Shown: positions 1 to 25,713 of the stretch, one piece after another
How the letters are laid out: every line of letters begins with the position of its first letter
Position numbering within the stretch: position 1 is the first letter of the stretch
Source: a virus
Lineage: Duplodnaviria > Heunggongvirae > Uroviricota > Caudoviricetes
Virus record (IMG/VR): IMGVR_UViG_3300029877_000014
Reading direction: 5' to 3' (one strand)
Length of the DNA: 25,713 bases
The notes under the pieces: generated by a model
The model's input: the letters and a program-made list of their open reading frames with translations, nothing else
Database searches by the model: none
Told to the model about the DNA's origin: nothing
Position numbers and translations under genes: made by a program

Positions 1-905
1 TACAGCGCCCATTTGTCCACATCCGCCGCACCAAGACGTTTCCCCATGCCGTAGCGCGGGTGGGTCAGCATATCCCACAGACACCAGGCCATGTTGTTGC
101 TGTATGCTGGTTTTAACGTTCCGTCCCAGATACCGCTGTATTGTCGCGTCTGCGGGTTATAGTTCGACGGCACCTGCAGAATGCGCCCGCGAAGATGATA
201 ATTACGGCTCACCTGCTGGCTGCCGAACTGCTCCGAGTCCACCTGTACGCCGACCAGTGCCGTGTTCGGGTAGCACTGTTTCACATCGATGATCTCGGTG
301 TATGACGACCAGAGCGTTTTGTTCTGCAGCTGGTCTGTGGTGCTGTCCGGCGTCATCCTGCGCATCCGGATATTGAACGGGCGCGGCGGCAGGTTATCCA
401 CCACCACCGAGGCCAGATACTGCGAGGTGGTTTTGCCCTTAATGGTGATGTCTTTTTCCGTCACCCAGCCACCGTTACGCTGTATCTGAACCAGCAGGCG
501 GACTTCCGACGGATTCCTGTCTCCCTTTGAGGTGGTTTCCACCAGTGCCTGTACACCGAAGGTAAAGCGCAGACGGTCGATGTTTGCCGACGTGATGGTC
601 CGGGTGATCGGCGTTTCATATTTCACTTCCGTACCCAGCACCGTCTCGGAACCGGAGGATTCAAATCCCTCCGGCGGTGACTGCTCCTGCTCACCTGCCC
701 GGAACACCACCGTGACGCCGGAGATATTGGTATTCCCCTCACTGTCCAGCACCGGCGTACTGTTCAGCAGCACGCTTTTTAATCCATCCACCGGACCTTC
801 AATCGGCCCTTCACTGATGGCGTCTATCACGCTCAGCATCTGGGATGATTTCAGGTTGTCCTTCGCTTCGCGCGGGATATGCCCCTTACTGCTGCCTTTA
901 CCCAT
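1..905 (-). CDS. J: Host specificity / central tail fibre protein J, N-terminal part only (about 301 codons; gene continues past the window start)
   Basis: Minus-strand ATG at 905 reads MGKGSSKGHIPREAKDNLKSSQ..., matching the lambda J N-terminus as I recall it; frame is open to position 1 (e.g. ...PRYGMGKRLGAADVDKWALY at the edge). Missing from the ORF track because there is no in-window stop. The plus-strand ORFs 104..292, 289..489 and 532..939 are antisense artefacts. Confidence 0.85.
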   Translation of the reverse strand, partial: MGKGSSKGHIPREAKDNLKSSQMLSVIDAISEGPIEGPVDGLKSVLLNSTPVLDSEGNTNISGVTVVFRAGEQEQSPPEGFESSGSETVLGTEVKYETPITRTITSANIDRLRFTFGVQALVETTSKGDRNPSEVRLLVQIQRNGGWVTEKDITIKGKTTSQYLASVVVDNLPPRPFNIRMRRMTPDSTTDQLQNKTLWSSYTEIIDVKQCYPNTALVGVQVDSEQFGSQQVSRNYHLRGRILQVPSNYNPQTRQYSGIWDGTLKPAYSNNMAWCLWDMLTHPRYGMGKRLGAADVDKWAL

Positions 906-965
906 TCCTCACGCTCCAGAAACGACAAAACCGCCCTGAGGCGGTTTCACACAAAACATTCTGCA

Positions 966-1613
966 TCAACGACCAATCACCACAACCTGACCACCATCTC
1001 CTTCATCTGCCGTGCTGATCTCCTGCGAAATCACCCGTGACCCCACGCGCATTTCACCGTACAGAACCGGCAGAACATTGCCCTGGGCAACCATGTTATC
1101 CAGTGAGGAGAAATAGGTGTTCTGTTTGCCGTTATCCGTTGTCTGTGTACGGGGAGTTCTGGCTTTCGGTGCCAGCATCTGCGCCACACCACCGAGCACC
1201 ATACTGGCCCCCGCACCATACATTCCTGTAATTGCGGCAGCCCCCAACCAACCTGCAGGGTTCCACCATGCCACCGCAATCAGCGCCGCCCCCAGCACAG
1301 CCTGAAAAAGACCGCCACTTTTGGCTCCCGCCAGACGCGGCACAATGTGGATCACGGCACCATTTGCCAGCGGTTCATTAAGACGGGCTGATAATTCAGT
1401 TTCACCTGCATCACGCCCGGCAATGCGTACCTGATACCAGCCGTCGCTCAGTTTCTGACGAAACGCCGGAAGCTGTGTGGTCAGCGCCCGGACTGCTTCG
1501 GCCCCCGTTTTCACACGCAGGTCGATGCGGCAGCCAAATCGTTGTAAATCCCCGTAAAGGCAGATTCGCGCCATGCCCGGTGACGCCAGAGGGAGTGTGT
1601 GCGTCGCTGCCAT
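966..1613 (-). CDS. I: Tail assembly protein I (lambda I-like)
   Basis: 215-aa ORF starting MAATHTLPLASPGMARICLYGDLQRFG... and ending ...EGDGGQVVVIGR, matching lambda gpI at both ends from memory; overlaps the 3' end of K. Confidence 0.85.
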   Translation of the reverse strand: MAATHTLPLASPGMARICLYGDLQRFGCRIDLRVKTGAEAVRALTTQLPAFRQKLSDGWYQVRIAGRDAGETELSARLNEPLANGAVIHIVPRLAGAKSGGLFQAVLGAALIAVAWWNPAGWLGAAAITGMYGAGASMVLGGVAQMLAPKARTPRTQTTDNGKQNTYFSSLDNMVAQGNVLPVLYGEMRVGSRVISQEISTADEGDGGQVVVIGR

Positions 1614-2254
1614 TTGTCGGTATACCTCTCTCGTTTACTCAGTTGTTCAGGAATATGGTGCAGCAGCTCGCCGTCACCACAGTAAATGGCGGCATGATTC
1701 GGCACCGATGAACCAAAACAGCACAGCAGCACATCACCCGGTTGTGCTGATGACAACGGCACCTGATACAGCCCTGTGGCCTCCAGATTATCCAGATAGA
1801 GATTCTGGTCGTTACGCCACCAGTCATCCTCACGATGAAAATCCGGCATCTCAATCCCCGCCAGATGGTAAGCGTCCCGGAACAGCGTGTAACAATCCGT
1901 CACCCCGTGCTCAAAGCGCCGCCCGGTAAGATGCGGCACACAGCGGAATTTATGAATCGCCCCCCGGCAGACCAGCCACCATGGCAAATCACTCTGCACC
2001 TGCAGCCGCCGGTCAGCCTCACTCAGCCAGGGCAGGCCACCGGGGTGGCTGTGGACCAGCGCCACAATCTCACCCTGCATCTCTGCCCGCAGCCAGTCCT
2101 CCGGCGACATCCGGAAATAATCCTCCGGCTCACCGGAGATATTCACGCAGGGAAAATATCTTTCCCCTTCCGACGTTCTCACCACGAAGCCGCACGACTC
2201 CGCTGGCGCACATCGCCGGGCGTGCGCCAGAATCGCTGATTCTGTCTCTGTCAT
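1511..2254 (-). CDS. K: Tail tip assembly protein K (JAB/MPN-like HSHP motif plus NlpC/P60-like region)
   Basis: 247-aa ORF with ...EIVALVHSHPGG... and a downstream Cys/His region; sits between L and I as in lambda. Confidence 0.75.
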   Translation of the reverse strand: MTETESAILAHARRCAPAESCGFVVRTSEGERYFPCVNISGEPEDYFRMSPEDWLRAEMQGEIVALVHSHPGGLPWLSEADRRLQVQSDLPWWLVCRGAIHKFRCVPHLTGRRFEHGVTDCYTLFRDAYHLAGIEMPDFHREDDWWRNDQNLYLDNLEATGLYQVPLSSAQPGDVLLCCFGSSVPNHAAIYCGDGELLHHIPEQLSKRERYTDKWQRRTHSLWRHRAWRESAFTGIYNDLAAASTCV

Positions 2255-2259
2255 GGGAT

Positions 2260-2958
2260 TTACTGCGAAAGTTTGTTAATGGAAAGGAAGCCGCCAAAGT
2301 TGCCGACATTATTGCGGAACTTACAGCCACTCAGGCATTTGCTGCATTTATCCTTCGTGATTTCGGATGTCGGCTGGTCATATTCATCCGCGACCGCCGG
2401 ACCGTGATAACCGCACTCATCACCGCGATAGGTCCAGGTGCAGGTATTAGCAAGCATGATGCGCCCCGGAAAAACAGCGCCGTCCGTTTCCGTCGGCGTG
2501 GACAGTACAAAGGAGGCACTGACCGCGCTCAGTTCGCTGCACTGCTCAATACGCCAGCGGCTGATCACCTCCTGCTCCGGATCGGCGTCACTGTTTCCGT
2601 TGACGAAGTTCACCGCATCCAGAAAACGGGCGTAAACCTTACGCCTGACCACCGTTCCGCCGACCAGACTCTGCAGGTCTTCCGCCATCCCGGTGACCAT
2701 GCCGTGCAGATTAGAGACTTTCAGCGTTGGCCTTGCACTGGCACCTTTGCCGTTCATCTCAAATCCACTCCCCTGAATGGGATAGGCCTGATACTGCCGA
2801 CTCTGCCAGGTGACAGACTCTCCTTTCTCGTTCTGCTCATTGCAGAAAAAGTAGCGATCCCCGCCTACCTCGGTCAGGTCGATTTCCCAGAGCACCACGC
2901 TGGCCGACTGCTCCGCACGAATGCATTCATTCAGCGTTTCCTGTTGTATGTCCTGCAT
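2260..2958 (-). CDS. L: Minor tail protein L
   Basis: 232-aa ORF, the same length as lambda gpL and in the same position; ATGA start/stop overlap with M at 2958. Confidence 0.8.
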   Translation of the reverse strand: MQDIQQETLNECIRAEQSASVVLWEIDLTEVGGDRYFFCNEQNEKGESVTWQSRQYQAYPIQGSGFEMNGKGASARPTLKVSNLHGMVTGMAEDLQSLVGGTVVRRKVYARFLDAVNFVNGNSDADPEQEVISRWRIEQCSELSAVSASFVLSTPTETDGAVFPGRIMLANTCTWTYRGDECGYHGPAVADEYDQPTSEITKDKCSKCLSGCKFRNNVGNFGGFLSINKLSQ

Positions 2959-3254
2959 CAGATCACCACTTCGTCAAACTGACACGAAAAATCGGTATAG
3001 GTGATATGTTCTGTCGCTGACCACGTTCGACACACCACTCTGATTTTTCTGTTAATACCAGGCGGGCGCCAAAAAAAAGATTTATAGCCTTCATGCCGGG
3101 CTAAAAATTTTTCAAATGAATCACGTTCATTCGCCTCAACTTTGAAATCACAGGTGAAAACGCGCAGAGAATGATTAAGTCCATTTGGACTTCGTTGCTC
3201 ATAACCATCGCCAAATCTTACAGTTTTTATCGATGGTTTATTTTCTGTTTTCAT
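2958..3254 (-). CDS. M: Minor tail protein M
   Basis: The ORF track starts at 3296, which is a GTG overlapping the tape-measure stop. The first ATG is at 3254 (MKTENKPSIKTVRFGDGYEQR...), preceded by GAGGATGGA, and resembles the lambda gpM N-terminus. Confidence 0.7.
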   Translation of the reverse strand: MKTENKPSIKTVRFGDGYEQRSPNGLNHSLRVFTCDFKVEANERDSFEKFLARHEGYKSFFWRPPGINRKIRVVCRTWSATEHITYTDFSCQFDEVVI

Positions 3255-3288
3255 TCCATCCTCTGGTAACCAGTGAAATTCTTCCGTA

Positions 3289-6200
3289 TTAGCCACTTAA
3301 CATTCCCCCATCACGTCGCATATTTAACAGATTGCCCTGCACCCGCTGATCAACCATCCCCATAAGTGCTTTTATTGCCTGAGGGCCAATCTCTCCATTC
3401 TGGCCGTCATTTTGAATAGTGATTTGGTATACAGGGGCATAGGTAATATCTCCGCCTCCATTACCACTTTTACTATTAATAGCTCTGACACCAAGAGAAC
3501 CATCGGATGTTCGTGTTAATGGCATAATGGCTTCCGGACCAGCCTCACCAAAAACACCAGCCCCTTTTGCAAAAGCAAAAAATTGCGGGGAATCATAAAT
3601 ACCGTTCGAATACGTGTTCAATGACGGAGACTCATAAACACCGCCCTTTGCATTCGGAATAAATTTACTAATAGCACTCCCGATAGTTCCTAAAATCCCC
3701 CCCGAAGAACTGTTACTAATGCTGTCGAAAATCCCAGTAATTGAAGCCTTTAATGCTATTCGACTAAGATCCGAAATCACGGAAGTAGCGAAAGAACGAA
3801 AATTTGCCTTGCCTGTCGTGACAAAATCACCCAGCGCATCGGTCATTCCATCAAACATCTGAGTCGTGGTTGATTTTATCTGCTCACTGATATCCTTAGT
3901 GTCATCCAGCCAGTTATTGAATCCCTGGGAGGCACCACTAACCCAGTCTCCTGCCTGAATATCGAGCTGCTCGTTTTTCTGTCTGACAATTTCTTTTTCT
4001 CGTTCCAGAGCATCATTCAGAGCCTGCATTTTCTCCTGAAAAACATGATTTGACATCCCACGGGATTTATCTGCATAGTCACGTTCAAGTTGCAGACGCT
4101 GATTGTTATATTCACGTTCAATCCGCAGTAATTCCTGCTGGCGTTGCTGATTTTTATCGCCAACCCCATAACCAGCAATCTGAATATCATACCCCTGTTG
4201 ACGATTATCAATCGAAGCCTGCAATAAATCACGCCATGCAGCTATTTCGGCGGATTCCTTGATTAGCCTGTTATTTTTTTCAATCGCAACATTTTTCTCC
4301 ATCAACGCGGTTATTTCTTCCCGGTGTAAGAGAAGCGATTTCTGATCCTGGGTTAATTTCGATGACGGTCGTGACTCCAGGTCGGCAATCTGCTGACGCC
4401 ACTTAACCAGTTCCTGTTCAGAGGAACTTAATTTAACGGTTAATTCAGTTTGTGAACTTAGTAACGCATTCTGTTGATTCAGATGATCAATCATTCGTTG
4501 GGCAGCATCATCCGAATAACCTTTCGCCTTTGGTTGCTTTGGATCTTTATAACGCTCATTTATTTGAGCGATAAAATTATTATATTCTTCCTTTGAATAC
4601 TGACTCTTTAGCTTTTCCAGTTTTGCAAGTTCACTAGCTCTCTGCTGCTCCCGGGTCTGATATTGTTTTGAAAAGGCATCTGCTCTCTGTCTGAGTTCAA
4701 TTCCTTCCTGTTGTCGCTTGTTGTAATCGTTTATTGATGAATTTAGGACGTCCTGAGCAATTTTTTCTGCTTGAAGTACGCCCAATTGCTGCTTTAATCG
4801 TGCCAGCCTTTTATTTTGAGCTCCGCCATCTCCAATGCCACCTAACCCGAAAACTCCGGGTCGGGTATTTTTTTCTATTTCATCAATTTGACGGAGAACA
4901 TCTGAGATTTTTTGATCAAGGGAGGCCTCACGGCCAATGTCCAGCATGGAATCCCATGCCCATTTTGCGGAGTCTGCGACAGCTTTCCATGCAGTCTCAA
5001 GATAACCAAGATTTTCTTTAATCTGGTTGGTGCGCTGGATCATTGAGGATGAGTATGCTTCTGTCGCAATGCGGGCGGCCTCCTGCTGGTTCCCTTCATC
5101 CTGTAGCGCCTTAATCTGGTTATAAGTCGCAATTGTCAGAAAATGGTACTGATCATTAAGTTTTGATATGGCACTGACAGGATCCTTTGCAATTTCATTG
5201 AAGTCATTAACCAGTTGTTCGGTTGATATTCCTGTTACTTCGCTCGTTTTTACTATCGCTGTCGTCACTTGCTCCAGCGAACTGCTCGCTACCTTTCCCG
5301 AACGCACAAGCTGGTTTAATACTGCCGCCGCAGCGCCAGTTGTCGAATCAGCCGCATTCCCGGCACGTTGAGCTATATCGGCCAATTGCCCGCTGGTTGT
5401 CCCCAACTGATTTCCGGTAAGAATAAGAGATTTATTAAATTCGTCCTGCTCCTGAGAGCCTTTATAGTAAGCCAGCCCTAAGACGCCAACGGCTGCTGCG
5501 GCCAGGGTAAAAGGATTAATTAATCCCAGCACATAAGAACCAACACCTTTGATCGCCGGGCCAATCCCACCGAACATATCTTTTAGCTGGCCGCCCTGCT
5601 GCATTAACACCATAAAAGGCGACTGACCAGTGGACAACCCAACAACAATATCCGTCATTTGTGCAGGCAACATGCGCATAGCAAAAGCCGTTTGTTTTGC
5701 CGACATTCCGGTTTTGCTTAATTGAGATTGAGTAACCTCAAGCTCACTCCGCATAGCACGAAGTTTTCCAGAAAGTTCCTCATACATTTCAGGAGAGAGC
5801 ATCCCCTTAGCTTTTGCTTCATTGAGCTGTTTCTGTTGTTCTACCAGACGATTAAAAGCAGTTCCGACAGGGTCAAGTTGAGCAATCAGACGTTGCAAAG
5901 CAGCAACCTGTTCATCATGCGCTTTTGCTGCTTCTCGCTCTGCCTGAGCCTCTCCGGTAAGCTCTCGCCGTGTTTCCTGTATTTTTCGGCTATAATTCTC
6001 AAACTGAGAACCATTTATTTTCCCGGATGCAAACGCAGCATTAAGTTCATCCTGCTGTTGTTCAAGATTTCTTAGCGCCGCAGCCAGAGGGTCGATCTTG
6101 TCCAGCATTCTTTGAAAGGCCTGAGCCTGCGCTTCCTGCTGGGCGGCAGCAAGTTTTCCGGCCTTCTCGGCTTCTCTCTGCGCTTGCGCAACCCCGCTCA

Positions 6201-6522
6201 ATTCCTCTGTGGTTTCATTAAGTTTACGGACAAGAAATTCATATTCTTCTTTATCAATAAGCCCTTTATCGAAAAATTTCTTTAATTCAGAATAGCGTCG
6301 ACCGACAGTATCAATTGCGGCACCAACTGGATCAATAGCTGCTTTTAATTTTGCGAGCGCGTTCTTCTCATCTTCTGTTGCCTTAGTCACTTTCCCTGCG
6401 CTATTTGCAGCAGTTTCCCCGGCCTGCGTCATTTTGACTAATGAGGAGGTCAGATTGTCAGCATTATTTTTTGCTCCAGTGCTATCAATAATTATTGCGA
6501 GACGCGAGGTTTGCTCTGCCAT
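3289..6522 (-). CDS. Tail tape measure protein (1077 aa)
   Basis: Very long, Ala/Gln/Glu-rich coiled-coil ORF with a glycine-rich hydrophobic segment, directly upstream of M/L/K/I/J. RBS GGAG precedes the ATG at 6522. Confidence 0.85.
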
Positions 6523-6542
6523 TTATTAAAACTCCAGACAAC

Positions 6543-6565
6543 AAAAAGCCCACCGAAGTGGGTTT
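6543..6565 (-). terminator. Intrinsic-terminator-like hairpin (CCCAC-UUCG-GUGGG followed by CUUUUU) between the GT-type gene and the tape measure gene
   Basis: Minus strand reads aaacccac ttcg gtgggc ttttt gttg; read directly from the sequence. Confidence 0.45.
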
Positions 6566-6685
6566 CAGGCGACATAATAGTAGATATAGCGATTACGAGG
6601 CCACGCAATGCTTTTCTCCAGGAGCATCATCGATTTAATTAAAGACACCATCACATCTCTGTAACAGAGTGTACGTAATTAACAA

Positions 6686-7006
6686 CTACACACACTGATC
6701 CTGAAAATACTGGTCATCCAGTGCAAAGATCACTGCTTCAAACTCATCGCGCTCAATCAATACCGGATGAGTGGCTAAATATTCATTTATCTCTGTCAGA
6801 GATAAAGGCAAAGGCACCCCGGTCATTCCAGCATAACGTCGGGCACGGGATATTACCGAATAGGCGTACAACAATTCCTTAAGCACCGGGTCTATTTCTG
6901 GTTCCGGTATCGGTGGCAACCTGAGTTTTTCTCGCTTCCATCTTGCCTTTTCCCCCCTTTCTCCCCCGAACTCCGATAACCACCGCTGGGCGGCTATGGC
7001 TTTTTT
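6686..7006 (-). CDS. T-like extension of the tail assembly chaperone, reached by a -1 frameshift (GT-type fusion product)
   Basis: The -1 frame is open from the slippery site (KKAIAAQRWLSEFGGERGEKARWKREKLRLPPIPEPEIDPV...) to the stop at 6686. The track reports only 6686..6919 because it begins at an internal TTG. Confidence 0.6.
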   Translation of the reverse strand, partial: KKAIAAQRWLSEFGGERGEKARWKREKLRLPPIPEPEIDPVLKELLYAYSVISRARRYAGMTGVPLPLSLTEINEYLATHPVLIERDEFEAVIFALDDQYFQDQCV

Positions 7007-7455
7007 ATCGTATCCTGCTTCTGCTGCTCTTTACCCTGGGCGATGCTGGCTGCTTCTGCAAGGATCTGCCAGTACAACTCTGGATTCTGCTTAAGCAGCG
7101 CGATCCCTCGTTCTGGCGTATATTCCAGTGCAACCTCAGCACCATTAACCAGTTCACCAACCCCTTTCCAGTCTTTCAGCAGATAACGAGCAGCATTATC
7201 AATGAGTAAATCATCAACAGAATCTACCTCGGAAACCTTTGAAATATCAAACTCCTTCGTTCCGACGTGCAAACTGGCATCCATTTTCTCAATGTGACGA
7301 CGGATTAATGCATTACGGGAGCGATACTGATCGTTATCGCTGCTTGCCACCAACAGTTTTAACCCGTCTACAGGTTTTAAGTCCTTCATTGGCGTAAACC
7401 AGCGTTCTCCACCGATGATAATTTTCTGATTAAGAATAAACATCCATAACCTCAT
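6994..7455 (-). CDS. Tail assembly chaperone (lambda G-like)
   Basis: 153-aa ORF between the major tail protein and the tape measure; ends ...ATA AAA AAG CCA TAG, i.e. a slippery heptamer immediately before the stop. Confidence 0.7.
   Translation of the reverse strand: MRLWMFILNQKIIIGGERWFTPMKDLKPVDGLKLLVASSDNDQYRSRNALIRRHIEKMDASLHVGTKEFDISKVSEVDSVDDLLIDNAARYLLKDWKGVGELVNGAEVALEYTPERGIALLKQNPELYWQILAEAASIAQGKEQQKQDTIKKP
7000..7006 (-). promoter_or_regulatory. -1 programmed ribosomal frameshift slippery heptamer A AAA AAG
   Basis: Plus-strand cttttt t at 7000-7006 is AAAAAAG on the minus strand, in the X XXY YYZ register of the G-like gene, two codons before its stop. Confidence 0.65.
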
Positions 7456-7503
7456 TCAATGCGTCCCCCTGTAGTGCAGTACCACAGGGGGAATAACGGA
7501 AAA

Positions 7504-8466
7504 TCAACTAATCGCATCAGCACTGGCTTTTGCGATCACGGCAGTCGGGGAGCATTTTTTTCTGGTTATCGTAGGTGCTTCATCTGCTGCGGTAATGCTC
7601 AATTGAACCTGGATAATGTCAGTATTACCCCCATCAGGCCATTCACCTGACACCTGAACCTTCGGGAAACTGAAAGTGTATGCCCCCTCTCCATTCGAAA
7701 GCGTGAAGCTGAACGGAACTGTTTCTCCAGTCAGTGTTTTACTCCAGATTTCCCACGCGGCTTTAGACCATGAAAGCGTCACCGTACCGGACGGTGTAAA
7801 AGTAGTCGGAATATTTGCTCCTGCATAAGGCGAGCCAGTCCCGATACAACGCTGTGTCTGGAGTTTGTTATCGAACTGAATATCAAAACTGTCGATACAA
7901 AAACCGTTACCTCCGGCAACACCATTCAGGCTTACTGCTGAAACCTCCTTAAACGAATAGCGTAACTTTCCTGCACTATCCACAGGTTTGCCTTTGATAA
8001 AATTCGTATCATCGGCCTTTGTTTCCCAGCCCAGCCCGGCAAAGGTTACGGTCGCTGTAATATCGCCGTCGTTAGGGATCTGCATTTTCCATGAGCCAAC
8101 CTGCGCTCCTCTGACGACAGAGGCAATTCCGACATCGGACGCATAGGTCGCCAGAGAAAATGTTATTCGCTCATTCCCCATTGTCAGAGAATCGCCTGAC
8201 CATTCCGCGCCGAAACAGGATGCAAGAAAATCATCATGTTGACCCCAGCGAAATTTGGTACCAACATCACCGCCGACATCCACAGTGCCAGGCGTCGCCC
8301 CCTGAGCCATCCGGGAGCCACCAATCTCATTATTTTCGCCTTTATTCTGGGTGGGTTTTACTCCCCAGCTTGTGCGTTTTAATAAACTCCAGTCACCACT
8401 TGCTGGCGTAGTGCCTGCAACTGTCTCCCGGATAAATGCCGAGATAACCTTTGCACCTGAACTCAC
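7504..8466 (-). CDS. Major tail protein, probably with a C-terminal Ig-like extension
   Basis: 320-aa ORF immediately upstream of the G/GT chaperone pair; Thr/Ser/Gly-rich beta-type composition. Assigned by position and composition only. Confidence 0.6.
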   Translation of the reverse strand: MSSGAKVISAFIRETVAGTTPASGDWSLLKRTSWGVKPTQNKGENNEIGGSRMAQGATPGTVDVGGDVGTKFRWGQHDDFLASCFGAEWSGDSLTMGNERITFSLATYASDVGIASVVRGAQVGSWKMQIPNDGDITATVTFAGLGWETKADDTNFIKGKPVDSAGKLRYSFKEVSAVSLNGVAGGNGFCIDSFDIQFDNKLQTQRCIGTGSPYAGANIPTTFTPSGTVTLSWSKAAWEIWSKTLTGETVPFSFTLSNGEGAYTFSFPKVQVSGEWPDGGNTDIIQVQLSITAADEAPTITRKKCSPTAVIAKASADAIS

Positions 8467-8492
8467 AGAAGCCTCCTATGTCATTAATTGCG

Positions 8493-8885
8493 CTAGAGCG
8501 CGCGATATGGAATTTGAAGATTAAGCTGGAACCAGCCATTCTTTTCGCCGACGGCTATTGAGGAAACAGCCTGGTAACTGAGACGATCGTCATCCTGAAA
8601 CTCAAACAGTTCCCGCAATTTATCGGCTGTCTCAGTAATGAGTTTTGAACCAGAACCTGCGGGGACAAATAACTGAATAATGATTATCCCCGTGCGATAA
8701 ACAACCGGCCCCGCGCCAATTTCATTAACCCCAGCCTGCCCGGGAATATTACTTAACCGCGCCCAGATTAACTTACCGGAAGGATCGAACGTTGGCCCGT
8801 TCGGATACAATACGTCTTTTCCATCAATAATCGTCTGTGCCGTCATTCTGGAAATAACCGTATTTCTGATTTCAGTAAACTTCAT
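8493..8885 (-). CDS. Tail terminator / tail completion protein (lambda U-like position)
   Basis: 130-aa ORF directly upstream of the major tail protein gene; assigned by synteny. Confidence 0.45.
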   Translation of the reverse strand: MKFTEIRNTVISRMTAQTIIDGKDVLYPNGPTFDPSGKLIWARLSNIPGQAGVNEIGAGPVVYRTGIIIIQLFVPAGSGSKLITETADKLRELFEFQDDDRLSYQAVSSIAVGEKNGWFQLNLQIPYRAL

Positions 8886-9262
8886 TTGTAAGCCTGTAAA
8901 ACACCATAAAAAGCGTTGGCATACACGCCAGTTGGCGCTTGTTGTGAATGACCGTTTTCAAGAGCCTCTGCATAAGGAAGGTTATTCTGGATATAAATAA
9001 CCCCGTAATTTGCAGCTTTCGAAATAACCCCGATCCCACGCTGAACAGCAATCGTACCGTTCGGATCCACGTTATCAGATATACCAAAATCGGGATGCTG
9101 TAACGACACCAGGTTGTTATTTCTGAAACGTCCGGTATCAACCGGAGCAGCAATATCAATAGCAGTAAGAATCTGCATAGCGATGTAGCGAATCTTCAGC
9201 CCTACATCTTCCTCAATCATCCCGGCAAATATTGACGGTTCTATATCCCATGCCTTTGCCAT
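8882..9262 (-). CDS. Head-tail joining / tail completion protein (HK97 gp10-like size and position)
   Basis: 126-aa ORF whose stop overlaps the next gene's start; assigned by synteny. Confidence 0.4.
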   Translation of the reverse strand: MAKAWDIEPSIFAGMIEEDVGLKIRYIAMQILTAIDIAAPVDTGRFRNNNLVSLQHPDFGISDNVDPNGTIAVQRGIGVISKAANYGVIYIQNNLPYAEALENGHSQQAPTGVYANAFYGVLQAYK

Positions 9263-9646
9263 TTACGCTCTCCTTAACTGGATAGAGTAAACTGATGCGG
9301 AAGGATCTAAACTTGCTGTAATTACCTCGTATCGTTGTAACTGCCTTGATACAGGATCATAAATCTCAATAATATGGTCGACAGCTGGTTTATCCGTAAC
9401 CTCGCATACCAGAGCGGTTAATTTAAGGTCACCATGCAAAATATTAATCCCATCAATTCTGCCCAGCTTATAACGTGTCAACACGCCTCGCCCGGTATAG
9501 ATTGCGGTGGATTCGCCGCCAGTTTCCGTCACAGGATCCCAGTGCCGGTGCGTAACGTAAGAACCAGAAAAATCACTCACGGCGTCCGCTAAATCCTCAT
9601 CAAAAGCAGCGGCAACCTCTGACTGAATCTCTTCACGAAGCCCCAT
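9263..9646 (-). CDS. Head-tail adaptor / head closure protein
   Basis: 127-aa ORF abutting its neighbours in the head-tail joining block. Confidence 0.4.
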   Translation of the reverse strand: MGLREEIQSEVAAAFDEDLADAVSDFSGSYVTHRHWDPVTETGGESTAIYTGRGVLTRYKLGRIDGINILHGDLKLTALVCEVTDKPAVDHIIEIYDPVSRQLQRYEVITASLDPSASVYSIQLRRA

Positions 9647-10041
9647 TATCCCCCCCTCACAACCCTGACTTGTGAGCGACTAAGTCCGTACGGTTTCAGC
9701 AGTGCTATCGCAAGCTGTAAATCGGGTTCAAGCAATGCAGTGCTGTTTGCTGGCAACTCAGAAAATGATTTCGATACACTGACCCCGTCAGCCGACACGG
9801 CTTTACTGATAACAACGCCAGAATCATTTTTCTGCTGAAACAACTTACCGAATGAGGCAATTCTGGCTGCATATGCTCCCGCAAGTTTTACCTCTTCCGG
9901 AATACGGGATGGGTTAATTTTCAGGTTGAAGCCATTAAGCCAGGCATTAGCCATTAAAACAGCTTTATTTTTAGCGTTCTCACTCGTCCAGGCGTTCCCA
10001 AACGCATTATCAACGTCATCACAGGTCACGTAAGTGATCAT
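9646..10041 (-). CDS. Head-tail connector protein (gp6-like position)
   Basis: 131-aa ORF downstream of the capsid gene region; assigned by synteny. Confidence 0.4.
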   Translation of the reverse strand: MITYVTCDDVDNAFGNAWTSENAKNKAVLMANAWLNGFNLKINPSRIPEEVKLAGAYAARIASFGKLFQQKNDSGVVISKAVSADGVSVSKSFSELPANSTALLEPDLQLAIALLKPYGLSRSQVRVVRGG

Positions 10042-10044
10042 GTG

Positions 10045-10221
10045 TTACTCCTGAGTTTTCCAGCCCATAGCCTTCCAGTTGTCAACTTCATCAGGATGAA
10101 CATTAGCGATAGTTGGTGCGCCGGGAAACATCTGATAATCGGTCACCATAACCACTAACTCAATTTGCGTTTTTTGTGCGGCTTCACGCTGTGCTCTTTG
10201 CTCTTTAGTTAATCCGGCCAT
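10045..10221 (-). CDS. Small hypothetical protein, 58 aa, not in the ORF track
   Basis: ATG at 10221 to TAA at 10045 translates to MAGLTKEQRAQREAAQKTQIELVVMVTDYQMFPGAPTIANVHPDEVDNWKAMGWKTQE. It fills the gap between the capsid gene and the connector gene, ending 3 nt before the next start. Confidence 0.35.
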   Translation of the reverse strand: MAGLTKEQRAQREAAQKTQIELVVMVTDYQMFPGAPTIANVHPDEVDNWKAMGWKTQE

Positions 10222-10230
10222 ATGCCCCCC

Positions 10231-10253
10231 ATTAAAAATGGGGCCGAAGCCCC
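10231..10253 (-). terminator. Terminator-like hairpin (GGGGC-UUCG-GCCCC followed by AUUUUUAAU) just after the major capsid gene
   Basis: Minus strand reads ggggc ttcg gcccc atttttaat, starting about 11 nt after the capsid stop. Confidence 0.45.
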
Positions 10254-10263
10254 GTTTGAATGT

Positions 10264-11403
10264 TTAACCAAGAATCAGACAACCATGTGCCGGCTTCACT
10301 GATGAAACACCCCATGCCAGTCCAACTTCATAGCGCACCTGGCGATACTGACGATACAGTGCAATCTGGAACGTAATCCCTGAAATCGGGTCCGTAACAT
10401 TCATTACATCATCAGCATTATCGCCACCTTCCGGCATTGCCGGAGTACGGGATGCCAGCAGAAACGCGTTGCGATCAAACGCCATATTTGCAGTAAAGGC
10501 CCCAACAACTGTGATGGCAGTATCATCGGCCAGATCCTGACGCAGTCCGGGCGCTGCAAGAGTAATCAGATTGCTGGTCGCTGCTGCCACAACATACTGA
10601 TTCGGATCACCAGCGAACGTAACAATCTGACCTGCAGAAATACTCCCCGAACCAGTATCAATGGAAATAAGAACATCGCCTTCTTTTTTCTCTCCATTCA
10701 CGAGATAACCAGTTGCAGCAACCTTTGGCGCTCGTTTCACACCTGCCGAACTGTGAATATTGAATCCCTCCAGACGCCCCAACACGCCCTCACGCAGTAG
10801 CTGTTCAGTGCCGGATTCATTCACTTTAAACAATACAGACTGTTTTCCGCGCAAATTAGCAATGGCAGTGGAGCCAAGCACCATCTGCAGATCGGTTGTC
10901 GGTGCGCCGTTATCCTCCAGAACCTGACGAGCCAGAGCAGCATCAGAAAGATCATCTTTAACACCAAACGGCGTTGTCCCTGCGGTTCCCACGGCGCGGG
11001 AAGCACCGAAATACAACGCACCAAGATCAGCCTCAACCTCGTTTGCAAGGGCGCGAAAAGCCTGCTTGAACTGATCAGCCAGAATGGTGTTGTAAGTCCC
11101 TGAAGGACCAAGAGCCAGTTGTTCTTCACCATTCCATTTAACCGGTGCCATTTTGGATTTAGTAATTTTTACATCAACAGTGCCAATATTTTGATCACCG
11201 GTATTCGGAGCTGACGGCCCCGGTACGATATCTTCGGTTTTCGCCTCAGGCGCAACTGGCGCGGTTACCGTCTGATCTTTTGCTGCGGCGTCAGCTTTTG
11301 CGTTTTTTGCTACCGCAGGGATAAAACCTACCTGCTCACGGGATACAACATCCAGGGCGGTATAAATAGTCGGGATCAACCCGGTCAGGGTATTTCCAGC
11401 CAT
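10264..11403 (-). CDS. Major capsid protein
   Basis: Large ORF after the scaffold gene. The track start at 11496 overlaps the scaffold stop; the ATG at 11403 (MAGNTLTGLIPT...) has an AAGGAA RBS and is the likelier start. Confidence 0.65.
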   Translation of the reverse strand: MAGNTLTGLIPTIYTALDVVSREQVGFIPAVAKNAKADAAAKDQTVTAPVAPEAKTEDIVPGPSAPNTGDQNIGTVDVKITKSKMAPVKWNGEEQLALGPSGTYNTILADQFKQAFRALANEVEADLGALYFGASRAVGTAGTTPFGVKDDLSDAALARQVLEDNGAPTTDLQMVLGSTAIANLRGKQSVLFKVNESGTEQLLREGVLGRLEGFNIHSSAGVKRAPKVAATGYLVNGEKKEGDVLISIDTGSGSISAGQIVTFAGDPNQYVVAAATSNLITLAAPGLRQDLADDTAITVVGAFTANMAFDRNAFLLASRTPAMPEGGDNADDVMNVTDPISGITFQIALYRQYRQVRYEVGLAWGVSSVKPAHGCLILG

Positions 11404-11501
11404 AATTAAATATTCCTTAAAAATTTGCGTAATTGTGAATAGATGGAGTAATGAGCTATCCAGCCCTGACACCAGCTCCCATCCGGAAGCTGACAAATGT
11501 G

Positions 11502-12266
11502 TTAATCAACGATTGTGATACCGTCTTTCAATGCGTTTTGCTTACCTGCAACATCCAGTGCATCAAAAGCAGAGCGTTTCATCGTTTTCTGACCAATATC
11601 ATGCTGTGTCGGACGGGAGCCGCCGCCATTGTTGCCACTGGCTTTCAGGATGTAGTCTTTCTGAGGGTAATTTTCGACAAGGAACTCCAGCGCCTCATCA
11701 AACTGCGCCAGTTCGCCAGGCTTCGCGCGGGAATAAATTTTGTTGCCGGAAGCGTCATAAGCAACGATCCTCCCTTCTTCCACTTTGAATGCCTGCCCGA
11801 AGCGTGATTGTAATAAATCTGCCGGGATCGCAATTTTATCGGCAATATATTTTGAACCCGCAAAACTACCGCCAATCATAGAATCGTAAAGCTGCTTCTC
11901 CAGCATCTGAGAGCGTTGCTTTTCTTCATCTAATTGCTGCTGAAAATTTTTCGTAATTTCTGCCTTAACCTGGTCAACCTGTCCCGCATCGAGCAGCTTT
12001 TTCTGGTCGATTTTTGACAGCATTTCCAGTGCCTCGATCGCCTTCTTCGGGTCTTCGATAGCGGCAAACTTAGCCAGTTTTTCCTCTGCAGCTTCTTTAG
12101 CCAGGCGATGATTTTTTGCCTCGCTATTAAGCTCTGTAATTTTTTTTGTCGCCAGCGGTGCATCGAAGCCAATTTCTTTACCATCGTCGTGCACATAAAC
12201 TGGCAGGCCAGCAGTATCAATTTCTGCGTATTGTTTTCCGTTAATCTCGACCGTTTTCAGTTTCAT
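11502..12266 (-). CDS. Scaffolding protein
   Basis: Charged, Lys/Glu/Ala-rich helical ORF between the head morphogenesis and capsid genes. Likely start is the ATG at 12266 (MKLKTVEINGK..., RBS AGGTA); the track's extension to 12338 would run through a terminator-like hairpin. Confidence 0.55.
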   Translation of the reverse strand: MKLKTVEINGKQYAEIDTAGLPVYVHDDGKEIGFDAPLATKKITELNSEAKNHRLAKEAAEEKLAKFAAIEDPKKAIEALEMLSKIDQKKLLDAGQVDQVKAEITKNFQQQLDEEKQRSQMLEKQLYDSMIGGSFAGSKYIADKIAIPADLLQSRFGQAFKVEEGRIVAYDASGNKIYSRAKPGELAQFDEALEFLVENYPQKDYILKASGNNGGGSRPTQHDIGQKTMKRSAFDALDVAGKQNALKDGITIVD

Positions 12267-12326
12267 ATTAGTACCTGGTTTAAGTCTTCCGACAGTTACG
12301 CTGCTCACCATCCGGATCGCAGCAAT

Positions 12327-12351
12327 AAAAAAGGCCACCCGAAGGTAGCCT
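12327..12351 (-). terminator. Terminator-like hairpin (GGCUACC-UUCG-GGUGGCC followed by UUUUUU) between the head morphogenesis and scaffold genes
   Basis: Minus strand reads aggctacc ttcg ggtggcc tttttt attgctg; stem has one mismatch. Confidence 0.5.
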
Positions 12352-12370
12352 GTTGTAATAAATGATTTAT

Positions 12371-13486
12371 TTAAATCCCTGCTTTTCTGAATACCTGTGC
12401 ATCACGCTCACGGAGCTGCTTCAGCGTCAGCCATTCGCCTTTATCGGTGTAAAATTCATCTGGCGACATACCACCATCCCGAATCAGCTTTGCTCGGGTT
12501 TCCCCCACAATCTGTTTTTGTCTGGTGTAAGGCTGACGCAAAAACCATTCCCTGTAGGTTGTATCTCCGGCCACCACGCCATCCATGCTGGCCCGCTCAG
12601 CCGGGGAAATATCGCGAACATCAATACCCAGTTCCTTCGCTGATTTCAGAATGAACGTTTCCGTTGAGCGGCAGCAGAAATGAATTTTTCCCGGCCCCTG
12701 CAAATAAGGCACGCTGTGACCTACAGGTTTATTATTCAGCGTATATTTGAGGCGATCCCTGATTCGACATTGTGGCGTAGTACGATTATCAAGCGTTGAT
12801 AACCATTGCTTACCCTTAATCAAATCATTATTCGCGCTGGCAAAACTCTCACGGGCAGTAGCAGCAAGATGTCCAACCGCTGTTTTTGCAATGCTGGCCG
12901 CATTAGCCCGGCTCATCTGCAATGCACCATCCTGAAATCCCTTACTGACATGTCCCCGAATTTTTCTTGCGATCTGCTCATTGGTATCCCCCAGCAAAAA
13001 ACCCTGACGCACTGTATTTGTTATGCGTCTGAGCCGATCCGCCTCAAGATCTGAGGCCCACTCACTGAGCAGTCGTCCCTGAAATGGTCGCGCCATTGCA
13101 GCGGCATAAAGTGCATCAGGAGAGATACCAACCAGAGGGTGAACATCAGCAACAAAATCAGGTAGCATAGAATCAAACAGACTTAACTGATAACCAGCCT
13201 CATAAATTGCCAGCTCGTTCAGCTCTCCGGAGAGACTGGTAAACATGCTGTTAATAGCAGTGCGGTTAACCTCTCTGACGCTCGCCAGAAGTGACTCCAG
13301 GCGCTTAACGGTAAAACTACCTGGATCGAGGCTGTCCAGTGCTATCAGCAGGCGAGCAGTAAGTTCCGCATCGCTGTCATTCAGTATTTTCACCATTCTG
13401 GCAGCCACGCCAGTGCTATAGCGGGATATCCAGACTGCATGAGCAATTGATTCATCACGCAGCCGTTCATTCACGGTTTGCATCAT
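12371..13486 (-). CDS. Head morphogenesis / minor capsid protein (Mu F / SPP1 gp7-like)
   Basis: 371-aa ORF directly downstream of the portal gene, overlapping it by 20 nt; assigned by position and the Cys/His-containing C-terminal region. Confidence 0.55.
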   Translation of the reverse strand: MMQTVNERLRDESIAHAVWISRYSTGVAARMVKILNDSDAELTARLLIALDSLDPGSFTVKRLESLLASVREVNRTAINSMFTSLSGELNELAIYEAGYQLSLFDSMLPDFVADVHPLVGISPDALYAAAMARPFQGRLLSEWASDLEADRLRRITNTVRQGFLLGDTNEQIARKIRGHVSKGFQDGALQMSRANAASIAKTAVGHLAATARESFASANNDLIKGKQWLSTLDNRTTPQCRIRDRLKYTLNNKPVGHSVPYLQGPGKIHFCCRSTETFILKSAKELGIDVRDISPAERASMDGVVAGDTTYREWFLRQPYTRQKQIVGETRAKLIRDGGMSPDEFYTDKGEWLTLKQLRERDAQVFRKAGI

Positions 13487-14873
13487 TGATTTCCATCAGC
13501 ATTACACTCTGATTTTTTAATTCATCGATCACTTCCTCTGGACGGGAATCCTGATCGATAAATTTCAACGCCTGCAACACCCGAATCGCATCAATCTGAC
13601 GTATATCACCGCCCTGACGCAATGACTGAACAGCCAGCGCGGAGGATGAGTCAAACACCTGGGCAGATACATCCAGTTCAGTGCGCACATCCACATTGCC
13701 ACCGCAACTCTCTCCGATCCATTCCGCCATTATCTGGAGAATATTATCGAGGGCATCTTCGAGGGAGTTCGCCATTGTATAAAGCGGCGAGTTTTCCTGC
13801 ATTCGCTCTTCATTAGTCTGATCAACAGATTTGGTGGATGTATTTTCAGCACGCAGAAGTTTAGCGCCGGCATGACGCATCTGATTTTCCAGCTTCTCAA
13901 GTGATGTTTCGCCAGATTCTATCGCTGCGCCACTATGTTCAACATATTCGAGGCCATTTTTTGTTCTGTCCTCAAAAATCGTAGCGGTGGATGCACCAAC
14001 CGTCAGTTCTTCATTCCTGTCCAGCCCGTAGGCCACCAGCAATGGAACGCGGGCAACATGAAGAATATTGTCCTGCTCGCTCTGGCTTTGCCAGTGCTTG
14101 ATATTCAGCAAGCCAAGATTAAGCAATGGCGGTGTACCACGCATAAATCCTGTTTTCTTCGTGTACAGTGTTACCAGAGGAATATCATCACGGCTGGTAT
14201 TCCATGACTCATGAAGCGTCCAGACAGATTCGCCATTAGTGCCTTCGCTACGTCGATAAATTTCAACTCGACGGGGCATAATATGGCGGATCTGCTCCAC
14301 CTTCTTCTGCCCGAAATCATCACCATCAATAATGATGACCTCTTTTATACGCAAATCAGTGAGAACAACTTTCCCTTTTTCAACTTTCGATTTCCATCCA
14401 ATAACCTGGCGTGGATTCAGCATCGTAACGTACGGACGACTACCGGCCGCGTTTTCATCGGCTTTTGTCCGAATCTCTTTCATATCCGTTCGTGGATAGT
14501 CCACCAGCGCATGTGCCACACCATACTGAAATGCGAGGCTGAAAAATTGCTGCGCCCACACATCCAGTCGGCTTCCCTCCATGTCGATATTTTCTGCATA
14601 TTCTCTGATTTTTGCCGGCGTTTCCTCACTCAATACTGTCGGCTCTGCAAATATGCGCCCAATATTTTGCTTGATGCTTTCTTCATACACAGGAAGTAGC
14701 GTAGCCACAGACAGGCGTTTTTTATAAGCGTCTTCATCTTCGTTAGGCCATTTTGGGAGATAATTTTCCCCCTGCCTGCGCATTTCAAGCGTACCGCCCA
14801 TCAGTGCGTCGTTAATATCCCACGCCTCCAGCATATCGTTATAGTCGAGGTTGGGTGTTGATATATCAGCCAT
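13467..14873 (-). CDS. Portal protein
   Basis: 468-aa ORF immediately downstream of the large terminase (3-nt gap); size and position are canonical. Confidence 0.7.
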   Translation of the reverse strand: MADISTPNLDYNDMLEAWDINDALMGGTLEMRRQGENYLPKWPNEDEDAYKKRLSVATLLPVYEESIKQNIGRIFAEPTVLSEETPAKIREYAENIDMEGSRLDVWAQQFFSLAFQYGVAHALVDYPRTDMKEIRTKADENAAGSRPYVTMLNPRQVIGWKSKVEKGKVVLTDLRIKEVIIIDGDDFGQKKVEQIRHIMPRRVEIYRRSEGTNGESVWTLHESWNTSRDDIPLVTLYTKKTGFMRGTPPLLNLGLLNIKHWQSQSEQDNILHVARVPLLVAYGLDRNEELTVGASTATIFEDRTKNGLEYVEHSGAAIESGETSLEKLENQMRHAGAKLLRAENTSTKSVDQTNEERMQENSPLYTMANSLEDALDNILQIMAEWIGESCGGNVDVRTELDVSAQVFDSSSALAVQSLRQGGDIRQIDAIRVLQALKFIDQDSRPEEVIDELKNQSVMLMEINDANRE

Positions 14874-14875
14874 AA

Positions 14876-16186
14876 TTAAATCCGAAGTGATGTGACTCTT
14901 CCGGTCGGTTTGACAATAGGGAATTGCTTAACGATGAAATAACCTCCGGCATCATTCGGGTGATCATTGCCAGATTTTTTATCAGGCTCCCCCTTCTCAT
15001 CCCAGACCTGTTGCTCCAGAGATTCGGCATATAACGGGCAACGCTTCACATTAACTTTATAGCGACGCTCACCATTGGCATTGCAGAACATTGCATTCAT
15101 TGAGTTAACGCGATCTTTTACTGGCGGGTTCGAGCTGTTCACCACAACGTTAAAACCAGCCTGCTTAAGCTGGGCTATATCCGTCGTACTTGCGTTACTT
15201 GATTTTCTGGAATCCCCGGAAGCATCTGGATAAATATAAATTTCCCTCACTTTCCGGTAATCATTCCCATCATACAGCCAGAAGCGTTCTTTAATGATGC
15301 GGATCATATCCGGCGTATCGTAGGCATTGATGATTTCAGTTACCGCACATGGAAGCCCCAAACGCAGCACATGGACGATTCCCGCCATCTTTCCAACGTT
15401 AAAATCCATCCCAATATAAATCGGCTCCCCTGGCTGCTCCACTTCTTCGCAATTATTCAGTTTCCGGTCAAACTGATGGTAAACAGTACCACTTGTCAGG
15501 TTAGTAAACTGTCCTCGCAGATAGGCTTTAATCAGCTCTGGAGGGTATGATTCAAGAAGCGAAGGAATGTAATCTGCTGGCAGGTTCTTTTCATTATCGA
15601 AAGTAGATGCCTGCACCAGACCATACAGTGAGGCCAGCTCTGTTTTTTCACGCACGGCTTTAACAAACTGCTCGTAGACAAATTTGAATCCTTCCGGCGT
15701 GGTTGTAACGTCAATACCGTTGCGAAGTCCATCAATCTTATAACGCATACGCGCAATTATCTTGCGCCACGCCGTTCTGGCTTTTTCCTTCGGCAAAATG
15801 TCCAGTTCATCCACCAACGCATTACCAATTTTGAAACCGACGATCGTTTGTGGCTTCTCCATCGATCTGCAGATAGTGGTTCCCCGATACTGGCGTCCGT
15901 AATAAAAGTGAACCTCTTTATTTCCCTCATTAATTTTTACGTTCAATCCCCAGTCAGCAGCAACTTCTTCCACTGTAGGGTAAAAAATATCGCGAATTTG
16001 GGGATACGTTGGCGCAAAATATCCCTGATTTATACCTGGATGCTCCCAAATCCCCTTGCATATGCCGCCACACCCAACCCATGTTTTGCCCGAGCCAAAA
16101 CCAGCAATATAGGCTTTAAATTTATGGGGCATTGAAAGAAATCGCGCCTGAGGCACATTAAGCGTCGGAGAGATCATCTTCATCAC
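14876..16186 (-). CDS. Terminase large subunit
   Basis: 436-aa ORF with a Walker A-like motif (AGFGSGKT) near the N-terminus and an acidic nuclease-type C-terminal half. Confidence 0.85.
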   Translation of the reverse strand: MMKMISPTLNVPQARFLSMPHKFKAYIAGFGSGKTWVGCGGICKGIWEHPGINQGYFAPTYPQIRDIFYPTVEEVAADWGLNVKINEGNKEVHFYYGRQYRGTTICRSMEKPQTIVGFKIGNALVDELDILPKEKARTAWRKIIARMRYKIDGLRNGIDVTTTPEGFKFVYEQFVKAVREKTELASLYGLVQASTFDNEKNLPADYIPSLLESYPPELIKAYLRGQFTNLTSGTVYHQFDRKLNNCEEVEQPGEPIYIGMDFNVGKMAGIVHVLRLGLPCAVTEIINAYDTPDMIRIIKERFWLYDGNDYRKVREIYIYPDASGDSRKSSNASTTDIAQLKQAGFNVVVNSSNPPVKDRVNSMNAMFCNANGERRYKVNVKRCPLYAESLEQQVWDEKGEPDKKSGNDHPNDAGGYFIVKQFPIVKPTGRVTSLRI

Positions 16187-17252
16187 TCCTTACTCTGGCA
16201 TCAACCACATTAATATTGATCGCCACAGGCTGGGGATGTTCATTATCTTCCACCGTTTCGATCTCTTTGCGCAGCTTCTGGTTTTCCATTCTGCGCCGTT
16301 CAATTTCCAGTTCCTGTAGCCGCTTATCTGCACATAAAGCCCCGCCAGCAGAAAGCAAACGCAACAATTCACGCCGGGCGGCAGCCTTATCCTCCAGCAG
16401 GATCTCAACGCCGAATTTTCCGAATTTTGCCCCTGCATATAATTGCCGCGCATCCCCATCAAGCAGAGTGGTATCAGCCATATAAAGCTGTCCCGTTCCC
16501 TCACCGCAGCACTTCGGGCAGTCCGGATTGGGTATGGCGTTATCAACAAAGCCGAGGCCTCCATATTCCGGTTCGGGTTTGCCATCTCTGGAAGCCTGCG
16601 CCGCTGCCTTGTCGAATTCTGCTATATCGCGCCACTGGTAGAGATGATTCTCGCCCCAGCAATAACGGCAGTTAACACGGCGAAATTGTGCAAGCTGATT
16701 GGGGTCGGCCAGGACAATAGCCATCAACTGACTCACTAGTAAATCCAGGTCTGCGGTATAGCGTTTCTGGTACTGATTGCGGAAGTAGCTGATAGCGCGA
16801 AAAACCCTGGCATTTCTAAGCATACGACTGGCGTTGCTGTTAGCTGTCGCACCTTGCCCCTCATAACCGGCTAGTCGGTACGCCTCTGTCGGCTTTTTAC
16901 CCTGAGCAACAAGCATCGCAAACTTAGCCTGCTGGTCAGAAATGCCGAATTCATCGGGACAGAACGAAAATTCCTCCGCGTCGCCCTCATTCAGGCCCGC
17001 ATCGAATACTGGCTTTTTTTCCTGAGATTTTTCGTTCCGCTTTTGTGCAGTCTGCGCAGATTTTTTCTGCGCACTTTTTTGCGCAGTTTTGCACATTTCT
17101 GTCTGCGCATTTTTCGGAGTTTTTTTGATGTAACGACGGGCTGTTGCGTAATTCAGTCCCCTTGCTTCACACCATGCCACCGGAGATATACCGGAGCGGG
17201 TGTATTCAGCAATATACTCCTGCTGCAACGCCCCCCAGTCCGGTCTGCTCAT
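16158..17252 (-). CDS. Terminase small subunit (N-terminal HTH, low-complexity Lys/Gln/Ala linker, Terminase_2-like core)
   Basis: 364-aa ORF directly upstream of the large terminase; contains ...KPTEAYRLAGYEGQGATANSNASRMLRN..., typical of small terminases as I recall the family. Confidence 0.6.
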   Translation of the reverse strand: MSRPDWGALQQEYIAEYTRSGISPVAWCEARGLNYATARRYIKKTPKNAQTEMCKTAQKSAQKKSAQTAQKRNEKSQEKKPVFDAGLNEGDAEEFSFCPDEFGISDQQAKFAMLVAQGKKPTEAYRLAGYEGQGATANSNASRMLRNARVFRAISYFRNQYQKRYTADLDLLVSQLMAIVLADPNQLAQFRRVNCRYCWGENHLYQWRDIAEFDKAAAQASRDGKPEPEYGGLGFVDNAIPNPDCPKCCGEGTGQLYMADTTLLDGDARQLYAGAKFGKFGVEILLEDKAAARRELLRLLSAGGALCADKRLQELEIERRRMENQKLRKEIETVEDNEHPQPVAININVVDARVRSDEDDLSDA

Positions 17253-17255
17253 CAG

Positions 17256-17507
17256 TTAGTCCTGATTTTTATCCACCCTGAGTAGTTCGCGCAGAGCAAA
17301 GGCATCCCCTTTTCTGGCAAGCTTAAACAATGCCGCTCGTAACTCGGCTTCACCTTTCGCTCTGCCCTTACGGATGGCCGCATAAAAATCTGTCATTGCT
17401 TCCCGATTTTCTTTCAGTCGGTTCAGATCAACATCCAGAACGTCAGCGATTTGTTGTGCAGTCATCCGGCACGCTGCCAGAGACTCGACTTTCGAATACG
17501 GAATCAT
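17256..17507 (-). CDS. Small hypothetical protein (83 aa, possible HTH)
   Basis: ORF overlaps the 3' end of the 317-aa gene by 65 nt, so the true start may be an internal Met (e.g. MTAQQIADVLDV...). Confidence 0.3.
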   Translation of the reverse strand: MIPYSKVESLAACRMTAQQIADVLDVDLNRLKENREAMTDFYAAIRKGRAKGEAELRAALFKLARKGDAFALRELLRVDKNQD

Positions 17508-18396
17508 TTGTCACCCCCATTGATATGCAGGGTGTCTTCTTCCTGTATTTTTCGTGAAGGATTTTTACTGCAGCGTTGTTCCAGGTGACCTGATGGTGAA
17601 TGCGTTTATGGCTGGCACCCATCAGTGAGATTTTTACGCACGACGGCGCATACATGACGGAGTAAAAACTTTTAACGTAGGTTCCGGAATCCAGATACAG
17701 CTCGGTCATTCCGCCGCTGTTTTTCTGCGTCTGTTTCTGCCCTAACTGGACAGCACCGATCGTCATAAACAATTCACCACAGCGACCGAGATTCGTGTAC
17801 GTATTCACATCCTCGTTAATGCGCCCCATGAATGAGAACGGTCGATCAACCGAACAGATAAAGCTGTTCATTGCCTTGCGTTTCACCCACGAAGCATGGC
17901 CGCCATTGTCACCAAGAAAATCCCCGCCCTGCGACATAGCGATGGAAAGAGCAGGTATTGATTCGTAGTACGCCAGCATTTCAGAAAGGATCGCATCCAG
18001 TTTCCTTATCGGAAAATAGGCCTGGTCATAGTTGCGATCCACCCGAAACTGGAACTCGTGATAATCATCATCGAGCTGAATGAAGTATTTACACCCGACC
18101 AGTTTTGCCAGGTCGAAACAGGCATTACGGGCGTAAAAAATTGAGCGGCGGTCACAGAAATTATCGGCTTCGTCAAAACGACTGGCGATATCGGCTTTGG
18201 AAAACACCAGCACCTGTTCACCAAATTCAGCCATGTACTGATTCCGTGTCTTATCTTCATCATCAACAACGATAAAAATTTTCCCGGTATAGCCAGCACG
18301 ACGCAACGTCCGGTAAGTCAGAACTTTGTCCGGTCGCCCGTGAGTCAGAATAAAGGCGCAAAAATCATCACGCATATTCCTCCTCCTCACCACCAT
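17443..18396 (-). CDS. Hypothetical protein, 317 aa; weak resemblance to a GT-A-type nucleotide-sugar transferase (DxD-like QLDDDYHEF)
   Basis: Long ORF tightly coupled to the upstream ParB-like gene. The Rac ydaY locus is, from memory, at the corresponding position. Functional guess is motif-level only. Confidence 0.45.
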   Translation of the reverse strand: MVVRRRNMRDDFCAFILTHGRPDKVLTYRTLRRAGYTGKIFIVVDDEDKTRNQYMAEFGEQVLVFSKADIASRFDEADNFCDRRSIFYARNACFDLAKLVGCKYFIQLDDDYHEFQFRVDRNYDQAYFPIRKLDAILSEMLAYYESIPALSIAMSQGGDFLGDNGGHASWVKRKAMNSFICSVDRPFSFMGRINEDVNTYTNLGRCGELFMTIGAVQLGQKQTQKNSGGMTELYLDSGTYVKSFYSVMYAPSCVKISLMGASHKRIHHQVTWNNAAVKILHEKYRKKTPCISMGVTNDSVFESRVSGSVPDDCTTNR

Positions 18397-19159
18397 GCAT
18401 GATCTCCACCATGCGCTGCGTCATCCGGACAAATCCATTTTCAATAGCCTGCTGATAATCAATGATCACCAGCGCCGACTCCTCGAAAAAACACTGAATT
18501 TCAGAGGGGGCGTGAGCGTAATAGTCCGCAATTCTGCTGAAATTAAACACCGTGTGACGTTCTGCCGCACACAGGAGGAATTTCTCAATATCAGGCTCAA
18601 GGGACGCCGAACGTATCCGGCTGATCAGCTCCTGAGTTTTCGTATCGTCGTACAGTTCACTGATATCCGGTTTACCGCCCGACGGCTCATAAACAGGCGT
18701 ATCAATTTTCGTCGTATACGGCTCCTCCTCATTTCCTGTACCGGGCAAAACATCCGTCAACAGTTCATCAATTTCTGTCGGGATGAAGCCTGTCAGGGAG
18801 ACATCAAAATCAGCATTGATTAGGTCCGACAGCTCCATCCGCAACAGATCTTCATCCCAGCCAGCATTCATCGGCAGGCGATTATCTGCCAGGCGGTACG
18901 CCTTTTTCTGCTCATCCGTCAGGCCAGACAGAACAATGACCGGAACAGAATCCATTTTGAGCATTTCAGCCGCCATAACACGACCGTGACCCGCAATAAT
19001 TTCGCCCTTTTCGTCAATCAGCACCGGATTAGTCCAGCCGAATTGCTTAATACTTTCTACCAGTTGTGCCACCTGCTCAGGGCTGTGCGTCCTGGCGTTG
19101 TGCGCATACGGTGACAATTCTTGTAATGGGCGATAGACTATCTTTAATTTCTCGCTCAT
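18368..19159 (-). CDS. ParB-like nuclease-domain protein (ParB/Srx N-terminal fold)
   Basis: 263-aa ORF with ...NPVLIDEKGEIIAGHGRVMAA..., the GxxR-type ParB N-terminal motif; acidic C-terminus. Confidence 0.75.
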   Translation of the reverse strand: MSEKLKIVYRPLQELSPYAHNARTHSPEQVAQLVESIKQFGWTNPVLIDEKGEIIAGHGRVMAAEMLKMDSVPVIVLSGLTDEQKKAYRLADNRLPMNAGWDEDLLRMELSDLINADFDVSLTGFIPTEIDELLTDVLPGTGNEEEPYTTKIDTPVYEPSGGKPDISELYDDTKTQELISRIRSASLEPDIEKFLLCAAERHTVFNFSRIADYYAHAPSEIQCFFEESALVIIDYQQAIENGFVRMTQRMVEIMHGGEEEEYA

Positions 19160-19296
19160 ACAGCCTTGCTTTATGAATAAAACGCACCCCAGCAGCCAGT
19201 GCTACTGGGGACGGAGGGGTTGCTGGTAAAGTTAGGTATTGGATCAATGAGTGAGTCAACATAATATTAAACTCACAATTATAAATCAGCCATATA

Positions 19297-20754
19297 TTAG
19301 GAGCGCCAAAAAAAACCTGAAAACAATATAATAACAGGATAAATTTCAAGGCGACCAAGAATCATAGCTATGCACATTAAACATTTTGCAATGTCATTAA
19401 GCACTCCGAATGACGATGCAGTAGCCCCAAAACCTAATCCCATATTATTAATACATGCAGCCACTGTTGCAAATGATGTAAGAAAATCATATCCCATACC
19501 ATTTAACACCAGTATAAAAAACACCGTGAAGAGAGTATAAAGAAAAAAGAAACTCCATACAGACCTCATTACACGATCTGTAACTATCTTCCCTCCTACA
19601 TTTACACTCAACAACGCTCTGGGATGAGAAAGCTGATTTATCTCGTGTTTGCTTTGTTTGAAAAGTATAAGAAATCGAAGTGACTTAATTCCACCACAAG
19701 TTGAACCTATACATCCCCCAAAGAAACTTGACAACAGCAAAAACACTATCGTGTGCGTGGGCCAACTTGCATAATCCTGCGTAGCTAAACCATTATCAGT
19801 GAGCATGGAGCTGGCAAGAAAAAACGAATGAATAAAACTTCCATGCAAGTCATACATACCTATATGCCAGACCTGGAAAGAGGTAACAATGATCACCCCT
19901 AAGGCTATTAACAGAAAGAAACGAAGTTCAATATCTCTGATTAAAGGTTTTATCGTTTTCCTGCTAATAACAATATACCAAAGAGTGAAGTTGAAAGCCG
20001 ATAGCAGGGAAAAAGAACCAGCCACCAGCTCAACCAAATAGTTATTAAAATATCCGATACTCTCGCTATGAGTTGAGAAACCACCAAGCGAAACTGTGGA
20101 AATCCCGTGACAAATAGCATCAAACAAAGGCATTCCTGCAAGTCTATAACAGACAATACAAGCAATACCTAATAAAGAATAAGTTATCCACAGTGTCCGT
20201 GACGTATCGGCCAGGCGGGGAGTGAGTTTGTCATCCTTAAATGGCCCCGGCATTTCTGACTGATAAAGCTTTGCACCACCAATACCCAATAATGGCAATA
20301 CAGCAACCGCCAGAACAATAACTCCTAAACCACCTATAAAATTTAACTGTGACCGATAGTACAAATATGCCCGAGGTAATGAACTAACATCATCAATTAC
20401 AGTTGCTCCTGTTGTTGTTATTCCAGAAACCCCTTCAAACAGAGCATCAATGAACGTTAAATTAAGTTCTGAGTCAATCCATAAAGGGAATGCACTAATA
20501 ACAGAAAACAAAATCCAAAACATTACAATTATAATAAACCCATCACGGGTACGTAATTGAATGCCAGATTTCTTAGTTGTATACCACGCTCCGCCACCAA
20601 TGCAAAAAAATATAACGAAAGTTATAAAGAAAACGAACAGGCTTTTTTCTTTATAAAACAATGCTACAACCATTGGTGGCAACATTGAAAGACTATAGAG
20701 CCAAACCAGGAACCCACACATATGAGTAACAACTCTTACATGAGATGTATTCAT
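19297..20754 (-). CDS. trkG: TrkH-family potassium uptake membrane protein TrkG
   Basis: Polytopic membrane protein starting MNTSHVRVVTHMCGFLVWLYSL... from the first ATG at 20754 (the track start at 20772 is TTG); matches E. coli TrkG as I recall it. Visibly AT-rich relative to flanking phage genes. Confidence 0.85.
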   Translation of the reverse strand: MNTSHVRVVTHMCGFLVWLYSLSMLPPMVVALFYKEKSLFVFFITFVIFFCIGGGAWYTTKKSGIQLRTRDGFIIIVMFWILFSVISAFPLWIDSELNLTFIDALFEGVSGITTTGATVIDDVSSLPRAYLYYRSQLNFIGGLGVIVLAVAVLPLLGIGGAKLYQSEMPGPFKDDKLTPRLADTSRTLWITYSLLGIACIVCYRLAGMPLFDAICHGISTVSLGGFSTHSESIGYFNNYLVELVAGSFSLLSAFNFTLWYIVISRKTIKPLIRDIELRFFLLIALGVIIVTSFQVWHIGMYDLHGSFIHSFFLASSMLTDNGLATQDYASWPTHTIVFLLLSSFFGGCIGSTCGGIKSLRFLILFKQSKHEINQLSHPRALLSVNVGGKIVTDRVMRSVWSFFFLYTLFTVFFILVLNGMGYDFLTSFATVAACINNMGLGFGATASSFGVLNDIAKCLMCIAMILGRLEIYPVIILFSGFFWRS

Positions 20755-20891
20755 ATCTAAATATTCTTTCAATTATAACCACCTTGCTGCAATATTATGA
20801 TTATACTGTATAAAATTTAACTCCTCTTAGATCTTACTTCACTGTTCCTTATGAAACAATCATCAAAATGAATCATATTGTAGTTAAGATT

Positions 20892-21356
20892 TTACTTTAA
20901 ACACTGCTCGGTTATGTATTGCTGAGCACCTTCAAGTTGGGCCTGCATCATTACCAGTCGTTCCCGGAGGGTGAAATAATCCCGTTCAGCGGTGTCTGCC
21001 AGTCGGGGGGAGGCTGCATTATCCACGCCGGAGGCGGTGGTGGCTTCACGCACTGACTGACAGACTGCTTTGATGTGCAACCGACGACGACCAGCGGCAA
21101 CATCATCACGCAGAACATCATTTTCAGCTTTCGCATCAGCTAACTCCTTCGTGTATTTTGCATCGAGCGCAGCAACATCACGCTGACGCATCTGCATGTC
21201 AGTAATTGCCGCGTTCGCCAGCTTCAGTTCTCTGGCATTTTTGTCGCGCTGTTCTTTGTAGGCGATGGCGTTATCACGGTAATGATTAACAGCCCATGAC
21301 AGGCAGACGACGATGCAGATAACCAGAGCGGAGATAATCGCGGTTACTCTGTTCAT
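20892..21356 (-). CDS. Rz: Inner-membrane spanin Rz
   Basis: Start [21 protein letters not shown]... at 21356 forms an ATGA overlap with the endolysin stop; N-terminal TM helix then coiled coil. Confidence 0.8.
20951..21136 (-). CDS. Rz1: Outer-membrane lipoprotein spanin Rz1, embedded in Rz in the +1 frame
   Basis: 61-aa ORF entirely inside Rz: signal peptide with lipobox ...LVVVGC, then a proline-rich mature part ([16 protein letters not shown]). Confidence 0.75.
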
Positions 21357-21850
21357 TGCTGACCCCACAAACAGATTTCACGCTCAATCTCACGACGAGT
21401 CATGAGACCTTTCCATTGCTTACCGCCAGCATATGTCCAGCGACGTAGCTGATCACATGCGCCTTTGATATCGCCCTGGTTTATTTTGCGAAGAAGCGTC
21501 GATGTTCTGAAATTGCCAGCACCCACGTTGTAAACGAATGAGTAAAGAGCGCCGCGCGTTGTTTCCGGTATATCGACTTTGATGTACGGGTTAATTTGTC
21601 TGGCGACCGTGGCAAGGTCTTTATTCAGGAGGGCTTTGCATTCTGCTTCGGTATACGTTTTACCGGGAATGATGTCTTTTCCGGTGTGTCCGTGACATAC
21701 AGTCCATACACCAACGATATCTTTATATGGTATGTAGCTGACACCTTCCAGACCATCGTTACCACTTGGGCCAGTGATTAACACTGATGCTATAGCAATT
21801 GCTCCGCCACCAATAGCAGCAGCAACGGCTTTTCGTAATGATGGAGGCAT
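21353..21850 (-). CDS. R: SAR endolysin (lysozyme with N-terminal signal-anchor-release domain)
   Basis: [39 protein letters not shown]... : weakly hydrophobic Gly/Ala-rich N-terminus followed by a lysozyme catalytic region; matches phage 21 R as I recall it. Confidence 0.85.
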
Positions 21851-22065
21851 TATTCACCTCTCGCAGCCTTGCGCTTATCTTCTTTAATCTTGAAATAAAG
21901 GTTTGTCAGGTACGTCAGCAGGCCAAATACCAGACTACCCAGCACACCGATTGCAGCCCACTGTGACGGAGTTACTCTATCGAGCAACTGTAAAAACCAG
22001 TAGCCAGCACTGCCTGCGGAGGTGCCATAGGCGACACCCGTTGTTAACTTATCCATGGATTTCAT
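21850..22065 (-). CDS. S: Pinholin S with dual-start motif (71-aa antiholin / 68-aa holin)
   Basis: [28 protein letters not shown]... from the ATG at 22065 with RBS GAGGTGGGGG; Met1-Lys-Ser-Met4 dual start; two TM segments. The track's start at 22158 is an upstream extension. Confidence 0.8.
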
Positions 22066-22336
22066 AACCCCCACCTCGCAGATGCGGGCGCTGTGTAATG
22101 GAAACAAAAAATGGCCACCAGCGGCCCGTAAAAAACACCCCGTCAAAAGCACCGGCATCCGCAGATGCCCTTTGCGTGGCGTTATTTGATGCGCGCCAGA
22201 TGTGGCGCAAAGAAATGAAATAAGACTTATCGAAAATTAAGGTCAATTTGATGATTTAAACCACTTCTGAAGCTTAGTAGTATGAACATGTCCCCAGAAG
22301 GGGGCCAATACTTATTATTCTTCATGGACTTTGTCC

Positions 22337-22369
22337 CGCGGTCTTAATCCGACGACCGCGCTACTTTTT
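22337..22369 (+). terminator. Plus-strand hairpin CGCGGUC...GACCGCG followed by CUAC-UUUUU (weaker terminator-like unit R1)
   Basis: Preceded by the mini-palindrome GGACTTTGTCCC; read from sequence. The T-run is 4 nt away from the stem. Confidence 0.3.
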
Positions 22370-22406
22370 CACCCTCTCGCAAATTGCTATCTAAAGGACT
22401 TTGTCC

Positions 22407-22439
22407 CACGAGTATTCCAGGATGCTCGTGTCTTTTTTT
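22407..22439 (+). terminator. Plus-strand intrinsic terminator R2 (CACGAG...CUCGUG followed by U-CUUUUUUU)
   Basis: 6-bp GC-containing stem extendable by A-T/wobble pairs, followed by a run of seven T; also preceded by GGACTTTGTCCC. Confidence 0.5.
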
Positions 22440-22455
22440 GTCCTGAGGAAGGAAT

Positions 22456-22479
22456 AAAAAAAACCGCCAAATATGGCGG
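22456..22479 (-). terminator. Minus-strand intrinsic terminator (CCGCCA-UAUU-UGGCGG followed by UUUUUUUU) downstream of the tRNA genes
   Basis: Perfect 6-bp stem with 4-nt loop and eight T on the minus strand; lies back to back with plus-strand terminator R2. Confidence 0.55.
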
Positions 22480-22839
22480 TTGGTCACTGCATGAGATAAA
22501 TCATTTTATTGTAATAAGAATCGAGGTGTCGGGTGCCTCCCGAAATATCCATCTCTACAACAGATATTGTGATTCCCCGCCAAACCACTATCTAAACCAC
22601 CCTCGCACTGAGGAACACCTCTGCGGTGCTTTTACAACACCAGAATGATGCATCACCGACCCTGCCAGGAAATACAAAATCTCCACCGATAATGCACCAT
22701 TCTGCTGCCGTAAAAAAATTAGCACTGTGACTACAACCGACCTCCAATCATAGTCAGAGAACGGATTGTCTTTTTAAAACAACCCACCCCACGTAATAAA
22801 AAATACGCCAGTGCCACGATACAATAAGGCTTGTTTCTC

Positions 22840-22914
<75 letters not shown>

Positions 22915-22917
22915 ATA

Positions 22918-22993
<76 letters not shown>

Positions 22994-23056
22994 ATTGGTT
23001 CTTCAGGGGAGCGATATCACCGAGCAAAGAAGAGTTCCCCCTCAGAACCGTTTTCG

Positions 23057-23084
23057 ATAATACGATTTAATATTCCAATCGCAA
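23057..23084 (-). promoter_or_regulatory. Candidate sigma70 promoter for the tRNA pair (-35 TTGCGA, 16-nt spacer, -10 TATTAT), with an AT-rich upstream tract
   Basis: Minus-strand hexamers read from sequence, about 60 nt upstream of the tRNA-Thr 5' end; 23101-23220 upstream is strongly AT-rich (UP-element-like). Identified by eye. Confidence 0.35.
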
Positions 23085-23230
23085 CAACACTTTGCGTCAA
23101 GTTATGTAAATTTATTTATATGTTTTTATTTTATGTGAATAATTCACTTTCACTTAAAATATATACAACAACATATAAATAAATTTATTTTGAAGGCGAT
23201 GATTAAATGTCGTTTCTGATATCACACCAC

Positions 23231-23260
23231 AGAAACAACAAAACCCGCTCGATGGCGGGT
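23231..23260 (-). terminator. Terminator-like hairpin (ACCCGCC-AUCGA-GCGGGUU followed by UUGUUGUUUCU) about 90 nt downstream of the Q stop; candidate tR'
   Basis: GC-rich stem and T-rich tail on the minus strand; position is consistent with the end of a short PR'-initiated transcript. Confidence 0.4.
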
Positions 23261-23346
23261 TCTATTAAAGTTTAATTGCGCTTGATTCGCCTCGCGATAC
23301 AGCTTTGCGAAGCGTAGCAAAATTGAAGCAGTTTATGCGTAAAAAA

Positions 23347-23889
23347 TCAAGCCGTTTTTTGAGCGAATGATTCTCGCATGGGAATGTATAGCGCATACTC
23401 AGCAACGGCCAACCAATTAGCAATTCGCTTTTCGCATGTGCTAAAACACCACTCTGGGTGTGCATCATTTAGCAATTCAGCCATTTTGCGTTTGGTCATC
23501 CCCCGCCCCTCATACCGTTGCCGAAGGACGCTAATCAATCCTGGATGCTCTGCCAGCACCTCACTTATGACCCGATCAATACATAACGCCTCTGCATCAG
23601 TACAATGCGCCAGCCAGCTCTTTTGCTTACCGTTAATCATATCCCGCAAAAAAGCCTCAAGTTCAGACTTGTTCAGACCTGCTTTTTTCATCCTCCGGAG
23701 CGCCTCGTTAATTGCCGTTTTTGTCAGCTTTTTAGAGGCCAACAACTGGTTGAACATATTCCCCGTCTTACCGCCGCCAATATACGACCAGCGCCCCCAC
23801 ATGCGCAGTTTTCCCTGAATCCAGACACTTTCCAGCGTGGTGAGACGAAGGTGTTCCCCGCTTTTGCCTGTATTTGTTGGGTAAATCAT
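23347..23889 (-). CDS. Q: Late-gene antitermination protein Q
   Basis: Start at ATG 23889 (MIYPTNTGKSGEHLRLTTLESVWIQGKLRMWGRW...) with ATGA overlap to the upstream gene; the track's start at 24009 is an upstream extension. Sits immediately before the tRNA/lysis region; Cys/His-containing C-terminal part. Confidence 0.7.
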   Translation of the reverse strand: MIYPTNTGKSGEHLRLTTLESVWIQGKLRMWGRWSYIGGGKTGNMFNQLLASKKLTKTAINEALRRMKKAGLNKSELEAFLRDMINGKQKSWLAHCTDAEALCIDRVISEVLAEHPGLISVLRQRYEGRGMTKRKMAELLNDAHPEWCFSTCEKRIANWLAVAEYALYIPMRESFAQKTA

Positions 23890-24176
23890 AAATAACCTTC
23901 CTTTCTCCAGATTTCTTGCGTGCGAAAAACACCTTCTGCATGCATCAGGCGTAAATCTTCTTTGGTGTAATCGCTTGTTTTTACCCGCCCGTCGATTAAA
24001 TCGTGGCATGAGCTACAGGCAATCGCCGCCTGCATATCGTGTGGTTTTGTCGCTGTTCCGCACGTTCCCGCCAGTCGGTAATGCGCCAGCACAGACGTTT
24101 CCGGATCGTGATTGCAGTAGCCAAGAATTCTGACGGTGCACATCCGCCCCCGCGCCGCTTTACGTAAATCCACCAT
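23886..24176 (-). CDS. NinG/YbcO-like zinc-binding protein (DUF1364-type)
   Basis: 96-aa ORF with two Cys pairs (CTVRILGYCNHDPE ... CSSCHDLIDGR), resembling DLP12 YbcO as I recall it; translationally coupled on both sides. Confidence 0.55.
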   Translation of the reverse strand: MVDLRKAARGRMCTVRILGYCNHDPETSVLAHYRLAGTCGTATKPHDMQAAIACSSCHDLIDGRVKTSDYTKEDLRLMHAEGVFRTQEIWRKEGYL

Positions 24177-24775
24177 TACGCAAACTCCAGCAGCTGCGCG
24201 GCCACATTTTCGACTTGTTCCGGAGAGGAAAATTTACGGAACAGAATCCAGTTCCACAGCACATTCAGAACAGATTTATAAACCTGCTGAAACTCGGTTT
24301 CGTCCATATTCGCAAAAGCGATAGATTTTGCCCGACGCCCGCGGCTACCGTCCGGATAAAAATGTTCGGTGTAAAATCCAGCCTGAATGGTTACCCACTC
24401 GCGAAAAGCCTCAAACGACTTTAGCAATGCCGTATCCCGGGTTCTGCGTGTCGCAACTGTATTCAGATATTGCTCTGCGGCATCACTCAGGGCTGGCGTG
24501 TGTTCCCGACCAACTGATTCGCACAGGTAATCAACGAAACCAGACAGCAGTTCTCGTTCGCGAGGCGTGATCGCCCCACCGACCGGAGTCCAGTAATCGA
24601 ATCCCAGTTGCAGGAGTTTGAAAAAACGCTTGTGGAATGCGTAGTTACGCACACGCTTAAAGTCTGCGTGTATCCACTCGCCTATTTTGATTTGATGCAG
24701 AAAATCACAACTCTCCGGCGTCGCCGGGAGAAGTAATCCGGAAGAGGTTTGTTTGACCAGTTGTATATGCGCCAT
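24176..24775 (-). CDS. Nin-region protein (DUF1367-like)
   Basis: 199-aa ORF directly upstream of the YbcO-like gene. Family assignment is from memory of nin-region proteins and is uncertain. Confidence 0.45.
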   Translation of the reverse strand: MAHIQLVKQTSSGLLLPATPESCDFLHQIKIGEWIHADFKRVRNYAFHKRFFKLLQLGFDYWTPVGGAITPRERELLSGFVDYLCESVGREHTPALSDAAEQYLNTVATRRTRDTALLKSFEAFREWVTIQAGFYTEHFYPDGSRGRRAKSIAFANMDETEFQQVYKSVLNVLWNWILFRKFSSPEQVENVAAQLLEFA

Positions 24776-25047
24776 TTCTTAATCTCTCGATGGCGCAGCG
24801 CAGCAGATGCCAGTTGTTCAGGCTGACGTATGAAGTATAAATAAACTGGCTCCAGTGTAAAGCCCCACCTTAATGGAATAAAAACCAAAAAACAGATTGC
24901 TGGGATACAAACAACGCTTATTATTAAAAGCGGTTAAACAAATTAAATTTTAATGTTATGCAAATCTGCCAGATCACCATAATATCTCATTTGAAAACCG
25001 CTGAAATAACAACCCTATCAGGGTTAATCATATTAAGGTGAGTAAAT

Positions 25048-25134
25048 ATGGAAAACAACAAATCTGCACATTACGTTCCTTTTTTATCTATAATACTTTT
25101 TGTATTTTGTTGTGTATGGGCGGTATTTTTATAA
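25048..25134 (+). CDS. Small hydrophobic peptide, 28 aa (MENNKSAHYVPFLSIILFVFCCVWAVFL), on the opposite strand to all neighbours
   Basis: ATG at 25048 preceded by AAGGTGAG at 7-nt spacing; single predicted TM helix; stop TAA at 25132-25134 followed immediately by a perfect hairpin. Below the track's length cutoff. Confidence 0.4.
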   Translation: MENNKSAHYVPFLSIILFVFCCVWAVFL

Positions 25135-25150
25135 AACACACCCACAAATA

Positions 25151-25178
25151 AATCAAACCCGCTACAGCGGGTTTGATT
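25151..25178. terminator. Bidirectional terminator-like perfect palindrome (12-bp stem AATCAAACCCGC / GCGGGTTTGATT, loop TACA) between convergent genes
   Basis: Read from sequence; flanked by T/A-rich sequence on both strands. Lies between the peptide stop (25134) and the 102-aa gene stop (25189). Confidence 0.5.
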
Positions 25179-25188
25179 TATATAGTTG

Positions 25189-25497
25189 TTATACGGAAAC
25201 TGGCACACGAGCAGGCAATGGATAGTGAGCCCAGTTATTAGCATTTAAAGCTCTTACGCCATCAGCATAAACTTGTGTGTTTCCATCTAATGATTTTAAA
25301 GTTACTACAATAGTTACAGGTAAAGGCTCCATTAAGGCCGGTTCATTCGCTCTCAACGTTGTTTTAGCCTGAAGAGCCCAGTTACCCGAAGTAATTCCTT
25401 TATTAAATGCCTTGCGATGAATTTTTACTGGTGACCACTTTCCACCATGCTCAATTTGAGCTCTCTCATATCCAGATTGACCGTTTTCTCCTTCCAT
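25189..25497 (-). CDS. Hypothetical protein, about 102 aa, AT-rich gene
   Basis: ATG at 25497 with RBS AAGGAAAAG (the track's start at 25503 is GTG). The same frame stays open upstream to a TGA at 25660-25662 without any ATG/GTG/TTG, so the real start is uncertain. No recognisable motifs. Confidence 0.4.
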   Translation of the reverse strand: MEGENGQSGYERAQIEHGGKWSPVKIHRKAFNKGITSGNWALQAKTTLRANEPALMEPLPVTIVVTLKSLDGNTQVYADGVRALNANNWAHYPLPARVPVSV

Positions 25498-25713
25498 AGG
25501 CACTTTTCCTTTTATAGTATTATTCTCAATTAAGCCAAAACTTAGCTCTACGTTCGCGCGAACATATTCACTGCCGGCATTAGGGTTCAGTGGTGGTGCA
25601 TATGCAGCAGTAATGGCTTTGTTGAATAAATCGAACTTTTGCTGAGTTGAAGGATCAGATCACGCATCCTCCCGACAACACAGACCATTCCGTGGCAAAG
25701 CAAAAGTTCAGAA

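Follow-up and report, generated by a model that had tools for sequence, protein, structure and literature searches.

The pairing of internal terminators with processive antitermination is a known arrangement, which suppresses spurious transcription and grades expression (PMC8955417). A further report describes short-stem terminators as being bypassed by processive antitermination, and very long stems as resistant to it (PMC10325885). Both the lambda Q late operon and the conAn conjugation operon of pLS20 contain several short-stem terminators within a long operon that starts with an antiterminator gene, and the E. coli prophage described here is organised in the same way. The role put forward for such terminators is to halt polymerases that began elsewhere than at the regulated promoter, and to permit graded expression (PMC8955417, PMC10325885). 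The numbers differ: pLS20 has more than 20 internal terminators, whereas the prophage DNA has about three putative ones in roughly 17 kb of structural genes.

A hairpin placed directly after the capsid gene is a further feature with described counterparts. In the P22 record (BK000583), GGGGC-UGCG-GCCCC-UUUCUUU lies 5 nt past the gene 5 stop and carries the note ‘stem_loop; putative; similar in location to stem-loops in phage HK97 and phage lambda’. In lambda, (AU)GGCC-C-UUCG-G-GGCC(AU) follows gene E. Within the set of papers searched, nothing usable was found on hairpins after capsid genes or on the frequency of UUCG in terminators.

Hairpins of the C(UUCG)G type were reportedly described as exceptionally stable by Tuerk et al. 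in 1988, in connection with T4 intercistronic regions, and the same tetraloop is said to have been found favoured in E. coli terminators by d'Aubenton Carafa et al. in 1990. Short terminator hairpins in general prefer UNCG loops, for thermodynamic reasons. Two further lambdoid systems concern RNA leaders and the head genes: the put RNA of HK022 has two stem-loops in tandem, which act in cis to render polymerase resistant to terminators, and the P22 scaffold protein regulates itself after transcription, as described in the 1970s and 1980s.

The prophage and its late operon

The DNA analysed (25.7 kb, referred to as the window) covers the late region of an E. coli prophage that is lambdoid, intact and of the Rac type; all late genes are on the minus strand. 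Over 2.2 kb (window positions 11400–13600) it showed 100% identity to NZ_CP026723. The gene order there begins with DUF1367, DUF1364, DUF1133, tRNA-Thr, tRNA-Gly, essD-rrrD-Rz, trkG, ynaK’ and two small genes, continues with the terminase small and large subunits, a DUF4055 portal, a Mu-F-like minor head protein and a DUF6651 protein, and ends with a P22-type coat protein, neck genes, tail tube, ydaY, tape measure and tail tip. The head module was found in 821 of 5426 complete E. coli genomes (~ 15%). Compared with the window, Rac of K-12 MG1655 has a single 11.6-kb deletion (window positions 18906 to 7345), as a result of which it lacks the first two of the three hairpins discussed below (H1 and H2) and retains the third (H3). 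The idea that K-12 ynaK carries a piece of the head-morphogenesis gene does not hold for MG1655.

A Q-type antiterminator gene (DUF1133; 23347..23889, minus strand) is located 5′ of the late operon. Its putative Q function is taken solely from Pfam, in which the DUF1133 protein scored 27.1 bits against Phage_antitermQ (cut-off 26), and distant relatives of the prophage may use other regulators.

Hairpin H1 between the head-morphogenesis and scaffold genes

H1 separates the Mu-F-like head-morphogenesis or minor head gene (phrog_241; 12371..13483, minus strand; stop TAA at 12373-12371) from the scaffolding gene (DUF6651, phrog_206; 12266..11502, minus strand; ATG at 12266-12264), both assigned by Pfam and PHROGs; the latter is preceded by a Shine-Dalgarno-like AGGU (12276-12273, minus strand). 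The stem-loop, A-GGCUACC / UUCG / GGUGGCC-U (12332..12351, minus strand), has 8 bp including one U.G pair, and runs into the U-tract UUUUUUAU (12325..12332, minus strand), of which the first U also pairs with A12351. Position by position, it reads A 12351, GGCUACC (12350-12344), UUCG (12343-12340), GGUGGCC (12339-12333), U6 (12332-12327) and AU, beginning 19 nt past the head-morphogenesis stop and ~ 60 nt ahead of the scaffold ATG.

The first-pass annotation of this DNA had reported such a hairpin 20 nt after the stop, with two companions of the same build. All three are present (minus strand, 12351-12327, 10253-10232 and 6562-6541); the boundary it had drawn at 12267 is one base off, as the scaffold ATG begins at 12266.

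Predicted hairpin energies were -13.2 kcal/mol for H1, -9.6 kcal/mol for H2 and -7.2 kcal/mol for H3. In its anatomy, H1 agrees with intrinsic terminators: the stem is G+C-rich and, like the loop, within the usual range of about 5–14 bp and 3–8 nt (8 bp, five of them G-C, with a 4-nt loop), the U-tract is of the expected kind (about 7–9 nt directly at the 3′ end of the stem), and the element lies on the transcribed strand, 3′ of a gene and outside coding sequence.

Both strands of the window were scanned for UUCG hairpins with at least 5 bp and at least four G-C pairs, plus a U-run. Three were found (H1, H2 and H3), all intergenic, and this exhaustive scan gave no fourth hairpin at these thresholds on either strand. 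Across 2000 dinucleotide shuffles the expected number had a mean of 0.009 and a maximum of 1, and never reached 3, in agreement with the original claim that the hairpins are not due to chance. All three loops are UNCG closed by a C-G pair, and all three hairpins are on the coding strand because all late genes are on the minus strand. Strong coding-strand terminator-like sites with any loop were likewise concentrated between genes, 8 of 11 falling into the intergenic 11.7% of the window (binomial P = 4e-6), and a similar density of such hairpins inside genes was thus not seen. Folds of whole spacers showed no significant extra stability over shuffles (z = -1.75, -1.2 and -0.1), which is to be expected of short hairpins within longer spacers.

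No sigma-70-like promoter was predicted in 12267-12370. A promoter between H1 and the scaffold ATG was also considered and rejected, since none was predicted and a check by hand found no conserved -35/-10 pair, the conserved positions being those of the hairpins. Searches of Rfam 15 returned just two tRNAs in the whole window at gathering score and no match with E < 1 in 10000-12600 (search to E <= 10); the best match over H1 was isrD (15.9 bits, E = 8.5).

Conservation of H1 in related prophages

A coat-protein query retrieved 80 IMG/VR loci with coat identities of 82–100%, and a coat alignment gave a further set of 51 loci, each from a distinct species. The latter covered Escherichia, Citrobacter, Pantoea, Serratia, Providencia, Rahnella, Photorhabdus, Tatumella, Erwinia, Pectobacterium, Gilliamella, Sodalis and Tolumonas, and the most distant coat relatives (48–52% identity) came from Cupriavidus, Pararobbsia, Janthinobacterium and Xanthobacter. 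A hairpin ending at U6-7AU, just 5′ of the scaffold leader, was present in every examined relative with a DUF6651-type scaffold gene, and H1 was found in Cupriavidus, Pararobbsia and Janthinobacterium prophages, spanning Gamma- to Betaproteobacteria.

Among 49 distinct leaders there were 34 distinct hairpins at the H1 site, with stems mostly of 7–9 bp and two weak 4-bp calls. The arms had been exchanged repeatedly (GGCUACC/GGUGGCC, GGCUGCC/GGCGGCC, GGCUGCC/GGCAGC, GGUCAC/GUGACC, CCUGC/GCAGG and GACUCC/GGGGUC), with compensatory changes such as A-U to G-C or U.G to U-A. The U6-7 and following AU were nearly invariant, and conserved to the same degree as the stem. H1 is therefore conserved in structure and not in sequence. 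Since the U.G pairs of its stem would be C.A mismatches on the other strand, the sense RNA is the functional form, and a U-tract as conserved as the stem points to selection for termination rather than merely for a stable hairpin. Coat-protein identities of 48–88% exclude that the relatives are recent horizontal copies.

In an additional IMG/VR sample of 100 distinct flanks, for which leader hairpins had served as the search pattern and which was hence selected for presence of the leader, 58 passed a strict terminator filter, mostly with UCCG or UUCG loops. In two relatives (L065 and L103), an additional small gene with a second terminator lies immediately 5′ of H1.

Two other modes of action were considered and rejected. 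A bidirectional terminator is contradicted by the 5′ flank, which has no conserved A-tract, and ribosome-coupled attenuation by the spacing between the upstream stop and H1, for which relatives show anything between 0 and more than 20 nt.

The same data bear on whether the hairpins might be functionless, being either chance palindromes or inert scars of mosaic recombination or moron insertion. Intergenic junctions near terminators are preferred insertion points, and the extra gene and second terminator of L065 and L103 agree with this. However, the shuffle statistics and the conservation of position across genera, with compensatory changes amid fully diverged flanks, leave this reading a negligible probability.

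Hairpin H2 and the post-capsid stem-loop

H2 (GGGGC/UUCG/GCCCC followed by AUUUUUAA; 10232..10253, minus strand) lies 10 nt past the stop of the coat gene (P22_CoatProtein by Pfam and PHROGs; 11403..10264, minus strand) and abuts the Shine-Dalgarno sequence of a 58-codon gene (10221..10045, minus strand). With its tract it reads GGGGC-UUCG-GCCCC-AUUUUU at 10253-10232, with a stem of 5 bp. It thus has both marks of the post-capsid stem-loop, a position within about 5–20 nt of the capsid stop and the Shine-Dalgarno sequence of the next gene directly after it, as is also the case in P22 and lambda. H2 is the same element as these hairpins of P22 (where it is annotated) and lambda, and hence an already recognised feature.

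Among distinct sequences of relatives, the UUCG loop of H2 was found in 37 of 53 and the GGGGC/GCCCC core in 38 of 53. Across Enterobacterales the element is kept near-verbatim after the coat gene, between flanks that cannot be aligned; variants had UACG, UGCG or CUCG loops, and one was compensated (GGGGA-UUCG-UCCCC). Burkholderiales relatives have different G+C-rich hairpins at this site. The U-tract of H2 is degenerate in many relatives (for instance CCCCUUUGUUUUUC and CCCCGCUUUACC), as it is in lambda and P22.

H1 differs from the post-capsid stem-loop of P22, HK97 and lambda in its junction, which is 3′ of the Mu-F-like gene and 5′ of the scaffold gene, and it is a much stronger terminator design (8 bp, U6-7) than the stem-loop of P22 or lambda. 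P22 has no counterpart of H1 because its portal and scaffold genes are just 13 nt apart, and lambda lacks one at the scaffold junction.

Hairpin H3 and other hairpins of the late operon

Downstream, Pfam and PHROGs assigned the tail tube gene and identified YdaY as a tail assembly chaperone (phrog_313). Between the end of the chaperone frameshift product (6686) and the tape-measure ATG (6522) is a spacer of 163 nt that contains H3 (CCCAC/UUCG/GUGGG followed by CUUUUUGU; 6541..6562, minus strand). With its tract, H3 reads CCCAC-UUCG-GUGGG-CUUUUU (6562-6541), has 5 bp and lies 26 nt ahead of the tape-measure ATG. The U-tracts of both H2 (AUUUUUAA) and H3 (CUUUUUGU) are weaker than that of H1.

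Of 42 related loci, 24 had UUCGCG, a loop 2 nt longer, at the H3 site, so the cUUCGg of the window is a minority allele. The exact K-12 MG1655 sequence, AAACCCAC-UUCGCG-GUGGGUUU, for which a UCGC loop and -11.0 kcal/mol were predicted, occurred in 22 of the 42, and two had the UUCGCG loop on a shorter stem. H3 is limited to close relatives because tail modules are mosaic; divergent relatives have terminator-like hairpins of unrelated sequence 3′ of the tail-tube gene or 5′ of the tape-measure gene. In the K-12 Term-seq supplement (PMC7815308), no 3′ end is listed near the K-12 homologue of H3, and K-12 is without H1 and H2. With just 5 bp and an imperfect U-tract each, H2 and H3 are minimal elements at which termination may be absent.

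Other hairpins of the late operon have non-UUCG loops (22481-22462, 19210-19187 and 23267-23236), the first of them being a terminator-like site that resembles tR’, with a promoter-like site just 5′ of it; like the Q-type gene, this site is upstream of H1. In addition, the tail-tube stop is followed by a strong hairpin of 27 nt that lacks a U-run (7487-7461, minus strand).

These weaker elements raise the alternative that the hairpins act only after transcription, blocking 3′-5′ exonucleases and defining stable mRNA segments after endonucleolytic cleavage, with any termination being incidental. In keeping with this, H2 has just 5 bp and a degenerate U-tract but a stem and a cUUCGg loop that hardly vary, the tail-tube hairpin is strong without any U-run, and the hairpins of relatives follow genes for abundant proteins (coat and tail tube); the exceptional stability reported for C(UUCG)G hairpins would suit such a role. 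However, an exonuclease block would not need the U6-7AU of H1, which is as conserved as its stem, and H1 follows the gene of a low-copy protein, the mRNA of which has no obvious need of stabilisation. We regard an exclusively post-transcriptional role for the whole set as rather unlikely.

Composition of the hairpin loops

Loops at the H1 site vary widely, and the 34 distinct hairpins included UUCG (11), UCCG (4), UCAG, CCCG, CACG, UACG, UGCG, UUAG and others, with UNCG loops other than UUCG in 6 of 34. This variation bears on the view that UUCG hairpins form a dedicated, sequence-coded punctuation, the loop of which is specifically recognised. Three cUUCGg hairpins in a single operon against an expectation of 0.009, together with retention of cUUCGg by H2 in most relatives and its presence in lambda, would fit such a code. 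Against it, H1 keeps its stem and U-tract while changing its loop, the UUCG of H3 is a minority allele arising from a 2-nt indel, other punctuation hairpins of the same operon have different loops, and the preference for UNCG is thermodynamic and general; a code of this kind is accordingly very improbable. The T4 intercistronic and E. coli terminator hairpins have the identical loop and C-G closing pair, are intercistronic and are tied to termination and RNA stability. Because C(UUCG)G hairpins are such a generic class, with nothing distinctive about them, a shared UUCG loop is weak evidence for a special system.

The UUCG loop most probably reflects a thermodynamic optimisation of short hairpins and no recognition code; that it is close to fixed at H2, which has only 5 bp, agrees with such a thermodynamic requirement. 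Of the interpretation given in the first-pass annotation, punctuation of the late operon remains a fair description, as the hairpins are intergenic, on the coding strand and 3′ of a Q-type gene, with H1 and H2 kept in position through compensatory changes. The proposal of a dedicated system built on a shared UUCG design is not supported, given the variable loops at H1, the minority allele at H3 and the different loops elsewhere.

Twin GGAU hairpins in the scaffold and coat leaders

The ~ 60 nt between H1 and the scaffold gene had been taken for a plain spacer, but are mostly filled by a conserved structured leader. Hairpin A, (U)GCUGC-GAU-CC / GGAU / GG-UGA-GCAGC(G) (12299..12324, minus strand), has an outer stem of 5–6 bp and an inner one of 2 bp, which are separated by a 3x3 internal loop, and is capped by a GGAU tetraloop. 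Hairpin B, GUC / GGAA / GAC in the window (12284..12293, minus strand), is GGUC-GGAU-GACC in most relatives. A second copy of the twin occupies the scaffold-to-coat spacer (11451..11497, minus strand), with CAGCUUCC/GGAU/GGGAGCUG (11492-11473) as first hairpin and GGGCU/GGAU/AGCUC (11466-11453) as second. GGA-to-GGA spacing is 23 nt in both pairs, and TCCGGATGG occurs exactly two times in the window, at the two twin-hairpin sites.

When 28 scaffold leaders were aligned with MAFFT, 91.5% of cells paired and both-side changes were seen in 8 of 13 pairs. On four of five measures none of 500 shuffles reached the observed value; on the fifth (‘further standard pair types’) 237 of 500 did. Slid controls of the same alignment gave just 30–57% pairing. 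A covariance model trained on scaffold leaders only (R1) found the coat-leader copy of the window (33.9 bits, E = 1.2e-6) and nothing else credible in the window beyond the twin-hairpin sites. Applied to 65 loci (501 kb), R1 gave 74 matches, all on the coding strand and only in scaffold and coat leaders, while no match was obtained in lambda and P22. In the R1-fitted alignment, 95.4% of cells paired and 11 of 13 pairs covaried. The loop of hairpin A was GGAU in 54 of 55 distinct sequences, and that of hairpin B was GGAU in 50 and GGAA in 5. The motif was also found in prophages of Cupriavidus, Janthinobacterium, Pararobbsia and Xanthobacter (Beta- and Alphaproteobacterial), and had no match in Rfam 15.

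G.U pairs are abundant (column pair 3-29 was U.G in 49 of 55 sequences and pair 4-28 G.U in 23 of 55), which argues that the twin hairpin is a structure of the sense RNA. A palindromic protein site in double-stranded DNA and an antisense element were both rejected, as G.U and U.G pairs form in sense RNA only and 74 of 74 matches were on the coding strand. An upstream open reading frame from the AUG of loop A was likewise dismissed: in the E. coli allele it is in frame with scaffold (a 15-codon extension), and in most relatives it meets a stop after 8 codons. The same AUG is AUA in one group of relatives (L055-L060), where the closing pair has changed from C-G to U-A; the frame was judged not coding.

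Two departures from the common arrangement were observed. In one group of relatives, the scaffold gene is preceded by three hairpins and the coat gene by none. In L169 and L229, the last GGAU loop is 6 nt ahead of the AUG, with no other Shine-Dalgarno sequence, and the loop appears to act as one.

Sites of CsrA/RsmA provide the closest comparison, having GGA in hairpin loops, with CAGGA(U/A/C)G as CsrB repeat and RUACARGGAUGU as SELEX consensus (PMC7652899). The twin leaders resemble them in exposing invariant GGA in two loops 23 nt apart, near or including the Shine-Dalgarno sequence, in the number of sites per leader (at least two), and in the string GGAUG, which matches the 3′ half of the consensus; a dimeric reader is plausible (PMC7652899). 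In contrast, hairpins A and B have GGAU tetraloops with a C-G closing pair in place of the ANGGAN hexaloop, with ACA upstream, of CsrA sites, and stem A has 8–10 bp, compared with 4 bp or fewer in CsrA SELEX ligands (PMC7652899). CsrA is less prevalent in non-gamma Pseudomonadota (PMC13443453), and the twin motif occurs in prophages of such lineages.

HK022 put resembles the twin leader in consisting of two adjacent conserved hairpins in a lambdoid transcript near terminators. However, put is 5′ of the terminators it suppresses and near promoters, whereas the twin hairpins are 3′ of H1 and have a second copy before the coat gene; at ~ 45 nt they are also smaller, with no apparent sequence similarity to it.

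The twin hairpin is probably a protein-binding translational operator common to the scaffold and coat genes. It is possible that it serves purely as a 5′ stabiliser or has a put-like action on polymerase. A candidate reader could be phage-encoded, for example the scaffold protein acting on itself, or host CsrA in enterobacteria.

Throughout the relatives, from Enterobacterales to Burkholderiales, terminator, U-tract and hairpin A adjoin one another (2–6 nt apart) with essentially no exception. We put forward, as a tentative reading which we hold somewhat short of probable, that H1 and the twin GGAU hairpin form an uncatalogued cassette. In it the twin would be a new cis-regulatory RNA, used as operator by a dimeric protein that binds GGA loops and would thereby set the ratio of scaffold to coat. 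A more demanding version gives H1 itself no other main task than to insulate the 5′ context of the leader, the whole cassette isolating the scaffold-coat module and placing its translation under a GGA-loop-binding protein. The contiguity of the parts and the confinement of the motif to the coding strand before scaffold and coat genes would agree with it, but the twin hairpin of the coat leader has no preceding terminator, so the motif needs none, and elements 3′ of a terminator cannot affect the decision to terminate; we consider this version improbable.

Proposed function of H1

Our preferred explanation, which we think probable though by no means assured, is that H1 is a genuine intrinsic terminator, long kept where the packaging/portal/minor-head genes meet the scaffold-coat genes, and that it would stop polymerase not modified by Q, let Q-modified polymerase pass and then serve as an mRNA boundary. 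RNA polymerase without Q modification would halt at H1, and more weakly at H2 and H3; such polymerase might originate from spurious or cryptic promoters, or by read-through from morons expressed in the lysogen such as trkG. This stop would prevent the lysogen from expressing scaffold, coat and the genes downstream of them. Q-modified polymerase from the late promoter would pass all three hairpins, and transcripts of scaffold and coat must traverse H1, since there is no predicted promoter between H1 and the scaffold ATG. This model agrees with the logic put forward for long operons under processive antitermination (PMC8955417) and with the report that only exceptionally long stems withstand it (PMC10325885).

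Once polymerase has read through, the H1 hairpin may stay in the transcript as a boundary for processing or stability. RNase E might plausibly cut in the U/A-rich stretch that separates H1 from hairpin A, and such cleavage would yield an upstream RNA with a 3′ hairpin and a scaffold-coat RNA bounded by the twin GGAU hairpins (5′) and H2 (3′). Together with other intergenic hairpins, H1, H2 and H3 would split the operon into blocks of differing protein demand. For the minimal H2 and the U-less tail-tube hairpin, a stability or processing boundary is the likelier role.

A strong terminator just 5′ of the genes for the two most abundantly needed proteins is counter-intuitive, and H1 can only be neutral or protective for them, never the cause of high expression. 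Because the most highly expressed genes lie downstream, H1 would be a gate or boundary and no attenuator of level. Differences in late-gene expression in lambda were reportedly attributed by Sampson et al. in 1988 mainly to translation initiation, on a roughly uniform transcript, which argues that the hairpins have little quantitative effect on lytic transcription.

Conclusions

H1 is real and deeply conserved, but an ordinary member of a known terminator class. Intact Rac-type prophages carry internal, putatively Q-bypassable terminators at conserved junctions, and as a terminator H1 adds little to this design. The convention of a hairpin after the coat gene, known from lambda, P22 and HK97, reaches Rac-type prophages almost base for base, and the UUCG loops common to such hairpins are not to be read as a code.

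The part worth pursuing is the twin GGAU motif and not the terminator. It is new here, compact, strongly covarying and specific to scaffold and coat genes in three proteobacterial classes, and it provides a testable handle on the post-transcriptional balance of scaffold versus coat in tailed phages.

Twin GGAU hairpins before the scaffold and coat genes

The scaffold and coat genes were each found to be preceded by a twin hairpin whose GGAU tetraloops are invariant (window 12284-12324 and 11451-11497, minus strand), also present in the related loci L055-L131. Covariation was strong, and the element was confined to the coding strand, occurring only before these two genes, with conservation ranging from Enterobacterales to Burkholderiales and Xanthobacter. 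No corresponding family was found in Rfam 15.

Loop A, the GGAU loop of the leader hairpin between the terminator hairpin H1 and the scaffold ATG (CCGGAUGG; 12264-12310, minus strand), contains an AUG that shares the reading frame of the scaffold ORF only in the E. coli allele. As a result, mechanical ORF calling places the start as far upstream as the GTG at 12338 and so takes the gene across the terminator; this extension lacks conservation.

At H2, the hairpin following the coat gene, the 3' arm plus AUU (CCCCAUU) has an alternative partner in this allele (10222-10245, minus strand, for the pairing region), namely AAUGGGG, the G-rich Shine-Dalgarno (SD) sequence of the 58-codon gene that comes next. 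Folding of H2 would therefore leave this SD free. The G6 SD is allele-specific, with GGAGG found in most relatives.

Tail region and a predicted frameshift

The tail assembly chaperone YdaY (phrog_313) carries a classical -1 slippery heptamer, A_AAA_AAG, within its final codons (7000-7006, minus strand; ORFs 7353..6994 and ..6686), and the -1 frame thereafter stays open for ~105 codons, to 6686, taking in a 66-codon 'hypothetical protein'. As read from the sequence, this combination is a programmed frameshift of the lambda G/GT type, of which RefSeq carries no annotation.

Between the chaperone frameshift product and the tape-measure gene lies an unusually long non-coding spacer of 163 nt (6523-6685, minus strand) that includes H3, the hairpin before the tape-measure gene; in lambda, by contrast, genes T and H overlap. 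The tape-measure ORF itself (3289-6522, minus strand) is intact and encodes 1077 aa, whereas in NZ_CP026723, which matches the window at 100% identity across the queried 2.2-kb head region, the annotation makes its counterpart (155323-158556) a pseudogene interrupted by an internal stop. A strong hairpin, CCCCCUGUGGU/ACUGC/ACUACAGGGGG (-19.5 kcal/mol; 7461-7487, minus strand), lies 17 nt past the tail-tube stop and has no U-run; rather than terminating transcription, it may act as an RNA-stability element.

Terminators, insertions and the K-12 deletion

A single 11.56-kb deletion (window 7345-18906 versus NC_000913.3 1425620-1425630; ~4630 in locus L082) sets the cryptic Rac of K-12 MG1655 apart from the intact prophage. 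It joins the 5' part of ynaK to ydaY, and H1 and H2 are lost with it, as are the terminase, portal, head, neck and tail-tube genes.

Between the Q-like antiterminator gene and the lysis genes, a terminator-like hairpin (23236-23267) is followed by tRNA-Thr and tRNA-Gly (22840-22993) and then by a promoter-like site (22532-22503), all on the minus strand. No more than ~20 nt past the latter stands a strong terminator, AACCGCCA/UAUU/UGGCGGUU with U8 (within 22462-22532, minus strand), and the two together are a candidate PR'/tR' pair whose leader would be very short.

Some relatives carry one or two small ORFs and a second terminator (GCGGCC-UUUUUUAU) between the head-morphogenesis gene and H1 (L065, 4166-5050; L103, upstream of 2142), an insertion at the terminator junction that is moron-like. 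Within the late operon of the window, the trkG moron (20754..19297) has a strong terminator of its own (10-bp stem, -18.9 kcal/mol; 19187-19210, minus strand), which fits a role in keeping lysogenic trkG transcription from the downstream structural genes.

Follow-up and report, generated by a model that had tools for sequence, protein, structure and literature searches.

The window, i.e. the whole stretch of 25,713 nucleotides that was analysed, is a Rac-like lambdoid prophage of E. coli. In minus-strand order it carries the lysis genes, trkG, a ParB/Srx-like gene, a TAGT-family glycosyltransferase gene, an ORF of 83 residues, terS, terL and the portal gene. The features that are of importance for this work, from low to high coordinates, are as follows.

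13467-14873, minus strand: DUF4055 portal gene, following terL and itself followed by the head and tail genes
14876-16186, minus strand: terL, the large terminase (Pfam Terminase_6N and Terminase_6C)
16158-17252, minus strand: terS, the small terminase of 364 residues (Pfam PF03592; match to phrog_51)
16953-17123, minus strand: basic, low-complexity tether of TerS, residues 44 to ~100, which holds the hexamer array
17124-17252, minus strand: add-on N-terminal domain of TerS, residues 1-43, a predicted three-helix HTH
17256-17507, minus strand: ORF of 83 residues directly upstream of terS (match to phrog_309)
17443-18396, minus strand: TAGT-family glycosyltransferase (Pfam TAGT, E 8e-35; phrog_842)
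18368-19159, minus strand: ParB/Srx-like gene
19297-20772, minus strand: trkG, a potassium transporter, preceded by the lysis genes and followed by the ParB-like gene

The terminase genes and their neighbours

The small terminase appears to be built from a familiar body and an unfamiliar extension. Residues 122-321 match the Pfam family Terminase_2 (PF03592) with an E value of 2.4e-8 and 35.1 bits, against a cut-off of 26.1 bits, and the canonical SF6/SPP1-type part of the protein starts at about residue 105. There is also a weak match between residues 108-158 and residues 9-55 of the Pam5 TerS, which hold its N-terminal HTH. For a Klebsiella-type homologue (L009) the structural matches can be given directly: its residues 75-152 align with residues 24-102 of the SF6 TerS (3zqp) at an E value of 4e-9, and its matches to 3zqp, 4zc3 and 2cmp range from 4e-9 to 9e-7. 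Judged by these alignments, the body of TerS is a small terminase of the SF6/SPP1 type. In proteins of this type the HTH is found at the extreme N-terminus, whereas here about 100 residues precede the canonical HTH.

The large terminase is 43-51% identical to the TerL proteins of Jerseyvirus, Kagunavirus and Dhillonvirus phages (43-44% for Jerseyvirus). Jerseyvirus phages package by the headful mechanism with initiation at pac, as typed by PhageTerm and PFGE (PMC10783031). The combination of an SF6/SPP1-type TerS body and headful relatives of TerL gives a gene context that fits a headful phage, at a TerL identity to experimentally typed headful phages of only 43-51%. The packaging module runs in the order terS, terL, portal and the array lies inside terS, which is the location that is expected of a pac site.

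Of 5426 complete E. coli genomes, 896 contain this terS, which in E. coli EcPF14 is 100% identical, and relatives occur across the Enterobacterales. Its stop overlaps the longest ORF of terL, which has a GTG start, by 29 nt (16158-16186); in near-identical GenBank prophages the annotated terL start lies slightly further downstream and the overlap is ~20 nt. These near-identical GenBank 'phages' (vB_EcoS-xxxR) are prophages predicted in silico. The gene trkG has the lysis genes on one side and the ParB-like gene on the other, an arrangement known from the Rac prophage of K-12. The match of the 83-residue ORF is to the middle of phrog_309, a 'terminase small subunit' PHROG (E 8e-23); the ORF is kept in E. 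coli-type loci and absent from array-bearing phages of Klebsiella, Yersinia and Providencia. Two terS copies are defective and were set aside as uninformative on the array: in E. coli CUWW10 (L007) the gene is cut off just past site 1, with an IS1 element beside the break, and in phage Rac-SA53 (L008) an annotated 'gpOterS' fusion without the N-terminal domain retains part of the array.

A hexamer array selected as DNA

Inside terS, between positions 17044 and 17109, there are four exact copies of TGCGCA and two further copies with one mismatch each. The array takes up nt 144-209 of the gene and encodes the Lys/Ala/Gln-rich residues 48-70 of the basic, low-complexity tether, much as a preliminary description of this DNA, which spoke of a low-complexity Lys/Ser/Ala/Gln linker, had proposed. 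In the order of the sense strand, the sites are these.

17104-17109, site 1: exact TGCGCA, sense AAT-GCG-CAG (N48-A49-Q50), exact in 36 of 37 E. coli-type alleles
17090-17095, site 2: degenerate here, sense TGTGCA (plus strand TGCACA), ATG-TGC-AAA (M-C-K); exact TGCGCA in 26 of 37 close alleles, as aTG-CGC-Aaa (M-R-K), in a frame unlike that of its neighbours
17080-17085, site 3: exact TGCGCA, ACT-GCG-CAA (T-A-Q), exact in 35 of 37 alleles
17068-17073, site 4: exact TGCGCA, AGT-GCG-CAG (S-A-Q), exact in 29 of 37 alleles and TGCGCG in 6
17053-17058, site 5: exact TGCGCA, TCT-GCG-CAG (S-A-Q), exact in 34 of 37 alleles
17044-17049, site 6: degenerate here, sense TGCACA (plus strand TGTGCA), ACT-GCA-CAA (T-A-Q); exact TGCGCA in 23 of 37 close alleles

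The sense strand of the array thus reads AAT-GCG-CAG ... ATG-TGC-AAA-ACT-GCG-CAA-AAA-AGT-GCG-CAG-AAA-AAA-TCT-GCG-CAG-ACT-GCA-CAA. In most of the close E. coli alleles both of the degenerate copies are exact and the array consists of six TGCGCA, as it does in alleles that are 90-95% identical to the window.

TGCGCA is not enriched over the window as a whole, with 12 copies against 10.8 expected. It is the local cluster that is unusual: not one of 400 first-order Markov simulations produced four copies in 66 nt, and a single one produced three. The cluster within terS that the preliminary description pointed out is therefore real, while its details need some revision. Of the 'four or five cores' it counted, four are exact, and the two one-mismatch copies bring the number of sites to six. 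TGCGCA is its own reverse complement, so that to call the copies direct repeats is not meaningful. The spacing, given as 13-20 nt, is 9-15 nt from start to start when the degenerate copies are included and 12-24 nt for the exact copies only.

In order to place the array in an evolutionary context, loci were drawn from species-representative genomes and viral contigs. This gave 58 sequences that are less than 90% identical to each other over their first 270 nt, from Escherichia, Klebsiella, Yersinia, Providencia, Proteus, Pantoea, Xenorhabdus and others, with protein identities down to ~35%. Each of the 58 carries 3-8 motif copies at the corresponding place. The motif itself comes in two forms, as Yersinia, Providencia and many other relatives have TGCGAA(T)/(A)TTCGCA in place of TGCGCA; we name the two classes here by residue 39 of the add-on domain, which is Arg in one and Lys in the other. 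Motifs were counted in the 135 nt downstream of the N-domain helix, and the counts compared with those in shuffles of synonymous codons, which keep the protein unchanged. The Arg39 class (n=41) has a mean of 4.8 TGCGCA per stretch, against 0.48 in the codon shuffles, and the Lys39 class (n=17) a mean of 5.4 TGCGAA/TTCGCA, against 0.44. In no sequence was the observed count of the class's own motif reached by more than 2 of 1000 shuffles, and the excess, roughly tenfold, is a property of all 58 non-redundant homologues.

Furthermore, the hexamer is used in every reading frame, with 150 cases of xxT-GCG-CAx, 39 of xTG-CGC-Axx and nine of TGC-GCA. A good example is a Klebsiella prophage TerS that is ~39% identical to the one in the window: at the same place it has six TGCGCA in 64 nt, and these code T-A-Q, L-R-T and K-C-A, i.e. 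all three frames are used within the one array. The motifs are also sharply localized. Between +100 and +200 from the ATG, each locus has 1.6-2.9 motifs per 50 nt, against a background of ~0.03 across the 5 kb from -2000 to +3000. The copy number ranges from 3 to 8 and is most often 5, and the spacing ranges from 7 to 27 nt and is mostly 7-16. The flanks of the hexamers hold little information except for a richness in A; the spacers diverge while the cores stay, and in the homologue alignment the length and sequence of the tether vary freely save at the hexamers.

The array is selected as DNA rather than as peptide, as follows from the roughly tenfold excess over the codon-shuffle expectation and the use of all three reading frames. 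The A/Q/K-rich peptide is, for the same two reasons, a consequence of the DNA motif and not its cause. The check suggested in the preliminary description, which sets the conservation of the repeats against the synonymous variation among related terS genes, is thus strongly positive, and it holds down to ~35% protein identity. The close E. coli alleles say less: their hexamer columns are only slightly less variable than their spacers (0.054 versus 0.083), and three of the six sites are often degenerate, which indicates that single copies are dispensable. It is the deep comparisons, and not conservation among close alleles, that carry the argument for selection on the DNA.

Two further observations concern the surroundings of the hexamers. 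Klebsiella-type loci (L009, L012, L013 and others) have a second TGCGCA cluster of 2-3 copies ~200 nt downstream, at nt 300-400 of terS. Its copies are spaced 12 and 26 nt apart, exceed the codon-shuffle expectation and lie inside the region that codes for the canonical SF6-like HTH. The second cluster is found only in Klebsiella-type and 241-aa-type relatives, is absent from the window's type, and could, by analogy with P1 or SPP1, be a second pac element. The other observation is that the A7-A10 runs between hexamers are recurrent frameshift points (loci L055, L085, L086, L093, L135 and L149; proteins P0121-P0240). More than 200 database ORFs of 44-88 residues consist of the N-domain and an out-of-frame tether, and some of these occur on many contigs. 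Homopolymer sequencing error, prophage decay or real slippage could each produce them.

The add-on domain and residue 39

The array always directly follows the coding sequence of the 43-residue N-terminal add-on domain. This domain has 12 invariant columns among 28 diverse sequences, and searches of Pfam and the PDB with its sequence gave no meaningful match. In the AF2 model there are helices at residues 6-20, 24-31 and 35-41, with a pLDDT that averages 72 and is 82-87 in the core; Arg39 is located in predicted helix 3 (YATARRY). Nearly all of the top Foldseek matches in the PDB are HTH domains (e.g. Aca1, IstA, DeoR and sigma region 4), at scores that are not significant (E 1 or more, TM 0.4-0.5). 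The add-on domain is predicted from this model to be helical and HTH-like.

The type of motif follows residue 39 of this domain. Among the 58 non-redundant sequences, Arg39 goes with TGCGCA in 41 of 41 cases and Lys39 with TGCGAA/TTCGCA in 17 of 17, and the Lys39 sequences of this sample have no TGCGCA at all in the stretch after the N-domain. A second sample, of 71 unique sequences from viral contigs, gives the same picture (29/29 for Arg39 and 42/42 for Lys39), so that the two agree in 129 out of 129 sequences. Residue 39 is the only column of the N-domain that separates the classes. The motif of the Lys39 class is often extended to a 12-bp palindrome, TGCGAATTCGCA, which encodes A-N-S-Q. 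Both motif classes are found on three different families of TerS body, and the motif goes with the N-domain and not with the body.

The association can also be approached from the side of the DNA. A reverse scan of viral contigs for three close TGCGCA, blind to the protein, returned 121 arrays. Directly after an N-domain lie 69 of these, and about ten more follow diverged N-domains (MAKTDW..., MAKHDW...) that have Arg at the equivalent position. Close TGCGCA triplets were also seen in other contexts (viral contigs L327, L344 and L353), one of them in a different terS-like HTH protein, where it is read in the L-R-x frame, and another after a winged-helix protein. Either an independent use of the hexamer or chance may account for such triplets.

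The array is, then, tied to the add-on domain both in position and in motif type, and Arg39 is a candidate for the specificity residue of the predicted recognition helix. That said, the N-domains mostly cluster by class, and the number of evolutionary events behind the Arg/Lys covariation may be small. Since only a few bases separate the array from the coding sequence of the N-domain, the two would be co-inherited even if they were not functionally coupled.

The glycosyltransferase and ParB/Srx-like genes stand directly upstream of the terminase genes, and no ORF for a TET/JBP dioxygenase or a cytosine methyltransferase was seen in the window. An explanation by methylation, which was suggested by the GCGC in TGCGCA and by the TET-associated glycosyltransferase upstream, was rejected in general form, because the TGCGAA of the Lys39 class does not contain GCGC.

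A candidate packaging site and its known counterparts

We consider it probable that the TGCGCA array is the part of pac which TerS recognises, and that the TerS oligomer binds it through its add-on HTHs. Because the array is preserved at the level of DNA and changes in step with a residue of TerS, it is likely to be where packaging starts in this phage family. The earlier suggestion of a pac site inside terS gains support, as a candidate, from the DNA-level conservation, the tracking of residue 39 and the headful-type gene context.

The mechanism that we propose is a simple one. The tether-coding DNA would carry 4-6 copies of a hexamer that is read by the add-on HTH of TerS itself. On assembly of the TerS ring, several of the tethered HTHs would settle on neighbouring hexamers, either of a concatemer or of an unexcised prophage. 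The HTH-bound array would mark the spot and position TerL, presumed to be the nuclease and motor, which would cut nearby. A headful series would then begin, presumably in the direction from terS to terL, i.e. towards lower window coordinates. We infer the binding of hexamers by the HTH, the cooperativity between subunits, the place of cleavage and the direction of packaging alike. In SF6, the canonical HTH shows little sequence specificity when it binds pac DNA (PMC4737164), and this leaves room for an add-on reader that is specific.

The covariation and the positional evidence would apply equally if the add-on domain bound the array for autoregulation of the late or terminase genes and packaging started elsewhere; TerS sitting on its own coding DNA would block transcription or replication, and the sites are indeed within the gene's own coding region. 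We regard this as unlikely. To our knowledge, the well-studied DNA-binding domains of TerS proteins all serve packaging-site recognition. The array has no promoter-like context, as it is located ~145 nt inside the ORF, and it moves with the N-domain onto other TerS bodies, as a portable specificity module would. A position inside terS is also common for pac, the sites of P22, P1 and SPP1 all lying in or at this gene (PMC11260489). Could the hexamers instead be read by another DNA-binding protein of the host or phage? DNA-level selection by itself does not name the reader, and the 83-residue ORF upstream (17256-17507), with its match to a 'terminase small subunit' PHROG, is one candidate for such a protein. 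This is less likely still, given that the motif switches with a residue of TerS in every one of the 129 sequences, that the ORF is missing from phages of Klebsiella, Yersinia and Providencia in which the array is retained, that the hosts span many genera and that most of the arrays from the pattern-first scan are tied to the N-domain.

It is also conceivable, and in our view quite improbable, that selection acts on the mRNA, where hairpins formed by the palindromic copies would govern translation or the slippage of ribosomes in the A-rich tether. In the sense orientation, the RNA of 17030-17125 folds unusually well, since the palindromic copies can pair (-29.8 kcal/mol versus -16.2 for shuffled sequence, z = -5.5), and between the copies there are A-runs of 7-10, at which many database ORFs are frameshifted. 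A structure would permit compensatory change, however, and the hexamer is the same in every copy and lineage. The variable copy number (3-8, with the odd number 5 the commonest) and spacing (7-27 nt) imply that there is no conserved RNA fold, and pairing gives no reason for the motif to track a protein residue. By inspection, the A-runs of the window are out of the X XXY YYZ register of slippery heptamers, and the idea of a programmed frameshift was rejected. The remaining account, to which we give almost no weight, is that the repeats arose as a side effect of slippage during replication or of encoding a low-complexity A/Q/K peptide, functionless as DNA and at most serving as homology patches for module exchange. 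The tether is of low complexity and variable length, Tandem Repeats Finder detects periods of 12 and 15 nt, both weak, and there are mosaic joints near the array. Yet a fixed peptide predicts ~0.5 copies and not ~5, the hexamer is found in three frames that code A-Q, [L/M/V]-R-x and C-A, and the cores outlast the spacers between them. For practical purposes, an origin from the peptide or from slippage alone can be dismissed.

The reading of the array as the recognition part of pac can be taken a step further, and this step we offer tentatively. The first 100 residues of TerS and the DNA that encodes them may form a self-contained, portable cassette for packaging specificity, in which Arg39 or Lys39 sets the hexamer that is read. 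The site array of the HTH reader would in that case be written into the coding sequence of the reader's own tether, and the site would dictate the peptide of the tether, rich in A-Q for TGCGCA and in A-N-S-Q for TGCGAATTCGCA. Such a cassette would have been grafted onto at least three unrelated TerS bodies, and would use a switchable code of one residue and one base pair. If this is true, ring terminases of weak specificity gain a switchable choice of the DNA that is packaged.

The recognition of pac decides which DNA is packaged by a headful phage, and so sets the start of generalised and lateral transduction. Should the array indeed be pac, sequence alone would suffice to annotate the site in hundreds of prophages, and the direction and origin of lateral transduction beside Rac-like prophages would become predictable. 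In addition, arrays placed on plasmids could make transducible vectors. Our search of the literature found no description of a TGCGCA array element; 'TGCGCA' and 'terminase' came up together only in one herpesvirus paper, the paper on the Yersinia phage vB_YenM gives no packaging data, and the one on phiLLS had no bearing on the question.

Several known packaging sites share features with the array. The pac site of P22, a headful phage, is like the array in being inside the terS gene of an enterobacterial temperate phage, where a DNA signal constrains the coding. P22 differs in having one asymmetric site of ~22 bp in gene 3 rather than a hexamer array, and in the family of its TerS, which is unrelated. 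The P22 site was reportedly defined experimentally by Wu et al. in 2002, whereas the array of the window is known from its sequence. Lambda is a cos phage, with unit-length packaging that depends on IHF, and its R sites are 16 bp long and upstream of Nu1. The R-sites of cosB, which belong to the winged HTH of gpNu1, would be comparable in that several sites for a TerS HTH are arrayed by the terminase genes, but they are 16-bp sites outside Nu1, in contrast to the hexamers inside terS here.

In form, the closest analogue is the pac site of P1, which consists of TGATCA/G hexamers within the pacA gene of a headful phage, arranged in two hexamer groups, as reportedly described by Sternberg and Coulby (cited in PMC11260489). 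The two systems have in common a short palindromic or near-palindromic hexamer in several close copies inside the small-terminase gene, and the second cluster of the Klebsiella-type loci, ~200 bp downstream, recalls the two hexamer groups of P1. The window and the other E. coli-type genes differ in having a single cluster. Neither TGCGCA nor TGCGAA contains GATC, and Dam control is therefore not expected. The TerS, too, is of the SF6/SPP1 type with a predicted add-on HTH, and not PacA.

In protein family, the closest counterparts are SPP1 and SF6 (G1P, pacL-pacC-pacR), which share the family of the TerS body. In these phages, too, pac and the 5′ part of terS overlap, and a ring of HTHs is believed to engage the site; no equivalents of pacL and pacR were identified here. 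The HTHs of SF6 bind pac weakly, and bent DNA is believed to underlie recognition (PMC4737164). What sets the present locus apart is that the SPP1/SF6 family has neither an add-on reader nor an array of identical hexamers. The predicted extra N-terminal HTH and the identical-hexamer array point to direct readout of the sequence and, in contrast to SF6 and SPP1, it would be the add-on reader, with its candidate one-residue code, that provides the specificity.

What the first reader, a model, noticed from the sequence alone, without database searches (positions are those of the whole stretch)
17443..19159. ParB-like nuclease-domain gene translationally coupled to an unknown 317-aa gene with a DxD-like motif, inserted between trkG and the terminase genes
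The ParB N-terminal fold (GHGR-type motif) is read directly from the 263-aa protein. Its stop is 2-29 nt from the start of a 317-aa protein with FILTHGRPDK, IVVDDEDK and QLDDDYHEF segments, suggestive of a GT-A-type nucleotide-sugar transferase but with none of the methyltransferase or PAPS-reductase motifs usually paired with phage ParB-like proteins. Placement directly ahead of the packaging genes suggests a role on phage DNA (modification, pac recognition or anti-restriction). From memory, the corresponding genes in K-12 Rac are ynaK and the pseudogene ydaY, neither with a known function.
Basis: partly seen in the sequence, partly recalled or inferred. Interest (0 to 1): 0.6.

Follow-up and report, generated by a model that had tools for sequence, protein, structure and literature searches.

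The report
Phage glycosyltransferase with obligate ParB-like partner
Just ahead of the DNA-packaging genes of an E. coli Rac-type prophage sit two overlapping genes, a sugar-transferring enzyme of a family known to decorate phage DNA and an acidic ParB-like helper protein, and this pair turns out to be conserved in phages of many bacterial phyla and of archaea although nobody knows what it glycosylates.

Summary
Both genes lie on the minus strand. A 263-aa ParB/Srx-fold protein (18368-19159) overlaps by 8 nt (ATGCGTGA) a 310-aa protein (17443-18375; the 317-aa ORF starts too early).

The "unknown" protein belongs to a named family: Pfam PF20691, TET-associated glycosyltransferase (TAGT), E 8e-35. 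It has a GT-A fold and a DDD motif.

The pairing is general. All 71 diverse genome loci with an intact GT and readable upstream DNA carry the partner, as do 80/80 viral loci found by searching with the partner. The pair also occurs in Lactobacillus, Nocardia, Vibrio, Porphyromonas and haloarchaeal viruses.

The constant partner element is not the ParB fold. It is a ~120-aa C-terminal domain with no Pfam model, which in some phages occurs alone. The ParB module is the one fused to phage DNA methyltransferases.

The pair usually sits directly upstream of unrelated terminase types. No 5hmC- or 5hmU-making enzyme accompanies it.

Best reading (about 0.5): a late-expressed, two-subunit, nucleotide-sugar-dependent DNA glycosyltransferase with an unknown acceptor.

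One detail is wrong: K-12 ynaK is a fragment of the ParB-like gene, but ydaY is not the GT.

Verdict: new variant of a known kind; interest about 0.6.

The parts
18368..19159 (-). Gene for the 263-aa acidic ParB-like partner protein. The K-12 remnant of this gene is ynaK.
   Evidence: ORF. Pfam ParB_N above its cut-off. PHROG 620 at 8.5e-91. RefSeq WP_001291094.1 'ParB/Srx family N-terminal domain-containing protein'. pI about 4.5 and net charge about -27 in the family.
18755..19159 (-). N-terminal ParB/Srx (ParB-CTPase fold) module, aa 1-135.
   Evidence: A profile of 56 partner proteins matches Spo0J/ParB/Noc at 1.8e-12. Foldseek matches ParB-CDP 6sdk at 6e-7, plus Noc, PadC, KorB, Srx and SerK. 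In the alignment to Spo0J, N21-A-R23 lies on QPR, G57-H58-G59-R60 on GERR, and D92-N93 on EN. The same module is the N-terminus of phage DNA methyltransferases: phrog_498 at 1.2e-50 and PADLOC MTase_II at 2.2e-38.
18371..18739 (-). C-terminal GT-partner domain, aa 141-263. It starts with the motif Y148-T-x-K-I-x-x-P155-x-Y157-E-P, followed by a helical region.
   Evidence: No Pfam model, even at E<=5. Invariant Y148, P155, Y157, L195, R201, A211, Y214, E226 and D234 in 56-67 homologues. 1189 representatives of 50% clusters, almost all with this domain C-terminal in proteins of 250-300 aa. It occurs alone, without ParB_N, upstream of the GT in Vibrio phage pv27 and in L089, L129, L143 and L145. 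The AF2 model here is helical but of low confidence.
17443..18375 (-). Gene for the 310-aa TAGT-family GT-A glycosyltransferase (RefSeq WP_001204037.1).
   Evidence: Pfam PF20691 at 8.4e-35, 121 bits against a cut-off of 27.5. PHROG 842 at 1.2e-103. More than 8000 homologues, all PF20691. The AF2 N-terminal 150 aa are confident and GT-A-like. Foldseek hits GT-A enzymes in the PDB and viral TAGT proteins at 1e-19.
18064..18072 (-). Codons for D102-D103-D104, the DxD metal and nucleotide-sugar motif.
   Evidence: Invariant DDDY in 14 homologues down to 61% identity. The codons read atcatcatc on the + strand.
18368..18388 (-). Translational-coupling junction: Shine-Dalgarno-like GAGGAGGAGGAA, then the ATGCGTGA overlap of the GT start with the ParB stop.
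   Evidence: Minus-strand sequence read. The start is supported by homologue N-termini and by the RefSeq gene model.
17256..17465 (-). 69-aa ORF (83 aa from the upstream ATG at 17507) between the GT and terS. It overlaps the GT 3' end by 23 nt and resembles part of a small terminase subunit.
   Evidence: RefSeq WP_000126788.1. phrog_309 'terminase small subunit' at 8.3e-23. Sequence read. It recurs downstream of the GT in enterobacterial loci.
16158..17252 (-). Terminase small subunit (context: start of the packaging module).
   Evidence: Pfam Terminase_2 at 2.4e-8. phrog_51 at 2.4e-76.
14876..16186 (-). Terminase large subunit (context).
   Evidence: Pfam Terminase_6N at 3.7e-33 and Terminase_6C at 3.4e-10.
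19187..19210 (-). Terminator-like hairpin plus T-run after trkG, 28 nt upstream of the ParB-like start codon.
   Evidence: Scan: 10-bp stem with 7 G-C pairs, tail TGCGTTTTAT. No minus-strand promoter-like site lies between it and position 19159.

Best explanation
The interval encodes a two-subunit glycosyltransferase module in the Q-dependent late operon of a Rac-type lambdoid prophage.

The catalytic subunit is a 310-aa GT-A enzyme of the TAGT family (PF20691). Characterised members of this family add sugars to hydroxymethylated pyrimidines in phage DNA. It carries the family's Arg...DDD...ED catalytic signature, so it should use a nucleotide-activated sugar and a divalent metal.

The gene is translationally coupled to, and in nature never separated from, a strongly acidic partner protein. 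The partner's ~120-aa C-terminal domain is the constant element. I infer that this domain binds or activates the GT.

The partner's N-terminal ParB/Srx nucleotide-binding module is the same module that phages fuse to DNA methyltransferases. I infer that it gates or targets the enzyme on double-stranded DNA, as ParB-like proteins do for phage thymine dioxygenases.

The most likely job is post-replicative glycosylation of phage DNA just before packaging, to protect it in the next host.

**Shown:** family membership, fold, motifs, obligate gene pairing, position and distribution.

**Inferred:** physical complex, DNA as acceptor, timing and biological role.

The acceptor group is unknown, because no 5hmC/5hmU-producing enzyme accompanies the pair.
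For: **Catalytic subunit**
- PF20691 at 8.4e-35 and BFVD TAGT structures at 1e-19.
- GT-A hits in the PDB.
- Invariant R14, D38/D39/D41, DDDY102-105, NEDV187-190 and HH260-261. These match the R...DDD...ED[Y/F] motif reported for 5hmC-DNA GT-A enzymes and JGT (bioRxiv 10.1101/2023.12.21.572611).
- The T2/T6 gentiobiosyl-forming enzyme is PF20691 (PMC13216743).

**Pairing**
- 71/71 informative genome loci across phyla have the partner immediately upstream on the same strand.
- 80/80 loci in the reciprocal search do too.
- The pair is present in Lactobacillus c5, Nocardia NTR1, Porphyromonas phage005 and haloarchaeal HHTV-2.
- L129 carries the pair as a tandem duplicate.

**DNA link**
- The ParB_N module equals the N-module of phage DNA MTases.
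- The residues aligned with ParB phosphate-binding positions are kept.
- There is a precedent: ParB-like activators are required by phage 5mYOX on dsDNA (PMC13229309).

**Donor chemistry**
- In a subclade, a His-phosphatase plus cytidylyl/adenylyl-transferase-like enzyme is inserted between the two genes or fused to the partner.

**Timing**
- The pair lies downstream of the Q-like antiterminator, holin, lysozyme and Rz on the same strand. A terminator but no promoter-like site precedes it, and it is coupled into terS/terL.
- Terminase genes of unrelated families follow the pair in most loci.

**Element type**
- The pair is exclusively phage or prophage: 0 of 72,556 plasmids.
Against: - No hydroxymethyl-pyrimidine source was found. 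There was no recurrent TET/JBP or thymidylate-synthase-like gene among 300 neighbouring ORFs. None is annotated in the 31.8-kb phage c5 genome or in the SE11 Rac prophage. The known acceptor chemistry of the family therefore has no substrate here.
- The partner is very acidic (pI about 4.5, net charge about -27) and has no recognisable DNA-binding domain.
- The ParB_N module is dispensable in some phages.
- The ParB hydrolysis residues Q and E are replaced by N21 and H58.
- AF2 confidence is low for the GT C-terminal third and for the partner's C-domain. No complex or DNA-binding surface could be modelled.
- The closest PDB folds are protein or peptide glycosyltransferases, though at generic GT-A level.
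- The GT is truncated or lost in some Lactobacillus phages and in many E. coli strains, so it is not essential.
- No paper in the held library reports modified DNA for any phage carrying the pair.
Confidence: 0.5

Rival explanations
1. Protein glycosylation. The GT glycosylates a protein rather than DNA. The most obvious candidate is its own partner, on the invariant tyrosines of the Y148-x6-P155-x-Y157-E-P motif, in the manner of glycogenin. Terminase or virion proteins made from the adjacent genes are other candidates.
For: - The top PDB fold matches are protein or peptide glycosyltransferases: COLGALT1, glycogenin and SunS/ThuS, at E about 1e-4.
- UniRef and PGAP name the family 'GREB1-related'.
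- Y148, P155 and Y157 are invariant in a segment modelled as unstructured.
- No hm-base source is present.
- The partner is acidic and has no DNA-binding domain.
- The pair is adjacent to structural and packaging genes.
Against: - The fold matches are generic GT-A similarity obtained from a model with a poor C-terminal third.
- The nearest sequence and structure relatives are phage TAGT proteins, whose characterised members act on DNA.
- The partner's N-module is the one fused to DNA methyltransferases.
- In Vibrio 191-kb phages the pair sits among replication genes, not structural genes.
Confidence: 0.15
2. Prophage-encoded defence or superinfection exclusion. The pair hyper-glycosylates the already hydroxymethylated or glucosylated DNA of invading phages such as T-even phages, and so disturbs their replication or exposes them to other defences.
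For: - TAGT enzymes of T2/T6 act on glucosyl-5hmC (PMC13216743).
- E. coli hosts such phages, and they would supply the missing acceptor.
- The idea is raised in bioRxiv 10.1101/2023.12.21.572611.
- The pair lies next to the trkG moron in about 16% of complete E. coli genomes.
Against: - There is no PADLOC defence-model hit for the GT.
- The pair occurs as the first genes after cos in Lactobacillus phage c5, for which no integrase or repressor is annotated, in 191-kb Vibrio phages and in a haloarchaeal virus.
- It lies in the late operon behind a terminator and has no promoter of its own, so it is probably silent in lysogens.
Confidence: 0.1
3. Packaging accessory. The ParB-like protein acts in pac/cos recognition, as a terminase cofactor, or in prophage DNA partition. 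The GT is then a passenger or modifies that machinery.
For: - The pair is positioned directly before terS/terL in most loci, even though the terminase families are unrelated.
- In Nocardia phage NTR1 the pair abuts terL with no annotated terS.
- In c5 the two genes are the first after cos.
Against: - The conserved element is the GT plus the C-domain, not ParB_N.
- There is no HTH or dimerisation domain, and the TIGR00180 partition-ParB model scores below its cut-off (38.5 against 58.45).
- No parA is present.
- In Vibrio phages the pair is not near terminase.
- The slot ahead of the terminase genes, at the start of the late morphogenesis genes, may simply be a common insertion site for accessory genes (my inference).
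Confidence: 0.08
4. Lysogenic conversion of the cell envelope. The GT would glycosylate LPS or teichoic acid, as TarP or the Gtr systems do.
For: Phage GT-A DNA glycosyltransferases structurally resemble the prophage teichoic-acid GT TarP (bioRxiv 10.1101/2023.12.21.572611).
Against: - No membrane segment, flippase or bactoprenol-GT partner is encoded.
- The same pair, at 40-60% identity, occurs in Gram-negative, Gram-positive and archaeal hosts with unrelated envelopes.
- It sits in the late operon, not a lysogeny module.
Confidence: 0.03

Closest known systems
TET-associated glycosyltransferases (Pfam PF20691, TAGT), including the GT-A enzymes in 5mYOX/C5-MTase gene clusters that glycosylate 5hmC in DNA
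   Same: - Clear Pfam membership.
- GT-A fold.
- The conserved Arg...DDD...ED active-site signature.
- Phage-encoded.
   Different: - No TET/JBP (5mYOX), C5-methyltransferase or thymidylate-synthase-type gene accompanies it.
- It forms a tight subfamily: 40-60% identity across phyla and domains of life, against about 25% to other phage TAGTs.
- It has an obligate partner domain.
- The motif reads EDV rather than ED[Y/F].
T2/T6 beta-glucosyl-HMC-alpha-glucosyltransferase (the PHROG 842 label given to this protein)
   Same: It belongs to the same Pfam family according to PMC13216743, and the PHROG 842 profile matches at 1e-103.
   Different: - tblastn finds no T-even phage sequence even at E<=5.
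- No alpha-GT or dCMP hydroxymethylase is present, so glucosyl-5hmC, that enzyme's substrate, does not exist here.
- The label is an annotation transfer, not evidence of function.
ParB-dependent phage thymine dioxygenases (5mYOX plus cognate ParB; PNAS 2026, PMC13229309)
   Same: - A phage DNA-modifying enzyme encoded next to a ParB-like protein that has a nucleotide-binding domain plus a C-terminal domain but no DNA-binding domain.
- Pairing is cognate-specific.
- The putative NTP-binding residues are conserved.
   Different: - The enzyme here is a glycosyltransferase, not a dioxygenase.
- Those ParBs are about 195 aa with a short dimerisation CTD. This partner is 250-300 aa with a distinct 120-aa domain that can occur without ParB_N.
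- Activation has not been tested here.
ParB_N-DNA methyltransferase fusion proteins of phages and prophages (phrog_498; PADLOC MTase_II PDLC03229)
   Same: The N-terminal roughly 140 aa are the same module, at 1.2e-50 and 2.2e-38.
   Different: The methyltransferase domain is replaced by the GT-partner domain, and the catalytic activity is supplied in trans by the downstream GT.
Chromosome/plasmid partition ParB (Spo0J, Noc, KorB)
   Same: ParB-CTPase fold of the N-domain.
   Different: - No HTH DNA-binding domain, no C-terminal dimerisation domain and no ParA.
- TIGR00180 scores below its cut-off.
- The GERR box is GHGR and QPR is NAR.

Membership tests
Pfam PF20691 TAGT (TET-associated glycosyltransferase) | Match to the family HMM above the curated gathering score | tested here: met
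   121 bits against a cut-off of 27.5, E 8.4e-35, aa 15-229 on profile positions 4-205/205. All listed homologues carry PF20691.
Pfam PF20691 TAGT (TET-associated glycosyltransferase) | GT-A fold with a DxD motif and the Arg...DDD...ED[Y/F] active-site signature | tested here: met
   The AF2 N-terminal half is confident. Foldseek hits GT-A enzymes and viral TAGT models at 1e-19. R14, D102-D104 and E188-D189 are invariant. The residue after ED is V, not Y/F.
Pfam PF20691 TAGT (TET-associated glycosyltransferase) | Genomic association with a TET/JBP dioxygenase or another source of 5-hydroxymethylpyrimidine | tested here: not met
   There is no recurrent TET_JBP or thymidylate-synthase family among 300 flanking ORFs of about 50 loci. 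None is annotated in phage c5 or in the SE11 Rac prophage.
Pfam PF20691 TAGT (TET-associated glycosyltransferase) | Sugar transfer to a modified base in DNA | not testable with these tools
   This needs nucleoside LC-MS or enzyme assays.
T2/T6 beta-glucosyl-HMC-alpha-glucosyltransferase | Close sequence relationship to the T-even enzyme, and presence of its substrate pathway (dCMP hydroxymethylase, alpha-GT) | tested here: not met
   tblastn at E<=5 recovers no T-even record. No such genes occur in the window or in the SE11 prophage.
ParB/Srx N-terminal domain (PF02195, ParB-CTPase fold) | HMM match above the cut-off, and the fold | tested here: met
   28.9 bits against 26.3. 39/56 partner homologues match. 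The family profile matches Spo0J at 1.8e-12. Foldseek matches 6sdk at 6e-7.
ParB/Srx N-terminal domain (PF02195, ParB-CTPase fold) | Nucleotide-binding residues (box I QPR, box II GERR, box III EN) | tested here: inconclusive
   Aligned residues are N21-A-R23, G57-H58-G59-R60 and D92-N93. The positions aligned with the phosphate-binding residues are mostly kept in the family, while the hydrolysis residues Q and E are replaced. Binding was not assayed.
Partition ParB (ParABS; TIGR00180) | HTH DNA-binding domain, C-terminal dimerisation domain and an adjacent parA | tested here: not met
   TIGR00180 scores 38.5, below its cut-off of 58.45. No HTH or dimerisation Pfam domain is found. No parA is in the neighbourhood.
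ParB-dependent 5mYOX activators (PMC13229309) | Adjacent 5mYOX/TET-JBP gene, and a roughly 195-aa NBD plus short CTD architecture | tested here: not met
   No TET_JBP neighbour is present. ParB176 and ParB185 are 194-196 aa, against 263 aa here with a distinct 120-aa domain.
ParB_N-DNA methyltransferase fusions | Shared ParB_N module plus an N6/N4 methyltransferase domain | tested here: not met
   The N-module matches, but no methyltransferase domain is present.

The most novel reading that the evidence does not exclude
The pair is a self-sufficient DNA glycosylation system that needs no hydroxymethylated precursor. With its partner domain, the GT would attach a sugar directly to a canonical base, or to another native group of double-stranded DNA. 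That would be a kind of DNA modification not yet described. It would be spread through tailed phages of many bacterial phyla and of haloarchaea, and present in about one in six complete E. coli genomes.
Probability: 0.2. Interest if true: 0.85.

Novelty: new variant of a known kind. Interest (0 to 1): 0.6.

Why it matters
**An open question it could answer**

'Solitary' TAGT-family glycosyltransferases, which have no hmC/hmU-forming enzyme beside them, were recently flagged as unexplained. One study counted them in 288 of 753 GT-bearing phage genomes (PMC13216743). In a metagenome survey, about 65% of GT contigs lacked a neighbouring base-modification enzyme.

**What this analysis adds**

A large, highly conserved subset of these GTs is not solitary at all. 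Each is locked to a previously unmodelled partner domain. That domain is usually fused to the ParB module that phages also attach to DNA methyltransferases.

**Why it is testable now**

The pair is intact in the Rac-type prophages of about 840 complete E. coli genomes. Its function can therefore be tested with standard E. coli genetics and nucleoside mass spectrometry.

**What each outcome would mean**

- If DNA is the acceptor, the system would define a new route to glycosylated DNA and a second enzyme class that depends on a ParB-like helper.
- If a protein is the acceptor, part of a family currently annotated as DNA-modifying would need to be re-assigned.

Tried and rejected
1. **Winged-helix idea for the C-domain.** The secondary-structure order in the AF2 model suggested a winged-helix DNA-binding domain. 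I rejected it as unsupported. There is no HTH or other Pfam hit even at E<=5; only a weak, recurrent hit to PF23887 (L5 gp47-like) in 14/67 members. The domain is strongly acidic and the model confidence is low.

2. **Partner motif in cis in partner-less TAGTs.** hhalign aligned the partner's 'PxYEP' motif to an N-terminal stretch of the Aeromonas phage Aeh1 GT, at E 0.036 and probability 1.4%. Alignment of five members of that subfamily shows only M-P conserved, not YEP. I treat the match as chance.

3. **Rosetta-stone fusions of partner and GT.** None appeared among the 150 best C-domain hits. The longer proteins are ParB_N with N-terminal extensions. Long 'GT' hits in E. coli look like gene-calling artefacts or deletion fusions.

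4. **Structures of the conserved C-terminal regions.** AF2 with the permitted shallow alignments gave pLDDT below 50 for GT residues 216-310 and for most of the partner beyond residue 137. No complex could be modelled.

5. **Sequence search of the PDB with the GT profile.** No hit at E<=1.

6. **Defence-system libraries and plasmids.** The GT has no PADLOC match and no PLSDB plasmid match.

7. **Literature.** No paper in the held library describes the ParB-like/TAGT pair. The 2013 comparative-genomics paper that I believe defined TAGT (Iyer et al., Nucleic Acids Res; recalled from memory) is not held. I could not check whether it already noted this pairing.

8. **ParB176/ParB185 sequences for direct comparison.** Only their lengths are available in the supplements.


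Full report
**1. What is in the interval**

The window is a Rac-type lambdoid prophage of E. coli. The 2.1-kb stretch 17200-19300 matches 1610 of 5426 complete E. coli genomes at 90-100% identity. The syntenic region of strain SE11 shows the full prophage.

All genes discussed here are on the minus strand. In the direction of transcription the order is:
- DUF1367, YbcO and a Q-like antiterminator (23347-24009)
- holin (21850-22158), lysozyme (21353-21850) and Rz (20892-21368)
- trkG (19297-20772)
- the ParB-like gene (18368-19159) and the second gene (17443-18375)
- a 69-aa ORF (17256-17465)
- terS (16158-17252) and terL (14876-16186)
- portal, head and tail genes

A strong terminator-like hairpin (19187-19210) follows trkG. 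No promoter-like site lies between it and the ParB-like start codon. The pair therefore most probably depends on Q-antiterminated late transcription. This is inference from position.

**2. Check of the observation**

The quoted peptide segments are all present.

The 317-aa ORF begins at ATG 18396. Fourteen homologues down to 61% identity all begin MRDDF, as does the RefSeq model WP_001204037.1. The real start is therefore ATG 18373-18375 and the protein is 310 aa.

On the minus strand the junction reads GAGGAGGAGGAATATGCGTGATG. The GT start codon overlaps the ParB stop codon in ATGCGTGA and is preceded by a Shine-Dalgarno-like run. This is classic translational coupling by overlap, not a 2-29 nt gap.

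The GT 3' end overlaps the next ORF by 23 nt, and that ORF's stop codon lies 3 nt before the terS ATG. The whole set is a tightly packed operon.

In this prophage lineage (E. coli and the near-identical E. ruysiae and Shigella loci) the GT carries about 22 extra C-terminal residues that the other homologues lack.

**3. Identity of the two proteins**

*The second gene is not unknown.*
- It matches Pfam PF20691, 'TET-associated glycosyltransferase' (TAGT), at 121 bits against a cut-off of 27.5, E 8.4e-35.
- It matches PHROG 842 at 1.2e-103.
- More than 8000 database homologues all carry PF20691. Some sources name them 'GREB1-related protein'.
- The AF2 model is confident for residues 1-150 and shows a GT-A Rossmann-type core. 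Residues 216-310 are poorly modelled.
- Foldseek finds GT-A enzymes in the PDB (COLGALT1, glycogenin, SpsA, SunS/ThuS; E about 1e-4) and viral TAGT models at 1e-19.
- Invariant residues are R14, D38/D39/D41, D102-D103-D104-Y105, N187-E188-D189-V190 and H260-H261. These correspond to the R...DDD...ED[Y/F] signature described for phage GT-A enzymes that glycosylate 5hmC in DNA, and for the trypanosome base-J glucosyltransferase (bioRxiv 10.1101/2023.12.21.572611).
- The PHROG label 'beta-glucosyl-HMC-alpha-glucosyltransferase' comes from T2/T6, whose enzyme is in PF20691 (PMC13216743). tblastn finds no T-even sequence even at E<=5, so the label is only an annotation transfer.

*The first gene has two parts.*

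Residues 1-135 are a ParB/Srx (ParB-CTPase) fold:
- Pfam ParB_N scores just above its cut-off.
- A profile of 56 family members matches Spo0J, ParB and Noc structures at 1e-12 to 1e-10.
- Foldseek matches ParB-CDP at 6e-7, followed by Noc, PadC, KorB, sulfiredoxin and serine kinase SerK.
- In the alignment to Spo0J, N21-A-R23 lies on the QPR box, G57-H58-G59-R60 on GERR, and D92-N93 on EN. The positions that bind phosphate in ParB are largely kept across the family. The two hydrolysis residues are replaced.
- This module, including its linker helices to about residue 144, is the N-terminal module of phage DNA methyltransferases: phrog_498 at 1.2e-50 and PADLOC 'Type II methyltransferase' at 2.2e-38.
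- It is not a partition ParB. TIGR00180 scores below its cut-off. There is no HTH or dimerisation domain and no parA.

Residues 141-263 form a separate domain:
- It has no Pfam model, even at E<=5, and no PDB relative by sequence.
- It starts with an invariant linear motif, Y148-T-x-K-I-x-x-P155-x-Y157-E-P. A helical region follows, with invariant L195, R201, A211, Y214, E226 and D234.
- The whole protein is very acidic: pI about 4.5, net charge about -27.

**4. The pairing is general, and the C-domain is its constant element**

A search with a GT profile returned 79 loci from one-genome-per-species contigs. They include Proteobacteria, Bacteroidota, Firmicutes, Verrucomicrobiota, Spirochaetes, Acidobacteriota, Saccharibacteria and archaeal MAGs. 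The GT is 42-60% identical to the E. coli protein across these.
- Every locus with an intact GT and readable upstream DNA (71 of 71) has an ORF with the C-domain on the same strand upstream. In nearly all of them it directly abuts or overlaps the GT start. The few larger gaps in the automated table are mostly domain-picking artefacts, and the real exceptions are L126 and L135 at about 1.6 and 0.8 kb.
- The reciprocal search with the C-domain profile returned 80 viral loci, and all 80 have the GT downstream.
- The C-domain family has 1189 representatives at the 50% cluster level. Almost all are proteins of 250-300 aa with the domain at the C-terminus. Longer ones are still ParB_N plus C-domain.

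Isolated viruses with the pair include:
- Lactobacillus phages c5, phiLdb, LL-Ku and phi jlb1
- Nocardia phage NTR1
- Porphyromonas phage005
- 191-kb Vibrio phages
- the haloarchaeal virus HHTV-2

In Vibrio phage pv27 and in four MAG loci the partner is the C-domain alone, 135-155 aa with no ParB_N. L129 carries two tandem copies of the unit [C-domain gene + GT gene].

The obligate partner is therefore the C-domain. ParB_N is a frequent but dispensable addition.

**5. Neighbourhood**

Among 150 ORFs taken from the three genes downstream of the pair in about 50 loci, terminase large subunits of at least four unrelated Pfam families are found (Terminase_6N 18, Terminase_3 9, T7-type 8, GpA 2). 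Small subunits and portals also occur.
- In c5 the pair is the first two genes after cos.
- In NTR1 it abuts terL.
- In Porphyromonas phage005 it precedes terS, terL and portal.

Among 150 upstream ORFs there is no recurrent TET/JBP or thymidylate-synthase family and only three methyltransferases. The rest are replication, recombination, late-regulator and lysis genes. These family tables list only the commonest families, so single occurrences cannot be excluded.

The complete 31.8-kb c5 genome and the SE11 Rac prophage have no annotated enzyme that could make 5hmC or 5hmU.

The GT has no match in 72,556 plasmids and no PADLOC defence model.

In one subclade a 331-aa enzyme lies between the two genes (L222) or is fused to the partner (L223, 560 aa). 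It combines a histidine-phosphatase domain with a cytidylyl/adenylyl-transferase-like domain of the TagD/RfaE-II type. This fits with the module consuming a nucleotide-activated donor.

**6. How it most likely works**

*Shown:*
- a TAGT-family GT-A enzyme with an intact catalytic signature
- a gene-level obligate partner
- the partner's ParB_N module shared with DNA methyltransferases
- late-operon placement
- restriction to phages and prophages

*Inferred:*
- The C-domain binds or activates the GT. Both conserved regions that AF2 cannot fold alone, GT residues 216-290 and the partner beyond residue 137, are candidates for a co-folding interface.
- ParB_N adds nucleotide-gated access to double-stranded DNA.
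- The enzyme glycosylates phage DNA after replication and before packaging.

Two pieces of literature frame this. Phage thymine dioxygenases need a cognate ParB-like protein to act on dsDNA (PMC13229309). The ParB-CTPase fold binds various NTPs and is often fused to methyltransferases in prophages (bioRxiv 10.1101/2025.10.10.680097).

The weak point is the acceptor. Known family members glycosylate hydroxymethyl groups or sugars already attached to them, and nothing here makes such groups.

I put DNA glycosylation at about 0.5. The rivals are:
- protein glycosylation, for example of the partner's invariant tyrosines: 0.15
- a prophage defence acting on the hm-DNA of invading phages: 0.10
- a packaging accessory: 0.08
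- envelope conversion: 0.03

**7. Comparison with what is known, and novelty**

The protein is a member of PF20691, but it fails the family's eponymous context feature, the TET association. It is not the T2/T6 enzyme. Its partner is not a partition ParB, nor the roughly 195-aa 5mYOX-activating ParB.

Recent papers explicitly leave 'solitary' TAGTs unexplained. One of them mentions ParB-like and terminase neighbours only in passing.

I found no description of the obligate C-domain partner in the held literature. I could not read the 2013 paper that I believe defined the family, so prior mention of the pairing cannot be excluded.

I classify this as a new variant of a known kind.

**8. Other points about E. 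coli**

K-12 keeps only the first 85 or so codons of the ParB-like gene (ynaK), joined to ydaY by the known Rac deletion. In the intact prophage ydaY is a tail-region gene. About 840 complete E. coli genomes keep the whole terS-GT-partner stretch, which makes the system directly testable.

Noticed in passing
L222 4326-5321; L223 3578-5260; also L220, L229, L237: In one subclade a 331-aa enzyme sits between the partner gene and the GT. It combines His_Phos_1 (7e-36) with CTP_transf_like (3.5e-14; TagD/RfaE-II-like nucleotidyltransferase). In L223 it is fused to the C-terminus of the ParB-like partner, giving 560 aa. It may make a special nucleotide-activated donor. The GT in these loci has EDD in place of DDD.
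   Followed up: partly
L129 4460-6903: Two tandem copies of the unit [C-domain-only partner + TAGT GT]: 4460-4798/4791-5600 and 5597-6001/5926-6903. This suggests that each GT needs its own partner, and perhaps that sugars are added in sequence.
   Followed up: partly
L243 5432-5875 (Vibrio phage pv27); L089, L143, L145: Here the partner protein consists of the C-domain alone (135-155 aa, no ParB_N). In the 191-kb Vibrio phages the pair lies among primase, exonuclease and helicase genes rather than next to terminase.
   Followed up: yes
window 17256-17507 (-): A small ORF of 69-83 aa overlaps the GT 3' end. It matches part of a small-terminase PHROG (phrog_309, 8e-23) and lies immediately before the 364-aa terS. 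In this prophage lineage the GT has about 22 extra C-terminal residues that exist only because of this overlap.
   Followed up: partly
window 18906-19300 and E. coli genomes: Many E. coli strains carry different deletions that end inside the ParB-like gene. They give truncated 'ynaK' genes or apparent fusions to Lom, tail or head genes. K-12 is one such case.
   Followed up: partly
window 19187-19210 (-) and 19297-20772 (-): trkG sits as a self-contained insert between the lysis genes and the pair. It ends in a strong terminator-like hairpin only 28 nt before the ParB-like start codon, so late transcripts must read through this hairpin to reach the pair and the packaging genes.
   Followed up: no
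L001 30859-34118 (E. coli SE11 Rac prophage, outside the window): A DUF262-domain protein and a TPR protein lie in the early region of the same prophage. From memory, DUF262 is the ParB-like N-domain of GmrSD-type enzymes that cut glycosylated DNA. This looks like a possible defence insert in a prophage that also carries a putative DNA glycosyltransferase.
   Followed up: no
L244 3-3408 (Nocardia phage NTR1): The partner (Orf1) and the GT (Orf2) are followed directly by the terminase large subunit, with no annotated small subunit between them.
   Followed up: no
L248 1288-3976 (Vibrio phage Kuja): A different TAGT subfamily has about 100-aa N-terminal extensions and no partner gene. In Kuja it occurs as two tandem paralogues next to a 'DNA end protector' gene.
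   Followed up: partly
window 18395-18823 (+): A 142-aa ORF lies antisense to the ParB-like gene. It has no support from homologues or annotation and is probably a by-product of the coding strand's composition.
   Followed up: no

Follow-up and report, generated by a model that had tools for sequence, protein, structure and literature searches.

Two paralogous Trk subunits of Escherichia coli K-12 have been compared in detail. TrkH is the main Trk system, and TrkG, which shares the TrkA partner with TrkH, needs Na+ for K+ uptake (PMC9898762). In the same comparison trkG was expressed at a level similar to that of trkH and was able to replace it, while the Na+ uptake by TrkG was of no help for salt tolerance (PMC9898762). 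Deletion of hns raised the amount of trkG mRNA (PMC9898762). TrkG thus differs from TrkH in being Na+-dependent, Na+-permeable and H-NS-repressed, and the two genes differ in GC content as well, with 38% in trkG against 53% in trkH (PMC9898762). The location of trkG in the Rac prophage and its low GC content are traced to a 1991 paper, in so far as that work is represented by its citation in PMC9898762. Further, genomic SELEX in K-12 placed a constitutive RpoD (sigma-70) promoter in front of trkG, and its authors concluded that trkG entered Rac together with its own promoter (PMC5811629). Related prophages carry other genes in the corresponding slot, namely borD in DLP12 and the LT-IIa toxin genes eltIIaAB in Rac-SA53.

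Here we analyse a trkG locus in a viral sequence of 25,713 nucleotides (IMG/VR record IMGVR_UViG_3300029877_000014), the whole of which we call the window. We propose, with a probability of roughly 0.92, that the segment 19160-20891 belongs to a lambdoid E. coli prophage of the Rac family and is its trkG cargo gene ("moron"). It would represent a transcription unit, rich in AT and acquired horizontally, that consists of a promoter spacer, the gene for the transporter and, as terminator, a strong hairpin, and K-12 Rac would be the deleted form of the same element. The finding is real, already known and ordinary: full-size Rac-like prophages appeared in the literature in 2016-2018, the promoter was reported in 2018, and the work on transport and H-NS control dates from 2022.

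The TrkG protein and the Rac late region

The gene had been described in the earlier note as a full-length TrkH-family member and as trkG, and both descriptions hold. Its product is identical to K-12 TrkG (b1363) at 485/485 residues (100%). The Pfam TrkH (PF02386) match, with E = 5e-145 and 484 bits (cut-off 27), spans profile positions 3-500 of 502, which makes the protein a full-length member of the family. TIGR00933 is matched with 415 bits (cut-off 331). On the TrkH equivalog NF008020 the protein scores 449.7 bits, under the cut-off of 866, and the gene is therefore a TrkG paralogue rather than TrkH. TrkG shares fold family and length with the E. coli core paralogue and with Vibrio parahaemolyticus TrkH, and the solved Vibrio structures (3PJZ, 4J9U) align with it over the full length at E = 1.2e-120. 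Conserved pore loops and the gating loop are common to TrkG and Vibrio TrkH, as is the TrkA partner to TrkG and TrkH (PMC9898762). Four pore-loop glycines (TTTG116, SLGG224/225, TDNG322, NNMG439) match the Vibrio motifs, and the glycine-rich intramembrane gating loop FFGGCIGSTCGGIK (residues 344-357), of the form GGxxGSTxGGxK, aligns with its Vibrio counterpart. D327, implicated in the Na+ dependence of TrkG (PMC9898762), is present five residues past G322. No trkA gene lies within the 25.7-kb window.

Comparison with K-12 Rac gave a match of 99.67% over 2431 bp with 8 mismatches (window 21336-18906, Rz'-rzoR-trkG-ynaK'), after which the alignment resumes, collinear, at window 7345-5588 (98.6% over 1760 bp). 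Because the K-12 alignment jumps over 11.56 kb (window 7345 to 18906), the window holds terminase, portal, capsid and tail genes that are deleted in K-12. The neighbours and the orientation of trkG are identical in both elements; the differences lie on either side. In K-12, ynaK is cut by the deletion to 87 aa, with the break at 18906, against 263 aa here. In the window ynaK is followed by glycosyltransferase, terminase, portal, capsid and tail genes, which K-12 has lost. On the upstream side the window has holin, endolysin and full Rz, of which K-12 retains no more than the rzpR pseudogene. Each of the 22 major ORFs found in the window is intact, including those of the region missing in K-12. 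The earlier statement that this is a complete relative of the defective K-12 Rac is upheld, with the intact ORFs as the sole basis for "complete".

The window matches the EcPF14 and ON470595 records at 99.8-100%. In complete genomes, near-identical copies of the segment are located in prophages of the Rac type. The EcPF14 prophage also carries the Rac immunity and recombination genes, with racR-ydaS-ydaT-ydaU-ydaV, kilR, sieB and recE, and in ON470595 intR adjoins ttcA. Ten phage database records were considered as inducible virions and rejected, since they are PHASTER-predicted prophages; one of the ten includes the flanking host genes abgABT and ttcA. Of 5426 complete E. coli genomes, 1552 contain the trkG segment, 675 have the undeleted late region (with no less than 80% of the window covered) and 348 show the K-12 deletion junction. 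Judged by the alignments, the window has the Rac late region in its undeleted state, and K-12 Rac is what remains of this element after the loss of 11.56 kb. The K-12 deletion is thereby mapped exactly, and the undeleted late region is commoner than the deletion junction among complete E. coli genomes.

Table 1. Features of the trkG segment and its neighbours (window coordinates)
Feature	Position	Strand	Basis or remark
ynaK-like ParB/Srx N-terminal-domain (ParB_N) protein, 263 aa, full length	18368..19159	-	Pfam
3' intergenic spacer holding the hairpin, 41.6% GC	19160..19296	-	composition, E. albertii comparison
Terminator-like hairpin, 10-bp stem, 4-nt loop, then UGCGUUUUAU	19187..19210	-	folding
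trkG CDS (K-12 annotation, ATG start at 20754, 485 aa)	19297..20754	-	TrkH-family (SKT) K+ transporter subunit
AT-rich spacer from Rz stop to trkG, 137 bp, 25.5% GC	20755..20891	-	putative promoter region
Candidate alternative start TTG 20772-20770 with Shine-Dalgarno AAGGTGG 20785-20779, 6-nt spacer	20770..20785	-	would give 491 aa
Perfect TATAAT, best-conserved -10 candidate, without good -35	20800..20805	-	inference
Rz (i-spanin)	20892..21368	-	Pfam Phage_lysis 4e-53
Rz1, embedded in Rz	20951..21136	-	Pfam Rz1 2e-19

Base composition, relatives and selection

The segment had been called AT-rich by eye, and calculation agrees: its GC content is 37.4%, against 48-52% in the flanks (ynaK 49.7%, Rz 52.2%, left 5 kb 48.3%). 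No other part of the window of this size is as poor in GC: the minimum over all stretches of 1732 bp, 36.9%, lies at 19221, and the mean is 47.3% with sd 3.5%. The trkG CDS itself has 38.1% GC and 32.3% GC3, while GC3 of the neighbouring genes ranges from 0.41 to 0.67. The codon comparison points the same way, with trkG having the highest rare-codon fraction of the 22 genes in the window. GC3 is the most depressed codon position, so the AT bias is synonymous. The amino-acid content of a membrane protein was considered as its cause and ruled out, since GC3 reaches 0.72 in an Enterobacter homologue with 70% identity. The measurements support that trkG is compositionally foreign to its neighbouring genes.

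Chromosomal genes of the TrkG clade occur in E. fergusonii, Citrobacter, Pectobacterium, Enterobacter, Buttiauxella and Morganella; they are full length and 61-79% identical. Those at 70-79% identity lie in chromosomal contexts, not in phages. In the four genera checked, the genes differ from trkG in occupying housekeeping neighbourhoods and not prophages: they follow pth-ychF in Pectobacterium and Morganella, lie close to parC in Enterobacter and have non-phage genes around them in Buttiauxella. GC of the nearest chromosomal relatives is 42-57%, most of them having native GC (47-57%). Among GTDB species representatives, scanned by exact peptide words and hence with a chance of missing donors, only Escherichia copies were found (E. 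coli, E. ruysiae and E. albertii at 93-100%, and a decayed Shigella copy) before the next relatives, Buttiauxella at 68% and Morganella at 61-63%. Apart from partial E. albertii entries, a search of 5.8 billion proteins returned no sequence in the gap from 79% up to the E. coli cluster. A direct donor was thus not found in the GTDB representatives or the 5.8 billion proteins, the closest relatives outside Escherichia being at most 77% identical. A presumed second, 57%-identical low-GC paralogue in Shigella flexneri was rejected: with 96.5% nucleotide identity and 49 gaps, it proved to be the same gene in the form of a pseudogene.

The copy in E. albertii resides in a non-Rac remnant and matches window 20934-19293 only. 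Comparison of this allele with that of E. coli gives dN/dS of 0.047 at dS 0.93, which speaks for long-term purifying selection on the TrkG protein, and GC3 is about 0.32 in both. The last observation bears on the origin of the AT-richness. Instead of being the trace of recent import from a low-GC source, it may be maintained, either for H-NS control or by a phage-specific mutational bias. Such an explanation is helped by the fact that the two alleles differ at about half of synonymous sites and still agree in GC3, by the lack of any low-GC donor closer than 79% in the searches above, and by the GC of the nearest chromosomal relatives. However, the same pattern would result if one unsampled low-GC lineage had donated the gene twice, independently, and the donor search is weakened both by its use of exact words and by the many metagenomic matches that carry no organism label. 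We regard maintained AT-richness as rather doubtful.

One can also imagine trkG as neutral, a piece of a foreign chromosome captured by illegitimate recombination, kept solely through its linkage to the prophage, largely silenced by H-NS and of no benefit to either host or phage. H-NS does repress trkG, TrkH is dominant, and Na+ uptake brings no growth advantage (PMC9898762). Further, the Shigella flexneri copy has decayed, IS1 and IS5 insertions lie inside the trkG segment of some genomes, and near-100% identity over about 1500 genomes may mean recent spread rather than selection. The dN/dS value is hard to reconcile with neutrality, and so is the retention of the gene: K-12 kept it despite the adjacent 11.56-kb deletion, and it persists in the E. 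albertii remnant and on conjugative plasmids. K-12 trkG is, moreover, expressed about as much as trkH and substitutes for it (PMC9898762). A neutral trkG is in our opinion unlikely.

Candidate signals upstream and downstream of trkG

The assignment of a promoter and of H-NS binding to the upstream spacer rests on identity to K-12 DNA and on the published K-12 data. Positions 20636-21114, which cover the whole spacer, show 0 mismatches to K-12. The spacer is thus likely to be an H-NS binding region here too. The earlier note had proposed an AT-rich promoter region at this place. Its AT-richness is evident, and the promoter is backed by the K-12 identity together with SELEX (PMC5811629); the consensus scan does not back it, with 5 sites in the region against 5.8 expected in shuffled sequence. 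Since the scan is no better than shuffles, the promoter is AT-rich and plausible when judged from the letters alone. The TATAAT hexamer (20805-20800) is kept in the upstream regions of E. albertii and E. fergusonii.

The annotated ATG of trkG may be mis-set, the real start being a TTG 18 nt upstream. The corresponding ORF (19297-20772, - strand, 491 aa) encloses the annotated ATG. Homologues of 491 aa from Pectobacterium, Pantoea and Enterobacter start at the position aligned with the TTG, and the Pectobacterium gene has TTG at the aligned start as well, without a downstream Met. N-terminal extension and start position of the chromosomal TrkG-clade genes agree with the TTG reading. The length of the PHROG family profile is also 491, and the 485-aa TrkG covers its positions 7-491.

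Downstream of trkG, a hairpin had been noticed at 19186-19209. It was found 1 nt away from this position, 87 nt past the trkG stop and 27 nt ahead of the ynaK start, with the sequence CCCCAGUAGCAC-UGGC-UGCUGGGG (10 pairs) followed by UGCGUUUUAU. Its folding energy is -22.5 kcal/mol (z = -5.3), compared with only -15.3 on the + strand. Among all 40-nt stretches on the window's - strand it ranks second in fold stability, and only 0.04% of them fold as stably. The U-tract that follows is weak. By its predicted fold the hairpin is a strong structure resembling an intrinsic terminator. The 3' spacer that holds it is absent from the E. albertii cassette, because homology ends at 19293. An Rfam scan of the whole window returned two tRNAs only and no known RNA family in the trkG spacers.

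The cargo slot and the probable role of trkG

Rz/Rz1 close the lysis cassette and border the cargo slot on its upstream side, ynaK is the downstream neighbour, and trkG stands at this lysis/packaging junction in the orientation of the late genes. Its placement between Rz/Rz1 and a ParB-like gene, as described earlier, is borne out by the Pfam matches, and all of these genes are on the - strand. Homology to the DLP12 lysis cassette (essD-rrrD-rzpD) stops at 20902, and the next gene in DLP12 is borD. Together with the limits of the E. albertii match and the terminator hairpin, this end serves to mark out the trkG unit. Lambda bor, DLP12 borD and the LT-IIa genes of Rac-SA53 occupy the same slot as trkG, after lysis and before packaging genes, and are likewise cargo unrelated to phage growth. 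There are two differences. Firstly, borD encodes a lipoprotein and the LT-IIa genes an enterotoxin, whereas TrkG belongs to the 12-TM class of ion transporters and depends on a partner encoded by the host. Secondly, transcription of borD runs the opposite way.

The label "moron" that the segment had received is favoured by its composition and its terminator hairpin, but it gains nothing from a search for the empty site. A 937-nt query with the 5' part of ynaK joined to Rz, for which a match meant at least 80% coverage, found Rz fused to ynaK in 0/5426 complete E. coli genomes. Insertion between two otherwise adjacent genes thus stays a supposition for this slot. Direct or inverted repeats flanking the trkG segment, which would be a sign of transposition, were looked for, and short AT-rich chance matches were all that appeared.

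With its late-operon orientation and its position next to Rz/Rz1, trkG should be transcribed by Q-modified RNA polymerase. This leads to explanations that involve the phage. One of them combines maintained AT-richness with function, the cause being either selection for H-NS control or a phage-side role exerted through late-operon read-through; we consider the combination quite improbable. The most far-fetched alternative, that trkG serves the phage by controlling K+/Na+ flux or membrane potential from the late transcript (for example, in holin triggering or in replacing K+ lost on infection), can appeal to the co-orientation with the late operon, the abutting Rz/Rz1 and the constant linkage to the lysis/packaging junction in E. 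coli, yet it is purely conjectural, and we hold it to be very improbable, given that a constitutive promoter and a terminator of the gene's own are the signature of prophage-state expression, that K-12 Rac keeps trkG though holin and endolysin are lost, and that borD and LT-IIa toxin genes fill the same slot in related phages. With such unrelated cargo, a place in the slot is no argument for a function in lysis.

We therefore return to trkG as prophage cargo, for which the following model can be drawn. The unit would be lodged directly after Rz/Rz1, co-oriented with the late operon. In a lysogen, trkG would be transcribed from its own sigma-70 promoter, as shown in K-12 on identical DNA, and H-NS/StpA on the AT-rich DNA would damp, rather than silence, this transcription, as they do in K-12. 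The TrkG membrane subunit would then join the TrkA gating ring of the host, again by analogy with the identical K-12 protein. The resulting TrkG-TrkA complex would provide a second, Na+-dependent route of K+ uptake that admits Na+ too, as it does in K-12. During lytic growth, Q-antiterminated late transcription would presumably run on through trkG and past the terminator of the unit to reach ynaK and the genes for terminase.

Taken together, the value of these results is mainly for annotation, in the flagged start codon, the map of the K-12 deletion and the cargo slot. As to the family, the Rac-type lysis/packaging junction appears as a recurrent cargo slot, which has received trkG, borD and LT-II toxin genes.

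The trkG gene, its composition and expression

The segment 19160-20891 contains a single long open reading frame (- strand, 19297-20772, TTG start). Translated from the start annotated in E. coli K-12 (ATG at 20754), it yields a 485-aa protein that gives an end-to-end hit to Pfam TrkH (E = 5e-145) and is identical to K-12 TrkG (b1363) at 485/485 residues, as expected of the full-length TrkH-family gene trkG proposed in an earlier note. TrkG passes the TIGR00933 TrkH-subfamily cut-off and lies far under that of the TrkH equivalog (450 vs 866 bits). Solved Vibrio TrkH structures align along its full length (E = 1.2e-120), and it contains all four pore-loop glycines (G116, G224/225, G322, G439), the glycine-rich gating loop and D327, a residue tied to Na+ dependence (PMC9898762).

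The annotated start is possibly mis-set. The TTG at 20772, 18 nt 5' of the annotated ATG, follows a Shine-Dalgarno sequence at ideal spacing, 491-aa homologues begin where it aligns, and the PHROG profile of the family has length 491. A Pectobacterium homologue has TTG at the same place and lacks the downstream Met. Judging from these sequence features, the real TrkG may be 491 aa long.

Features of the trkG segment, its surroundings and comparison DNA (window positions unless a handle precedes them)
Feature	Position	Strand	Remark
Candidate trkG start with strong Shine-Dalgarno	20770-20785	-	AAGGTGG, 6-nt spacer, TTG
Candidate -10 in trkG spacer	20805-20800		perfect TATAAT
Hairpin 3' of trkG	19187-19210		10 pairs, 4-nt loop, then UGCGUUUUAU; -22.5 kcal/mol, z = -5.3
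ynaK (263 aa, ParB/Srx) and PF20691 'TET-associated glycosyltransferase'	17443-19159	-	pair just upstream of terS
tRNA-Thr(UGU), tRNA-Gly(UCC)	22840-22993	-	between Q-type antiterminator and holin
Hairpin just past tail-tube gene stop	7459-7498	-	very stable, likely terminator; -22.2 kcal/mol
Hairpin past iteS	25144-25183	-	very stable, U-rich tail, likely terminator; -21.6 kcal/mol
iteS, 3' part (window end)	25189-25713	-	per EcPF14 annotation
E. albertii NBRC 107761 trkG allele	L005 5819-7462		GC3 0.32
S. flexneri trkG copy	L021 6001-7423		in Rac-like prophage
Plasmid-borne trkG fragment	L032 8580-11411; L033 8580-11411		= window 18739-21570
sitABCD operon of EcPF14	L002 850-4299		outside the window

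The AT-richness noticed by eye was borne out by calculation. GC content is 37.4% in the segment, vs 49.7% in ynaK and 52.2% in Rz; the trkG CDS has 38.1% GC and GC3 of 0.32, and the 137-bp upstream spacer 25.5% GC. Among all 1732-bp windows of the 25.7-kb sequence, the lowest in GC (36.9%, ~3 sd under the mean) starts at 19221, and none of the others among the 22 main genes has a GC3 as low as that of trkG or uses as many E. coli rare codons in proportion. Hydrophobic protein content is ruled out as the source of the bias, because the bias is located at synonymous positions and an Enterobacter homologue 70% identical to TrkG has GC3 of 0.72. The two tRNAs encoded nearby decode ACA and GGA, both often used in trkG (10/31 Thr and 13/42 Gly codons). 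Low GC (34-37%) is also found in the spacer by iteS (24800-25400).

The hairpin reported after the trkG stop is real, 1 nt off its earlier coordinates. The sense strand folds better than the opposite one, and equally good folds occur in 0.04% of 40-nt windows on its strand. As to the putative AT-rich promoter region, the AT-richness stands; a consensus scan gave 5 sites vs 5.8 expected, so sequence statistics do not confirm a promoter. Reading by eye, we found a candidate -10 with no good -35, kept in the upstream regions of E. albertii and E. fergusonii. Because the protein and upstream DNA are identical to those of K-12, published K-12 experiments apply directly. Genomic SELEX with RpoD holoenzyme placed the trkG promoter among the few constitutive ones inside K-12 prophages, and its authors concluded that trkG came into Rac along with its own promoter (PMC5811629). 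In hns and hns stpA mutants trkG mRNA rises, full silencing being absent; K+ uptake via TrkG needs Na+, which is conducted too, and TrkG shares TrkA with TrkH and can replace it (PMC9898762).

Gene neighbourhood and relation to Rac

Upstream of trkG, on the same strand, lie the Q-type antiterminator region, the two tRNA genes, a P21-type holin, lysozyme and Rz with embedded Rz1. Directly downstream follows ynaK, which is intact here and encodes, unlike in K-12, a full-length protein with a ParB/Srx domain, so that trkG sits between Rz/Rz1 and the ParB-like gene as first described. Next come a glycosyltransferase of the TAGT family, a small ORF related to terminase, and then TerS, TerL and the portal, capsid and tail genes. 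Since all share one orientation, we suggest that after prophage induction polymerase modified by Q would pass the hairpin and transcribe ynaK and the packaging genes.

The glycosyltransferase also belongs to phrog_842, annotated beta-glucosyl-HMC-alpha-glucosyltransferase. Lactobacillus phages phiLdb, c5 and jlb1 encode a ynaK-like ParB protein (~40% identical, >90% coverage), and the gene that overlaps or comes after it is again annotated as this glycosyltransferase. Both phiLdb and c5 have the ParB-like gene at the genome start. Possibly the pair is a conserved accessory module for DNA modification or packaging.

K-12 Rac matches window 21336-18906 at 99.67% identity with eight mismatches: two are in trkG, both synonymous, one is just outside the hairpin and none is in the upstream spacer. 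The alignment stops at 18906 and picks up again at 7345-5588; K-12 Rac therefore has an 11.56-kb deletion with exact end points at 7345 and 18906, which joins the first third of ynaK (87 aa) to ydaY. The lost glycosyltransferase, terminase, portal, capsid, head-tail and tail-tube genes are all open reading frames here. Two records matching the window at 99.8-100% carry Rac-type genes: EcPF14 has the racR-ydaS-ydaT immunity region, ydaU, ydaV, kilR, sieB and recE, and ON470595 additionally recT, ralR and intR beside ttcA. Gene content thus supports the suggestion of a complete relative of Rac but is no evidence of viability, and the ten "phage" records with the trkG segment are PHASTER predictions out of genome assemblies. 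Rac-like prophages of full size have been described before (Jobling, PMC5917428). Of 5426 complete E. coli genomes, 1552 contain the trkG segment, 675 contain 80% or more of the 25-kb window and 348 the K-12-type ynaK'-ydaY junction.

Going by the EcPF14 annotation, the window ends inside the 3' part of iteS, the S8 peptidase gene of the prophage-borne IteAS anti-phage system, between replication genes and the Q region. Just past the tail-fibre end of the EcPF14 prophage, the iron/manganese transporter operon sitABCD adjoins an integrase fragment; it is either a further piece of transporter cargo or an adjacent islet.

Cargo slot, origin and spread

Homology to the essD-rrrD-rzpD lysis cassette of prophage DLP12 (94.3%) ends at 20902, ~ten bases short of the end of Rz; in DLP12, borD comes next in place of trkG. 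In Rac-SA53, a full-size Rac-like element at ttcA that has only TerS and the Q region in common with the window, LT-IIa enterotoxin genes lie between endolysin and terS. The slot that follows the lysis genes has therefore taken up cargo repeatedly. Rz joined straight to ynaK was found in 0/5426 complete E. coli genomes, so insertion between adjacent genes is not seen in this set, and no flanking repeats pointing to transposition were found around trkG.

TrkG forms a clade separate from TrkH and spread across Enterobacterales (E. fergusonii 79% identity, Citrobacter 77%, Pectobacterium 75%, Pantoea 73%, Enterobacter 70%, Buttiauxella 68%, Morganella 61-63%). Where checked, these genes are chromosomal, with housekeeping neighbours, and the GC content of most is native; no direct low-GC donor of trkG was found. 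The E. albertii copy (93% identical protein, 84% DNA) occupies a non-Rac locus, flanked by copD/yebZ-side genes on one side and by an NleF-like effector gene, pphA and rsmF on the other. Its homology is limited to window 20934-19293, including 42 nt of the Rz 3' end, and this copy is therefore also phage-derived. The S. flexneri copy has no intact ORF; the stretch around it matches the window at 96.5% with 49 gaps, and the gene is a decayed pseudogene.

A 2.8-kb piece (98.7% identical) that spans the 5' end of ynaK, trkG, Rz and some of the lysozyme gene has moved onto 15 plasmids, from Citrobacter freundii, Klebsiella, Enterobacter and E. coli; 12 of these plasmids are typed as conjugative. 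Both plasmids that were inspected are IncA replicons, in which the piece sits amid other prophage scraps beside IS26; on the Citrobacter plasmid its surroundings also include an arsenic resistance operon and transposons of the Tn3 family.

Taken together, the trkG observation is confirmed and its interpretation supported. Everything essential about the segment is already published. AT-richness has lasted across the deeply diverged E. coli and E. albertii alleles, with GC3 ~0.32 in both, and might itself be maintained. As estimated from these two sequences, dN/dS of 0.047 at dS 0.93 shows long purifying selection on the TrkG protein.

Follow-up and report, generated by a model that had tools for sequence, protein, structure and literature searches.

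Antisense transcription of phage operons is known from the oop RNA and the paQ transcript of lambda and from sar of P22, cis-antisense RNAs which overlap coding or ribosome-binding regions of cII, Q and ant. For prophages of EHEC, convergent sRNA pairs have been described downstream of PR', at a site of moron insertion (Tree et al. 2014, PMC4104026). Among them, AsxR and AgvB (EcOnc01-03; RF02702, RF02703) combine a conserved 3' part with a variable 5' part, and AsxR is antisense to the late (stx2) transcript (PMC4104026). PasA of EPEC E2348/69 is likewise an antisense sRNA, encoded between the last upstream gene and the holin in the arrangement '> < >' (Pearl Mizrahi et al. 2021, PMC8550237, table S6). 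Its tandem terminators give rise to a major product of 85 nt and a minor one of 236 nt, and homologs of PasA and PasC are present in EHEC as EcOnc51/52 (PMC8550237; Zhu, Shabalina and Storz 2026 preprint, 10.64898/2026.05.13.724894). Such prophage sRNAs at the late-operon moron site (AsxR, AgvB, PasA-D) rewire host regulation in EHEC and EPEC.

The window, i.e. the whole stretch of 25,713 nucleotides that was analysed here, holds a comparable element. Its interval 22222-22448, in the following called the cassette, is likely to be a transcribed small-RNA gene on the plus strand with predicted products of ~80 to 150 nt. It resides in the same place and orientation as PasA, also within a lambdoid prophage, and its predicted start is ~225 nt away from the holin start codon, compared with 214 nt for PasA. 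The first-pass annotation had interpreted this region as an sRNA unit antisense to the late leader upstream of the holin; that interpretation is now supported by covariation of the stems, conservation of the promoter-like motif, a swapped middle part in related versions and the presence or absence of the cassette in homologous loci.

Prophage context and anatomy of the cassette

The window stems from a Rac-like lambdoid E. coli prophage, and over the stretch tested many E. coli chromosomes as well as phage vB_EcoS-683R6 are 100% identical to it. The initial statement that all protein genes are encoded on the minus strand applies to the annotated genes with one exception, a 41-aa 'hypothetical' ORF at 22098-22223 (+). 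Downstream of the holin gene essD, genes for lysozyme, spanin and trkG are followed by those for packaging, head and tail. The cassette itself is positioned in a gene-free stretch, ~160-380 nt upstream of the essD start, in the following surroundings:

23347-23889, minus strand: DUF1133 Q-type antiterminator gene
23267-23236, minus strand: tR'-like terminator
22993-22840, minus strand: tRNA-Thr and tRNA-Gly
Between the tRNAs and essD: gene-free stretch of ~775 nt, which contains the cassette
22454-22481, minus strand: convergent intrinsic terminator from the terminator scan, with an 8-bp stem (5 GC pairs) and U8; hairpin at 22481-22462
22222-22448, plus strand: whole cassette (moron) with putative promoter, sRNA body and tandem terminators, delimited by its presence or absence as a unit and by homology to K-12
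22255-22283, plus strand: promoter-like motif of the sigma-70 type, TTTAAA (22255-60), 17-nt spacer, TAGTAT (22278-83)
~22288-22290, plus strand: predicted transcription start, from the promoter-like motif
22290-22305, plus strand: 5' hairpin GUCCCC-AGAA-GGGGGC with conserved pairing
22306-22325, plus strand: unpaired AU-rich variable region CAAUACUUAUUAUUCUUCAU, 20 nt, candidate seed
22326-22336, plus strand: mini-hairpin 1, GGAC-UUU-GUCC
22337-22369, plus strand: predicted terminator 1, stem CGCGGUC/GACCGCG (22337-22360), loop UUAAUCCGAC, CUAC, U5 (22365-22369)
22396-22406, plus strand: mini-hairpin 2, GGAC-UUU-GUCC
22407-22439, plus strand: predicted terminator 2, 10-bp stem (22407-22430), loop CCAG, UC, U7 (22433-22439)
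22228-22326 (22326 to 22228), minus strand: 32-codon ORF antisense to the sRNA, judged non-coding
22065-21850, minus strand: holin gene essD, start at 22065

The hairpins, repeats, U-runs and promoter candidate described in the first-pass annotation are all present at these positions, as checked in the sequence and in the predicted fold. In the latter, 22306-22325 is single-stranded in the minimum-energy and the centroid structure alike. The mini-palindrome GGACTTTGTCCC occurs twice, at 22326 and 22396 and thus 70 nt apart, and opens each of two repeat units made of mini-hairpin, GC stem and U-run (22326-22369 and 22396-22439), with a spacer of 26 nt between terminator 1 and mini-hairpin 2. 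Terminator 1, whose 10-nt loop is conserved, has a predicted 3' end at ~22369 and would yield an RNA of ~80 nt, while read-through to terminator 2, which was found by the terminator scan, would yield a product of ~150 nt. The convergent minus-strand terminator at 22454-22481 is a neighbour of the cassette and lies outside of it; it ends a conserved RNA module downstream of tRNA-Gly and is kept in all homologs.

Conservation of structure, strand and promoter

Folding of both strands, one of the checks initially suggested for this region, favors the plus strand. The 161 nt of 22285-22445 fold on the plus strand far better than expected by chance (z = -3.85; 0 of 200 shuffles as good), compared with z = -1.38 for the minus strand. 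For the 82-nt unit, z is -3.37 on the plus strand and -2.04 for the minus-strand 82-mer, and 41% of the ensemble is in the best structure. Additionally, nearly all copies have plus-strand U-runs behind both stems, whereas on the minus strand A-runs precede the stems. Cells that are G-U, and hence pair on the plus strand only, number 22 versus 9 A-C cells (equivalent to G-U on the minus strand). In terminator 2, 12 of 22 sequences have U-G at pair 49-60, which can form on the plus strand only.

Covariation across related prophages had been named as a further check, and it is found in the stems of both units. In unit 1, 95.4% of the cells pair among 31 distinct copies, a value attained by 0 of 500 column shuffles (91.9 +/- 0.5%); in controls with slid partners, 41-54% pair. 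Four pairs of this unit change on both sides, with U-A/C-G exchanges in the 5' hairpin and C-G/U-A exchanges in terminator 1. The 5' hairpin pairs in 97% of the cells of the 31 distinct sequences, its pair 9-18 being U-A in 17 and C-G in 12 and its pair 7-20 U-A in 13 and U-G in 13 of them. In terminator 1, 20 sequences have C-G and 11 have U-A at pair 59-72, and at pair 60-71 the corresponding numbers are 9 and 7. Mini-hairpin 1 is 100% paired in the 31 sequences and contributes no covariation evidence to unit 1 because it is nearly invariant.

In unit 2, pairing amounts to 96.2% (22 distinct copies) versus 86.4% in shuffles, 0 of 500 of which reach the observed value, and to 22-46% in the slid controls. 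Again, four pairs show changes on both sides, this time including mini-hairpin 2, which occurs as GGAC/GUCC and as UGGC/GCCA (12 sequences have G-C and 10 have U-A or U-G at pair 32-42; at pair 34-40, 11 have A-U and 10 have G-C). Since pairing is thereby kept while the sequence is changed, an explanation of GGACTTTGTCCC as a protein-binding DNA palindrome is unlikely. Terminator 2 pairs in 95.5% of the cells, and its pairs 47-62 and 48-61 change on both sides.

For both units, pairing and covariation scores lie above all 500 shuffles and every slid control, shuffle counts which overstate independence because the sequences are related and separate compensatory events are few. Judged from ~130 related copies, the secondary structure is maintained by compensatory substitutions, and even in copies with as little as ~72% identity all stems are still kept in this way. 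In one clade, the L004 type, both terminators have decayed.

The promoter-like motif is conserved as well. In the first-pass annotation, 22255-22283 had been listed as a weak candidate, and the motif of the window is indeed weak (8/12), which is why it was missed by the promoter scan with its threshold of 9/12. Nevertheless, 51 of 53 distinct upstream sequences retain TTTAAA-N17-TAnnnT, in every case with a spacer of exactly 17 nt and with TAATAT (26), TAGTAT (21), TATGAT (3) or TATACT (1) as -10 variant. The 5' hairpin begins 6-7 nt past the -10 hexamer, where transcription would start.

Distribution and cassette behaviour

The 281-nt core of the region finds matches in 373 of 5426 complete E. 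coli genomes (~7%), with 72-100% identity and in as many as five places within one genome. These genomes stem from a variety of hosts and environments; among them is that of the laboratory strain E. coli W, the copy of which is 98% identical. Further copies were obtained from IMG/VR prophage contigs, and 136 instances had flanks sufficient for use. Neighbouring genes differ between these instances: the Q gene is of the DUF1133 type, of the 'antiterminator Q family' or part of a methylase-adjacent layout, and the lysis cassette consists of essD/rrrD or of holin1/holin2 together with a GH108 or M15 endolysin. A scan of genome collections with the 15-mer GGACTTTGTCCCGCG gave, among the matches listed, mostly chance hits in unrelated phyla and is uninformative as to occurrence beyond E. 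coli.

Presence and absence were surveyed from an anchor in the flanking minus-strand module, which makes the survey unbiased as to the cassette. Among the 95 anchored loci, 61 carry the exact 23-nt cassette pattern, while 29 distinct sequences are without it. Two of these 29 (L133 and L149) hold variant copies of the cassette, and most of the remaining pattern-less loci feature ~40 bp with one extra minus-strand terminator instead of the ~227 bp of the cassette. Being present in some and absent in other homologous loci, the cassette represents a discrete insertion or deletion, i.e. a moron. Its immediate neighbours vary as well: in L297 it is placed directly between a tR'-like terminator and the holin, without tRNAs, and in the L019 type it abuts a tRNA terminator.

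A modular family

Four versions of the cassette are found, which have unrelated sequences in the 5' stem and in the unpaired middle and share the promoter motif and the 3' module. Besides the version of the window, these are:

L133 version: CUCC/GGAG stem, middle AAUGUAAUUAAGUCAAACUUC
K-12/L011 version: GCUUU/AAAGC stem, middle GCGAAAUUCAACAACUCUUGGAAAUU
L297 version: CUUCCC/GGGAAG stem, middle UUAAAAGAGAGGAAAUUCUUUAAGUAUC

Thus, each of L133, K-12/L011 and L297 carries a hairpin of unrelated sequence at the position of the 5' hairpin. The shared 3' module, AUGGAC(U/C)UUGUCCC-CGCGG..-U(U/C)UAAUC(C/U)GA..-..CCGCG-U-run, comprises ~45 nt and is preceded by ~36 nt of hairpin and variable region. 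A covariance model (R1), for which L133 was combined with the 31 sequences of the window version, retrieves the copies of K-12, L011 and L297 with E values of ~3e-10 to 1e-9; in the window it identifies a single full copy at 22286-22375 with 113 bits. Exchange of the pairing region on a fixed scaffold would make this family a clean natural example of sRNA specificity evolving by module exchange.

A paralog in the E. coli core genome

The L011 version is not specific for prophages. With a query of 156 nt, matches of >=95% identity were obtained in 5418 of 5426 E. coli genomes, at a site between yodB and serU. In K-12 MG1655, this paralog lies on the plus strand of the 570-nt yodB-serU spacer, 287 nt from serU, with its -35 element at 2,043,059 and the end of its U-run at 2,043,181; homology between the window and this copy spans ~22222-22372. 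The RefSeq record of MG1655 has no annotation at the paralog within the spacer.

A Term-seq 3' end of class 'orphan' has been mapped at 2,043,181 (+) (Adams et al. 2021, eLife, PMC7815308, supplementary file 1), and it coincides with the last U of the homologous terminator, as the sequence flanking the end is AATTATGGACTTTGTCCCGCGGCTTTAATCTGACGGCCGCGTTCCTTTTTT on one side and GACTCAATTA on the other. The end is listed in one of three condition sheets (PMC7815308), which, going by the order of the sheets, is probably LB at OD 2.0. Hence, in the K-12 paralog, transcription on the proposed strand probably ends in vivo at the conserved 3' module, and the discrete plus-strand transcription unit that had been proposed for the window gains a relative with a mapped RNA 3' end at the equivalent terminator. 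The same end does not prove that the paralog has a promoter of its own, as yodB lies 283 nt upstream in the same direction and the class 'orphan' includes long 3' UTRs; it could mark the end of a long yodB 3' UTR rather than that of an independent RNA. Look-ups of start sites in the Cappable-seq supplements, in both coordinate systems, returned no entry for the locus. Likewise, the EPEC Hfq RIL-seq tables gave no yodB entry among the rows listed and hence no support for an Hfq-bound hub RNA. The K-12 locus at ~2,043,059-2,043,181 is thus unannotated and nearly universal, and the Term-seq end already known makes it testable at once.

Alternative explanations

The interval 22113-22481 is crowded with three minus-strand and two plus-strand terminator-like hairpins in the terminator scan. 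Terminator 2 faces the minus-strand terminator at 22481-22462 at a distance of 15-20 nt, and loci without the cassette carry an extra minus-strand terminator in the same slot. Such an arrangement would suit a transcriptional insulator, which keeps stray antisense transcription from the side of the lysis genes out of the tRNA/late-leader region and for which the short RNA itself would be functionless. To work as an insulator, however, the cassette would not have to keep a promoter-like motif just upstream with its 17-nt spacing fixed, a 5' hairpin conserved in structure or a swapped middle on a fixed scaffold, and the core-genome copy has no phage genes to insulate. This explanation is hence considered unlikely.

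The proximity of the paralog to serU, a known lambdoid integration site, also allows for a different origin of the similarity, in which host DNA of the yodB-serU region was moved by recombination with serU-integrating prophages (or the reverse) and the cassette is a neutral remnant, conserved because it is young. An LT-IIb phage carrying the cassette is named for serU, and many copies are >90% identical, in line with such a recent transfer. Neutral decay, however, would not keep stems by compensatory changes at ~72% identity, nor would it keep a scaffold while replacing its middle in four versions, and the core copy is retained in nearly all of the genomes searched. That the cassette is a mere remnant therefore appears quite unlikely.

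Open reading frames and the minus strand

The statement of the first-pass annotation that the region holds no credible ORF had overlooked the 32-codon ORF on the minus strand, and stands insofar as this ORF was rejected as coding. Its AUG lies opposite a 'CAU' of the unpaired region, and the preceding GGGA, which resembles a Shine-Dalgarno sequence, is part of the mini-palindrome. Length and stop codon are the same in 91 of 117 instances, including copies diverged by ~25%, while in the remaining 26 the frame is shifted or cut short, often through single-base indels within the hairpin that hardly affect its stem. Variable sites number 18, 11 and 16 at codon positions 1, 2 and 3, i.e. without excess at the third position. 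Moreover, the ORF is absent from L133 (13 codons) as well as from K-12 and L297 (9 codons), versions in which promoter-like motif, hairpin and terminators persist. The peptide lacks a hydrophobic segment of transmembrane length, which together with the broken or absent frame in relatives argues against a type I toxin-antitoxin system.

It follows that the signal is very improbably one of the minus strand, be it in the form of processing or stability hairpins of the late leader or of the ORF as a small late protein or type I toxin with a plus-strand antitoxin: Watson-Crick stems do fold on either strand, as the minus-strand z of the 82-mer reflects, and the ORF is often kept, but the codon pattern, the frameshifts, the loss of the ORF from three versions and the missing hydrophobic segment speak against a protein, and the leading A-runs and the C-A mismatches that replace U-G pairs speak against minus-strand hairpins.

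Plus-strand frames fared no better. A seven-codon micro-ORF (AUGGACUUUGUCCCGCGGUCUUAA) has ACG in place of AUG in 12 of 31 distinct rows and is without Shine-Dalgarno sequence. The 41-aa ORF at 22098-22223 is judged spurious, since its start is missing in homologs with another holin type and its frame is broken by indels, and so is a 105-aa ORF at 22331-22648 (+), which runs through three terminators and is equally broken; the indels in these two frames are of 5 nt and 1 nt.

Proposed mode of action

If the cassette is an sRNA gene, as preferred here, host sigma-70 polymerase would initiate at the promoter 22255-22283 and start transcription at ~22290, on the strand opposite to all phage genes. 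Most transcripts would end at terminator 1 (~22369, ~80 nt) and some at terminator 2 (~22439, ~150 nt), a usage suggested by the structure and by the K-12 paralog. The resulting RNA, with its 5' hairpin, 20-nt unpaired AU-rich stretch, mini-hairpin and terminator with U-tail, would have the usual build of a base-pairing sRNA. It may act mainly in trans by pairing with host or phage RNAs via the unpaired region, since promoter and 3' module are conserved while unpaired region and 5' stem are exchanged between family members. The swapped middle and the core copy without antisense partner would argue for such action in trans, while the invariant position and orientation in phages would argue for some role in cis or merely for a favoured insertion site.

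The prophage RNA would also be complementary over its full length to the Q-dependent late transcript, ~160-370 nt ahead of the holin start. In the lysogen, the minus-strand RNA should end at 22462 and the sRNA at either 22369 or 22439, which would leave them without overlap. Once the prophage is induced, read-through by Q-modified polymerase would produce complementary RNA, and only then could both strands meet, be it by duplex formation, possibly with RNase III cleavage, or by head-on collision of polymerases. If this antisense relation to the holin leader matters, it would add a new point at which the timing of lysis or the stability of the lysogen is controlled.

Taken further, and only tentatively, the cassettes may form a modular family with fixed scaffold and swapped pairing region, one member of which was domesticated in the E. 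coli core genome next to the serU attachment site as an sRNA of K-12. The prophage members, antisense in the last stretch guarded by terminators ahead of the holin, could at the same time reprogram host RNAs in the lysogen and restrain leaky or early expression of the holin through pairing with, or collision at, the late transcript.

Comparison with known systems

Searches against known prophage sRNAs, as they had been proposed at the outset, were run and assign the cassette to none of them. In Rfam 15, the plus-strand element remained unmatched, both at the gathering threshold on the window and at E up to 10 on 22000-23400, and for 14 related or comparison loci Rfam returned nothing for this element either. 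A weak cluster of STnc100, AgvB and isrK hits falls on the neighbouring minus-strand RNA or terminator, far below gathering score; its only AgvB match (15.6 bits compared with a gathering score of 56; 22456-22517, minus strand) corresponds to the neighbouring terminator, and AsxR gave no match at E up to 10. Searches of the literature by sequence motif and by the locus names yodB and serU revealed nothing relevant in the searchable full text.

With oop, paQ and sar, the predicted RNA shares that it is short, terminator-ended, encoded on the strand opposite to a phage operon and fully complementary to the operon transcript. In contrast to them, it overlaps an untranslated leader only and has a paralog without antisense partner.

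The position of AsxR and AgvB, downstream of a Q-dependent promoter and convergent with a same-sense RNA, the terminator of which faces them, is found here as well, with Q, the tR'-like terminator, the tRNAs and a minus-strand module ending at 22462 followed by a facing plus-strand unit ending at 22439; in L297, the plus-strand unit faces the tR'-like terminator directly. AsxR and AgvB differ in their length of 51-60 nt and in combining ~42 nt of conserved 3' sequence with 14-18 nt of variable 5' sequence, whereas ~80 and ~150 nt and a 5' hairpin are predicted here, and the models RF02702 and RF02703 fail to match the plus-strand element.

PasA is similar in having a short major and a long minor product, for which ~80 and ~150 nt are predicted in the cassette. 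Yet PasA-D are different in sequence, with 11-nt matches only and a best E of 0.14 in blastn at word size 7, and R1 is without match in the PasA, PasB, PasC and PasD loci. Furthermore, PasA is flanked by a sialate esterase gene and the cassette by tRNAs and a non-coding module, and PasA is supported by Northern and Hfq RIL-seq data, whereas the RNA described here is predicted from sequence. Within the limits of the searchable literature, the cassette is hence regarded as a new family among elements of a known kind, namely the sRNAs in antisense or convergent orientation at the moron site of late operons, exemplified by AsxR/AgvB and PasA/PasC, and it would add to this class a family that is unrelated in sequence.

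Cassette relatives beyond the prophage

An unannotated paralog of the predicted plus-strand sRNA cassette is found in the yodB-serU intergenic region of E. coli K-12, where it occupies positions 2560-2682 of locus L313, corresponding to NC_000913.3 ~2,043,059-2,043,181 on the plus strand. Nearly all E. coli genomes (5418 of 5426) contain this paralog, whose terminator U-run carries a published Term-seq 3' end of the class 'orphan' (Adams et al. 2021, PMC7815308). In one clade of related loci (L004, L044, L055 and L062), which contain homologs of 22337-22439, both plus-strand terminators are decayed, with mismatched stems and with C-runs replacing the first U-run; these cassette copies may be inactivated. 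RefSeq annotates a 118-aa minus-strand ORF across the cassette region in L004.

Features surrounding the cassette

The following features lie around the cassette in the window.

22098-22223, plus strand: 41-aa 'hypothetical protein' of the public annotation (RefSeq WP_001298832.1)
22113-22169, minus (late) strand: two further terminator-like hairpins immediately ahead of the holin ribosome-binding site
22331-22648, plus strand: 105-aa 'hypothetical protein' of the public annotation (GenBank URC09393.1)
22455-22840, minus strand: conserved, apparently non-coding module between tRNA-Gly and a strong terminator (22481-22462)
23232-23330, minus strand: tR'-like terminator with a 13-bp stem, GAACCCGCCAUCGAGCGGGUUUUGUUGUUUCUGUGG and a GU-rich tail, immediately 3' of the Q gene
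25189-25713 and beyond, minus strand: S8-family 'anti-phage peptidase IteS', just upstream of the Q region

Both annotated plus-strand ORFs look spurious, as their frames are not kept among homologs and the 105-aa frame additionally passes through the terminators. The IteS gene, together with the potassium transporter gene trkG located between the lysis and packaging genes, represents cargo typical of Rac-like prophages.

The conserved minus-strand module is the convergent partner of the predicted sRNA. Within it, arms at 22630-22658 and 22687-22715 form an imperfect hairpin of 29 bp, for which compensatory changes are seen in homologs. An Rfam search of this module returned STnc100 alone, at a sub-threshold 22.9 bits versus a gathering cut-off of 47. 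The module may be an unclassified sRNA or else a tRNA-trailer RNA. Including the terminator at 22462-22481, three intrinsic terminators in all guard the holin on its own strand.

Rfam matches to the tR'-like terminator (STnc370, OrzO-P and isrK) were likewise all sub-threshold. The same terminator is present in L297, a related locus whose cassette has an unrelated 5' stem and middle, and there it directly faces the sRNA cassette. In the window, the tR'-like terminator is probably the sign of a short PR'-tR' RNA comparable to the one called StxS in Stx phages.

Follow-up and report, generated by a model that had tools for sequence, protein, structure and literature searches.

Gene layout of the late region

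The window, a stretch of 25,713 nucleotides from a tailed virus (IMG/VR record IMGVR_UViG_3300029877_000014), corresponds to the late region of an E. coli prophage of the lambdoid kind; every late gene lies on the minus strand, in the order Q, tRNA-Thr, tRNA-Gly, S21-type holin, endolysin and Rz. It is 100% identical to phage vB_EcoS-683R6, in whose record Q, the tRNAs, the holin, the lysozyme and the spanin are annotated, and the Pfam results are concordant. Our analysis of the interval between Q and the lysis cassette identified the following minus-strand features:

23347-23889, minus strand: Q (Pfam DUF1133, with a weak Phage_antitermQ match)
23236-23267, minus strand: tR'-like intrinsic terminator directly 3' of Q (scan; 13-pair stem followed by UUUCUGUGGU; -16.8 kcal/mol)
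23057-23084, minus strand: promoter-like site of the tRNA unit (scan; TTGCGA-16-TATTAT)
22918-22993, minus strand: tRNA-Thr (UGU) (ARAGORN; Rfam tRNA, 73.8 bits)
22840-22914, minus strand: tRNA-Gly (UCC) (ARAGORN; Rfam tRNA, 63.1 bits)
22482-22660, minus strand: structured non-coding trailer of the tRNA unit, about 200 nt (pairing and covariation; weak STnc100/PasD relative)
22456-22481, minus strand: intrinsic terminator, predicted 3' end of the tRNA/non-coding RNA unit (AACCGCC-loop-GGCGGUU followed by U8)
22103-22126, minus strand: terminator-like hairpin with U6, about 40 nt 5' of the holin start (scan; stem 22126-22113)
21850-22065, minus strand: class II (phage 21 S-type) holin, first gene of the lysis cassette (Pfam PF04971, E = 4.8e-35; annotated in the identical phage)

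The placement of the tR'-like terminator (23267-23236) after Q would fit the PR'-tR' short RNA of lambdoid phages. The hairpin preceding the holin gene has a weak stem in the window allele (-6.1 kcal/mol) and is kept beside both S21-type and holin1-type lysis cassettes; the scan returned a further minus-strand hairpin at 22169-22154, between the plus-strand sRNA gene described below and the holin start. This arrangement was compared across about 120 related loci. A tRNA lies on the opposite strand downstream of the plus-strand sRNA in 97 of 100 contexts, and a holin gene lies on the opposite strand upstream of it in 96 of 97 contexts, at a median distance of 259 nt. For the overall order from Q/PR' through the element to the lysis genes, the rate is stated as 96-97% of 116 contexts.

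Two terminators face each other between the tRNA genes and the holin gene

Opposite to the tRNA unit, the plus strand carries a short series of elements, the last of which is a terminator pointing toward that of the tRNA unit:

22255-22283, plus strand: promoter-like site of the sRNA (TTTAAA-17-TAGTAT; TAATAT in type B, TATGAT in the K-12 paralog)
22290-22305, plus strand: 5' hairpin H1 (GUCCCC-AGAA-GGGGGC; -9.8 kcal/mol; covariation)
22306-22325, plus strand: single-stranded U-rich stretch CAAUACUUAUUAUUCUUCAU, putative seed (unpaired in the minimum-energy and consensus folds)
22326-22336, plus strand: mini-hairpin H2 (GGACUUUGUCC), invariant in the promoter-selected set and repeated at 22396-22406
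22337-22369, plus strand: R1, first predicted sRNA terminator (7-pair stem, conserved 10-nt loop UUAAUCCGAC, tail CUACUUUUU)
22396-22406, plus strand: mini-hairpin H4, second copy of H2 (two compensatory pairs)
22407-22439, plus strand: R2, second (back-up) terminator, predicted end of a read-through isoform of about 150 nt (scan; covariation)

Read directly, R2 is a stem-loop, CACGAGTATT-CCAG-GATGCTCGTG, at 22407-22430 with 10 pairs including 2 G.U, followed by the tail UCUUUUUUU / TCTTTTTTT at 22431-22439. The minus-strand terminator has the stem AACCGCC-ATATTT-GGCGGTT (22481-22462), and its eight U correspond to the plus-strand A-run 22456-22463, so that the opposed U-tracts are separated by the 16 nt of 22440-22455. 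These values agree with the positions, the eight U and the 16-nt gap given for the two terminators in a preliminary description of this DNA. R1 forms the hairpin CGCGGTC-TTAATCCGAC-GACCGCG (22337-22360) with the tail CTACTTTTT reaching 22369. Hairpin energies are -11.0 kcal/mol for R1, -11.7 kcal/mol for R2 and -12.7 kcal/mol for the minus-strand terminator. R2 and the minus-strand terminator each consist of a hairpin followed by a U-tract, and both were returned by the consensus terminator scan. R1, which fits the definition of an intrinsic terminator loosely, was absent from the scan output because its 10-nt loop exceeds the scan maximum of 8; the window allele has a break in its U-tract, which in type B runs to seven unbroken U. 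A single bidirectional terminator does not account for the arrangement, as each strand has a separate hairpin and neither the CCGCC hairpin on the plus strand nor the complement of R2 on the minus strand is followed by a T-run.

Shuffled sequences gave 7.3 +/- 2.6 terminator-like sites and the scan found 17 in the 7.7 kb searched; an opposed pair within 50 nt would therefore not be rare by chance. The real evidence for the terminator pair is thus its conservation, the sequence statistics alone being weak. The minus-strand terminator is kept in every related locus fetched via the promoter pattern, with an invariant CCGCC/GGCGG stem, 17 loop variants and an A-run of 6-9 nt, and it lies 12-21 nt from the plus-strand U-tract in these loci. 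Where R2 and the minus-strand terminator have been replaced, a different minus-strand terminator opposes R1.

The plus strand encodes a putative small RNA with covarying hairpins

The elements from 22255 to 22439 suggest a small non-coding RNA gene whose product would be about 80 nt long, extended to about 150 nt by read-through. In the window allele the promoter-like site matches 4/6 + 4/6 hexamer positions, under the scan cut-off, and in the K-12 paralog the corresponding site (TTTAAA-17-TATGAT, 9/12) was flagged by the scan. The site is conserved in loci chosen independently of the promoter, the K-12 paralog among them. This choice matters for how conservation is read: the set collected with the promoter pattern fixes the promoter, and the set collected with a 16-mer fixes H2 and the start of H3, both by construction, so each set validates only the segment fixed in the other.

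Among 52 distinct variants of the plus-strand RNA, 98.1% of the alignment cells at paired positions are paired, compared with 35-51% when the partners are slid, and seven pairs show compensatory change; the covariation score was reached in 0 of 500 shuffles. One pair of H1 alternates between C-G (27 variants) and U-A (23), another between U.G (31) and U-A (21), and a pair of the R1 stem between U-A (25) and C-G (27). The compensatory changes in H4 are from G-C to U-A or U.G and from A-U to G-C, and R2 contributes two compensatory pairs plus one change from U.G to C-G. The covariation comes from a small number of recombining haplotypes, with 2-3 per helix, and therefore represents few independent events despite the large cell counts. 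G.U pairs occupy 85 of 1503 cells of the alignment; since these would be A.C mismatches on the opposite strand, they assign the structure to the plus strand only. The putative seed stretch differs among family members (window type, type B, L110 and the core copy). Finally, the covariance model of the sRNA also picks up 22370-22439 (20.2 bits, E = 0.007), as a second and degenerate copy of the 3' module.

The minus-strand tRNA unit ends in a structured trailer

Divergent relatives of the minus-strand unit have TTGAAA-16-TAATAT at the aligned position of the tRNA promoter, with either Q or a DNA-methylase gene upstream. In the trailer that follows the tRNAs, 97.9% of cells are paired across 32 distinct homologs, with six compensatory pairs and numerous G.U pairs in the minus-strand sense. 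A prophage without the plus-strand sRNA gene (L098) still has the minus-strand terminator, the trailer and the tRNAs.

A related RNA in the E. coli core genome

Of 5426 complete E. coli genomes, 5417 (99.8%) have a paralog of the plus-strand sRNA in the interval from yodB to serU. In K-12 it is on the plus strand at about 2,043,094-2,043,181, and it has no annotation in MG1655. The hallmarks of the family are a TTTAAA-17-TA..AT promoter, a variable 5' hairpin and seed, the GGACUUUGUCC mini-hairpin, a terminator of the pattern CGCGG..UUAAUC(C/U)GAC..CCGCG and a U-tract. The window copy displays these hallmarks, scores 108.4 bits with the family model and can be aligned with the K-12 and O157 core copies; H2 is identical in the core paralog. 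Literature searches for sRNAs at yodB/serU, and for the conserved 16-17-mers as text, gave no match. Taken from its sequence, the plus-strand RNA looks like an undescribed sRNA family. The core seed region AAAUUCAACAACUCUUGG contains CAACAAC, which we take to be complementary to GUUGUUG in the R1 region of GcvB, a lead only.

Comparison with described prophage sRNAs

Rfam 15 was searched at gathering and permissive thresholds with the window, the K-12 locus and 15 related loci, and returned only tRNAs in the region; none of its families matched the plus-strand RNA. The weak minus-strand matches were to STnc100, AgvB, STnc240, rseX, isrK and GcvB, and were mostly terminator-driven.

The architecture itself is already known, because convergent sRNA pairs have been described at the moron site downstream of PR' in EHEC and EPEC prophages. 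Tree et al. (2014; PMC4104026) reported such pairs in eight prophages of EHEC Sakai, an example being EcOnc02/AsxR with EcOnc27 downstream of stx2B. Those pairs, like the one described here, lie after Q/PR' and before the lysis genes and comprise two short non-coding genes on opposite strands with facing 3' ends, and in both cases the antisense partner comes from a family whose 3' region is conserved and whose 5' part varies. That the layout corresponds to this published pair was missed in the preliminary description. The plus-strand RNA, at about 80 nt, differs in length from AgvB and AsxR (51-60 nt) and is unrelated to them in sequence, and the models of these two RNAs (RF02702, RF02703) gave no plus-strand match at E up to 10; AgvB scored 15.6 bits on the minus strand, against a gathering score of 56, mostly from the terminator and a UAUCUCAUGC match.

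A second comparison is offered by the Pas RNAs of EPEC E2348/69, in which PasA and PasC correspond to EcOnc51 and EcOnc52 (Pearl Mizrahi et al., 2021, PMC8550237; Zhu, Shabalina & Storz, 2026, bioRxiv 10.64898/2026.05.13.724894). PasA has a major form of 85 nt and a minor form of 236 nt and lies antisense between esterase and holin genes, and PasD has the sense orientation (PMC8550237 Table S6). PasA and PasC, like the plus-strand RNA, are antisense to late genes directly 5' of a class II holin/lysozyme operon. PasA, too, faces a sense-strand sRNA and is of comparable size, and its long minor isoform ends at a second, related terminator, comparable to the predicted R1 and R2 products. PasA and the plus-strand RNA differ in their 3' module and promoter, and identity with PasA was rejected, as BLAST (word size 7) found nothing above chance and the covariance model gave 9.8 bits (E = 1.8). 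No BLAST similarity was found to PasD1 or PasD2 of E2348/69 at their published coordinates, and the published probe sequences of PasB and PasC, by which alone these two were compared, are absent from the element.

For the trailer, a weak relative is STnc100 (RF02076), whose model scores it at 22.9 bits (E = 0.003) where 47 bits are required for gathering; the full-length model alignment shows the motif CGGGAGGCACCCG-CACC, and no related locus, the PasD loci included, reached the RF02076 gathering score. PasD1, PasD2 (EcOnc13) and STnc100 resemble the trailer in being sense structured RNAs of about 170-200 nt that end at a terminator facing an antisense sRNA. They may also have a core in common, made up of a GGUG...CACC stem on the outside, a hairpin CCUC/GAGG and a second hairpin, CGGGAGGC(A/G)CC. 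With filters off, the top matches of the trailer model in two E2348/69 loci begin at most 1 nt from the 5' ends of PasD2 and PasD1, at only 8.6 and 8.0 bits (E 0.3-0.4). The contexts differ, in that the trailer follows two tRNA genes and PasD follows a DUF3927 gene. sRNAs of the 3'ETS-leuZ type are reportedly trailers of tRNA operons, and the trailer is like them a structured non-coding stretch between the last tRNA and the intrinsic terminator of the operon.

Two other prophage RNAs were considered and rejected: sRNA-17 of E. coli K1 (PMC7719688), whose sequence in the supplementary alignment is unrelated, and HnrS (EcOnc10-12; PMC13502914), a 66-nt late-region sRNA of LEE-positive strains, which, judged by its description only, has an unfitting distribution. 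In the PR'-tR' unit of lambda (6S RNA) and in StxS, an intrinsic terminator halts constitutive transcription but is read through by polymerase that Q has modified (Sy et al., 2020, PMC7547250). The counterpart here would be the tR'-like terminator at 23267-23236; R2 and the minus-strand terminator differ from it in lying 800 nt beyond and in belonging to separately promoted units, not to a PR' short RNA.

Two probable convergent non-coding units at the moron site

We consider it probable (about 0.7) that two convergent non-coding units meet in this interval, which occupies the lambdoid moron slot between Q/PR' and the lysis cassette. This reading builds on the observed sequence anatomy, conservation, covariation, strand assignment and synteny. 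It agrees with the preliminary description in that two opposing transcription units meet here, as indicated by the conserved facing terminators and by two RNAs each structured with covariation on its own strand, and in that the plus-strand unit is real in a comparative sense, given that its promoter-like site is conserved, its hairpins covary and its G.U pairs are strand-specific.

We infer promoter activity, termination, RNA ends, chaperone binding and Q dependence, and the two units would work as follows. A sigma-70-type promoter at 23084-23057 would drive tRNA-Thr, tRNA-Gly and the trailer of about 200 nt, ending at 22481-22456; because this end is a strong intrinsic terminator, transcription from the tRNA promoter in the lysogen would be kept out of the holin gene. 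On the other strand, the promoter at 22255-22283 would drive an sRNA starting near 22289 and comprising the 5' hairpin, the U-rich single strand, the mini-hairpin and R1, about 80 nt in all. Read-through of R1 would be stopped by R2, the degenerate duplicate of the 3' module, giving about 150 nt and thereby keeping antisense transcription out of the tRNA genes. Upon induction, Q-modified polymerase from PR' would be expected to pass tR', the minus-strand terminator and the pre-holin hairpins and reach the lysis genes. That the lysis genes are reached only by such antiterminated polymerase, as had been proposed, would follow from lambdoid biology and the presence of a Q-like protein. The accompanying proposal that the minus-strand terminator blocks transcription from the Q/tRNA side needs dividing: most directly it would end an autonomous tRNA/non-coding RNA unit with a positionally conserved promoter, but it is not the main barrier on the Q side, where a tR'-like terminator follows Q and two more hairpins precede the holin gene. 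Terminators so placed would explain how constitutively expressed tRNA and sRNA cargo can sit beside a lethal holin gene without leak.

Other readings assign the hairpins a different role. One is that R1 and R2 work within the leader of the late minus-strand mRNA, as RNase III or other processing sites or as stabilisers, with no plus-strand gene of its own and with incidental T-runs. The late transcript necessarily crosses the region, stems made of G-C and A-U pairs only would form in the complement too, and the minus-strand fold reaches -40 kcal/mol. Yet that fold is no better than those of shuffled sequences (24 of 200 as good; z-score -1.2, against -4.0 on the plus strand), and most variants have G.U pairs in H1, H4 and R2 that become A.C mismatches on the minus strand. 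U-tracts trail the hairpins on the plus strand only, and a well-spaced promoter-like site is conserved, also in the core paralog, outside any late operon; we thus regard a leader function as quite improbable. Somewhat less improbable, though still unlikely, is that the terminators serve as insulation where mosaic modules join, halting stray transcription in both directions, and that the plus-strand transcript is a by-product without regulatory role. The minus-strand terminator does coincide with a recombination junction where two unrelated upstream flanks join, the modules are separable, and no target can be proposed, the complement of the putative seed occurring nowhere else in the window beyond the trivial antisense site. 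An insulator, however, would need neither the conserved promoter, the covarying 5' hairpin and the invariant 10-nt loop (UUAAUCCGAC) nor a family-wide constant 3' module with a variable 5' part, and the paralog is retained in almost every E. coli chromosome (the 99.8% given above).

Coding capacity is the least probable explanation, and we give it very little credence. The candidates are a 105-amino-acid plus-strand ORF (22331-22648), which is a hypothetical protein in the identical phage record, a 19-amino-acid plus-strand ORF, and a 32-amino-acid minus-strand ORF (22325-22227) that overlaps the sRNA and keeps its frame in 47 of 52 variants, with an ATG or GTG start. The first of these spans three terminators, whose T-runs vary in length by 1-3 nt among variants, and the ATG of the second is missing in 23 of 52 variants. 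As for the third, 1-nt indels truncate five variants, the substitutions outside the pattern-fixed part are all non-synonymous, and the ORF is absent from the core paralog. The region thus appears non-coding, and two hypothetical proteins of the deposited phage record are almost certainly spurious.

With the convergent-unit reading, this design reaches past the Stx-type prophages of EHEC and EPEC to the Rac-like prophages with tRNA genes in commensal and extraintestinal strains, where different RNAs fill the moron-site slots. If the plus-strand RNA is expressed, almost all E. coli, K-12 among them, have an overlooked sRNA gene beside the serU phage attachment site, which would be a clean case of a core sRNA scaffold reused by phages with new seeds. 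Taking these points together, we tentatively suggest an unnamed family of regulatory sRNAs of E. coli, with a core member between yodB and serU and seed-swapped copies in lambdoid prophages of about 5% of strains, in every case antisense just upstream of the holin gene. The shared promoter and 3' module would then provide a common expression logic and protein partner, and the swappable 5' part would direct the copies to new targets; the phage copy could also work in cis, on the leader of the late mRNA, as a safety catch that prevents holin leakage, in the way that antisense RNAs restrain type I toxins. Scanned once with the promoter pattern, the GTDB genomes yielded one locus, in Escherichia ruysiae.

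Opposed terminators between the tRNA genes and the holin gene

Escherichia phage vB_EcoS-683R6 (ON470595), a lambdoid prophage obtained from E. coli by induction, matches the window at 100% identity across the compared stretch. All late genes of the window lie on the minus strand, and the convergent terminators fall within the 775 nt of non-coding sequence that separate tRNA-Gly from the holin gene. The features considered here are the following, R1 and R2 being the first and second terminators of a putative plus-strand sRNA.

Features of the convergent region
23889-23347, minus: Q-like antiterminator (Pfam DUF1133 and a weak Phage_antitermQ match)
23084-23057, minus: promoter-like site of the tRNA unit, TTGCGA-16-TATTAT, ahead of tRNA-Thr
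22993-22918, minus: tRNA-Thr(UGU)
22914-22840, minus: tRNA-Gly(UCC)
22481-22462, minus: terminator, AACCGCC-AUAUUU-GGCGGUU, then eight U; called by the terminator scan
22407-22430, plus: R2, stem-loop of 10 pairs, then UCUUUUUUU to 22439; called by the scan
22337-22360, plus: R1, tail CUACUUUUU to 22369; not called by the scan
22255-22283, plus: promoter-like site of the sRNA, TTTAAA-17-TAGTAT (TAATAT in type B, a variant group of phage-type copies)
22065-21850, minus: phage-21-type class II holin, then lysozyme and Rz

Gene order continues past Rz with trkG and then morphogenesis genes. The trkG potassium-transporter gene (19297-20772, minus strand), which, like its counterpart in the Rac prophage, comes directly after Rz, the spanin gene, is host-type cargo within the late operon.

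Direct reading of the sequence confirmed every terminator coordinate of the preliminary description, together with the 16-nt spacing that it gave between the opposed U-tracts of R2 and the minus-strand terminator. The same mini-hairpin, GGACUUUGUCC, precedes both R1 (22326-36) and R2 (22396-406), and R1 is absent from the scan calls only because its 10-nt loop disqualifies it. The scan returned 17 sites, against 7.3 +/- 2.6 in shuffled sequences; since these statistics are unimpressive alone, the case rests on comparison with relatives.

Comparison with related loci

Of 5426 complete E. coli genomes, 373 had a BLAST match to 22230-22530, with identities of 60-100%. Five divergent copies sit between tRNA genes and holins of two different types, the upstream gene being Q or a DNA-methylase. 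Scanning IMG/VR with the promoter pattern yielded 84 loci (52 distinct variants of 22245-22494), and a second scan, made with a 16-mer taken from the R1 stem and the mini-hairpin, supplied loci that were not selected for the promoter, each search pattern fixing its own segment by construction. Synteny around the phage-type sRNA was examined in 116 distinct contexts of 3 kb. A tRNA on the opposite strand lies downstream in 97 of 100 contexts (tRNA-Gly in 85), and a holin on the opposite strand lies upstream in 96 of 97, the median distance being 259 nt (36 S21-type and 60 holin1-type). Taken as a whole, the analysis shows the anatomy, conservation and strand assignment of the convergent units.

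The LT-IIb toxin phage SerU-LTIIb (KU052038, 1839-3895) carries the tRNA, trailer and sRNA module at 93% identity and has its tRNA/holin1a segment duplicated, so that rearrangements and toxin cargo also occur in this slot.

The plus-strand RNA

A five-helix structure, comprising a 5' hairpin (H1), the mini-hairpin (H2), R1, the second mini-hairpin copy (H4) and R2, was written from the window sequence and counted on the 52 variants. Pairing was retained in 98.1% of 1503 cells, and fell to 35-51% when partners were slid by 1-3 columns. Both-sided changes occur in seven pairs, although per helix the variation comes from few recombining haplotypes and therefore represents few independent events; the covariation score was reached by 0 of 500 shuffles. 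G·U pairs occupy 85 cells (for example, U·G at H1 in 31 variants and at R2 in 32), and as these would become A·C mismatches in the complementary RNA, the plus strand is the folded strand. Fold z-scores were -4.0 for the plus strand versus -1.2 for the minus strand, and the promoter-like site is retained in loci picked independently of the promoter. The covarying structure, G·U pairs, fold score and kept promoter-like site all bear out the earlier proposal that the plus-strand unit is real, and from sequence comparison we consider it a structured RNA gene. The predicted sRNA would begin close to 22289 and extend to R1 (~80 nt) or R2 (~150 nt). With a family covariance model, 22370-22439 scored as a second, degenerate version of the 3' module (20.2 bits, E 0.007), so that R2 looks like a duplicated back-up terminator, a role that fits the interrupted R1 U-tract of the window allele.

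The 10-nt R1 loop UUAAUCCGAC is near-invariant across family members, and the stem beneath it covaries. This combination, unusual for a terminator, suggests that the loop is contacted in a sequence-specific manner, either by a protein or by an RNA loop.

Coding readings of the gap were also weighed and rejected. The annotated 105-aa ORF runs across three terminators with variable T-runs, and 23 of the 52 variants have no ATG for a 19-aa plus-strand ORF. On the minus strand, a 32-aa ORF (22227-22325), which overlaps the sRNA promoter and 5' half, is intact in 47 of 52 variants, its frame being broken by 1-nt indels in the other 5; but it shows solely non-synonymous changes wherever the search pattern leaves freedom to vary and is absent from the core-genome paralog, and we judged it non-coding. 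The identical GenBank record annotates two plus-strand 'hypothetical proteins', URC09393.1 and URC09394.1 (22331-22648 and 22098-22223), of which the first traverses three terminators; it is very likely that both annotations are artefacts.

The minus-strand tRNA and trailer unit

At the position of the tRNA-unit promoter-like site, divergent relatives carry TTGAAA-16-TAATAT. The 200 nt before the minus-strand terminator, the structured non-coding trailer of the tRNA unit, form a conserved multi-helix fold that is 97.9% paired in 32 variants; six of its pairs show compensatory change, and G·U pairs that fit the minus-strand sense are numerous. Rfam STnc100 aligned to the trailer over its full length (22.9 bits, E 0.003 in a 261-nt search, below the gathering score of 47), and the two have CGGGAGGCACCCG-CACC in common. 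With filters off, the two best matches of a trailer-core model in the loci of EPEC E2348/69 lay within 1 nt of the PasD2 and PasD1 starts, at only 8.6 and 8.0 bits. The trailer is thus a probable distant relative of STnc100/PasD rather than a member. A weak match to the trailer covariance model in a related prophage locus (L025 5753-5883, plus strand; 15.8 bits, E 0.039; motif AUGCGGUGAA...CCUGGAAGCACCAGGCACCGCAU) may be another divergent STnc100-like RNA located elsewhere.

Throughout the promoter-pattern loci the minus-strand terminator has an invariant stem, with 17 loop variants and an A-run of 6-9 nt, and lies 12-21 nt from the plus-strand U-tract. It also forms the junction joining two unrelated upstream flanks. 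In strain E9 the terminator stays with the trailer and tRNAs, followed by TerB and DUF3927 genes and no plus-strand sRNA. In another variant group, a different minus-strand terminator, GCUCGC-UUCG-GCGAGC-U5, substitutes for R2 and the usual one and faces R1. The convergent design is thus retained even though its parts are exchanged.

Known architecture and proposed transcription

Such a layout has precedents. For eight Sakai prophages, the moron site that follows Q-antiterminated PR' is described as having "carried convergent sRNA genes", and the Sakai anti-sRNAs vary at their 5' ends but are conserved in the 3' region (Tree et al., 2014; PMC4104026). In EPEC E2348/69, PasA, with a major form of 85 nt and a minor one of 236 nt, lies in antisense orientation between the holin and an esterase gene, and PasD is a sense-strand RNA of ~172 nt (PMC8550237, Table S6); in prophage PP4, a PasA/C-like terminator opposes that of PasD1 upstream of the holin. 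The holin/lysozyme operon adjoins pasA, pasC and pasD1, and PasD and STnc100 are structurally related (Zhu et al., 2026, bioRxiv 10.64898/2026.05.13.724894). Given the Sakai and EPEC precedents, the convergent architecture was already known; the preliminary description was largely right in recognizing two opposed units but incomplete in that this layout had been described in related prophages. The plus-strand RNA family itself is apparently unannotated. It has no BLAST similarity to PasA, whose covariance comparison gave only 9.8 bits (E 1.8), and Rfam searches ruled out AgvB, AsxR and other Rfam families.

From this arrangement we infer promoter use, termination, Q dependence and any role of the sRNA in trans or in cis. 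In the lysogen, PR' transcripts would end at a tR'-like terminator (23267-23236), and the tRNA promoter would yield tRNA-Thr, tRNA-Gly and the structured trailer, with a stop at 22456 sparing the holin; the plus-strand promoter would produce the sRNA, stopping at R1 or R2 and sparing the tRNA genes antisense transcription. Upon induction, Q-modified polymerase would pass the tR'-like, minus-strand and plus-strand unit stops, as well as weak pre-holin hairpins (22169-22154 and 22126-22113 + U6).

These two pre-holin hairpins (22103-22126 and 22154-22169, minus strand) are terminator-like and separate the sRNA promoter from the start of the holin gene. The holin-proximal one (GGCCGCUGGUGGCC + U6) has A/T runs on both flanks, is kept beside two unrelated holin types, and may serve as a final barrier or stabilise the lysis mRNA at its 5' end. 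The post-Q segment 23236-23330 (minus strand) ends in a strong terminator of 13 pairs, has weak Rfam matches to STnc370, isrK, OrzO-P, Trp leader and Leu leader, and is probably this phage's PR'-tR' short RNA, analogous to lambda 6S RNA and StxS.

A core-genome paralog of the plus-strand sRNA

With the 90-nt sRNA as query, BLAST gave a single match per genome in 5417 of 5426 E. coli genomes, covering the 3' 46 nt at 87% identity and lying between yodB and serU. Alignment identified this core copy as a full paralog in which the upstream stretch is the same.

Positions of the core paralog
K-12 ~2,043,094-2,043,181, plus: predicted core sRNA (paralog gene, NC_000913.3 ~2,043,059-2,043,181)
L096 1560-1683 and L094 1400-1550: core paralog in two related loci fetched for comparison

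The core copy has a promoter-like site (TTTAAA-17-TATGAT) flagged by the promoter scan. Its mini-hairpin is identical to that of the phage copy and its terminator is the same, with loop UUAAUCUGAC and followed by a U-tract, but its 5' hairpin and single-stranded stretch differ. At least four different 5'/seed versions share a single conserved scaffold of promoter and 3' part. No feature is annotated at this position in the MG1655 RefSeq record, an Rfam search of the K-12 locus gave no match, and literature text searches for the locus or sequence found no report, though a differently named one may have been missed. An apparently unannotated sRNA family common to phages and the E. coli core genome is a moderately interesting lead. 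The core paralog adjoins the phage attachment site at serU and converges on serU, so that, as in the phage layout, an sRNA faces a tRNA gene.

Follow-up and report, generated by a model that had tools for sequence, protein, structure and literature searches.

A conserved, structured RNA region behind a phage tRNA pair at the moron site of lambdoid Escherichia prophages

The roughly 385 nt that follow a pair of tRNA genes in the late region of a lambdoid prophage are a real, conserved and structured non-coding RNA region, of the kind represented by the small RNAs from the moron site of such prophages. What is notable here is the source, namely the 3' spacer of a phage tRNA operon, together with the presence of a long hairpin. 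The explanation that best accounts for the observations is that this trailer is a long 3' external transcribed spacer yielding an STnc100/PasD-like, probably Hfq-binding sRNA, and we give that explanation about an even chance of being correct. Hfq-binding sRNAs encoded between pR' and the lysis genes of lambdoid prophages (AsxR, AgvB, StxS and PasD) are already known to rewire host regulation. If the explanation holds, this class would gain members in non-toxigenic, Rac-like prophages, which occur in about 6% of complete E. coli genomes. It would also gain a version overlooked by standard Rfam annotation and a different route of biogenesis, from the 3' spacer of a phage tRNA operon. The practical gain would be modest, consisting of a further candidate family of riboregulators and a clear-cut system in which to test the production of sRNAs linked to tRNAs.

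The tRNA cassette and its trailer

The window, by which we mean the whole stretch of 25,713 nt that was analysed (IMG/VR record IMGVR_UViG_3300029877_000014), showed no difference from Escherichia phage vB_EcoS-683R6 in the 1151 bases that were compared (100% identity). The late region of the prophage is encoded on the minus strand, where a YbcO-like gene is followed by Q, tRNA-Thr, tRNA-Gly, about 775 nt of intervening DNA and then the P21-type holin, lysozyme and spanin genes. The 775 nt are without a convincing gene, and the trailer makes up the first 360-385 nt of them. The location is a moron site, with the Q/pR' region on one side and the lysis genes on the other. The features of this region, all on the minus strand, are as follows.

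23347-24009, minus strand: Q (DUF1133, with a weak Phage_antitermQ match)
start of the 23350-23236 unit, minus strand: pR'-like promoter directly after Q, with -35 TTGATT, which overlaps the stop codon of Q, a spacer of 17 nt, and -10 TTCAAT
23267-23236, minus strand: tR'-like terminator, upstream of the tRNAs (terminator scan)
23057..23084, minus strand: predicted sigma-70 promoter of the tRNA cassette, with -35 TTGCGA, a 16-nt spacer and -10 TATTAT (promoter scan, 9 of 12 hexamer positions)
22994..23049, minus strand: 5' leader of the tRNA precursor, whose two ends, GGUUCUGAGGGG and CCCCUGAAGAACC, pair with each other beside the 5' end of the tRNA (read from the sequence)
22918..22993, minus strand: tRNA-Thr, anticodon UGU (ARAGORN; Rfam tRNA, 73.8 bits)
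22840..22914, minus strand: tRNA-Gly, anticodon UCC, with encoded CCA end (ARAGORN; Rfam tRNA, 63.1 bits)
22588-22725 and 22592-22747, minus strand: ORFs of 45 and 51 aa, overlapping the long hairpin (ORF list)
22454..22481, minus strand: intrinsic terminator of the tRNA cassette, AACCGCC-AUAUUU-GGCGGUU then U8 (terminator scan)

The first-pass annotation of this DNA described an interval bounded by a tRNA 3' end and a minus-strand terminator, and the ARAGORN and Rfam assignments and the terminator scan agree on those limits. The trailer extends from 22840 to 22455 on the minus strand, that is from the 3' end of tRNA-Gly (22840) to the intrinsic terminator, whose stem (22481-22462) contains 8 pairs, 5 of them G-C, before the run of eight U residues. 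Among homologues the stem and the U-run are invariant and the loop is variable. A scan of the minus strand between tRNA-Gly and the stem at 22481 detected no second terminator-like site, and a search for extra or decayed tRNAs in the trailer with ARAGORN and Rfam found none.

The trailer is non-coding, a conclusion that follows from the breakage of its ORFs in most homologues and the lack of a Pfam match. Every trailer ORF is frameshifted, stopped or start-less in most of 57 full-length homologues, and a Pfam search of these ORFs returned no match, in agreement with the earlier view that neither strand carries a convincing ORF. The 105-aa plus-strand ORF at 22331-22648, which had been taken for noise, is indeed present and behaves like noise, with its in-trailer part intact in 0 of the 57. 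The accompanying statement that the minus strand offers only frames of some 20 codons was slightly off, given the two ORFs of 45 and 51 aa listed above; these are the longest on that strand and are intact in only 9 and 2 of the homologues.

A small protein, or a type I toxin with a highly folded mRNA, might nonetheless be proposed from the overlap of those two ORFs with the long hairpin, and hok/sok-type loci are common in these prophages. PGAP annotates nothing over the trailer in most genomes and hypothetical proteins in some, which lends the proposal a second argument. Database entries of this kind over the trailer include URC09393.1 (ON470595), WP_063103749.1 and WP_000904532.1, and the annotated sites are 22331-22648 (plus strand) in the window, 2690-3103 in contig L005 and 2613-2873 in contig L007. 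These hypothetical proteins are probably spurious because they lie on differing strands and in differing frames, are unconserved and have no Pfam match, and their flagging is one outcome of the analysis. Against a coding function, no ORF is kept in frame across the homologues, and a 15-codon ATG frame inside the long hairpin gains a stop in some variants; we regard a protein product as very improbable. A literature search with exact sequence strings from the trailer found nothing.

Upstream of the tRNAs, the cassette promoter is preceded by an A+T-rich stretch and is retained in pattern across six diverged types of upstream sequence, with -35 hexamers TTGAAA, TTGCGA or TTGAAG, -10 hexamers TATTAT, TAATAT or TATCAT, and 16-nt spacing preserved in spacers of differing sequence. 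The recurrence of this pattern behind a methyltransferase gene argues that the promoter belongs to the cassette rather than being pR'. The pairing between the leader ends, GGUUCU/AGAACC, becomes GGUUCC/GGAACC in other leader types, a compensatory change of U-A to C-G. A separate internal promoter for the 3' domain is unlikely, as the only match, a weak one at 22532-22503, would give an RNA of about 40 nt. The trailer has the layout of a tRNA 3' external transcribed spacer (3'ETS), lying between the last tRNA and a terminator, with no other terminator between and with a conserved promoter upstream, and would presumably be transcribed as one. The earlier proposal that the interval is co-transcribed with the tRNAs and could be a processed 3'-derived sRNA is thereby supported on comparative grounds, namely by the conserved promoter, the absence of a terminator before 22481, and the strand-specific structure and STnc100/PasD similarity described below, from which expression and processing are predicted.

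A second proposal, that the interval could hold the Q utilisation site, fared less well. The trailer does lie between Q and the lysis genes and does form stable stem-loops, which would suit a Q utilisation site or some other signal for antitermination, for example a put-like RNA. However, the same trailer is found behind three unrelated Q types and behind a DNA methyltransferase gene, whereas qut is tied to its own pR', and a pR'-like promoter and tR'-like terminator are present instead directly after Q, upstream of the tRNAs and some 500 nt upstream of the trailer. The trailer is therefore not the Q utilisation site, being independent of Q type. Terminators at the equivalent place follow other Q types too. 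A put-like element in front of the cassette terminator would, moreover, let constitutive transcription enter the lysis genes, and an antitermination role of any sort is hardly credible. The segment 23236-23350 (minus strand) is itself a probable pR'/tR' unit with a -10-like TACGCT in its early transcribed region, and its predicted RNA of about 80 nt would be analogous to lambda 6S RNA or StxS; Rfam reports only weak matches there (STnc370, OrzO-P and isrK).

Structure and conservation of the trailer RNA

Folded as a minus-strand RNA, the trailer has a minimum free energy (MFE) of -142 kcal/mol (z = -7.0, with 0 of 100 shuffles as good), compared to -90 kcal/mol (z = -3.8) as a plus-strand RNA. 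The trailer is under selection for minus-strand RNA structure, and that it functions as a minus-strand RNA is very likely. Its structure can be divided into three modules, again all on the minus strand.

22729..22839, minus strand: module A, three small hairpins (MFE fold)
22791-22808, 22757-22790 and 22729-22755, minus strand: hairpins a1, a2 and a3 of module A (MFE fold)
22626..22725, minus strand: module B, a long imperfect hairpin with an apical stem-loop (fold of -47.8 kcal/mol, z = -6.0)
22631-22714, minus strand: core of module B, about 29 pairs (~30 bp)
22711-22720, minus strand: U-run, 5' base of the module B hairpin
22482..22648, minus strand: module C, an STnc100/PasD-like multi-branch domain (Rfam alignment, covariation)
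22625-22641, minus strand: possible 5' hairpin of module C
22616-22621 with 22523-22528, minus strand: closing stem of module C, GAGGUG/CACCUC
22601-22613, 22544-22568 and 22530-22542 (CGGGAGGCACCCG), minus strand: inner hairpins of module C
22482-22522, minus strand: single-stranded A/U-rich linker of module C (41 nt), candidate Hfq-binding and seed region

Module B is the most conserved block of the trailer, exceeding its flanks, and the hairpin always lies about 110 nt after tRNA-Gly. Among 39 distinct sequences, 98.9% of the cells pair, compared to 31-56% in controls with the partners displaced by 1-3 columns, and pair 32:99 is GC in 18 and AU in 17 of them. The apical stem occurs as GGAGAU/AUUUCC, AGAGA/UCUCU or GGGCU/AGCCC, which are unrelated sequences with the same fold. 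By our own count, 222 of the 1131 hairpin cells (~20%) are G·U; because these would be A·C mismatches on the opposite strand, the functional strand is fixed as the minus strand. The hairpin contains 19 contiguous pairs and, beyond one unpaired base, a further 9, and so provides the near-continuous duplex of about two turns (at least 20 bp) expected of an RNase III substrate. Matches of the trailer to miRNA precursors in Rfam at permissive thresholds do no more than report this long hairpin.

The same pattern holds for module C, where 99.5% of cells pair in 43 distinct sequences and 43-54% do so after sliding. Six pairs show double changes; for example, pair 26:118 of the closing stem is UA in 22 and CG in 19 sequences, and pair 77:99 is GC in 30 and AU in 12. 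For modules B and C, 0 of 500 shuffles reached the observed covariation score. The statistics for both modules are generous because the structures were derived from the same alignments and the homologues are mostly 80-100% identical. Module A exists in two sequence types that are only about 40% alike, and by eye on the alignment the three hairpins fall at the same places in both (e.g. GCGUA/UACGU versus ACACA/UGUGG); RNAalifold gave no usable consensus for module A from an alignment that mixed the two unrelated types. The first-pass annotation had put conservation and covariation among relatives forward as a check; the trailer proved to be conserved, and modules B and C carry pair-preserving changes.

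A 406-nt query covering the trailer matches 328 of 5426 complete E. coli genomes at 80-100% identity, and in 216 of the 328 the match covers at least 80% of the query. Counted as the best hit per record, the identity is at least 99% in 51, 95-99% in 7, 90-95% in 63 and 80-90% in 209. E. coli W, for instance, has a copy of 99% identity at NC_017664.1 1515174-1515578. A pattern derived from the core matches 112 IMG/VR stretches, from which 107 copies (78 distinct) could be extracted, and 105 of these 107 viral-contig copies begin directly at the acceptor (3') end of tRNA-Gly. The gene upstream of the cassette varies, being a DUF1133-type Q, one of two other Q types or a DNA methyltransferase, and in some copies the tRNA array is extended by Ile and Arg genes. 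Thus the trailer, as a unit following tRNA-Gly, is conserved in many Escherichia prophages. When one genome from each of 185,579 species was scanned with a hairpin pattern, only 5 matches were found, all in unrelated organisms (Dehalococcoidia, Ruminiclostridium and others); these say nothing about distribution, since about 4 were estimated by chance for that pattern. The element seems to be confined to strain-variable Escherichia prophages, and the Pas sRNAs have been reported to be confined in the same way.

This narrow distribution, with the species-representative scan at chance level, can also be read as the mark of a non-functional remnant, either decayed moron DNA or a decayed STnc100 copy hitch-hiking with the tRNA genes, whose conservation would reflect recent descent. 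Such a reading would fit the 80-100% identity of most copies and the shuffling of modules by recombination. It does not explain why some 99% of cells pair, with compensatory swaps of GC and AU and with one-sided changes nearly all of which allow G·U pairing on the minus strand and not on the plus strand, nor why module A and the apical stem of the hairpin retain the same fold in unrelated sequence versions, nor why the hairpin is better conserved than its flanks. We therefore consider a remnant improbable.

The modules are not always found together. Short variants (L007, L012, L019 and L082) keep the hairpin, a linker and the terminator and are missing the ~100-nt multi-branch core; their linker is a different one that is itself conserved (…AAGCAAAACCUGGAAAUACAUCC…). 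Another contig, L045, contains half of the long hairpin and module C, without tRNAs. What stays constant beside the tRNAs is the long hairpin, and the 3' domain and linker come in alleles. Because the short variants keep the hairpin without the core, the central function may sit in the hairpin and not in the STnc100-like domain.

Duplicated and partial copies also occur. Escherichia phage SerU-LTIIb (L002, KU052038), which carries the LT-IIb toxin, has two tRNA-plus-trailer cassettes, at 1122-1680 and 3028-3570. In the second cassette, which comes after a duplicated fragment of the holin, the 5' hairpin module is of another type; the arrangement points to duplication of the cassette through recombination. 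A segment of the STnc100-like core, about 105 nt in length (query positions 224-332), is also present at ~82% identity on two E. coli plasmids of 73-105 kb (NZ_CP159688.1 and NZ_CP098233.1).

Probable relationship to STnc100 and PasD

Searches of both strands against Rfam at permissive thresholds yielded only the tRNAs above the family cutoffs. In the cmscan check recommended in the first-pass annotation, the trailer itself reaches no Rfam threshold and nevertheless has a sub-threshold match to STnc100 (RF02076) that is full-length, aligning positions 1-206 of the model to 22452-22648 with 22.9 bits (E = 0.005 in a 411-nt search). Every trailer variant tested has such a full-length match in the same place, at 22.9-28.6 bits. 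The gathering threshold of 47 bits was missed by the window and by the best variants (28.6 bits in L077 and 27.3 bits in L003), and formal membership in STnc100 fails for this reason. For comparison, the same model gives 37.7 bits to PasD1 and 41.4 bits to PasD2 of EPEC E2348/69, and 129.8 and 109.2 bits to Rfam-confirmed STnc100 copies in two phages. Rfam matches of the trailer to GcvB, isrK, AgvB and STnc240 were set aside as terminator-driven noise.

The architecture of STnc100 is reproduced in the trailer, from the closing stem and the inner hairpins, including CGGGAGGCACCCG, to the linker and the terminator. Common to both are a closing stem (xxGGUG/CACCxx), a first hairpin (CCUC-loop-GAGG) and the motif CGGGAGGCACCCG-N-CACC, as well as an A/U-rich linker, an intrinsic terminator, a length of ~190-200 nt and an orientation on the late-gene strand. 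Within the CGGGAGGCACCCG motif, 18-19 positions match the STnc100 model by our own count, and the closing stem covaries. Position agrees as well, for in the interval from pR' to the lysis genes each comes immediately behind a moron, which is stx2B for STnc100 and the tRNA genes here; STnc100 is found 75 nt downstream of stx2B (PMC12370729), and by position it is probably the same as EcOnc27/sRNA103 of Stx phages. Unlike STnc100, the trailer domain is joined to a tRNA precursor and has a long hairpin in front of it.

PasD offers a second point of comparison. PasD is a prophage sRNA of ~172 nt, stabilised by Hfq and encoded near Q and upstream of the holin/lysozyme operon, with its seed in the linker just before the terminator; PasD1 and PasD2 of EPEC E2348/69 are homologues of EcOnc13, and shared ancestry of PasD and STnc100 has been proposed in the literature on the basis of sub-threshold cmscan matches. 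Like PasD, the trailer is a prophage element near Q and upstream of the lysis genes and a sub-threshold relative of STnc100, but PasD follows a DUF3927 gene and not tRNAs. A BLAST comparison of the trailer with the PasD loci (L120 and L121) gave no match, and the PasD seed UGUGAG is absent from the linker of the window, GAUUCUUAUUACAAUAAAAUGAUUUAUCUCAUGCAGUGACCA.

A covariance model built from the trailers (R1) has as its best non-trailer match the Rfam-confirmed STnc100 of contig L063 (22.7 bits, E of 0.002-0.006). The model misses the STnc100 copy of L045 and gives the two PasD RNAs only 7.5 and 5.7 bits (E of 3-7). Judged from these sequence and fold similarities, common ancestry of the trailer's 3' domain with STnc100/PasD is somewhat favoured. 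Since L063 carries a confirmed STnc100 as well as a trailer, the two would be paralogous at best. L063 (IMG/VR UViG_2778260991_000005; 1849-5542, minus strand) has a layout resembling that of Stx phages, with three tRNAs, ORFs of 331 and 89 aa that have the sizes of AB5 toxin subunits, STnc100, tRNA-Thr, tRNA-Gly and the trailer, in that order; the confirmed STnc100 (129.8 bits) lies about 75 nt after the 89-aa ORF.

Proposed production, possible functions and neighbouring elements

The simplest way to model production of the RNA is as a self-contained cassette comprising promoter, leader, tRNA-Thr, tRNA-Gly, the ~385-nt trailer and the terminator. In the lysogen, the cassette promoter would give rise to a transcript of ~590 nt ending at about 22455-22462, from which the tRNAs would be released by RNase P and other tRNA-processing enzymes. 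The trailer could then be cut by RNase E at the A/U-rich base of the hairpin, or by RNase III within the hairpin, leaving a stable RNA of ~190-270 nt. If the hairpin were cut, its 3' strand, GGUGUUGUAAAAGCACC, could refold as a small 5' hairpin; this helix, helix 1, is paired in 100% of the sequences. The released RNA would bind Hfq by means of the linker and the U-tail of the terminator, and the sequence has the features of an Hfq-dependent sRNA in this respect, namely a tail of eight U residues (at least six) and, adjacent to it, the 41-nt A/U-rich linker that is predicted to be single-stranded. The variable linker just upstream of the terminator, at the equivalent of the PasD seed site, might base-pair with RNAs of the host or the phage. 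In the lytic cycle, polymerase modified by Q and coming from pR' would read through the terminator, and the trailer would become part of the leader of the late mRNA. That the product is a trans-acting Hfq sRNA is suggested by these sequence features, and we put its likelihood a little below even.

An alternative is that the trailer acts only in cis, as a processing or stability element of the tRNA precursor and the late transcript. The hairpin could be a site of RNase III cleavage or a stem that protects a 5' end, and might keep the tRNAs apart from the RNA that follows, guard the lysis-gene mRNA or aid tRNA maturation. Several observations would be well explained in this way, including the status of the long hairpin as the most conserved part, its retention in short variants that lack the STnc100-like core, its constant distance from tRNA-Gly, and a duplex of 19 contiguous and 9 further pairs that suffices for RNase III. 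A purely cis-acting element leaves unexplained, however, the multi-branch domain with its covarying closing stem, and also the combination of A/U-rich linker and terminator that is typical of Hfq sRNAs and the similarity to STnc100; a terminator inside the cassette would, furthermore, be pointless for an element of the late mRNA alone. We judge the cis-only alternative unlikely, though a good deal less so than a remnant.

A more elaborate form of the sRNA explanation is that the cassette is a mobile "tRNA plus riboregulator" module in which the hairpin is a dedicated processing switch for RNase III or RNase E whose 3' strand refolds as a 5' hairpin, or in which the hairpin has a function of its own, e.g. 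as a double-stranded-RNA decoy or protein-binding site. This proposal is speculative and on balance doubtful. If correct, it would mean that constitutive tRNA expression in lysogens is coupled to a phage regulatory RNA with exchangeable seed alleles.

Other known systems provide partial precedents for the sRNA explanation. The RNA 3'ETS-leuZ, from the glyW-cysT-leuZ tRNA operon of E. coli, reportedly binds Hfq and acts as an sRNA sponge. It is chromosomal and only ~50 nt long. As in 3'ETS-leuZ, the trailer sits between the last tRNA of an operon and an intrinsic terminator, but at ~385 nt it is far longer, multi-domain and phage-borne, and the two have no sequence relationship. StxS, the short pR'-tR' transcript of Stx phages, is an Hfq-binding regulator in lysogens. 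By analogy the trailer might have a comparable role, as both would be by-products of the transcription architecture of the late region. StxS is made from pR' itself, in contrast to the trailer, which has its own promoter, and the pR'-tR' counterpart in the window is the separate unit at 23350-23236, with its RNA of ~80 nt.

Just beyond the trailer, two features are found on the plus strand.

22285..22442, plus strand: tentative convergent structured RNA, possible antisense partner in an sRNA dyad (fold, terminator scan)
22407-22430, plus strand: terminator of 10 pairs, on the plus strand only, then U7 (terminator scan)

The 22285-22442 segment folds to -46.2 kcal/mol as a plus-strand RNA (z = -4.3) and to -40.5 kcal/mol as a minus-strand RNA (z = -1.2), and its terminator (22430) faces that of the trailer (22462) at a distance of ~30 nt. 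In at least 8 Sakai prophages, convergent Hfq-binding sRNAs arranged as dyads have been described in the interval from pR' to the lysis genes (Tree et al. 2014 and a later review). The arrangement here resembles the dyads AsxR/EcOnc27 and AgvB/EcOnc06 in its back-to-back terminators between pR' and the lysis genes, and by that analogy the trailer RNA would be the sense member of a convergent sRNA dyad. The plus-strand candidate differs from the known anti-sRNAs in being longer than their 51-60 nt. An Rfam search of 22285-22442 on the plus strand matched no family, AsxR and AgvB included. The segment contains two direct repeats of GGACTTTGTCC, each beside a hairpin.

An RNA of the PasA/PasC kind was considered for the region upstream of the holin and set aside, as the sequences are not similar by eye. 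A block at 22100-22230 (minus strand), immediately before the holin, is conserved in all contexts, even in copies without the middle spacer; among its elements are the hairpins GCGCCACAUCUGGCGC and GGCAUCUGCGGAUGCC, as well as a terminator-like sequence, GGCCGCUGGUGGCC, with AUUUUUU after it (22126-22113).

Follow-up and report, generated by a model that had tools for sequence, protein, structure and literature searches.

Does the AT-rich gap between a conserved phage gene and an anti-phage system in a lambdoid Escherichia coli prophage hold a protein-coding gene of its own and, if so, what kind of product would it give to the lysogen? The locus lies in a stretch of 25,713 nucleotides (hereafter the window, i.e., the whole stretch of DNA that was analysed), which is a lambdoid E. 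coli prophage read on its minus strand. The window contains the lysis genes, tRNA-Gly, tRNA-Thr, a DUF1133 Q-type antiterminator, DUF1364 and DUF1367 (24176-24775). Beyond DUF1367 there is an intergenic stretch of 413 bp, and then the 3' end of ietS, which encodes the S8 peptidase of the anti-phage system IetAS (PADLOC scores at the IetAS locus: E=8e-301 for IetS and E=9e-143 for IetA). The identity between the window and an intact ietS locus ends at 25614, and the remaining nucleotides belong to an insertion sequence. The region is as AT-rich as the first-pass annotation of this DNA had reported, with a GC content of 0.31-0.37 over 24800-25250 against 0.47-0.59 in the flanking genes. Within it, on the plus strand and thus opposed to the early-right operon of the prophage, runs an ORF of 28 codons. 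We recovered its start, its stop and its peptide exactly as they had been described, together with the strong ribosome-binding site placed before it, a Shine-Dalgarno sequence at optimal spacing. The accompanying view that this ORF is the sole plausible coding element on the plus strand has to be abandoned, because RefSeq has a 41-aa plus-strand CDS at 22098-22223 of the window. The features discussed below are collected in the table.

Table. Features of the 28-codon ORF and its surroundings, in coordinates of the window.
Feature	Position	Strand	Basis or remark
Promoter-like TTTACA-16-TATACT, toward DUF1367 and divergent from the candidate ORF promoter	24834..24861	-	10/12 consensus matches; predicted function
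Hairpin CGCTT-N8-AAGCG, far edge of the minimal conserved module	24915..24932	-	Conservation; U-rich minus-strand tail in most copies
Inverted repeat ATGTTATG (24953-60)-N17-CATAATAT (24978-85), 8-bp arms, with the candidate ORF promoter	24953..24985	+	Conservation pattern
Candidate promoter elements: -35-like TATGCA; -10 TAATAT; TSS	24957-62; 24980-85; near 24992	+	Predicted
Palindrome AACCCT-ATC-AGGGTT, 5' UTR	25011..25025	+	Read in the sequence
Antisense promoter-like TTTCCA-16-TATGAT	25027..25054	-	9/12 consensus matches; overlaps the first codons and the 5' UTR
Shine-Dalgarno AGGTGA, 6 nt 5' of the ATG	25036..25041	+	Read directly in the sequence
28-codon ORF, peptide MENNKSAHYVPFLSIILFVFCCVWAVFL	25048..25134 (stop included)	+	ATG 25048 to TAA 25134
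Terminator, perfect 15-bp stem and 4-nt loop, between the ORF and the convergent ietS	25148..25181		Sequence scan
3' end of ietS/iteS (S8 peptidase, IetAS)	25189..25614	-	Truncated cargo beside the ORF; annotated in RefSeq at the identical locus
End of an IS903-family (IS5 family) insertion sequence	25615..25713		Interrupts ietS; matches transposase regions of the IS5/IS903 family on thousands of plasmids at 100% identity

The peptide has a simple architecture. Residues 1-9 are polar, and residues 10-28 make up a hydrophobic segment of 19 residues that reaches the C-terminus, with a mean KD hydropathy over this segment of +2.7 in MENNKSAHYVPFLSIILFVFCCVWAVFL and a range of +2.3 to +2.7, in agreement with the single hydrophobic helix proposed at first. 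The length of the ORF is by itself unremarkable, since the same ~400 bp contains several ORFs of 20-68 aa, and what lifts this one above chance is its conservation rather than its length. To avoid circularity, we gathered the copies either by an anchor lying outside the ORF or by DNA similarity over the whole region, which gave 127 homologues. As anchor we took the conserved block AAATTAMATTTTAATGTTATG (24940-24960, in the promoter region), which yielded 120 loci in IMG/VR and further copies in Shigella flexneri and Escherichia ruysiae. The anchor matches that lacked the ORF were all either unrelated AT-rich sequence in other phyla or copies cut by the end of a contig.

The first-pass annotation had named loss of the reading frame in related elements as an observation that would speak against a gene. 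We found the 28-codon frame intact, with the same start and stop, in 127 of the 127 homologues, which comprise 18 nucleotide haplotypes and 14 peptide variants; several indels fall in the 5' UTR and none in the ORF. A minimum-spanning network of the haplotypes holds 49 substitution events, 24 of them synonymous and 25 non-synonymous. Mutations simulated with an identical transition/transversion mix would be synonymous in 28% of cases, and the observed share (24/49) is higher (binomial p=0.0015); the substitutions are also unevenly distributed over codon positions 1, 2 and 3 (7, 16 and 26, p=0.004). Between clades, the Nei-Gojobori dN/dS ranges from 0.06 to 0.45. The lowest value is that of the most divergent copy (L121), which differs from the window by 10 synonymous and 5 non-synonymous changes. 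The non-synonymous changes are nearly all exchanges between hydrophobic residues, and 16 of the 28 peptide positions are invariant (MENN...H..P.LS.ILF..C..WA.FL). The Shine-Dalgarno sequence reads AAGGTG(A/G) in most haplotypes and is weakened to AAAGTGAG in the CFT073 clade. On these counts, the frame, the start codon, the Shine-Dalgarno sequence and the peptide sequence are under purifying selection, and 25048-25134 is very probably a real protein-coding gene, whose translation we infer from the Shine-Dalgarno sequence and the conservation.

These data also bear on a more trivial origin, in which the ORF would have arisen by chance in AT-rich DNA, or be the 5' remnant of a longer gene cut by the insertion of cargo, and would owe its conservation to recent kinship. 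AT-rich DNA readily encodes Phe, Leu and Ile, these 400 bp do contain chance ORFs of similar size, the copies are all from a single genus, and the chance of meeting no stop in 49 random events is still 0.12. We nevertheless regard such an origin as very improbable. The synonymous excess and the bias toward third positions are significant, the most divergent copy has twice as many synonymous as non-synonymous differences from the window at a dN/dS of 0.06, and the same stop codon is found in 10 of the 10 classes of downstream junction described below, hence there is no variable truncation. In addition, neither tblastn nor a scan with degenerate codons found a longer homologue. Two other frames in the region were considered as genes and rejected: an overlapping 37-aa frame starting with GTG (25038-25151) is not conserved and has an early stop in the L008 clade, and the frame of a 57-aa antisense ORF (25071-25244) is not conserved either. 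A lipobox in the peptide (L-F-A-G-C) was likewise set aside, as it occurs in one clade only and would leave a mature peptide of 7-8 residues.

The region is common in the species. Of 5426 complete E. coli genomes, 1176 (~22%) carry the 413-bp stretch, at 1246 places in all, at 60-100% identity and usually in one copy per genome, and it is also carried by Shigella and E. ruysiae. Among the matches listed, no record has an annotation beneath the ORF, which at 87 nt was missed because it is below the minimum length commonly used by gene finders. The six main peptide variants have no exact match in a collection of ~15 billion proteins. Profile searches with the peptide in Pfam, NCBIfam and PHROGs returned only sub-threshold matches to generic hydrophobic segments, namely the Lp6.6 lipoprotein (14 bits, cutoff 35), Sec20 (12.7, cutoff 27) and an Rz-like spanin PHROG (E=0.009); the suggestion that the peptide matches no recognised toxin is borne out in these three libraries, which gave no significant match to Hok/Gef, Ldr, Ibs, ShoB, TisB, DinQ or Zor. 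Searching phage and plasmid records with tblastn gave Escherichia copies only, namely four induced E. coli prophages and two mislabelled E. coli chromosomes. When degenerate codons were scanned for, on condition that the proline codon was not CCT, six chance matches and no distant homologue came out, and a scan of genome contigs with the promoter anchor added the Shigella flexneri and E. ruysiae copies, the rest being chance matches to AT-rich DNA of unrelated phyla. At the RNA level, Rfam assigned no sRNA family to the region and gave only sub-threshold matches driven by the terminator (NrrF, 25 bits against 60; a Leu leader). Full-text literature searches with the peptide string and with IteA/IteS retrieved nothing relevant, and those on the cargo hotspot retrieved general papers only. 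As far as these searches see, the peptide family is restricted to lambdoid prophages of Escherichia and Shigella.

The ORF is part of a compact unit. The minimal conserved unit spans approximately 24915-25135 and the usual one approximately 24800-25155 (~220-350 bp), placed between the nin/Q-type genes and a slot of variable cargo. Homology between loci stops directly after the stop codon of the ORF, and in the most divergent locus it ends, on the other side, at the hairpin of 24915..24932. Around this one module, the 120 loci show 10 downstream junction classes, in all of which the ORF ends at one shared stop within the conserved block, and 3 upstream classes. Downstream, the junction is of the hokD type in 68 loci and of the IetAS type in 15, two DUF1971-type classes account for 13 and 9, and others make up the rest; upstream, the neighbour is DUF1367 in 79 loci, a hypothetical gene with DUF968 in 38 (CFT073-like), and one locus is odd. 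The ORF is at the conserved border of a hotspot of defence and toxin-antitoxin cargo, because the adjoining cargo includes IetAS, an AbiL-like pair, NACHT and TPR proteins and hokD-relBE, along with other PADLOC candidates and IS elements. CFT073 and the Qin prophage of K-12 are collinear on both sides, and the 354-bp module of CFT073 is replaced in K-12 by an unrelated segment of 430 bp that carries rem. On this alignment, the module is a discrete exchangeable cassette, allelic to K-12 rem. Its presence or absence in otherwise collinear prophages makes it moron-like, which agrees with the initial description of an autonomous AT-rich unit opposed to the phage genes; presence and absence in collinear phage genomes, together with a deviant composition, are what characterises morons.

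Upstream of the ORF, no non-coding feature is better conserved than the inverted repeat. In every clade, L121 among them, its arms persist at the same distance from each other, and the sequence of the 17-nt spacer varies freely. The candidate -10 in its right arm stays TAnnAT throughout (TAATAT, TAACAT, TAGCAT). The repeat would contain the promoter of the ORF, and a start of transcription near 24992 would give a 5' UTR of ~56 nt. A scan with the promoter consensus did not call a plus-strand promoter for the ORF, the -35 being poor. An operator function of the same repeat is also conceivable. The divergent promoter-like site at 24834..24861 lies in a block kept in the DUF1367 and the DUF968 contexts, not in L121. 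The palindrome that the first-pass annotation had offered as an operator or 5' UTR hairpin is present, one base away from its reported position, and is conserved in one clade only, being broken in the CFT073, L008/L009 and L121 clades. Its positions are paired in 79% of cells against 74% in shuffles (3/500), with covariation at one pair (UA in 8 sequences, CG in 6), which makes it at most a lineage-specific stabiliser.

The terminator calls for a similar correction. It exists, with a stem of 15 rather than 12 bp, but it is not the ORF's own. A canonical plus-strand terminator follows the ORF in the IetAS junction class only (15/120 loci). In the remaining classes its place is taken by the hokD terminator, with its U-tract on the other strand, or by nothing obvious. 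Because it is found solely in that class, we assign the terminator to the IetAS cargo junction and not to the conserved module. It also dominates the fold of the single-sequence mRNA (z=-4.2), in which the Shine-Dalgarno sequence is largely open. We found no conserved mRNA structure that hides the Shine-Dalgarno sequence: the consensus of the 5' UTR and start region reaches only -2.6 kcal/mol and has no covariation support. A long-range pairing that the single-sequence fold shows between the two ends of the mRNA was rejected, as the 3' partner, GCG GTA, is GCA TTA in most clades with no compensating change.

In another reading, transcription itself would be the functional unit. The outward promoter could insulate from, or interfere with, read-through between the cargo and the nin/Q genes, or it could produce an RNA antisense to convergent cargo such as the 3' end of hokD, and the ORF would then be incidental or serve to keep ribosomes on the RNA. 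Among the non-coding parts of the module, the promoter block and the inverted repeat are conserved best, one promoter-like site points at DUF1367, and most junction classes are without a plus-strand terminator, so that transcripts would run antisense into the cargo (hokD in 68/120). A purely transcriptional role fits poorly with selection on the amino-acid sequence itself (dN/dS 0.06-0.45; p=0.0015 for the synonymous excess) and with an invariant start codon and exact ORF length, and the supposed antisense target, the cargo, is wholly different from one locus to the next. We consider it improbable.

The minus strand of the module carries features of another kind. A promoter-like site overlaps the first codons of the ORF, and A2 and T6 of its -10 are retained throughout the clades (TATGAT, CATAAT, AATAAT, TATTCT). 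The constancy of its -35 is less telling, because the Met-Glu-Asn codons fix that sequence anyway, and the region has 3 promoter-like matches against 2.0 in shuffles, which is not above expectation. The putative antisense RNA would start near 25020 and run toward the hairpin of 24915-24932, with a length of ~110 nt and an overlap of ~29 nt with the 5' UTR; its fold (z=-1.8) does not differ significantly from shuffles. The hairpin is paired on the minus strand in 98.8% of cells, two of its pairs show double changes, and the G.U intermediates favour the minus strand 7:1. Its covariation is not significant against the shuffle control (60-95/500), the stem has only 5 bp, L121 lacks the U-tail and L138 has a mismatch on the minus strand. 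Together, the promoter-like site and the hairpin suggest a compact toxin/antisense layout, none of whose elements is statistically firm. In one isolate (F2_81, n=1), an IS3-family element inserted inside the Shine-Dalgarno sequence parts an intact ORF from its promoter. This recalls, for a single case, the hok loci of K-12, which are silenced by IS insertion.

The reading that we tentatively prefer, at somewhat less than even chance, is that of a membrane peptide expressed in the lysogen from a cassette working like a type I toxin-antitoxin module. The product would be a single-pass inner-membrane peptide of 28 residues, with ~9 polar residues followed by the C-terminal hydrophobic helix of 19. 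A weak sigma-70-type promoter within the inverted repeat (-10 at 24980-85) would drive transcription of its gene in the lysogen, and translation would be efficient; the peptide would insert into the inner membrane and be harmful if made in excess. Its synthesis would be limited by an antisense transcript that starts convergently at the promoter-like site (25054->25027), crosses the 5' UTR and the promoter and ends at the hairpin (24932->24915), and during induction the phage's own early-right transcript would also hold it down. The module would in this way help to keep the prophage segment that bears the defence cargo. The context supports a type I-like layout, the site being rich in toxin-antitoxin and abortive-infection cargo with hokD adjoining in 68 of the 120 loci. 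Against it weigh the lack of similarity to known toxin families, the usual single copy per genome and a Shine-Dalgarno sequence that is not hidden. A more specific version makes the module a new Escherichia-specific family of type I toxin-antitoxin systems, in which a 28-residue tail-anchored toxin, with an antisense promoter ~30 bp from the toxin promoter, would be a fixed addiction anchor at the hotspot border, stabilising whichever defence system is swapped in. We think this unlikely.

Nearly as likely as the toxin-like reading is that the gene encodes a non-toxic small inner-membrane protein of the lysogen, a moron product that would modulate a larger membrane protein or block superinfecting phages; there would be no antitoxin, and the antisense features would be chance occurrences in AT-rich DNA. 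We see this as a serious possibility, still below an even chance. It shares the coding, cassette and membrane-peptide evidence with the toxin-like reading, and several observations suit it well. The strong, unsequestered Shine-Dalgarno sequence and the unstructured mRNA would allow constitutive synthesis, none of the 127 copies is disrupted, and the antisense elements are statistically weak. The invariant polar head (MENN...H), with P-x-LS, C and WA in the helix, suggests a specific partner rather than generic damage to the membrane. Against this reading, all neighbours vary between loci, so that any partner would have to be a protein of the host or a distant one of the phage. The peptide also has no homology to known small regulators, and a non-toxic role leaves unexplained the persistence of the minus-strand -10-like hexamer and the end of the module at the hairpin.

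The gene matters under either of these readings. Approximately 22% of the complete E. coli genomes hold a gene under selection that is absent from annotations, family libraries and the protein collection, which makes the ORF a concrete case of the blind spot for small proteins. Its fixed place beside the slot of IetAS, AbiL-like, NACHT and hokD-relBE cargo provides a practical landmark for mining the defence systems of lambdoid prophages, and its peptide is a candidate factor for stabilising the cargo segment or acting at the membrane of the lysogen. A toxic peptide with an RNA antitoxin would add a new family to the type I systems, and a benign one would be a new phage-borne small membrane modulator.

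The comparison with known systems places the locus close to several of them. Like the short type I toxins (Ibs/Sib, ShoB/OhsC, TisB/IstR-1, DinQ/AgrB, ZorO/OrzO; also Hok/Sok), the peptide has fewer than 30 residues and is almost all one hydrophobic helix; it ends in ...LFL, as ShoB does. Type I toxins are small (<60 aa), hydrophobic, membrane-targeted peptides made from an ORF, a description that fits a 28-residue product under coding selection and, by inference, translated. As with the type I toxin genes of E. coli, this one was missed by annotation and sits in an AT-rich intergenic cassette of a mobile element with other toxin-antitoxin genes adjoining, and the predicted RNA from the promoter-like site on the opposite strand would overlap the 5' UTR as divergent or overlapping antitoxin sRNAs do. 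The differences lie in the absence of sequence similarity, in the single copy per genome and in the mRNA. Most type I toxin mRNAs hide the Shine-Dalgarno sequence in structure and are inert, with a long 5' UTR, whereas here the 5' UTR is neither long nor structured and the Shine-Dalgarno sequence is exposed. Type I toxins also arrest growth or damage the membrane when overexpressed, effects that their RNA neutralises; the one indirect hint of such an activity here is the IS3-family insertion of F2_81.

In size, the peptide also resembles the small inner-membrane regulators MgtR (30 aa), MgtS (31 aa), PmrR (29 aa), KdpF (29 aa) and the longer AcrZ (49 aa). MgtR, MgtS, AcrZ, PmrR and MgrB are small proteins that bind and modulate a larger membrane protein. 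The peptide shares with MgtR, MgtS, PmrR, AcrZ and KdpF a short polar N-terminus, one helix running to the C-terminus, conserved residues within that helix, a strong Shine-Dalgarno sequence and no obvious block to translation. These regulators are encoded in an operon or co-regulated with their target, whereas every neighbour of this gene is variable, and there is no homology between them and the peptide. Phage morons (bor and lom of lambda, gp15 of HK97) offer a third parallel, being autonomous AT-rich units with their own promoter-like signals, placed between conserved phage genes, present or absent in collinear prophages and oriented against or independently of the phage operon. The cassette described here is far smaller than the described morons, and in most contexts the terminator is no part of the unit. 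Morons are expressed from the repressed prophage with a promoter and a terminator of their own; for the cassette, the candidate promoter has the support of a TAnnAT at constant spacing from a conserved block, and a canonical terminator occurs in the IetAS junction class alone. The nearest positional counterpart is rem (b1561) of the K-12 Qin prophage, which occupies the same slot, between a nin-like gene (ydfU/DUF968) and the 3' end of hokD. It encodes a soluble-looking protein of 83 aa, unrelated in sequence and on the opposite strand, so that the two are alternative cassettes rather than homologues. The peptide gene represents a new small-protein family, absent from annotations but of a kind already well known: a hydrophobic micropeptide of prophages, a moron or a candidate type I toxin.

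The genes found 3' of the stop codon of the small ORF differ strongly among prophages (loci L001, L004-L009, L014, L024 and L078 of our comparison). They comprise the anti-phage system IetAS, an AbiL-like ATPase pair, an ATPase retained as a candidate by PADLOC, NACHT and TPR proteins, hokD-relBE, DUF1971 with an MFS transporter, and IS elements. The slot beyond the small ORF is a defence and toxin-antitoxin hotspot of lambdoid prophages, and the small ORF is its conserved border.

In the window, the cargo adjoining the small ORF is IetAS, whose peptidase gene (ietS/iteS) is broken by an insertion sequence of the IS903 family (IS5 family), with the junction at 25614/25615. The intact IetAS locus of NZ_CP026723 is identical to the window (100%) up to 25614, where the match stops, and the IS903-family element lies beyond; judging from this comparison, the system is probably inactive in this genome. 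In Escherichia coli F2_81 (L147), an IS3-family element has inserted within the Shine-Dalgarno sequence of the small ORF, at AAGG^TGAG and with a 3-bp duplication. The small ORF itself is intact there, separated from its putative promoter by the element, and so is the adjoining IetAS.

Coordinates of features in the window and in locus L147
Feature	Location	Strand	Remarks
41-aa hypothetical protein WP_001298832.1	window 22098-22223	plus	RefSeq annotation; just past the holin gene
105-aa ORF	window 22331-22648	plus	annotated in GenBank ON470595
tRNA-Gly(TCC) and tRNA-Thr(TGT)	window 22840-22993	minus	lysis cassette on one side, Q-type antiterminator on the other
Strong promoter-like site TTTACA-16-TATACT	window 24834-24861	minus	precedes the DUF1367 start by about 60 nt
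8-bp inverted repeat ATGTTATG-N17-CATAATAT	window 24953-24985		arms and spacing conserved
End of IS903-family (IS5 family) element	window 25615-25713		by sequence identity
IS3-family element	L147 (E. coli F2_81, NZ_CP043542.1) 2769-4075		within the Shine-Dalgarno sequence of the small ORF

The strong promoter-like site is oriented divergently from the putative small-ORF promoter. Its block is kept in both downstream settings, with DUF1367 as the first gene or with a hypothetical gene of the CFT073 type followed by DUF968. It would be surprising for a Q-antiterminator operon to be fed by a constitutive promoter in a lysogen. In the 8-bp inverted repeat, the spacer diverges freely while the arms and their spacing are kept. 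This repeat could be the operator of some regulator, instead of or in addition to the -35/-10 elements of the small-ORF promoter.

Among the copies of the cassette, the one on an IMG/VR contig (L121) has diverged most, and it adjoins a gene for a 992-aa tail-fibre-like protein in place of the nin/Q genes. It retains the hairpin, the inverted repeat, the Shine-Dalgarno sequence and the small ORF (779-865 of that locus), and its hairpin carries a compensatory change from G-C to A-U. This copy has neither a U-tail following the hairpin nor the promoter block on the DUF1367 side.

The first-pass annotation had taken the small ORF for the only plausibly coding element on the plus strand of the window. 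RefSeq and GenBank annotate two others, of 41 and 105 aa, and it is therefore not the sole candidate. On the minus strand, the Rfam sRNA STnc370 matches 23232-23298, downstream of the Q-type gene, at a sub-threshold 27.9 bits (gathering score, 54). This stretch is essentially a terminator hairpin, and the match is probably just that terminator.

In the Qin prophage of K-12 MG1655 (L010), positions 4603-5032, flanked by the nin-like gene and the 3' end of hokD, carry rem (b1561). In the CFT073 locus (L007), the same slot is taken up at 2503-2856 by the small-ORF module. The two are alternative cassettes with no relationship to each other.

What the first reader, a model, noticed from the sequence alone, without database searches (positions are those of the whole stretch)
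25189..25713. AT-rich 102-aa gene convergent with the peptide gene, with a start-less in-frame upstream extension at the window edge
The minus-strand gene 25189..25497 is visibly more AT-rich than the phage core and has no recognisable motifs. Its frame stays open for another 54 codons upstream (SDPSTQQKFDLFNKAITAAYAPPLNPNAGSEYVRANVELSFGLIENNTIKGKVP, protein-like) until a TGA at 25660-25662, with no start codon in that stretch. Another frame is open from the window edge to about 25657. This looks like a larger gene broken by a frameshift or nonsense mutation, or a two-gene accessory cassette cut by the window. Together with the convergent peptide gene it forms a moron-style insertion in the nin region, where lambdoid phages often carry accessory functions including defence or exclusion genes.
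Basis: partly seen in the sequence, partly recalled or inferred. Interest (0 to 1): 0.55.

Follow-up and report, generated by a model that had tools for sequence, protein, structure and literature searches.

The report
IS-truncated remnant of defence protease IetS
The "102-aa gene" is the leftover tail of a known prophage anti-phage protease gene (ietS, called iteS by NCBI) that was cut off by an IS903-type insertion sequence, so it is an ordinary broken gene and not a new one.

Summary
The ORF and its start-less in-frame extension are real, but they are not a separate gene. Window 18780-25614 is 100% identical to a Rac-like E. coli prophage in which this position holds the 3' end of a 754-aa gene annotated iteS (S8 family anti-phage peptidase, IetS in the literature). 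There an AAA+ ATPase gene, iteA/ietA, lies just upstream. Identity stops exactly after base 25614. From 25615 to the window end (99 nt) the sequence is the terminal inverted repeat and transposase start of a 1,056-bp IS903-group (IS5 family) element. The window therefore keeps only IetS codons 614-754, and the 102-aa ORF is residues 653-754. The catalytic triad (D273, H303, S505) is missing. The break lies inside a strand of the C-terminal beta-domain, and the fragment models poorly on its own. The "other open frame" is the transposase start. The neighbouring 28-codon peptide ORF belongs to the conserved prophage backbone, not to the cargo. What lies beyond the IS cannot be seen. Ordinary and already known.

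The parts
25189..25614 (-). Native 3' remnant of iteS/ietS: codons 614-754 (141 codons, 25192-25614) plus the stop codon 25189-25191. It is part of the C-terminal beta-domain of the S8 protease, with no catalytic residues.
   Evidence: 100% nucleotide identity to the 3' end of annotated iteS in E. coli strain 144 and many others, ending exactly at 25614. PADLOC IetS PDLC02197 positions 606-748 of 749, E 1e-59. NCBIfam NF042956 positions 604-747 of 747, E 5.6e-63. phrog_3964 positions 620-775 of 779. The break falls in phase between codons 613 and 614.
25189..25497 (-). The 102-aa ORF that gene callers report. It equals IetS residues 653-754, starting at the internal Met653.
   Evidence: V651 and P652 are invariant, and conservation runs straight through this position in 38 homologues. 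A chance AAGGA lies about 9 nt upstream, within the K-G-K codons (sequence). The same 102-aa product is called wherever iteS is broken shortly upstream.
25498..25614 (-). 39 in-frame codons upstream of the ATG (ITAAYAPPLNPNAGSEYVRANVELSFGLIENNTIKGKVP). These are genuine IetS residues 614-652.
25606..25614 (.). The 9 bp (AGCAGTAAT) abutting the IS. This is the expected target-site duplication if the event was a simple insertion; the second copy would lie beyond the window.
   Evidence: An identical IS copy in strain ET776 is flanked by a 9-bp duplication, GGCAGTAAT. The inference cannot be checked here.
25615..25713 (+). Left end (99 nt) of an IS903-group, IS5-family insertion sequence. The terminal inverted repeat GGCTTTGTTGAATAAAT is at 25615-25631. 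The transposase frame starts at TTG 25647 (322-aa annotation) or GTG 25692 (307-aa annotation). The window ends inside the element.
   Evidence: 99 of 99 identical to 1,056-bp copies bounded by 17-nt perfect inverted repeats. Thousands of matches are annotated 'IS5-like element IS903/IS903B family transposase'.
25615..25662 (-). 15 IS-derived codons (SDPSTQQKFDLFNKA) plus the TGA at 25660-25662. They merely extend the iteS frame by chance.
   Evidence: for the frame translation; for the junction.
25148..25181 (.). 15-bp-stem hairpin between the stop of iteS and the stop of the convergent 28-codon ORF. It is a probable bidirectional terminator and marks the boundary between the conserved backbone and the variable cargo.
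   Evidence: for the terminator scan. Matches from genomes with other cargo end at about 25135-25173.

Best explanation
The region is the 3' stump of the prophage-borne defence gene ietS (NCBI name iteS). ietS encodes the subtilisin-type (S8) protease of the two-gene IetAS system, in which IetA is an AAA+ ATPase. An IS903-group insertion sequence landed between codons 613 and 614. Only codons 614-754 remain joined to the downstream prophage backbone.

The stump lacks the whole catalytic domain and the first two strands of its own beta-domain, so it is almost certainly non-functional. The protease, and therefore IetAS defence, is inactivated in this prophage copy. The 102-aa 'gene' appears only because an internal Met653 with a chance Shine-Dalgarno-like AAGGA follows the break. 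The start-less extension is the remaining IetS codons plus 15 codons of read-through into the IS. The frame open to the window edge is the transposase start.

Shown: the identity of the stump, the exact breakpoint, the identity of the IS end, the absence of the catalytic residues, and the intact architecture in relatives. Inferred: loss of function, and that the window ends where it does because a short-read contig stopped in the repeat. Unknown: whether the 5' part of ietS and ietA survive on the far side of the IS.
For: (1) Window 18780-25614 equals strain-144 prophage positions 1-6835 at 100%. Under it lies iteS, 754 aa, with iteA upstream.
(2) The alignment shows identity ending exactly after 25614.
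(3) 25615 onwards is 99/99 identical to 1,056-bp IS copies with 17-nt inverted repeats and, in two of them, 9-bp duplications. The break coincides to the base with the IS terminus.
(4) The profiles place the ORF at the extreme C-terminus of IetS: PADLOC 648-748/749, NCBIfam 648-747/747, PHROG 675-775/779. The intact protein scores 1043 bits against the 900-bit cut-off of the IteS equivalog.
(5) The Pfam S8 domain covers residues 268-544. The invariant residues D273, H303, N402 and S505 are all upstream of the break.
(6) The AlphaFold model of the full protein (pTM 0.85) shows a beta-domain at about 572-740. The break sits inside strand 611-618, and Met653 follows five of its strands. The 141-residue fragment alone gives pLDDT 52.7 and pTM 0.40 with the same alignment.
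(7) All 120 listed homologues are about 708-771 aa and none is free-standing.
(8) No promoter-like site lies upstream of the stump in the visible sequence.
(9) The same 102-aa product is called in many assemblies where iteS is broken by other lesions: W519*, Y557*, W591*, a 1-bp deletion, IS1 insertions and a deletion.
(10) The literature describes IetS-type proteases as the toxic partner and IetA as the antitoxin, so losing the protease is tolerated (PMC13069673; PMC5006074).
Against: The far side of the IS is not in the window. The exact junction was not found in 5,426 complete E. coli genomes, in IMG/VR, in the GTDB species representatives or in the JGI metagenomes. The state of ietA and the 5' part of ietS is therefore unknown. 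No expression data exist, so a residual role for the stump is not formally excluded. A low AlphaFold score for an isolated fragment is only indirect evidence that it does not fold.
Confidence: 0.93

Rival explanations
1. This is a variant of the main explanation, not a contradiction of it. The IS is not a simple insertion but the scar of an IS-mediated deletion or rearrangement, so the 5' part of ietS and ietA are gone or relocated rather than sitting just beyond the IS.
For: 5 of 7 sampled copies of this IS in complete E. coli genomes lack a 9-bp duplication and join unrelated genes, for example a chbC fragment on one side and treA on the other. Other broken alleles include an IS1-associated deletion (L004) and a large deletion (L007).
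Against: Two sampled copies are simple insertions with duplications. In 6 of 7 other broken alleles iteA is intact. Nothing in the window bears on this directly.
Confidence: 0.4
2. The 102-aa ORF is a genuine, independently expressed small protein: a free C-terminal domain of IetS with a regulatory or decoy role.
For: It has an ATG with an AAGGA about 9 nt upstream. The region is among the most conserved parts of IetS. Gene callers report the product in 140 blocks of the collection.
Against: It begins in the middle of a beta-domain, after five strands. The fragment models poorly alone. There are no free-standing homologues among the 120 best hits. Every recorded occurrence that was examined sits downstream of a lesion in iteS. 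There is no promoter-like site upstream. In 76 of 78 complete genomes the gene is one uninterrupted 754-aa ORF.
Confidence: 0.03
3. One reading: the gene is split by a frameshift, a nonsense mutation or a sequencing error near 25655-25665.
For: Such lesions do exist in other strains' iteS: three nonsense mutations and one 1-bp deletion.
Against: In this window, homology to iteS ends abruptly at 25614. The sequence from 25615 on is 99/99 identical to an IS end, and 25655-25665 lies inside the IS.
Confidence: 0.01
4. The junction is an assembly chimera at a contig end and not a biological insertion.
For: The window ends after exactly 99 nt of a multi-copy repeat and begins inside the repeat-prone tail gene J. 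That is typical of a short-read contig.
Against: The switch occurs precisely at the first base of the IS inverted repeat. That is expected for transposition and not for a random mis-join. Repeat-bounded contigs normally end this way at true insertions.
Confidence: 0.03

Closest known systems
IetAS (ietA AAA+ ATPase plus ietS S8 serine protease). It was described as a toxin-antitoxin pair on pTiC58 (Yamamoto et al. 2009) and as an anti-phage system (Gao et al. 2020); both are as cited in PMC13069673. NCBI names the proteins IteA and IteS (NF042959, NF042956).
   Same: The stump is 100% identical in DNA to the last 426 bases (141 codons plus the stop) of annotated iteS genes. It aligns to the C-terminal end of every IetS profile tried. 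Intact relatives have the canonical ietA-ietS overlapping gene pair.
   Different: Here only 19% of the protease gene is present. The catalytic domain is missing and ietA is not in the window. This is a pseudogene remnant, not a working system.
SgiAT of Salmonella Genomic Island 1 (PMC5006074)
   Same: It is a homologous ATPase/subtilase pair in enterobacteria. In it the protease was shown to be toxic and the ATPase protective. This explains why disrupting the protease gene is tolerated.
   Different: It has a different host element (an integrative mobilisable island, not a prophage) and is intact. SgiT has only about 36% identity to pTiC58 IetS.
IS903 / IS903B / IS102 group of the IS5 family
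   Same: Terminal inverted repeat GGCTTTGTTGAATAAAT, transposase N-terminus ...VAKQKF..., 1,056-1,057 bp elements and 9-bp target duplications in identical copies.
   Different: Only the first 99 nt are visible. These do not discriminate between named isoforms, because both the 1,056-bp and the 1,057-bp copies match 99/99.
Subtilases with a C-terminal beta-jelly-roll or P-domain (Tk-SP 3afg, KP-43 1wmd, SubHal 5fax, furin/PCSK9, fervidolysin 1r6v)
   Same: The full-length IetS model aligns with them over 496-586 columns, that is beyond the catalytic core. The stump corresponds to part of such an accessory beta-domain.
   Different: Sequence identity is only 11-18%. IetS also has a roughly 250-residue N-terminal region that these lack. 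The role of the IetS C-terminal domain has not been tested.

Membership tests
IetS / IteS anti-phage S8 peptidase | Whole-protein match to the NCBIfam equivalog NF042956 above its curated cut-off (900 bits) | tested here: not met
   The stump scores 213 bits (141 aa) and the ORF 142 bits (102 aa), matching only profile positions 604-747 and 648-747. The intact allele in strain 144 scores 1043 bits. So this is a fragment of a member, not a member.
IetS / IteS anti-phage S8 peptidase | S8 catalytic domain with the Asp-His-Ser triad | tested here: not met
   Pfam PF00082 covers residues 268-544 of the intact protein and gives no hit on the fragment. The invariant residues D273, H303 and S505 lie upstream of codon 614.
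IetS / IteS anti-phage S8 peptidase | Sequence continuity with a bona fide ietS gene | tested here: met
   100% identity over 25189-25614 to annotated iteS in many genomes.
IetAS two-gene system | Adjacent upstream ietA (AAA+ ATPase) gene | not testable with these tools
   ietA would lie beyond the IS and beyond the window edge. It is present in intact relatives (PADLOC IetA E 8.9e-143, NCBIfam IteA 526.6 bits against a 510-bit cut-off). No ietA sequence occurs anywhere in the window.
IetAS two-gene system | Protection against phage, and protease toxicity neutralised by the ATPase | not testable with these tools
   Experimental properties, known only from the literature for homologues.
IS903 group, IS5 family | Terminal inverted repeat GGCTTTGTTGAATAAAT at the element end | tested here: met
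   25615-25631, identical to the inverted repeats of complete 1,056-bp copies.
IS903 group, IS5 family | DDE transposase gene of about 307-322 aa | tested here: inconclusive
   Only the first 22 codons (from TTG 25647) or 7 codons (from GTG 25692) are in the window. They are identical to those of annotated IS5-family transposases WP_000654811.1 and WP_001118645.1.
IS903 group, IS5 family | 9-bp target-site duplication and a second inverted repeat | not testable with these tools
   The right end lies outside the window, and the junction is not found in any collection.

The most novel reading that the evidence does not exclude
The many independent lesions in ietS with ietA left perfectly intact might reflect selection against the protease rather than neutral decay. 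The lesions are three nonsense mutations, a 1-bp deletion, two IS1 events and this IS903 event. The selection could come from an autoimmunity or toxicity cost in Rac-like prophages. It would leave an orphan IetA ATPase that could serve as an anti-addiction or anti-defence factor against incoming IetAS-bearing elements. A weaker version is that the conserved C-terminal stump is made and interferes with related proteases.
Probability: 0.06. Interest if true: 0.4.

Novelty: already known. Interest (0 to 1): 0.1.

Why it matters
It has little importance as a discovery, because it is a known defence gene broken by a known insertion sequence. It has practical value in three ways. The 102-aa 'hypothetical protein' called in many E. 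coli assemblies should be annotated as an ietS pseudogene fragment. Defence-system inventories should score this prophage copy as IetAS-inactive. The locus also illustrates a variable-cargo (defence/toxin) site in Rac/Qin-like prophages, between the DUF977 gene and DUF1367/DUF968.

Tried and rejected
(1) I looked for the source, or for the same insertion allele, to see beyond the window edge. A megablast of the junction against 5,426 complete E. coli genomes found none. Exact-pattern scans of IMG/VR, the GTDB representatives and the JGI metagenomes found none. An exact-product look-up of the 102-aa ORF returned other lesions but not this junction among the 7 places shown. The 104-aa GTG-start product is not on record.

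(2) I suspected that the IS end lay 8 bases further out, because one copy matched from 25607. The extra bases proved to be a similar target duplication and not IS sequence.

(3) I tested whether this IS has a strict target motif (...GCAGTAAT). Flanks of 7 further copies vary, and the similarity came from picking the best-extending BLAST hits, so I dropped the idea.

(4) A literature search for 'IteS' found nothing, because the published name is IetS/IetAS. Gao 2020 and Yamamoto 2009 are not held in the library, so they are cited only through PMC13069673.

(5) An Rfam scan of 24700-25713 gave only sub-threshold chance hits on the terminator hairpin.

(6) I looked for a K-12 name for the 28-codon ORF. 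The region is absent from K-12 Qin, and neither Pfam, NCBIfam nor PHROGs gives a hit.

(7) There is no solved structure of an IetS. Only the generic subtilase core matches by sequence.

Full report
**What is in the sequence.**
The minus-strand ORF 25189..25497 (102 aa) exists. Its GC content is 0.415 against 0.474 for the window. One correction: a GTG lies two codons upstream of the ATG, so the ORF listing reports a 104-aa ORF.

**Identification.**
A megablast of 24780-25713 against 5,426 complete E. coli genomes gave 100% identity over 24780-25614 in many chromosomes. The gene under the match is annotated 'iteS: S8 family anti-phage peptidase IteS'. The last ~100 bases instead matched thousands of IS5-family / IS903-type elements.

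In E. coli strain 144 the intact locus reads: DUF977 gene, iteA (384 aa, AAA+ ATPase), iteS (754 aa, overlapping iteA), a ~410-bp intergenic region, DUF1367, DUF1364, the DUF1133/Q-like gene, tRNAs, the lysis genes and trkG. This is a Rac-like lambdoid prophage. Other copies also carry recE, kilR, sieB and ydaS/T/U/V. Window 18780-25614 equals this locus at 100%. The whole window from base 1, inside tail gene J, is collinear with the same prophage at 99.7-99.9%.

**The breakpoint.**
A pairwise alignment shows perfect identity with iteS up to 25614 and none afterwards. From 25615 the window reads GGCTTTGTTGAATAAAT…. In strain ET776 an identical sequence is the left end of a 1,056-bp element. 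That element is bounded by 17-nt perfect inverted repeats and a 9-bp target duplication, and it carries an 'IS5 family transposase'. The 99 visible bases are 99/99 identical to six of seven sampled copies. The switch from iteS to IS therefore coincides to the base with the IS terminus. That is the signature of transposition.

In protein terms the break is in phase between codons 613 and 614. The window keeps residues 614-754, and the 102-aa ORF is residues 653-754. The frame 'open to the window edge' is the transposase start on the plus strand. Identical copies annotate it from TTG 25647 or from GTG 25692.

**Family tests.**
- The intact protein matches PADLOC IetS (E 8e-301) and the NCBIfam IteS equivalog (1043 bits, cut-off 900).
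- The partner matches IetA/IteA.
- The stump and the ORF match only the last ~100-145 positions of these profiles and of phrog_3964.
- Pfam's S8 domain spans residues 268-544 and is absent from the stump.
- In an alignment of 38 homologues at 50-99% identity, D273, H303, N402 and S505 are invariant. All lie upstream of the break.

NCBI's 'Ite' is the literature's 'Iet'. 'IteS' finds no papers and 'IetAS' finds 47.

**Can the stump stand alone?**
All 120 best homologues are about 708-771 aa with 94-100% query coverage, and none is a free C-terminal piece. An AlphaFold model of the full protein (pTM 0.85) shows a beta-rich C-terminal domain at about 572-740. The break lies inside strand 611-618, after two strands have been lost, and Met653 comes after five strands. 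Folded alone with the same alignment, the 141-residue stump reaches only pLDDT 52.7 and pTM 0.40. In the full-length context most of its residues (611-650 and 671-740) score about 73-94, with only the 651-670 loop near 51.

The best structural neighbours of the full model are subtilases with a C-terminal beta-jelly-roll or P-domain: Tk-SP, KP-43, SubHal, furin/PCSK9 and fervidolysin. No promoter-like site lies upstream of the stump in the visible IS sequence. The AAGGA before the ATG is simply the K-G-K codons of IetS. My conclusion is that this is a non-functional remnant.

**Biology of the intact system (from papers).**
IetAS was first described as a plasmid-stabilising toxin-antitoxin pair, with the serine protease as toxin and the ATPase as antitoxin. 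It was later described as an anti-phage system that needs the protease activity, and its mechanism is still unknown (PMC13069673, citing Yamamoto 2009 and Gao 2020). The SGI1 homologue SgiAT was shown experimentally to behave this way in E. coli (PMC5006074). In E. coli, ietAS is noted as prophage-located and gives limited protection alone (bioRxiv 10.1101/2022.08.21.504612). Disrupting the toxic partner is the tolerated way for such a module to decay.

**Population context.**
78 of 5,426 complete E. coli genomes carry this iteS, all at full length and 76 annotated intact. The IS allele is therefore a rare derived state.

The exact 102-aa product is nevertheless on record in 140 blocks of the assembly collection. 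The seven places examined carry different lesions: W519*, Y557*, W591*, a 1-bp deletion in codon 632, an IS1 insertion near codon 620, an IS1-associated deletion, and a large deletion. iteA is intact (99.7-100% identical, full length) in six of the seven. This look-up can only find lesions shortly upstream of Met653, so the clustering of positions is an ascertainment effect.

**The neighbouring peptide ORF and the 'moron' idea.**
The intergenic region 24790-25185 includes the 28-codon ORF 25048-25134 (MENNKSAHYVPFLSIILFVFCCVWAVFL, Shine-Dalgarno AAGGTG). It occurs in 1,176 genomes, far more than the 78 with iteS. Matches from genomes with other cargo end at about 25135-25173, at the 15-bp-stem hairpin 25148-25181. 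Beyond that point different genomes carry different cargo:
- hok plus an ATP-dependent nuclease and a Dcm methylase;
- hok plus a nucleoid-associated protein;
- hokD;
- a deletion reaching recE.

So iteAS (GC 0.40) is one of several alternative cargoes at a variable site. The peptide ORF belongs to the conserved flank. The ORF keeps its length, frame and stop in copies only 68-86% identical at the protein level, with synonymous changes.

**What cannot be decided.**
The window ends 99 nt into the IS. The junction was found in none of the collections searched. Five of seven sampled copies of this IS lack a target duplication and join unrelated genes. An IS-mediated deletion or rearrangement that removed the 5' part of ietS and ietA is therefore a live alternative to a simple insertion. 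Either way the protease gene is destroyed. I infer, without proof, that the window is a whole short-read contig bounded by repeats: tail gene J on the left and the IS on the right.

**Verdict.**
It is a pseudogene fragment of a known defence/toxin gene, created by a known IS. The proposed lesion type and the grouping with the peptide gene were not.

Noticed in passing
window 25048-25134 (+), hairpin 25148-25181: A 28-codon hydrophobic ORF (MENNKSAHYVPFLSIILFVFCCVWAVFL) with a good Shine-Dalgarno (AAGGTG) and a strong terminator hairpin. Length, frame and stop are conserved in copies 68-86% identical, with synonymous changes. It is present in about 1,176 of 5,426 complete E. coli genomes yet unannotated in RefSeq, and it has no Pfam, NCBIfam or PHROG hit. 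It is probably a real small membrane protein of Rac/Qin-like prophages, of unknown function.
   Followed up: partly
window ~25135-25614 and the equivalent slot in L001, L012-L015: The slot between the DUF977 gene and the conserved intergenic region next to DUF1367/DUF968 is a variable-cargo site in Rac/Qin-like prophages. It holds iteAS, or hok plus an ATP-dependent nuclease and Dcm, or hok plus a nucleoid-associated protein and a hypothetical gene, or hokD, or a deletion.
   Followed up: partly
L004-L010 (iteS region): At least seven other independent inactivating lesions occur in iteS (three nonsense mutations, one 1-bp deletion, two IS1 events, one deletion). iteA is intact (99.7-100% identical) in six of the seven. 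Ascertainment is biased, because the look-up by the 102-aa product only finds lesions just upstream of Met653.
   Followed up: partly
L002, L003, L017-L021: Five of seven sampled copies of the 1,056-bp IS903-group element in complete E. coli genomes lack a 9-bp target duplication and join unrelated genes. This indicates frequent IS-mediated rearrangement.
   Followed up: partly
IetS residues 651-670 (window ~25444-25503, minus strand): Inside the C-terminal beta-domain there is a strongly conserved stretch (V651, P652, G661, E663, Q666 and G670 are invariant) that AlphaFold models with low confidence (pLDDT ~51). It may be a flexible functional loop, for instance a partner-binding or processing site. 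It was not investigated.
   Followed up: no
NCBI annotation of L001: NCBI's gene names iteA/iteS (NF042959, NF042956) transpose the published names ietA/ietS. Text searches for 'IteS' miss the whole literature.
   Followed up: yes
window ~14960-15025: This is the only break in collinearity with the strain-144 prophage: a ~64-nt stretch in the terminase large-subunit region that does not align. It was not examined.
   Followed up: no
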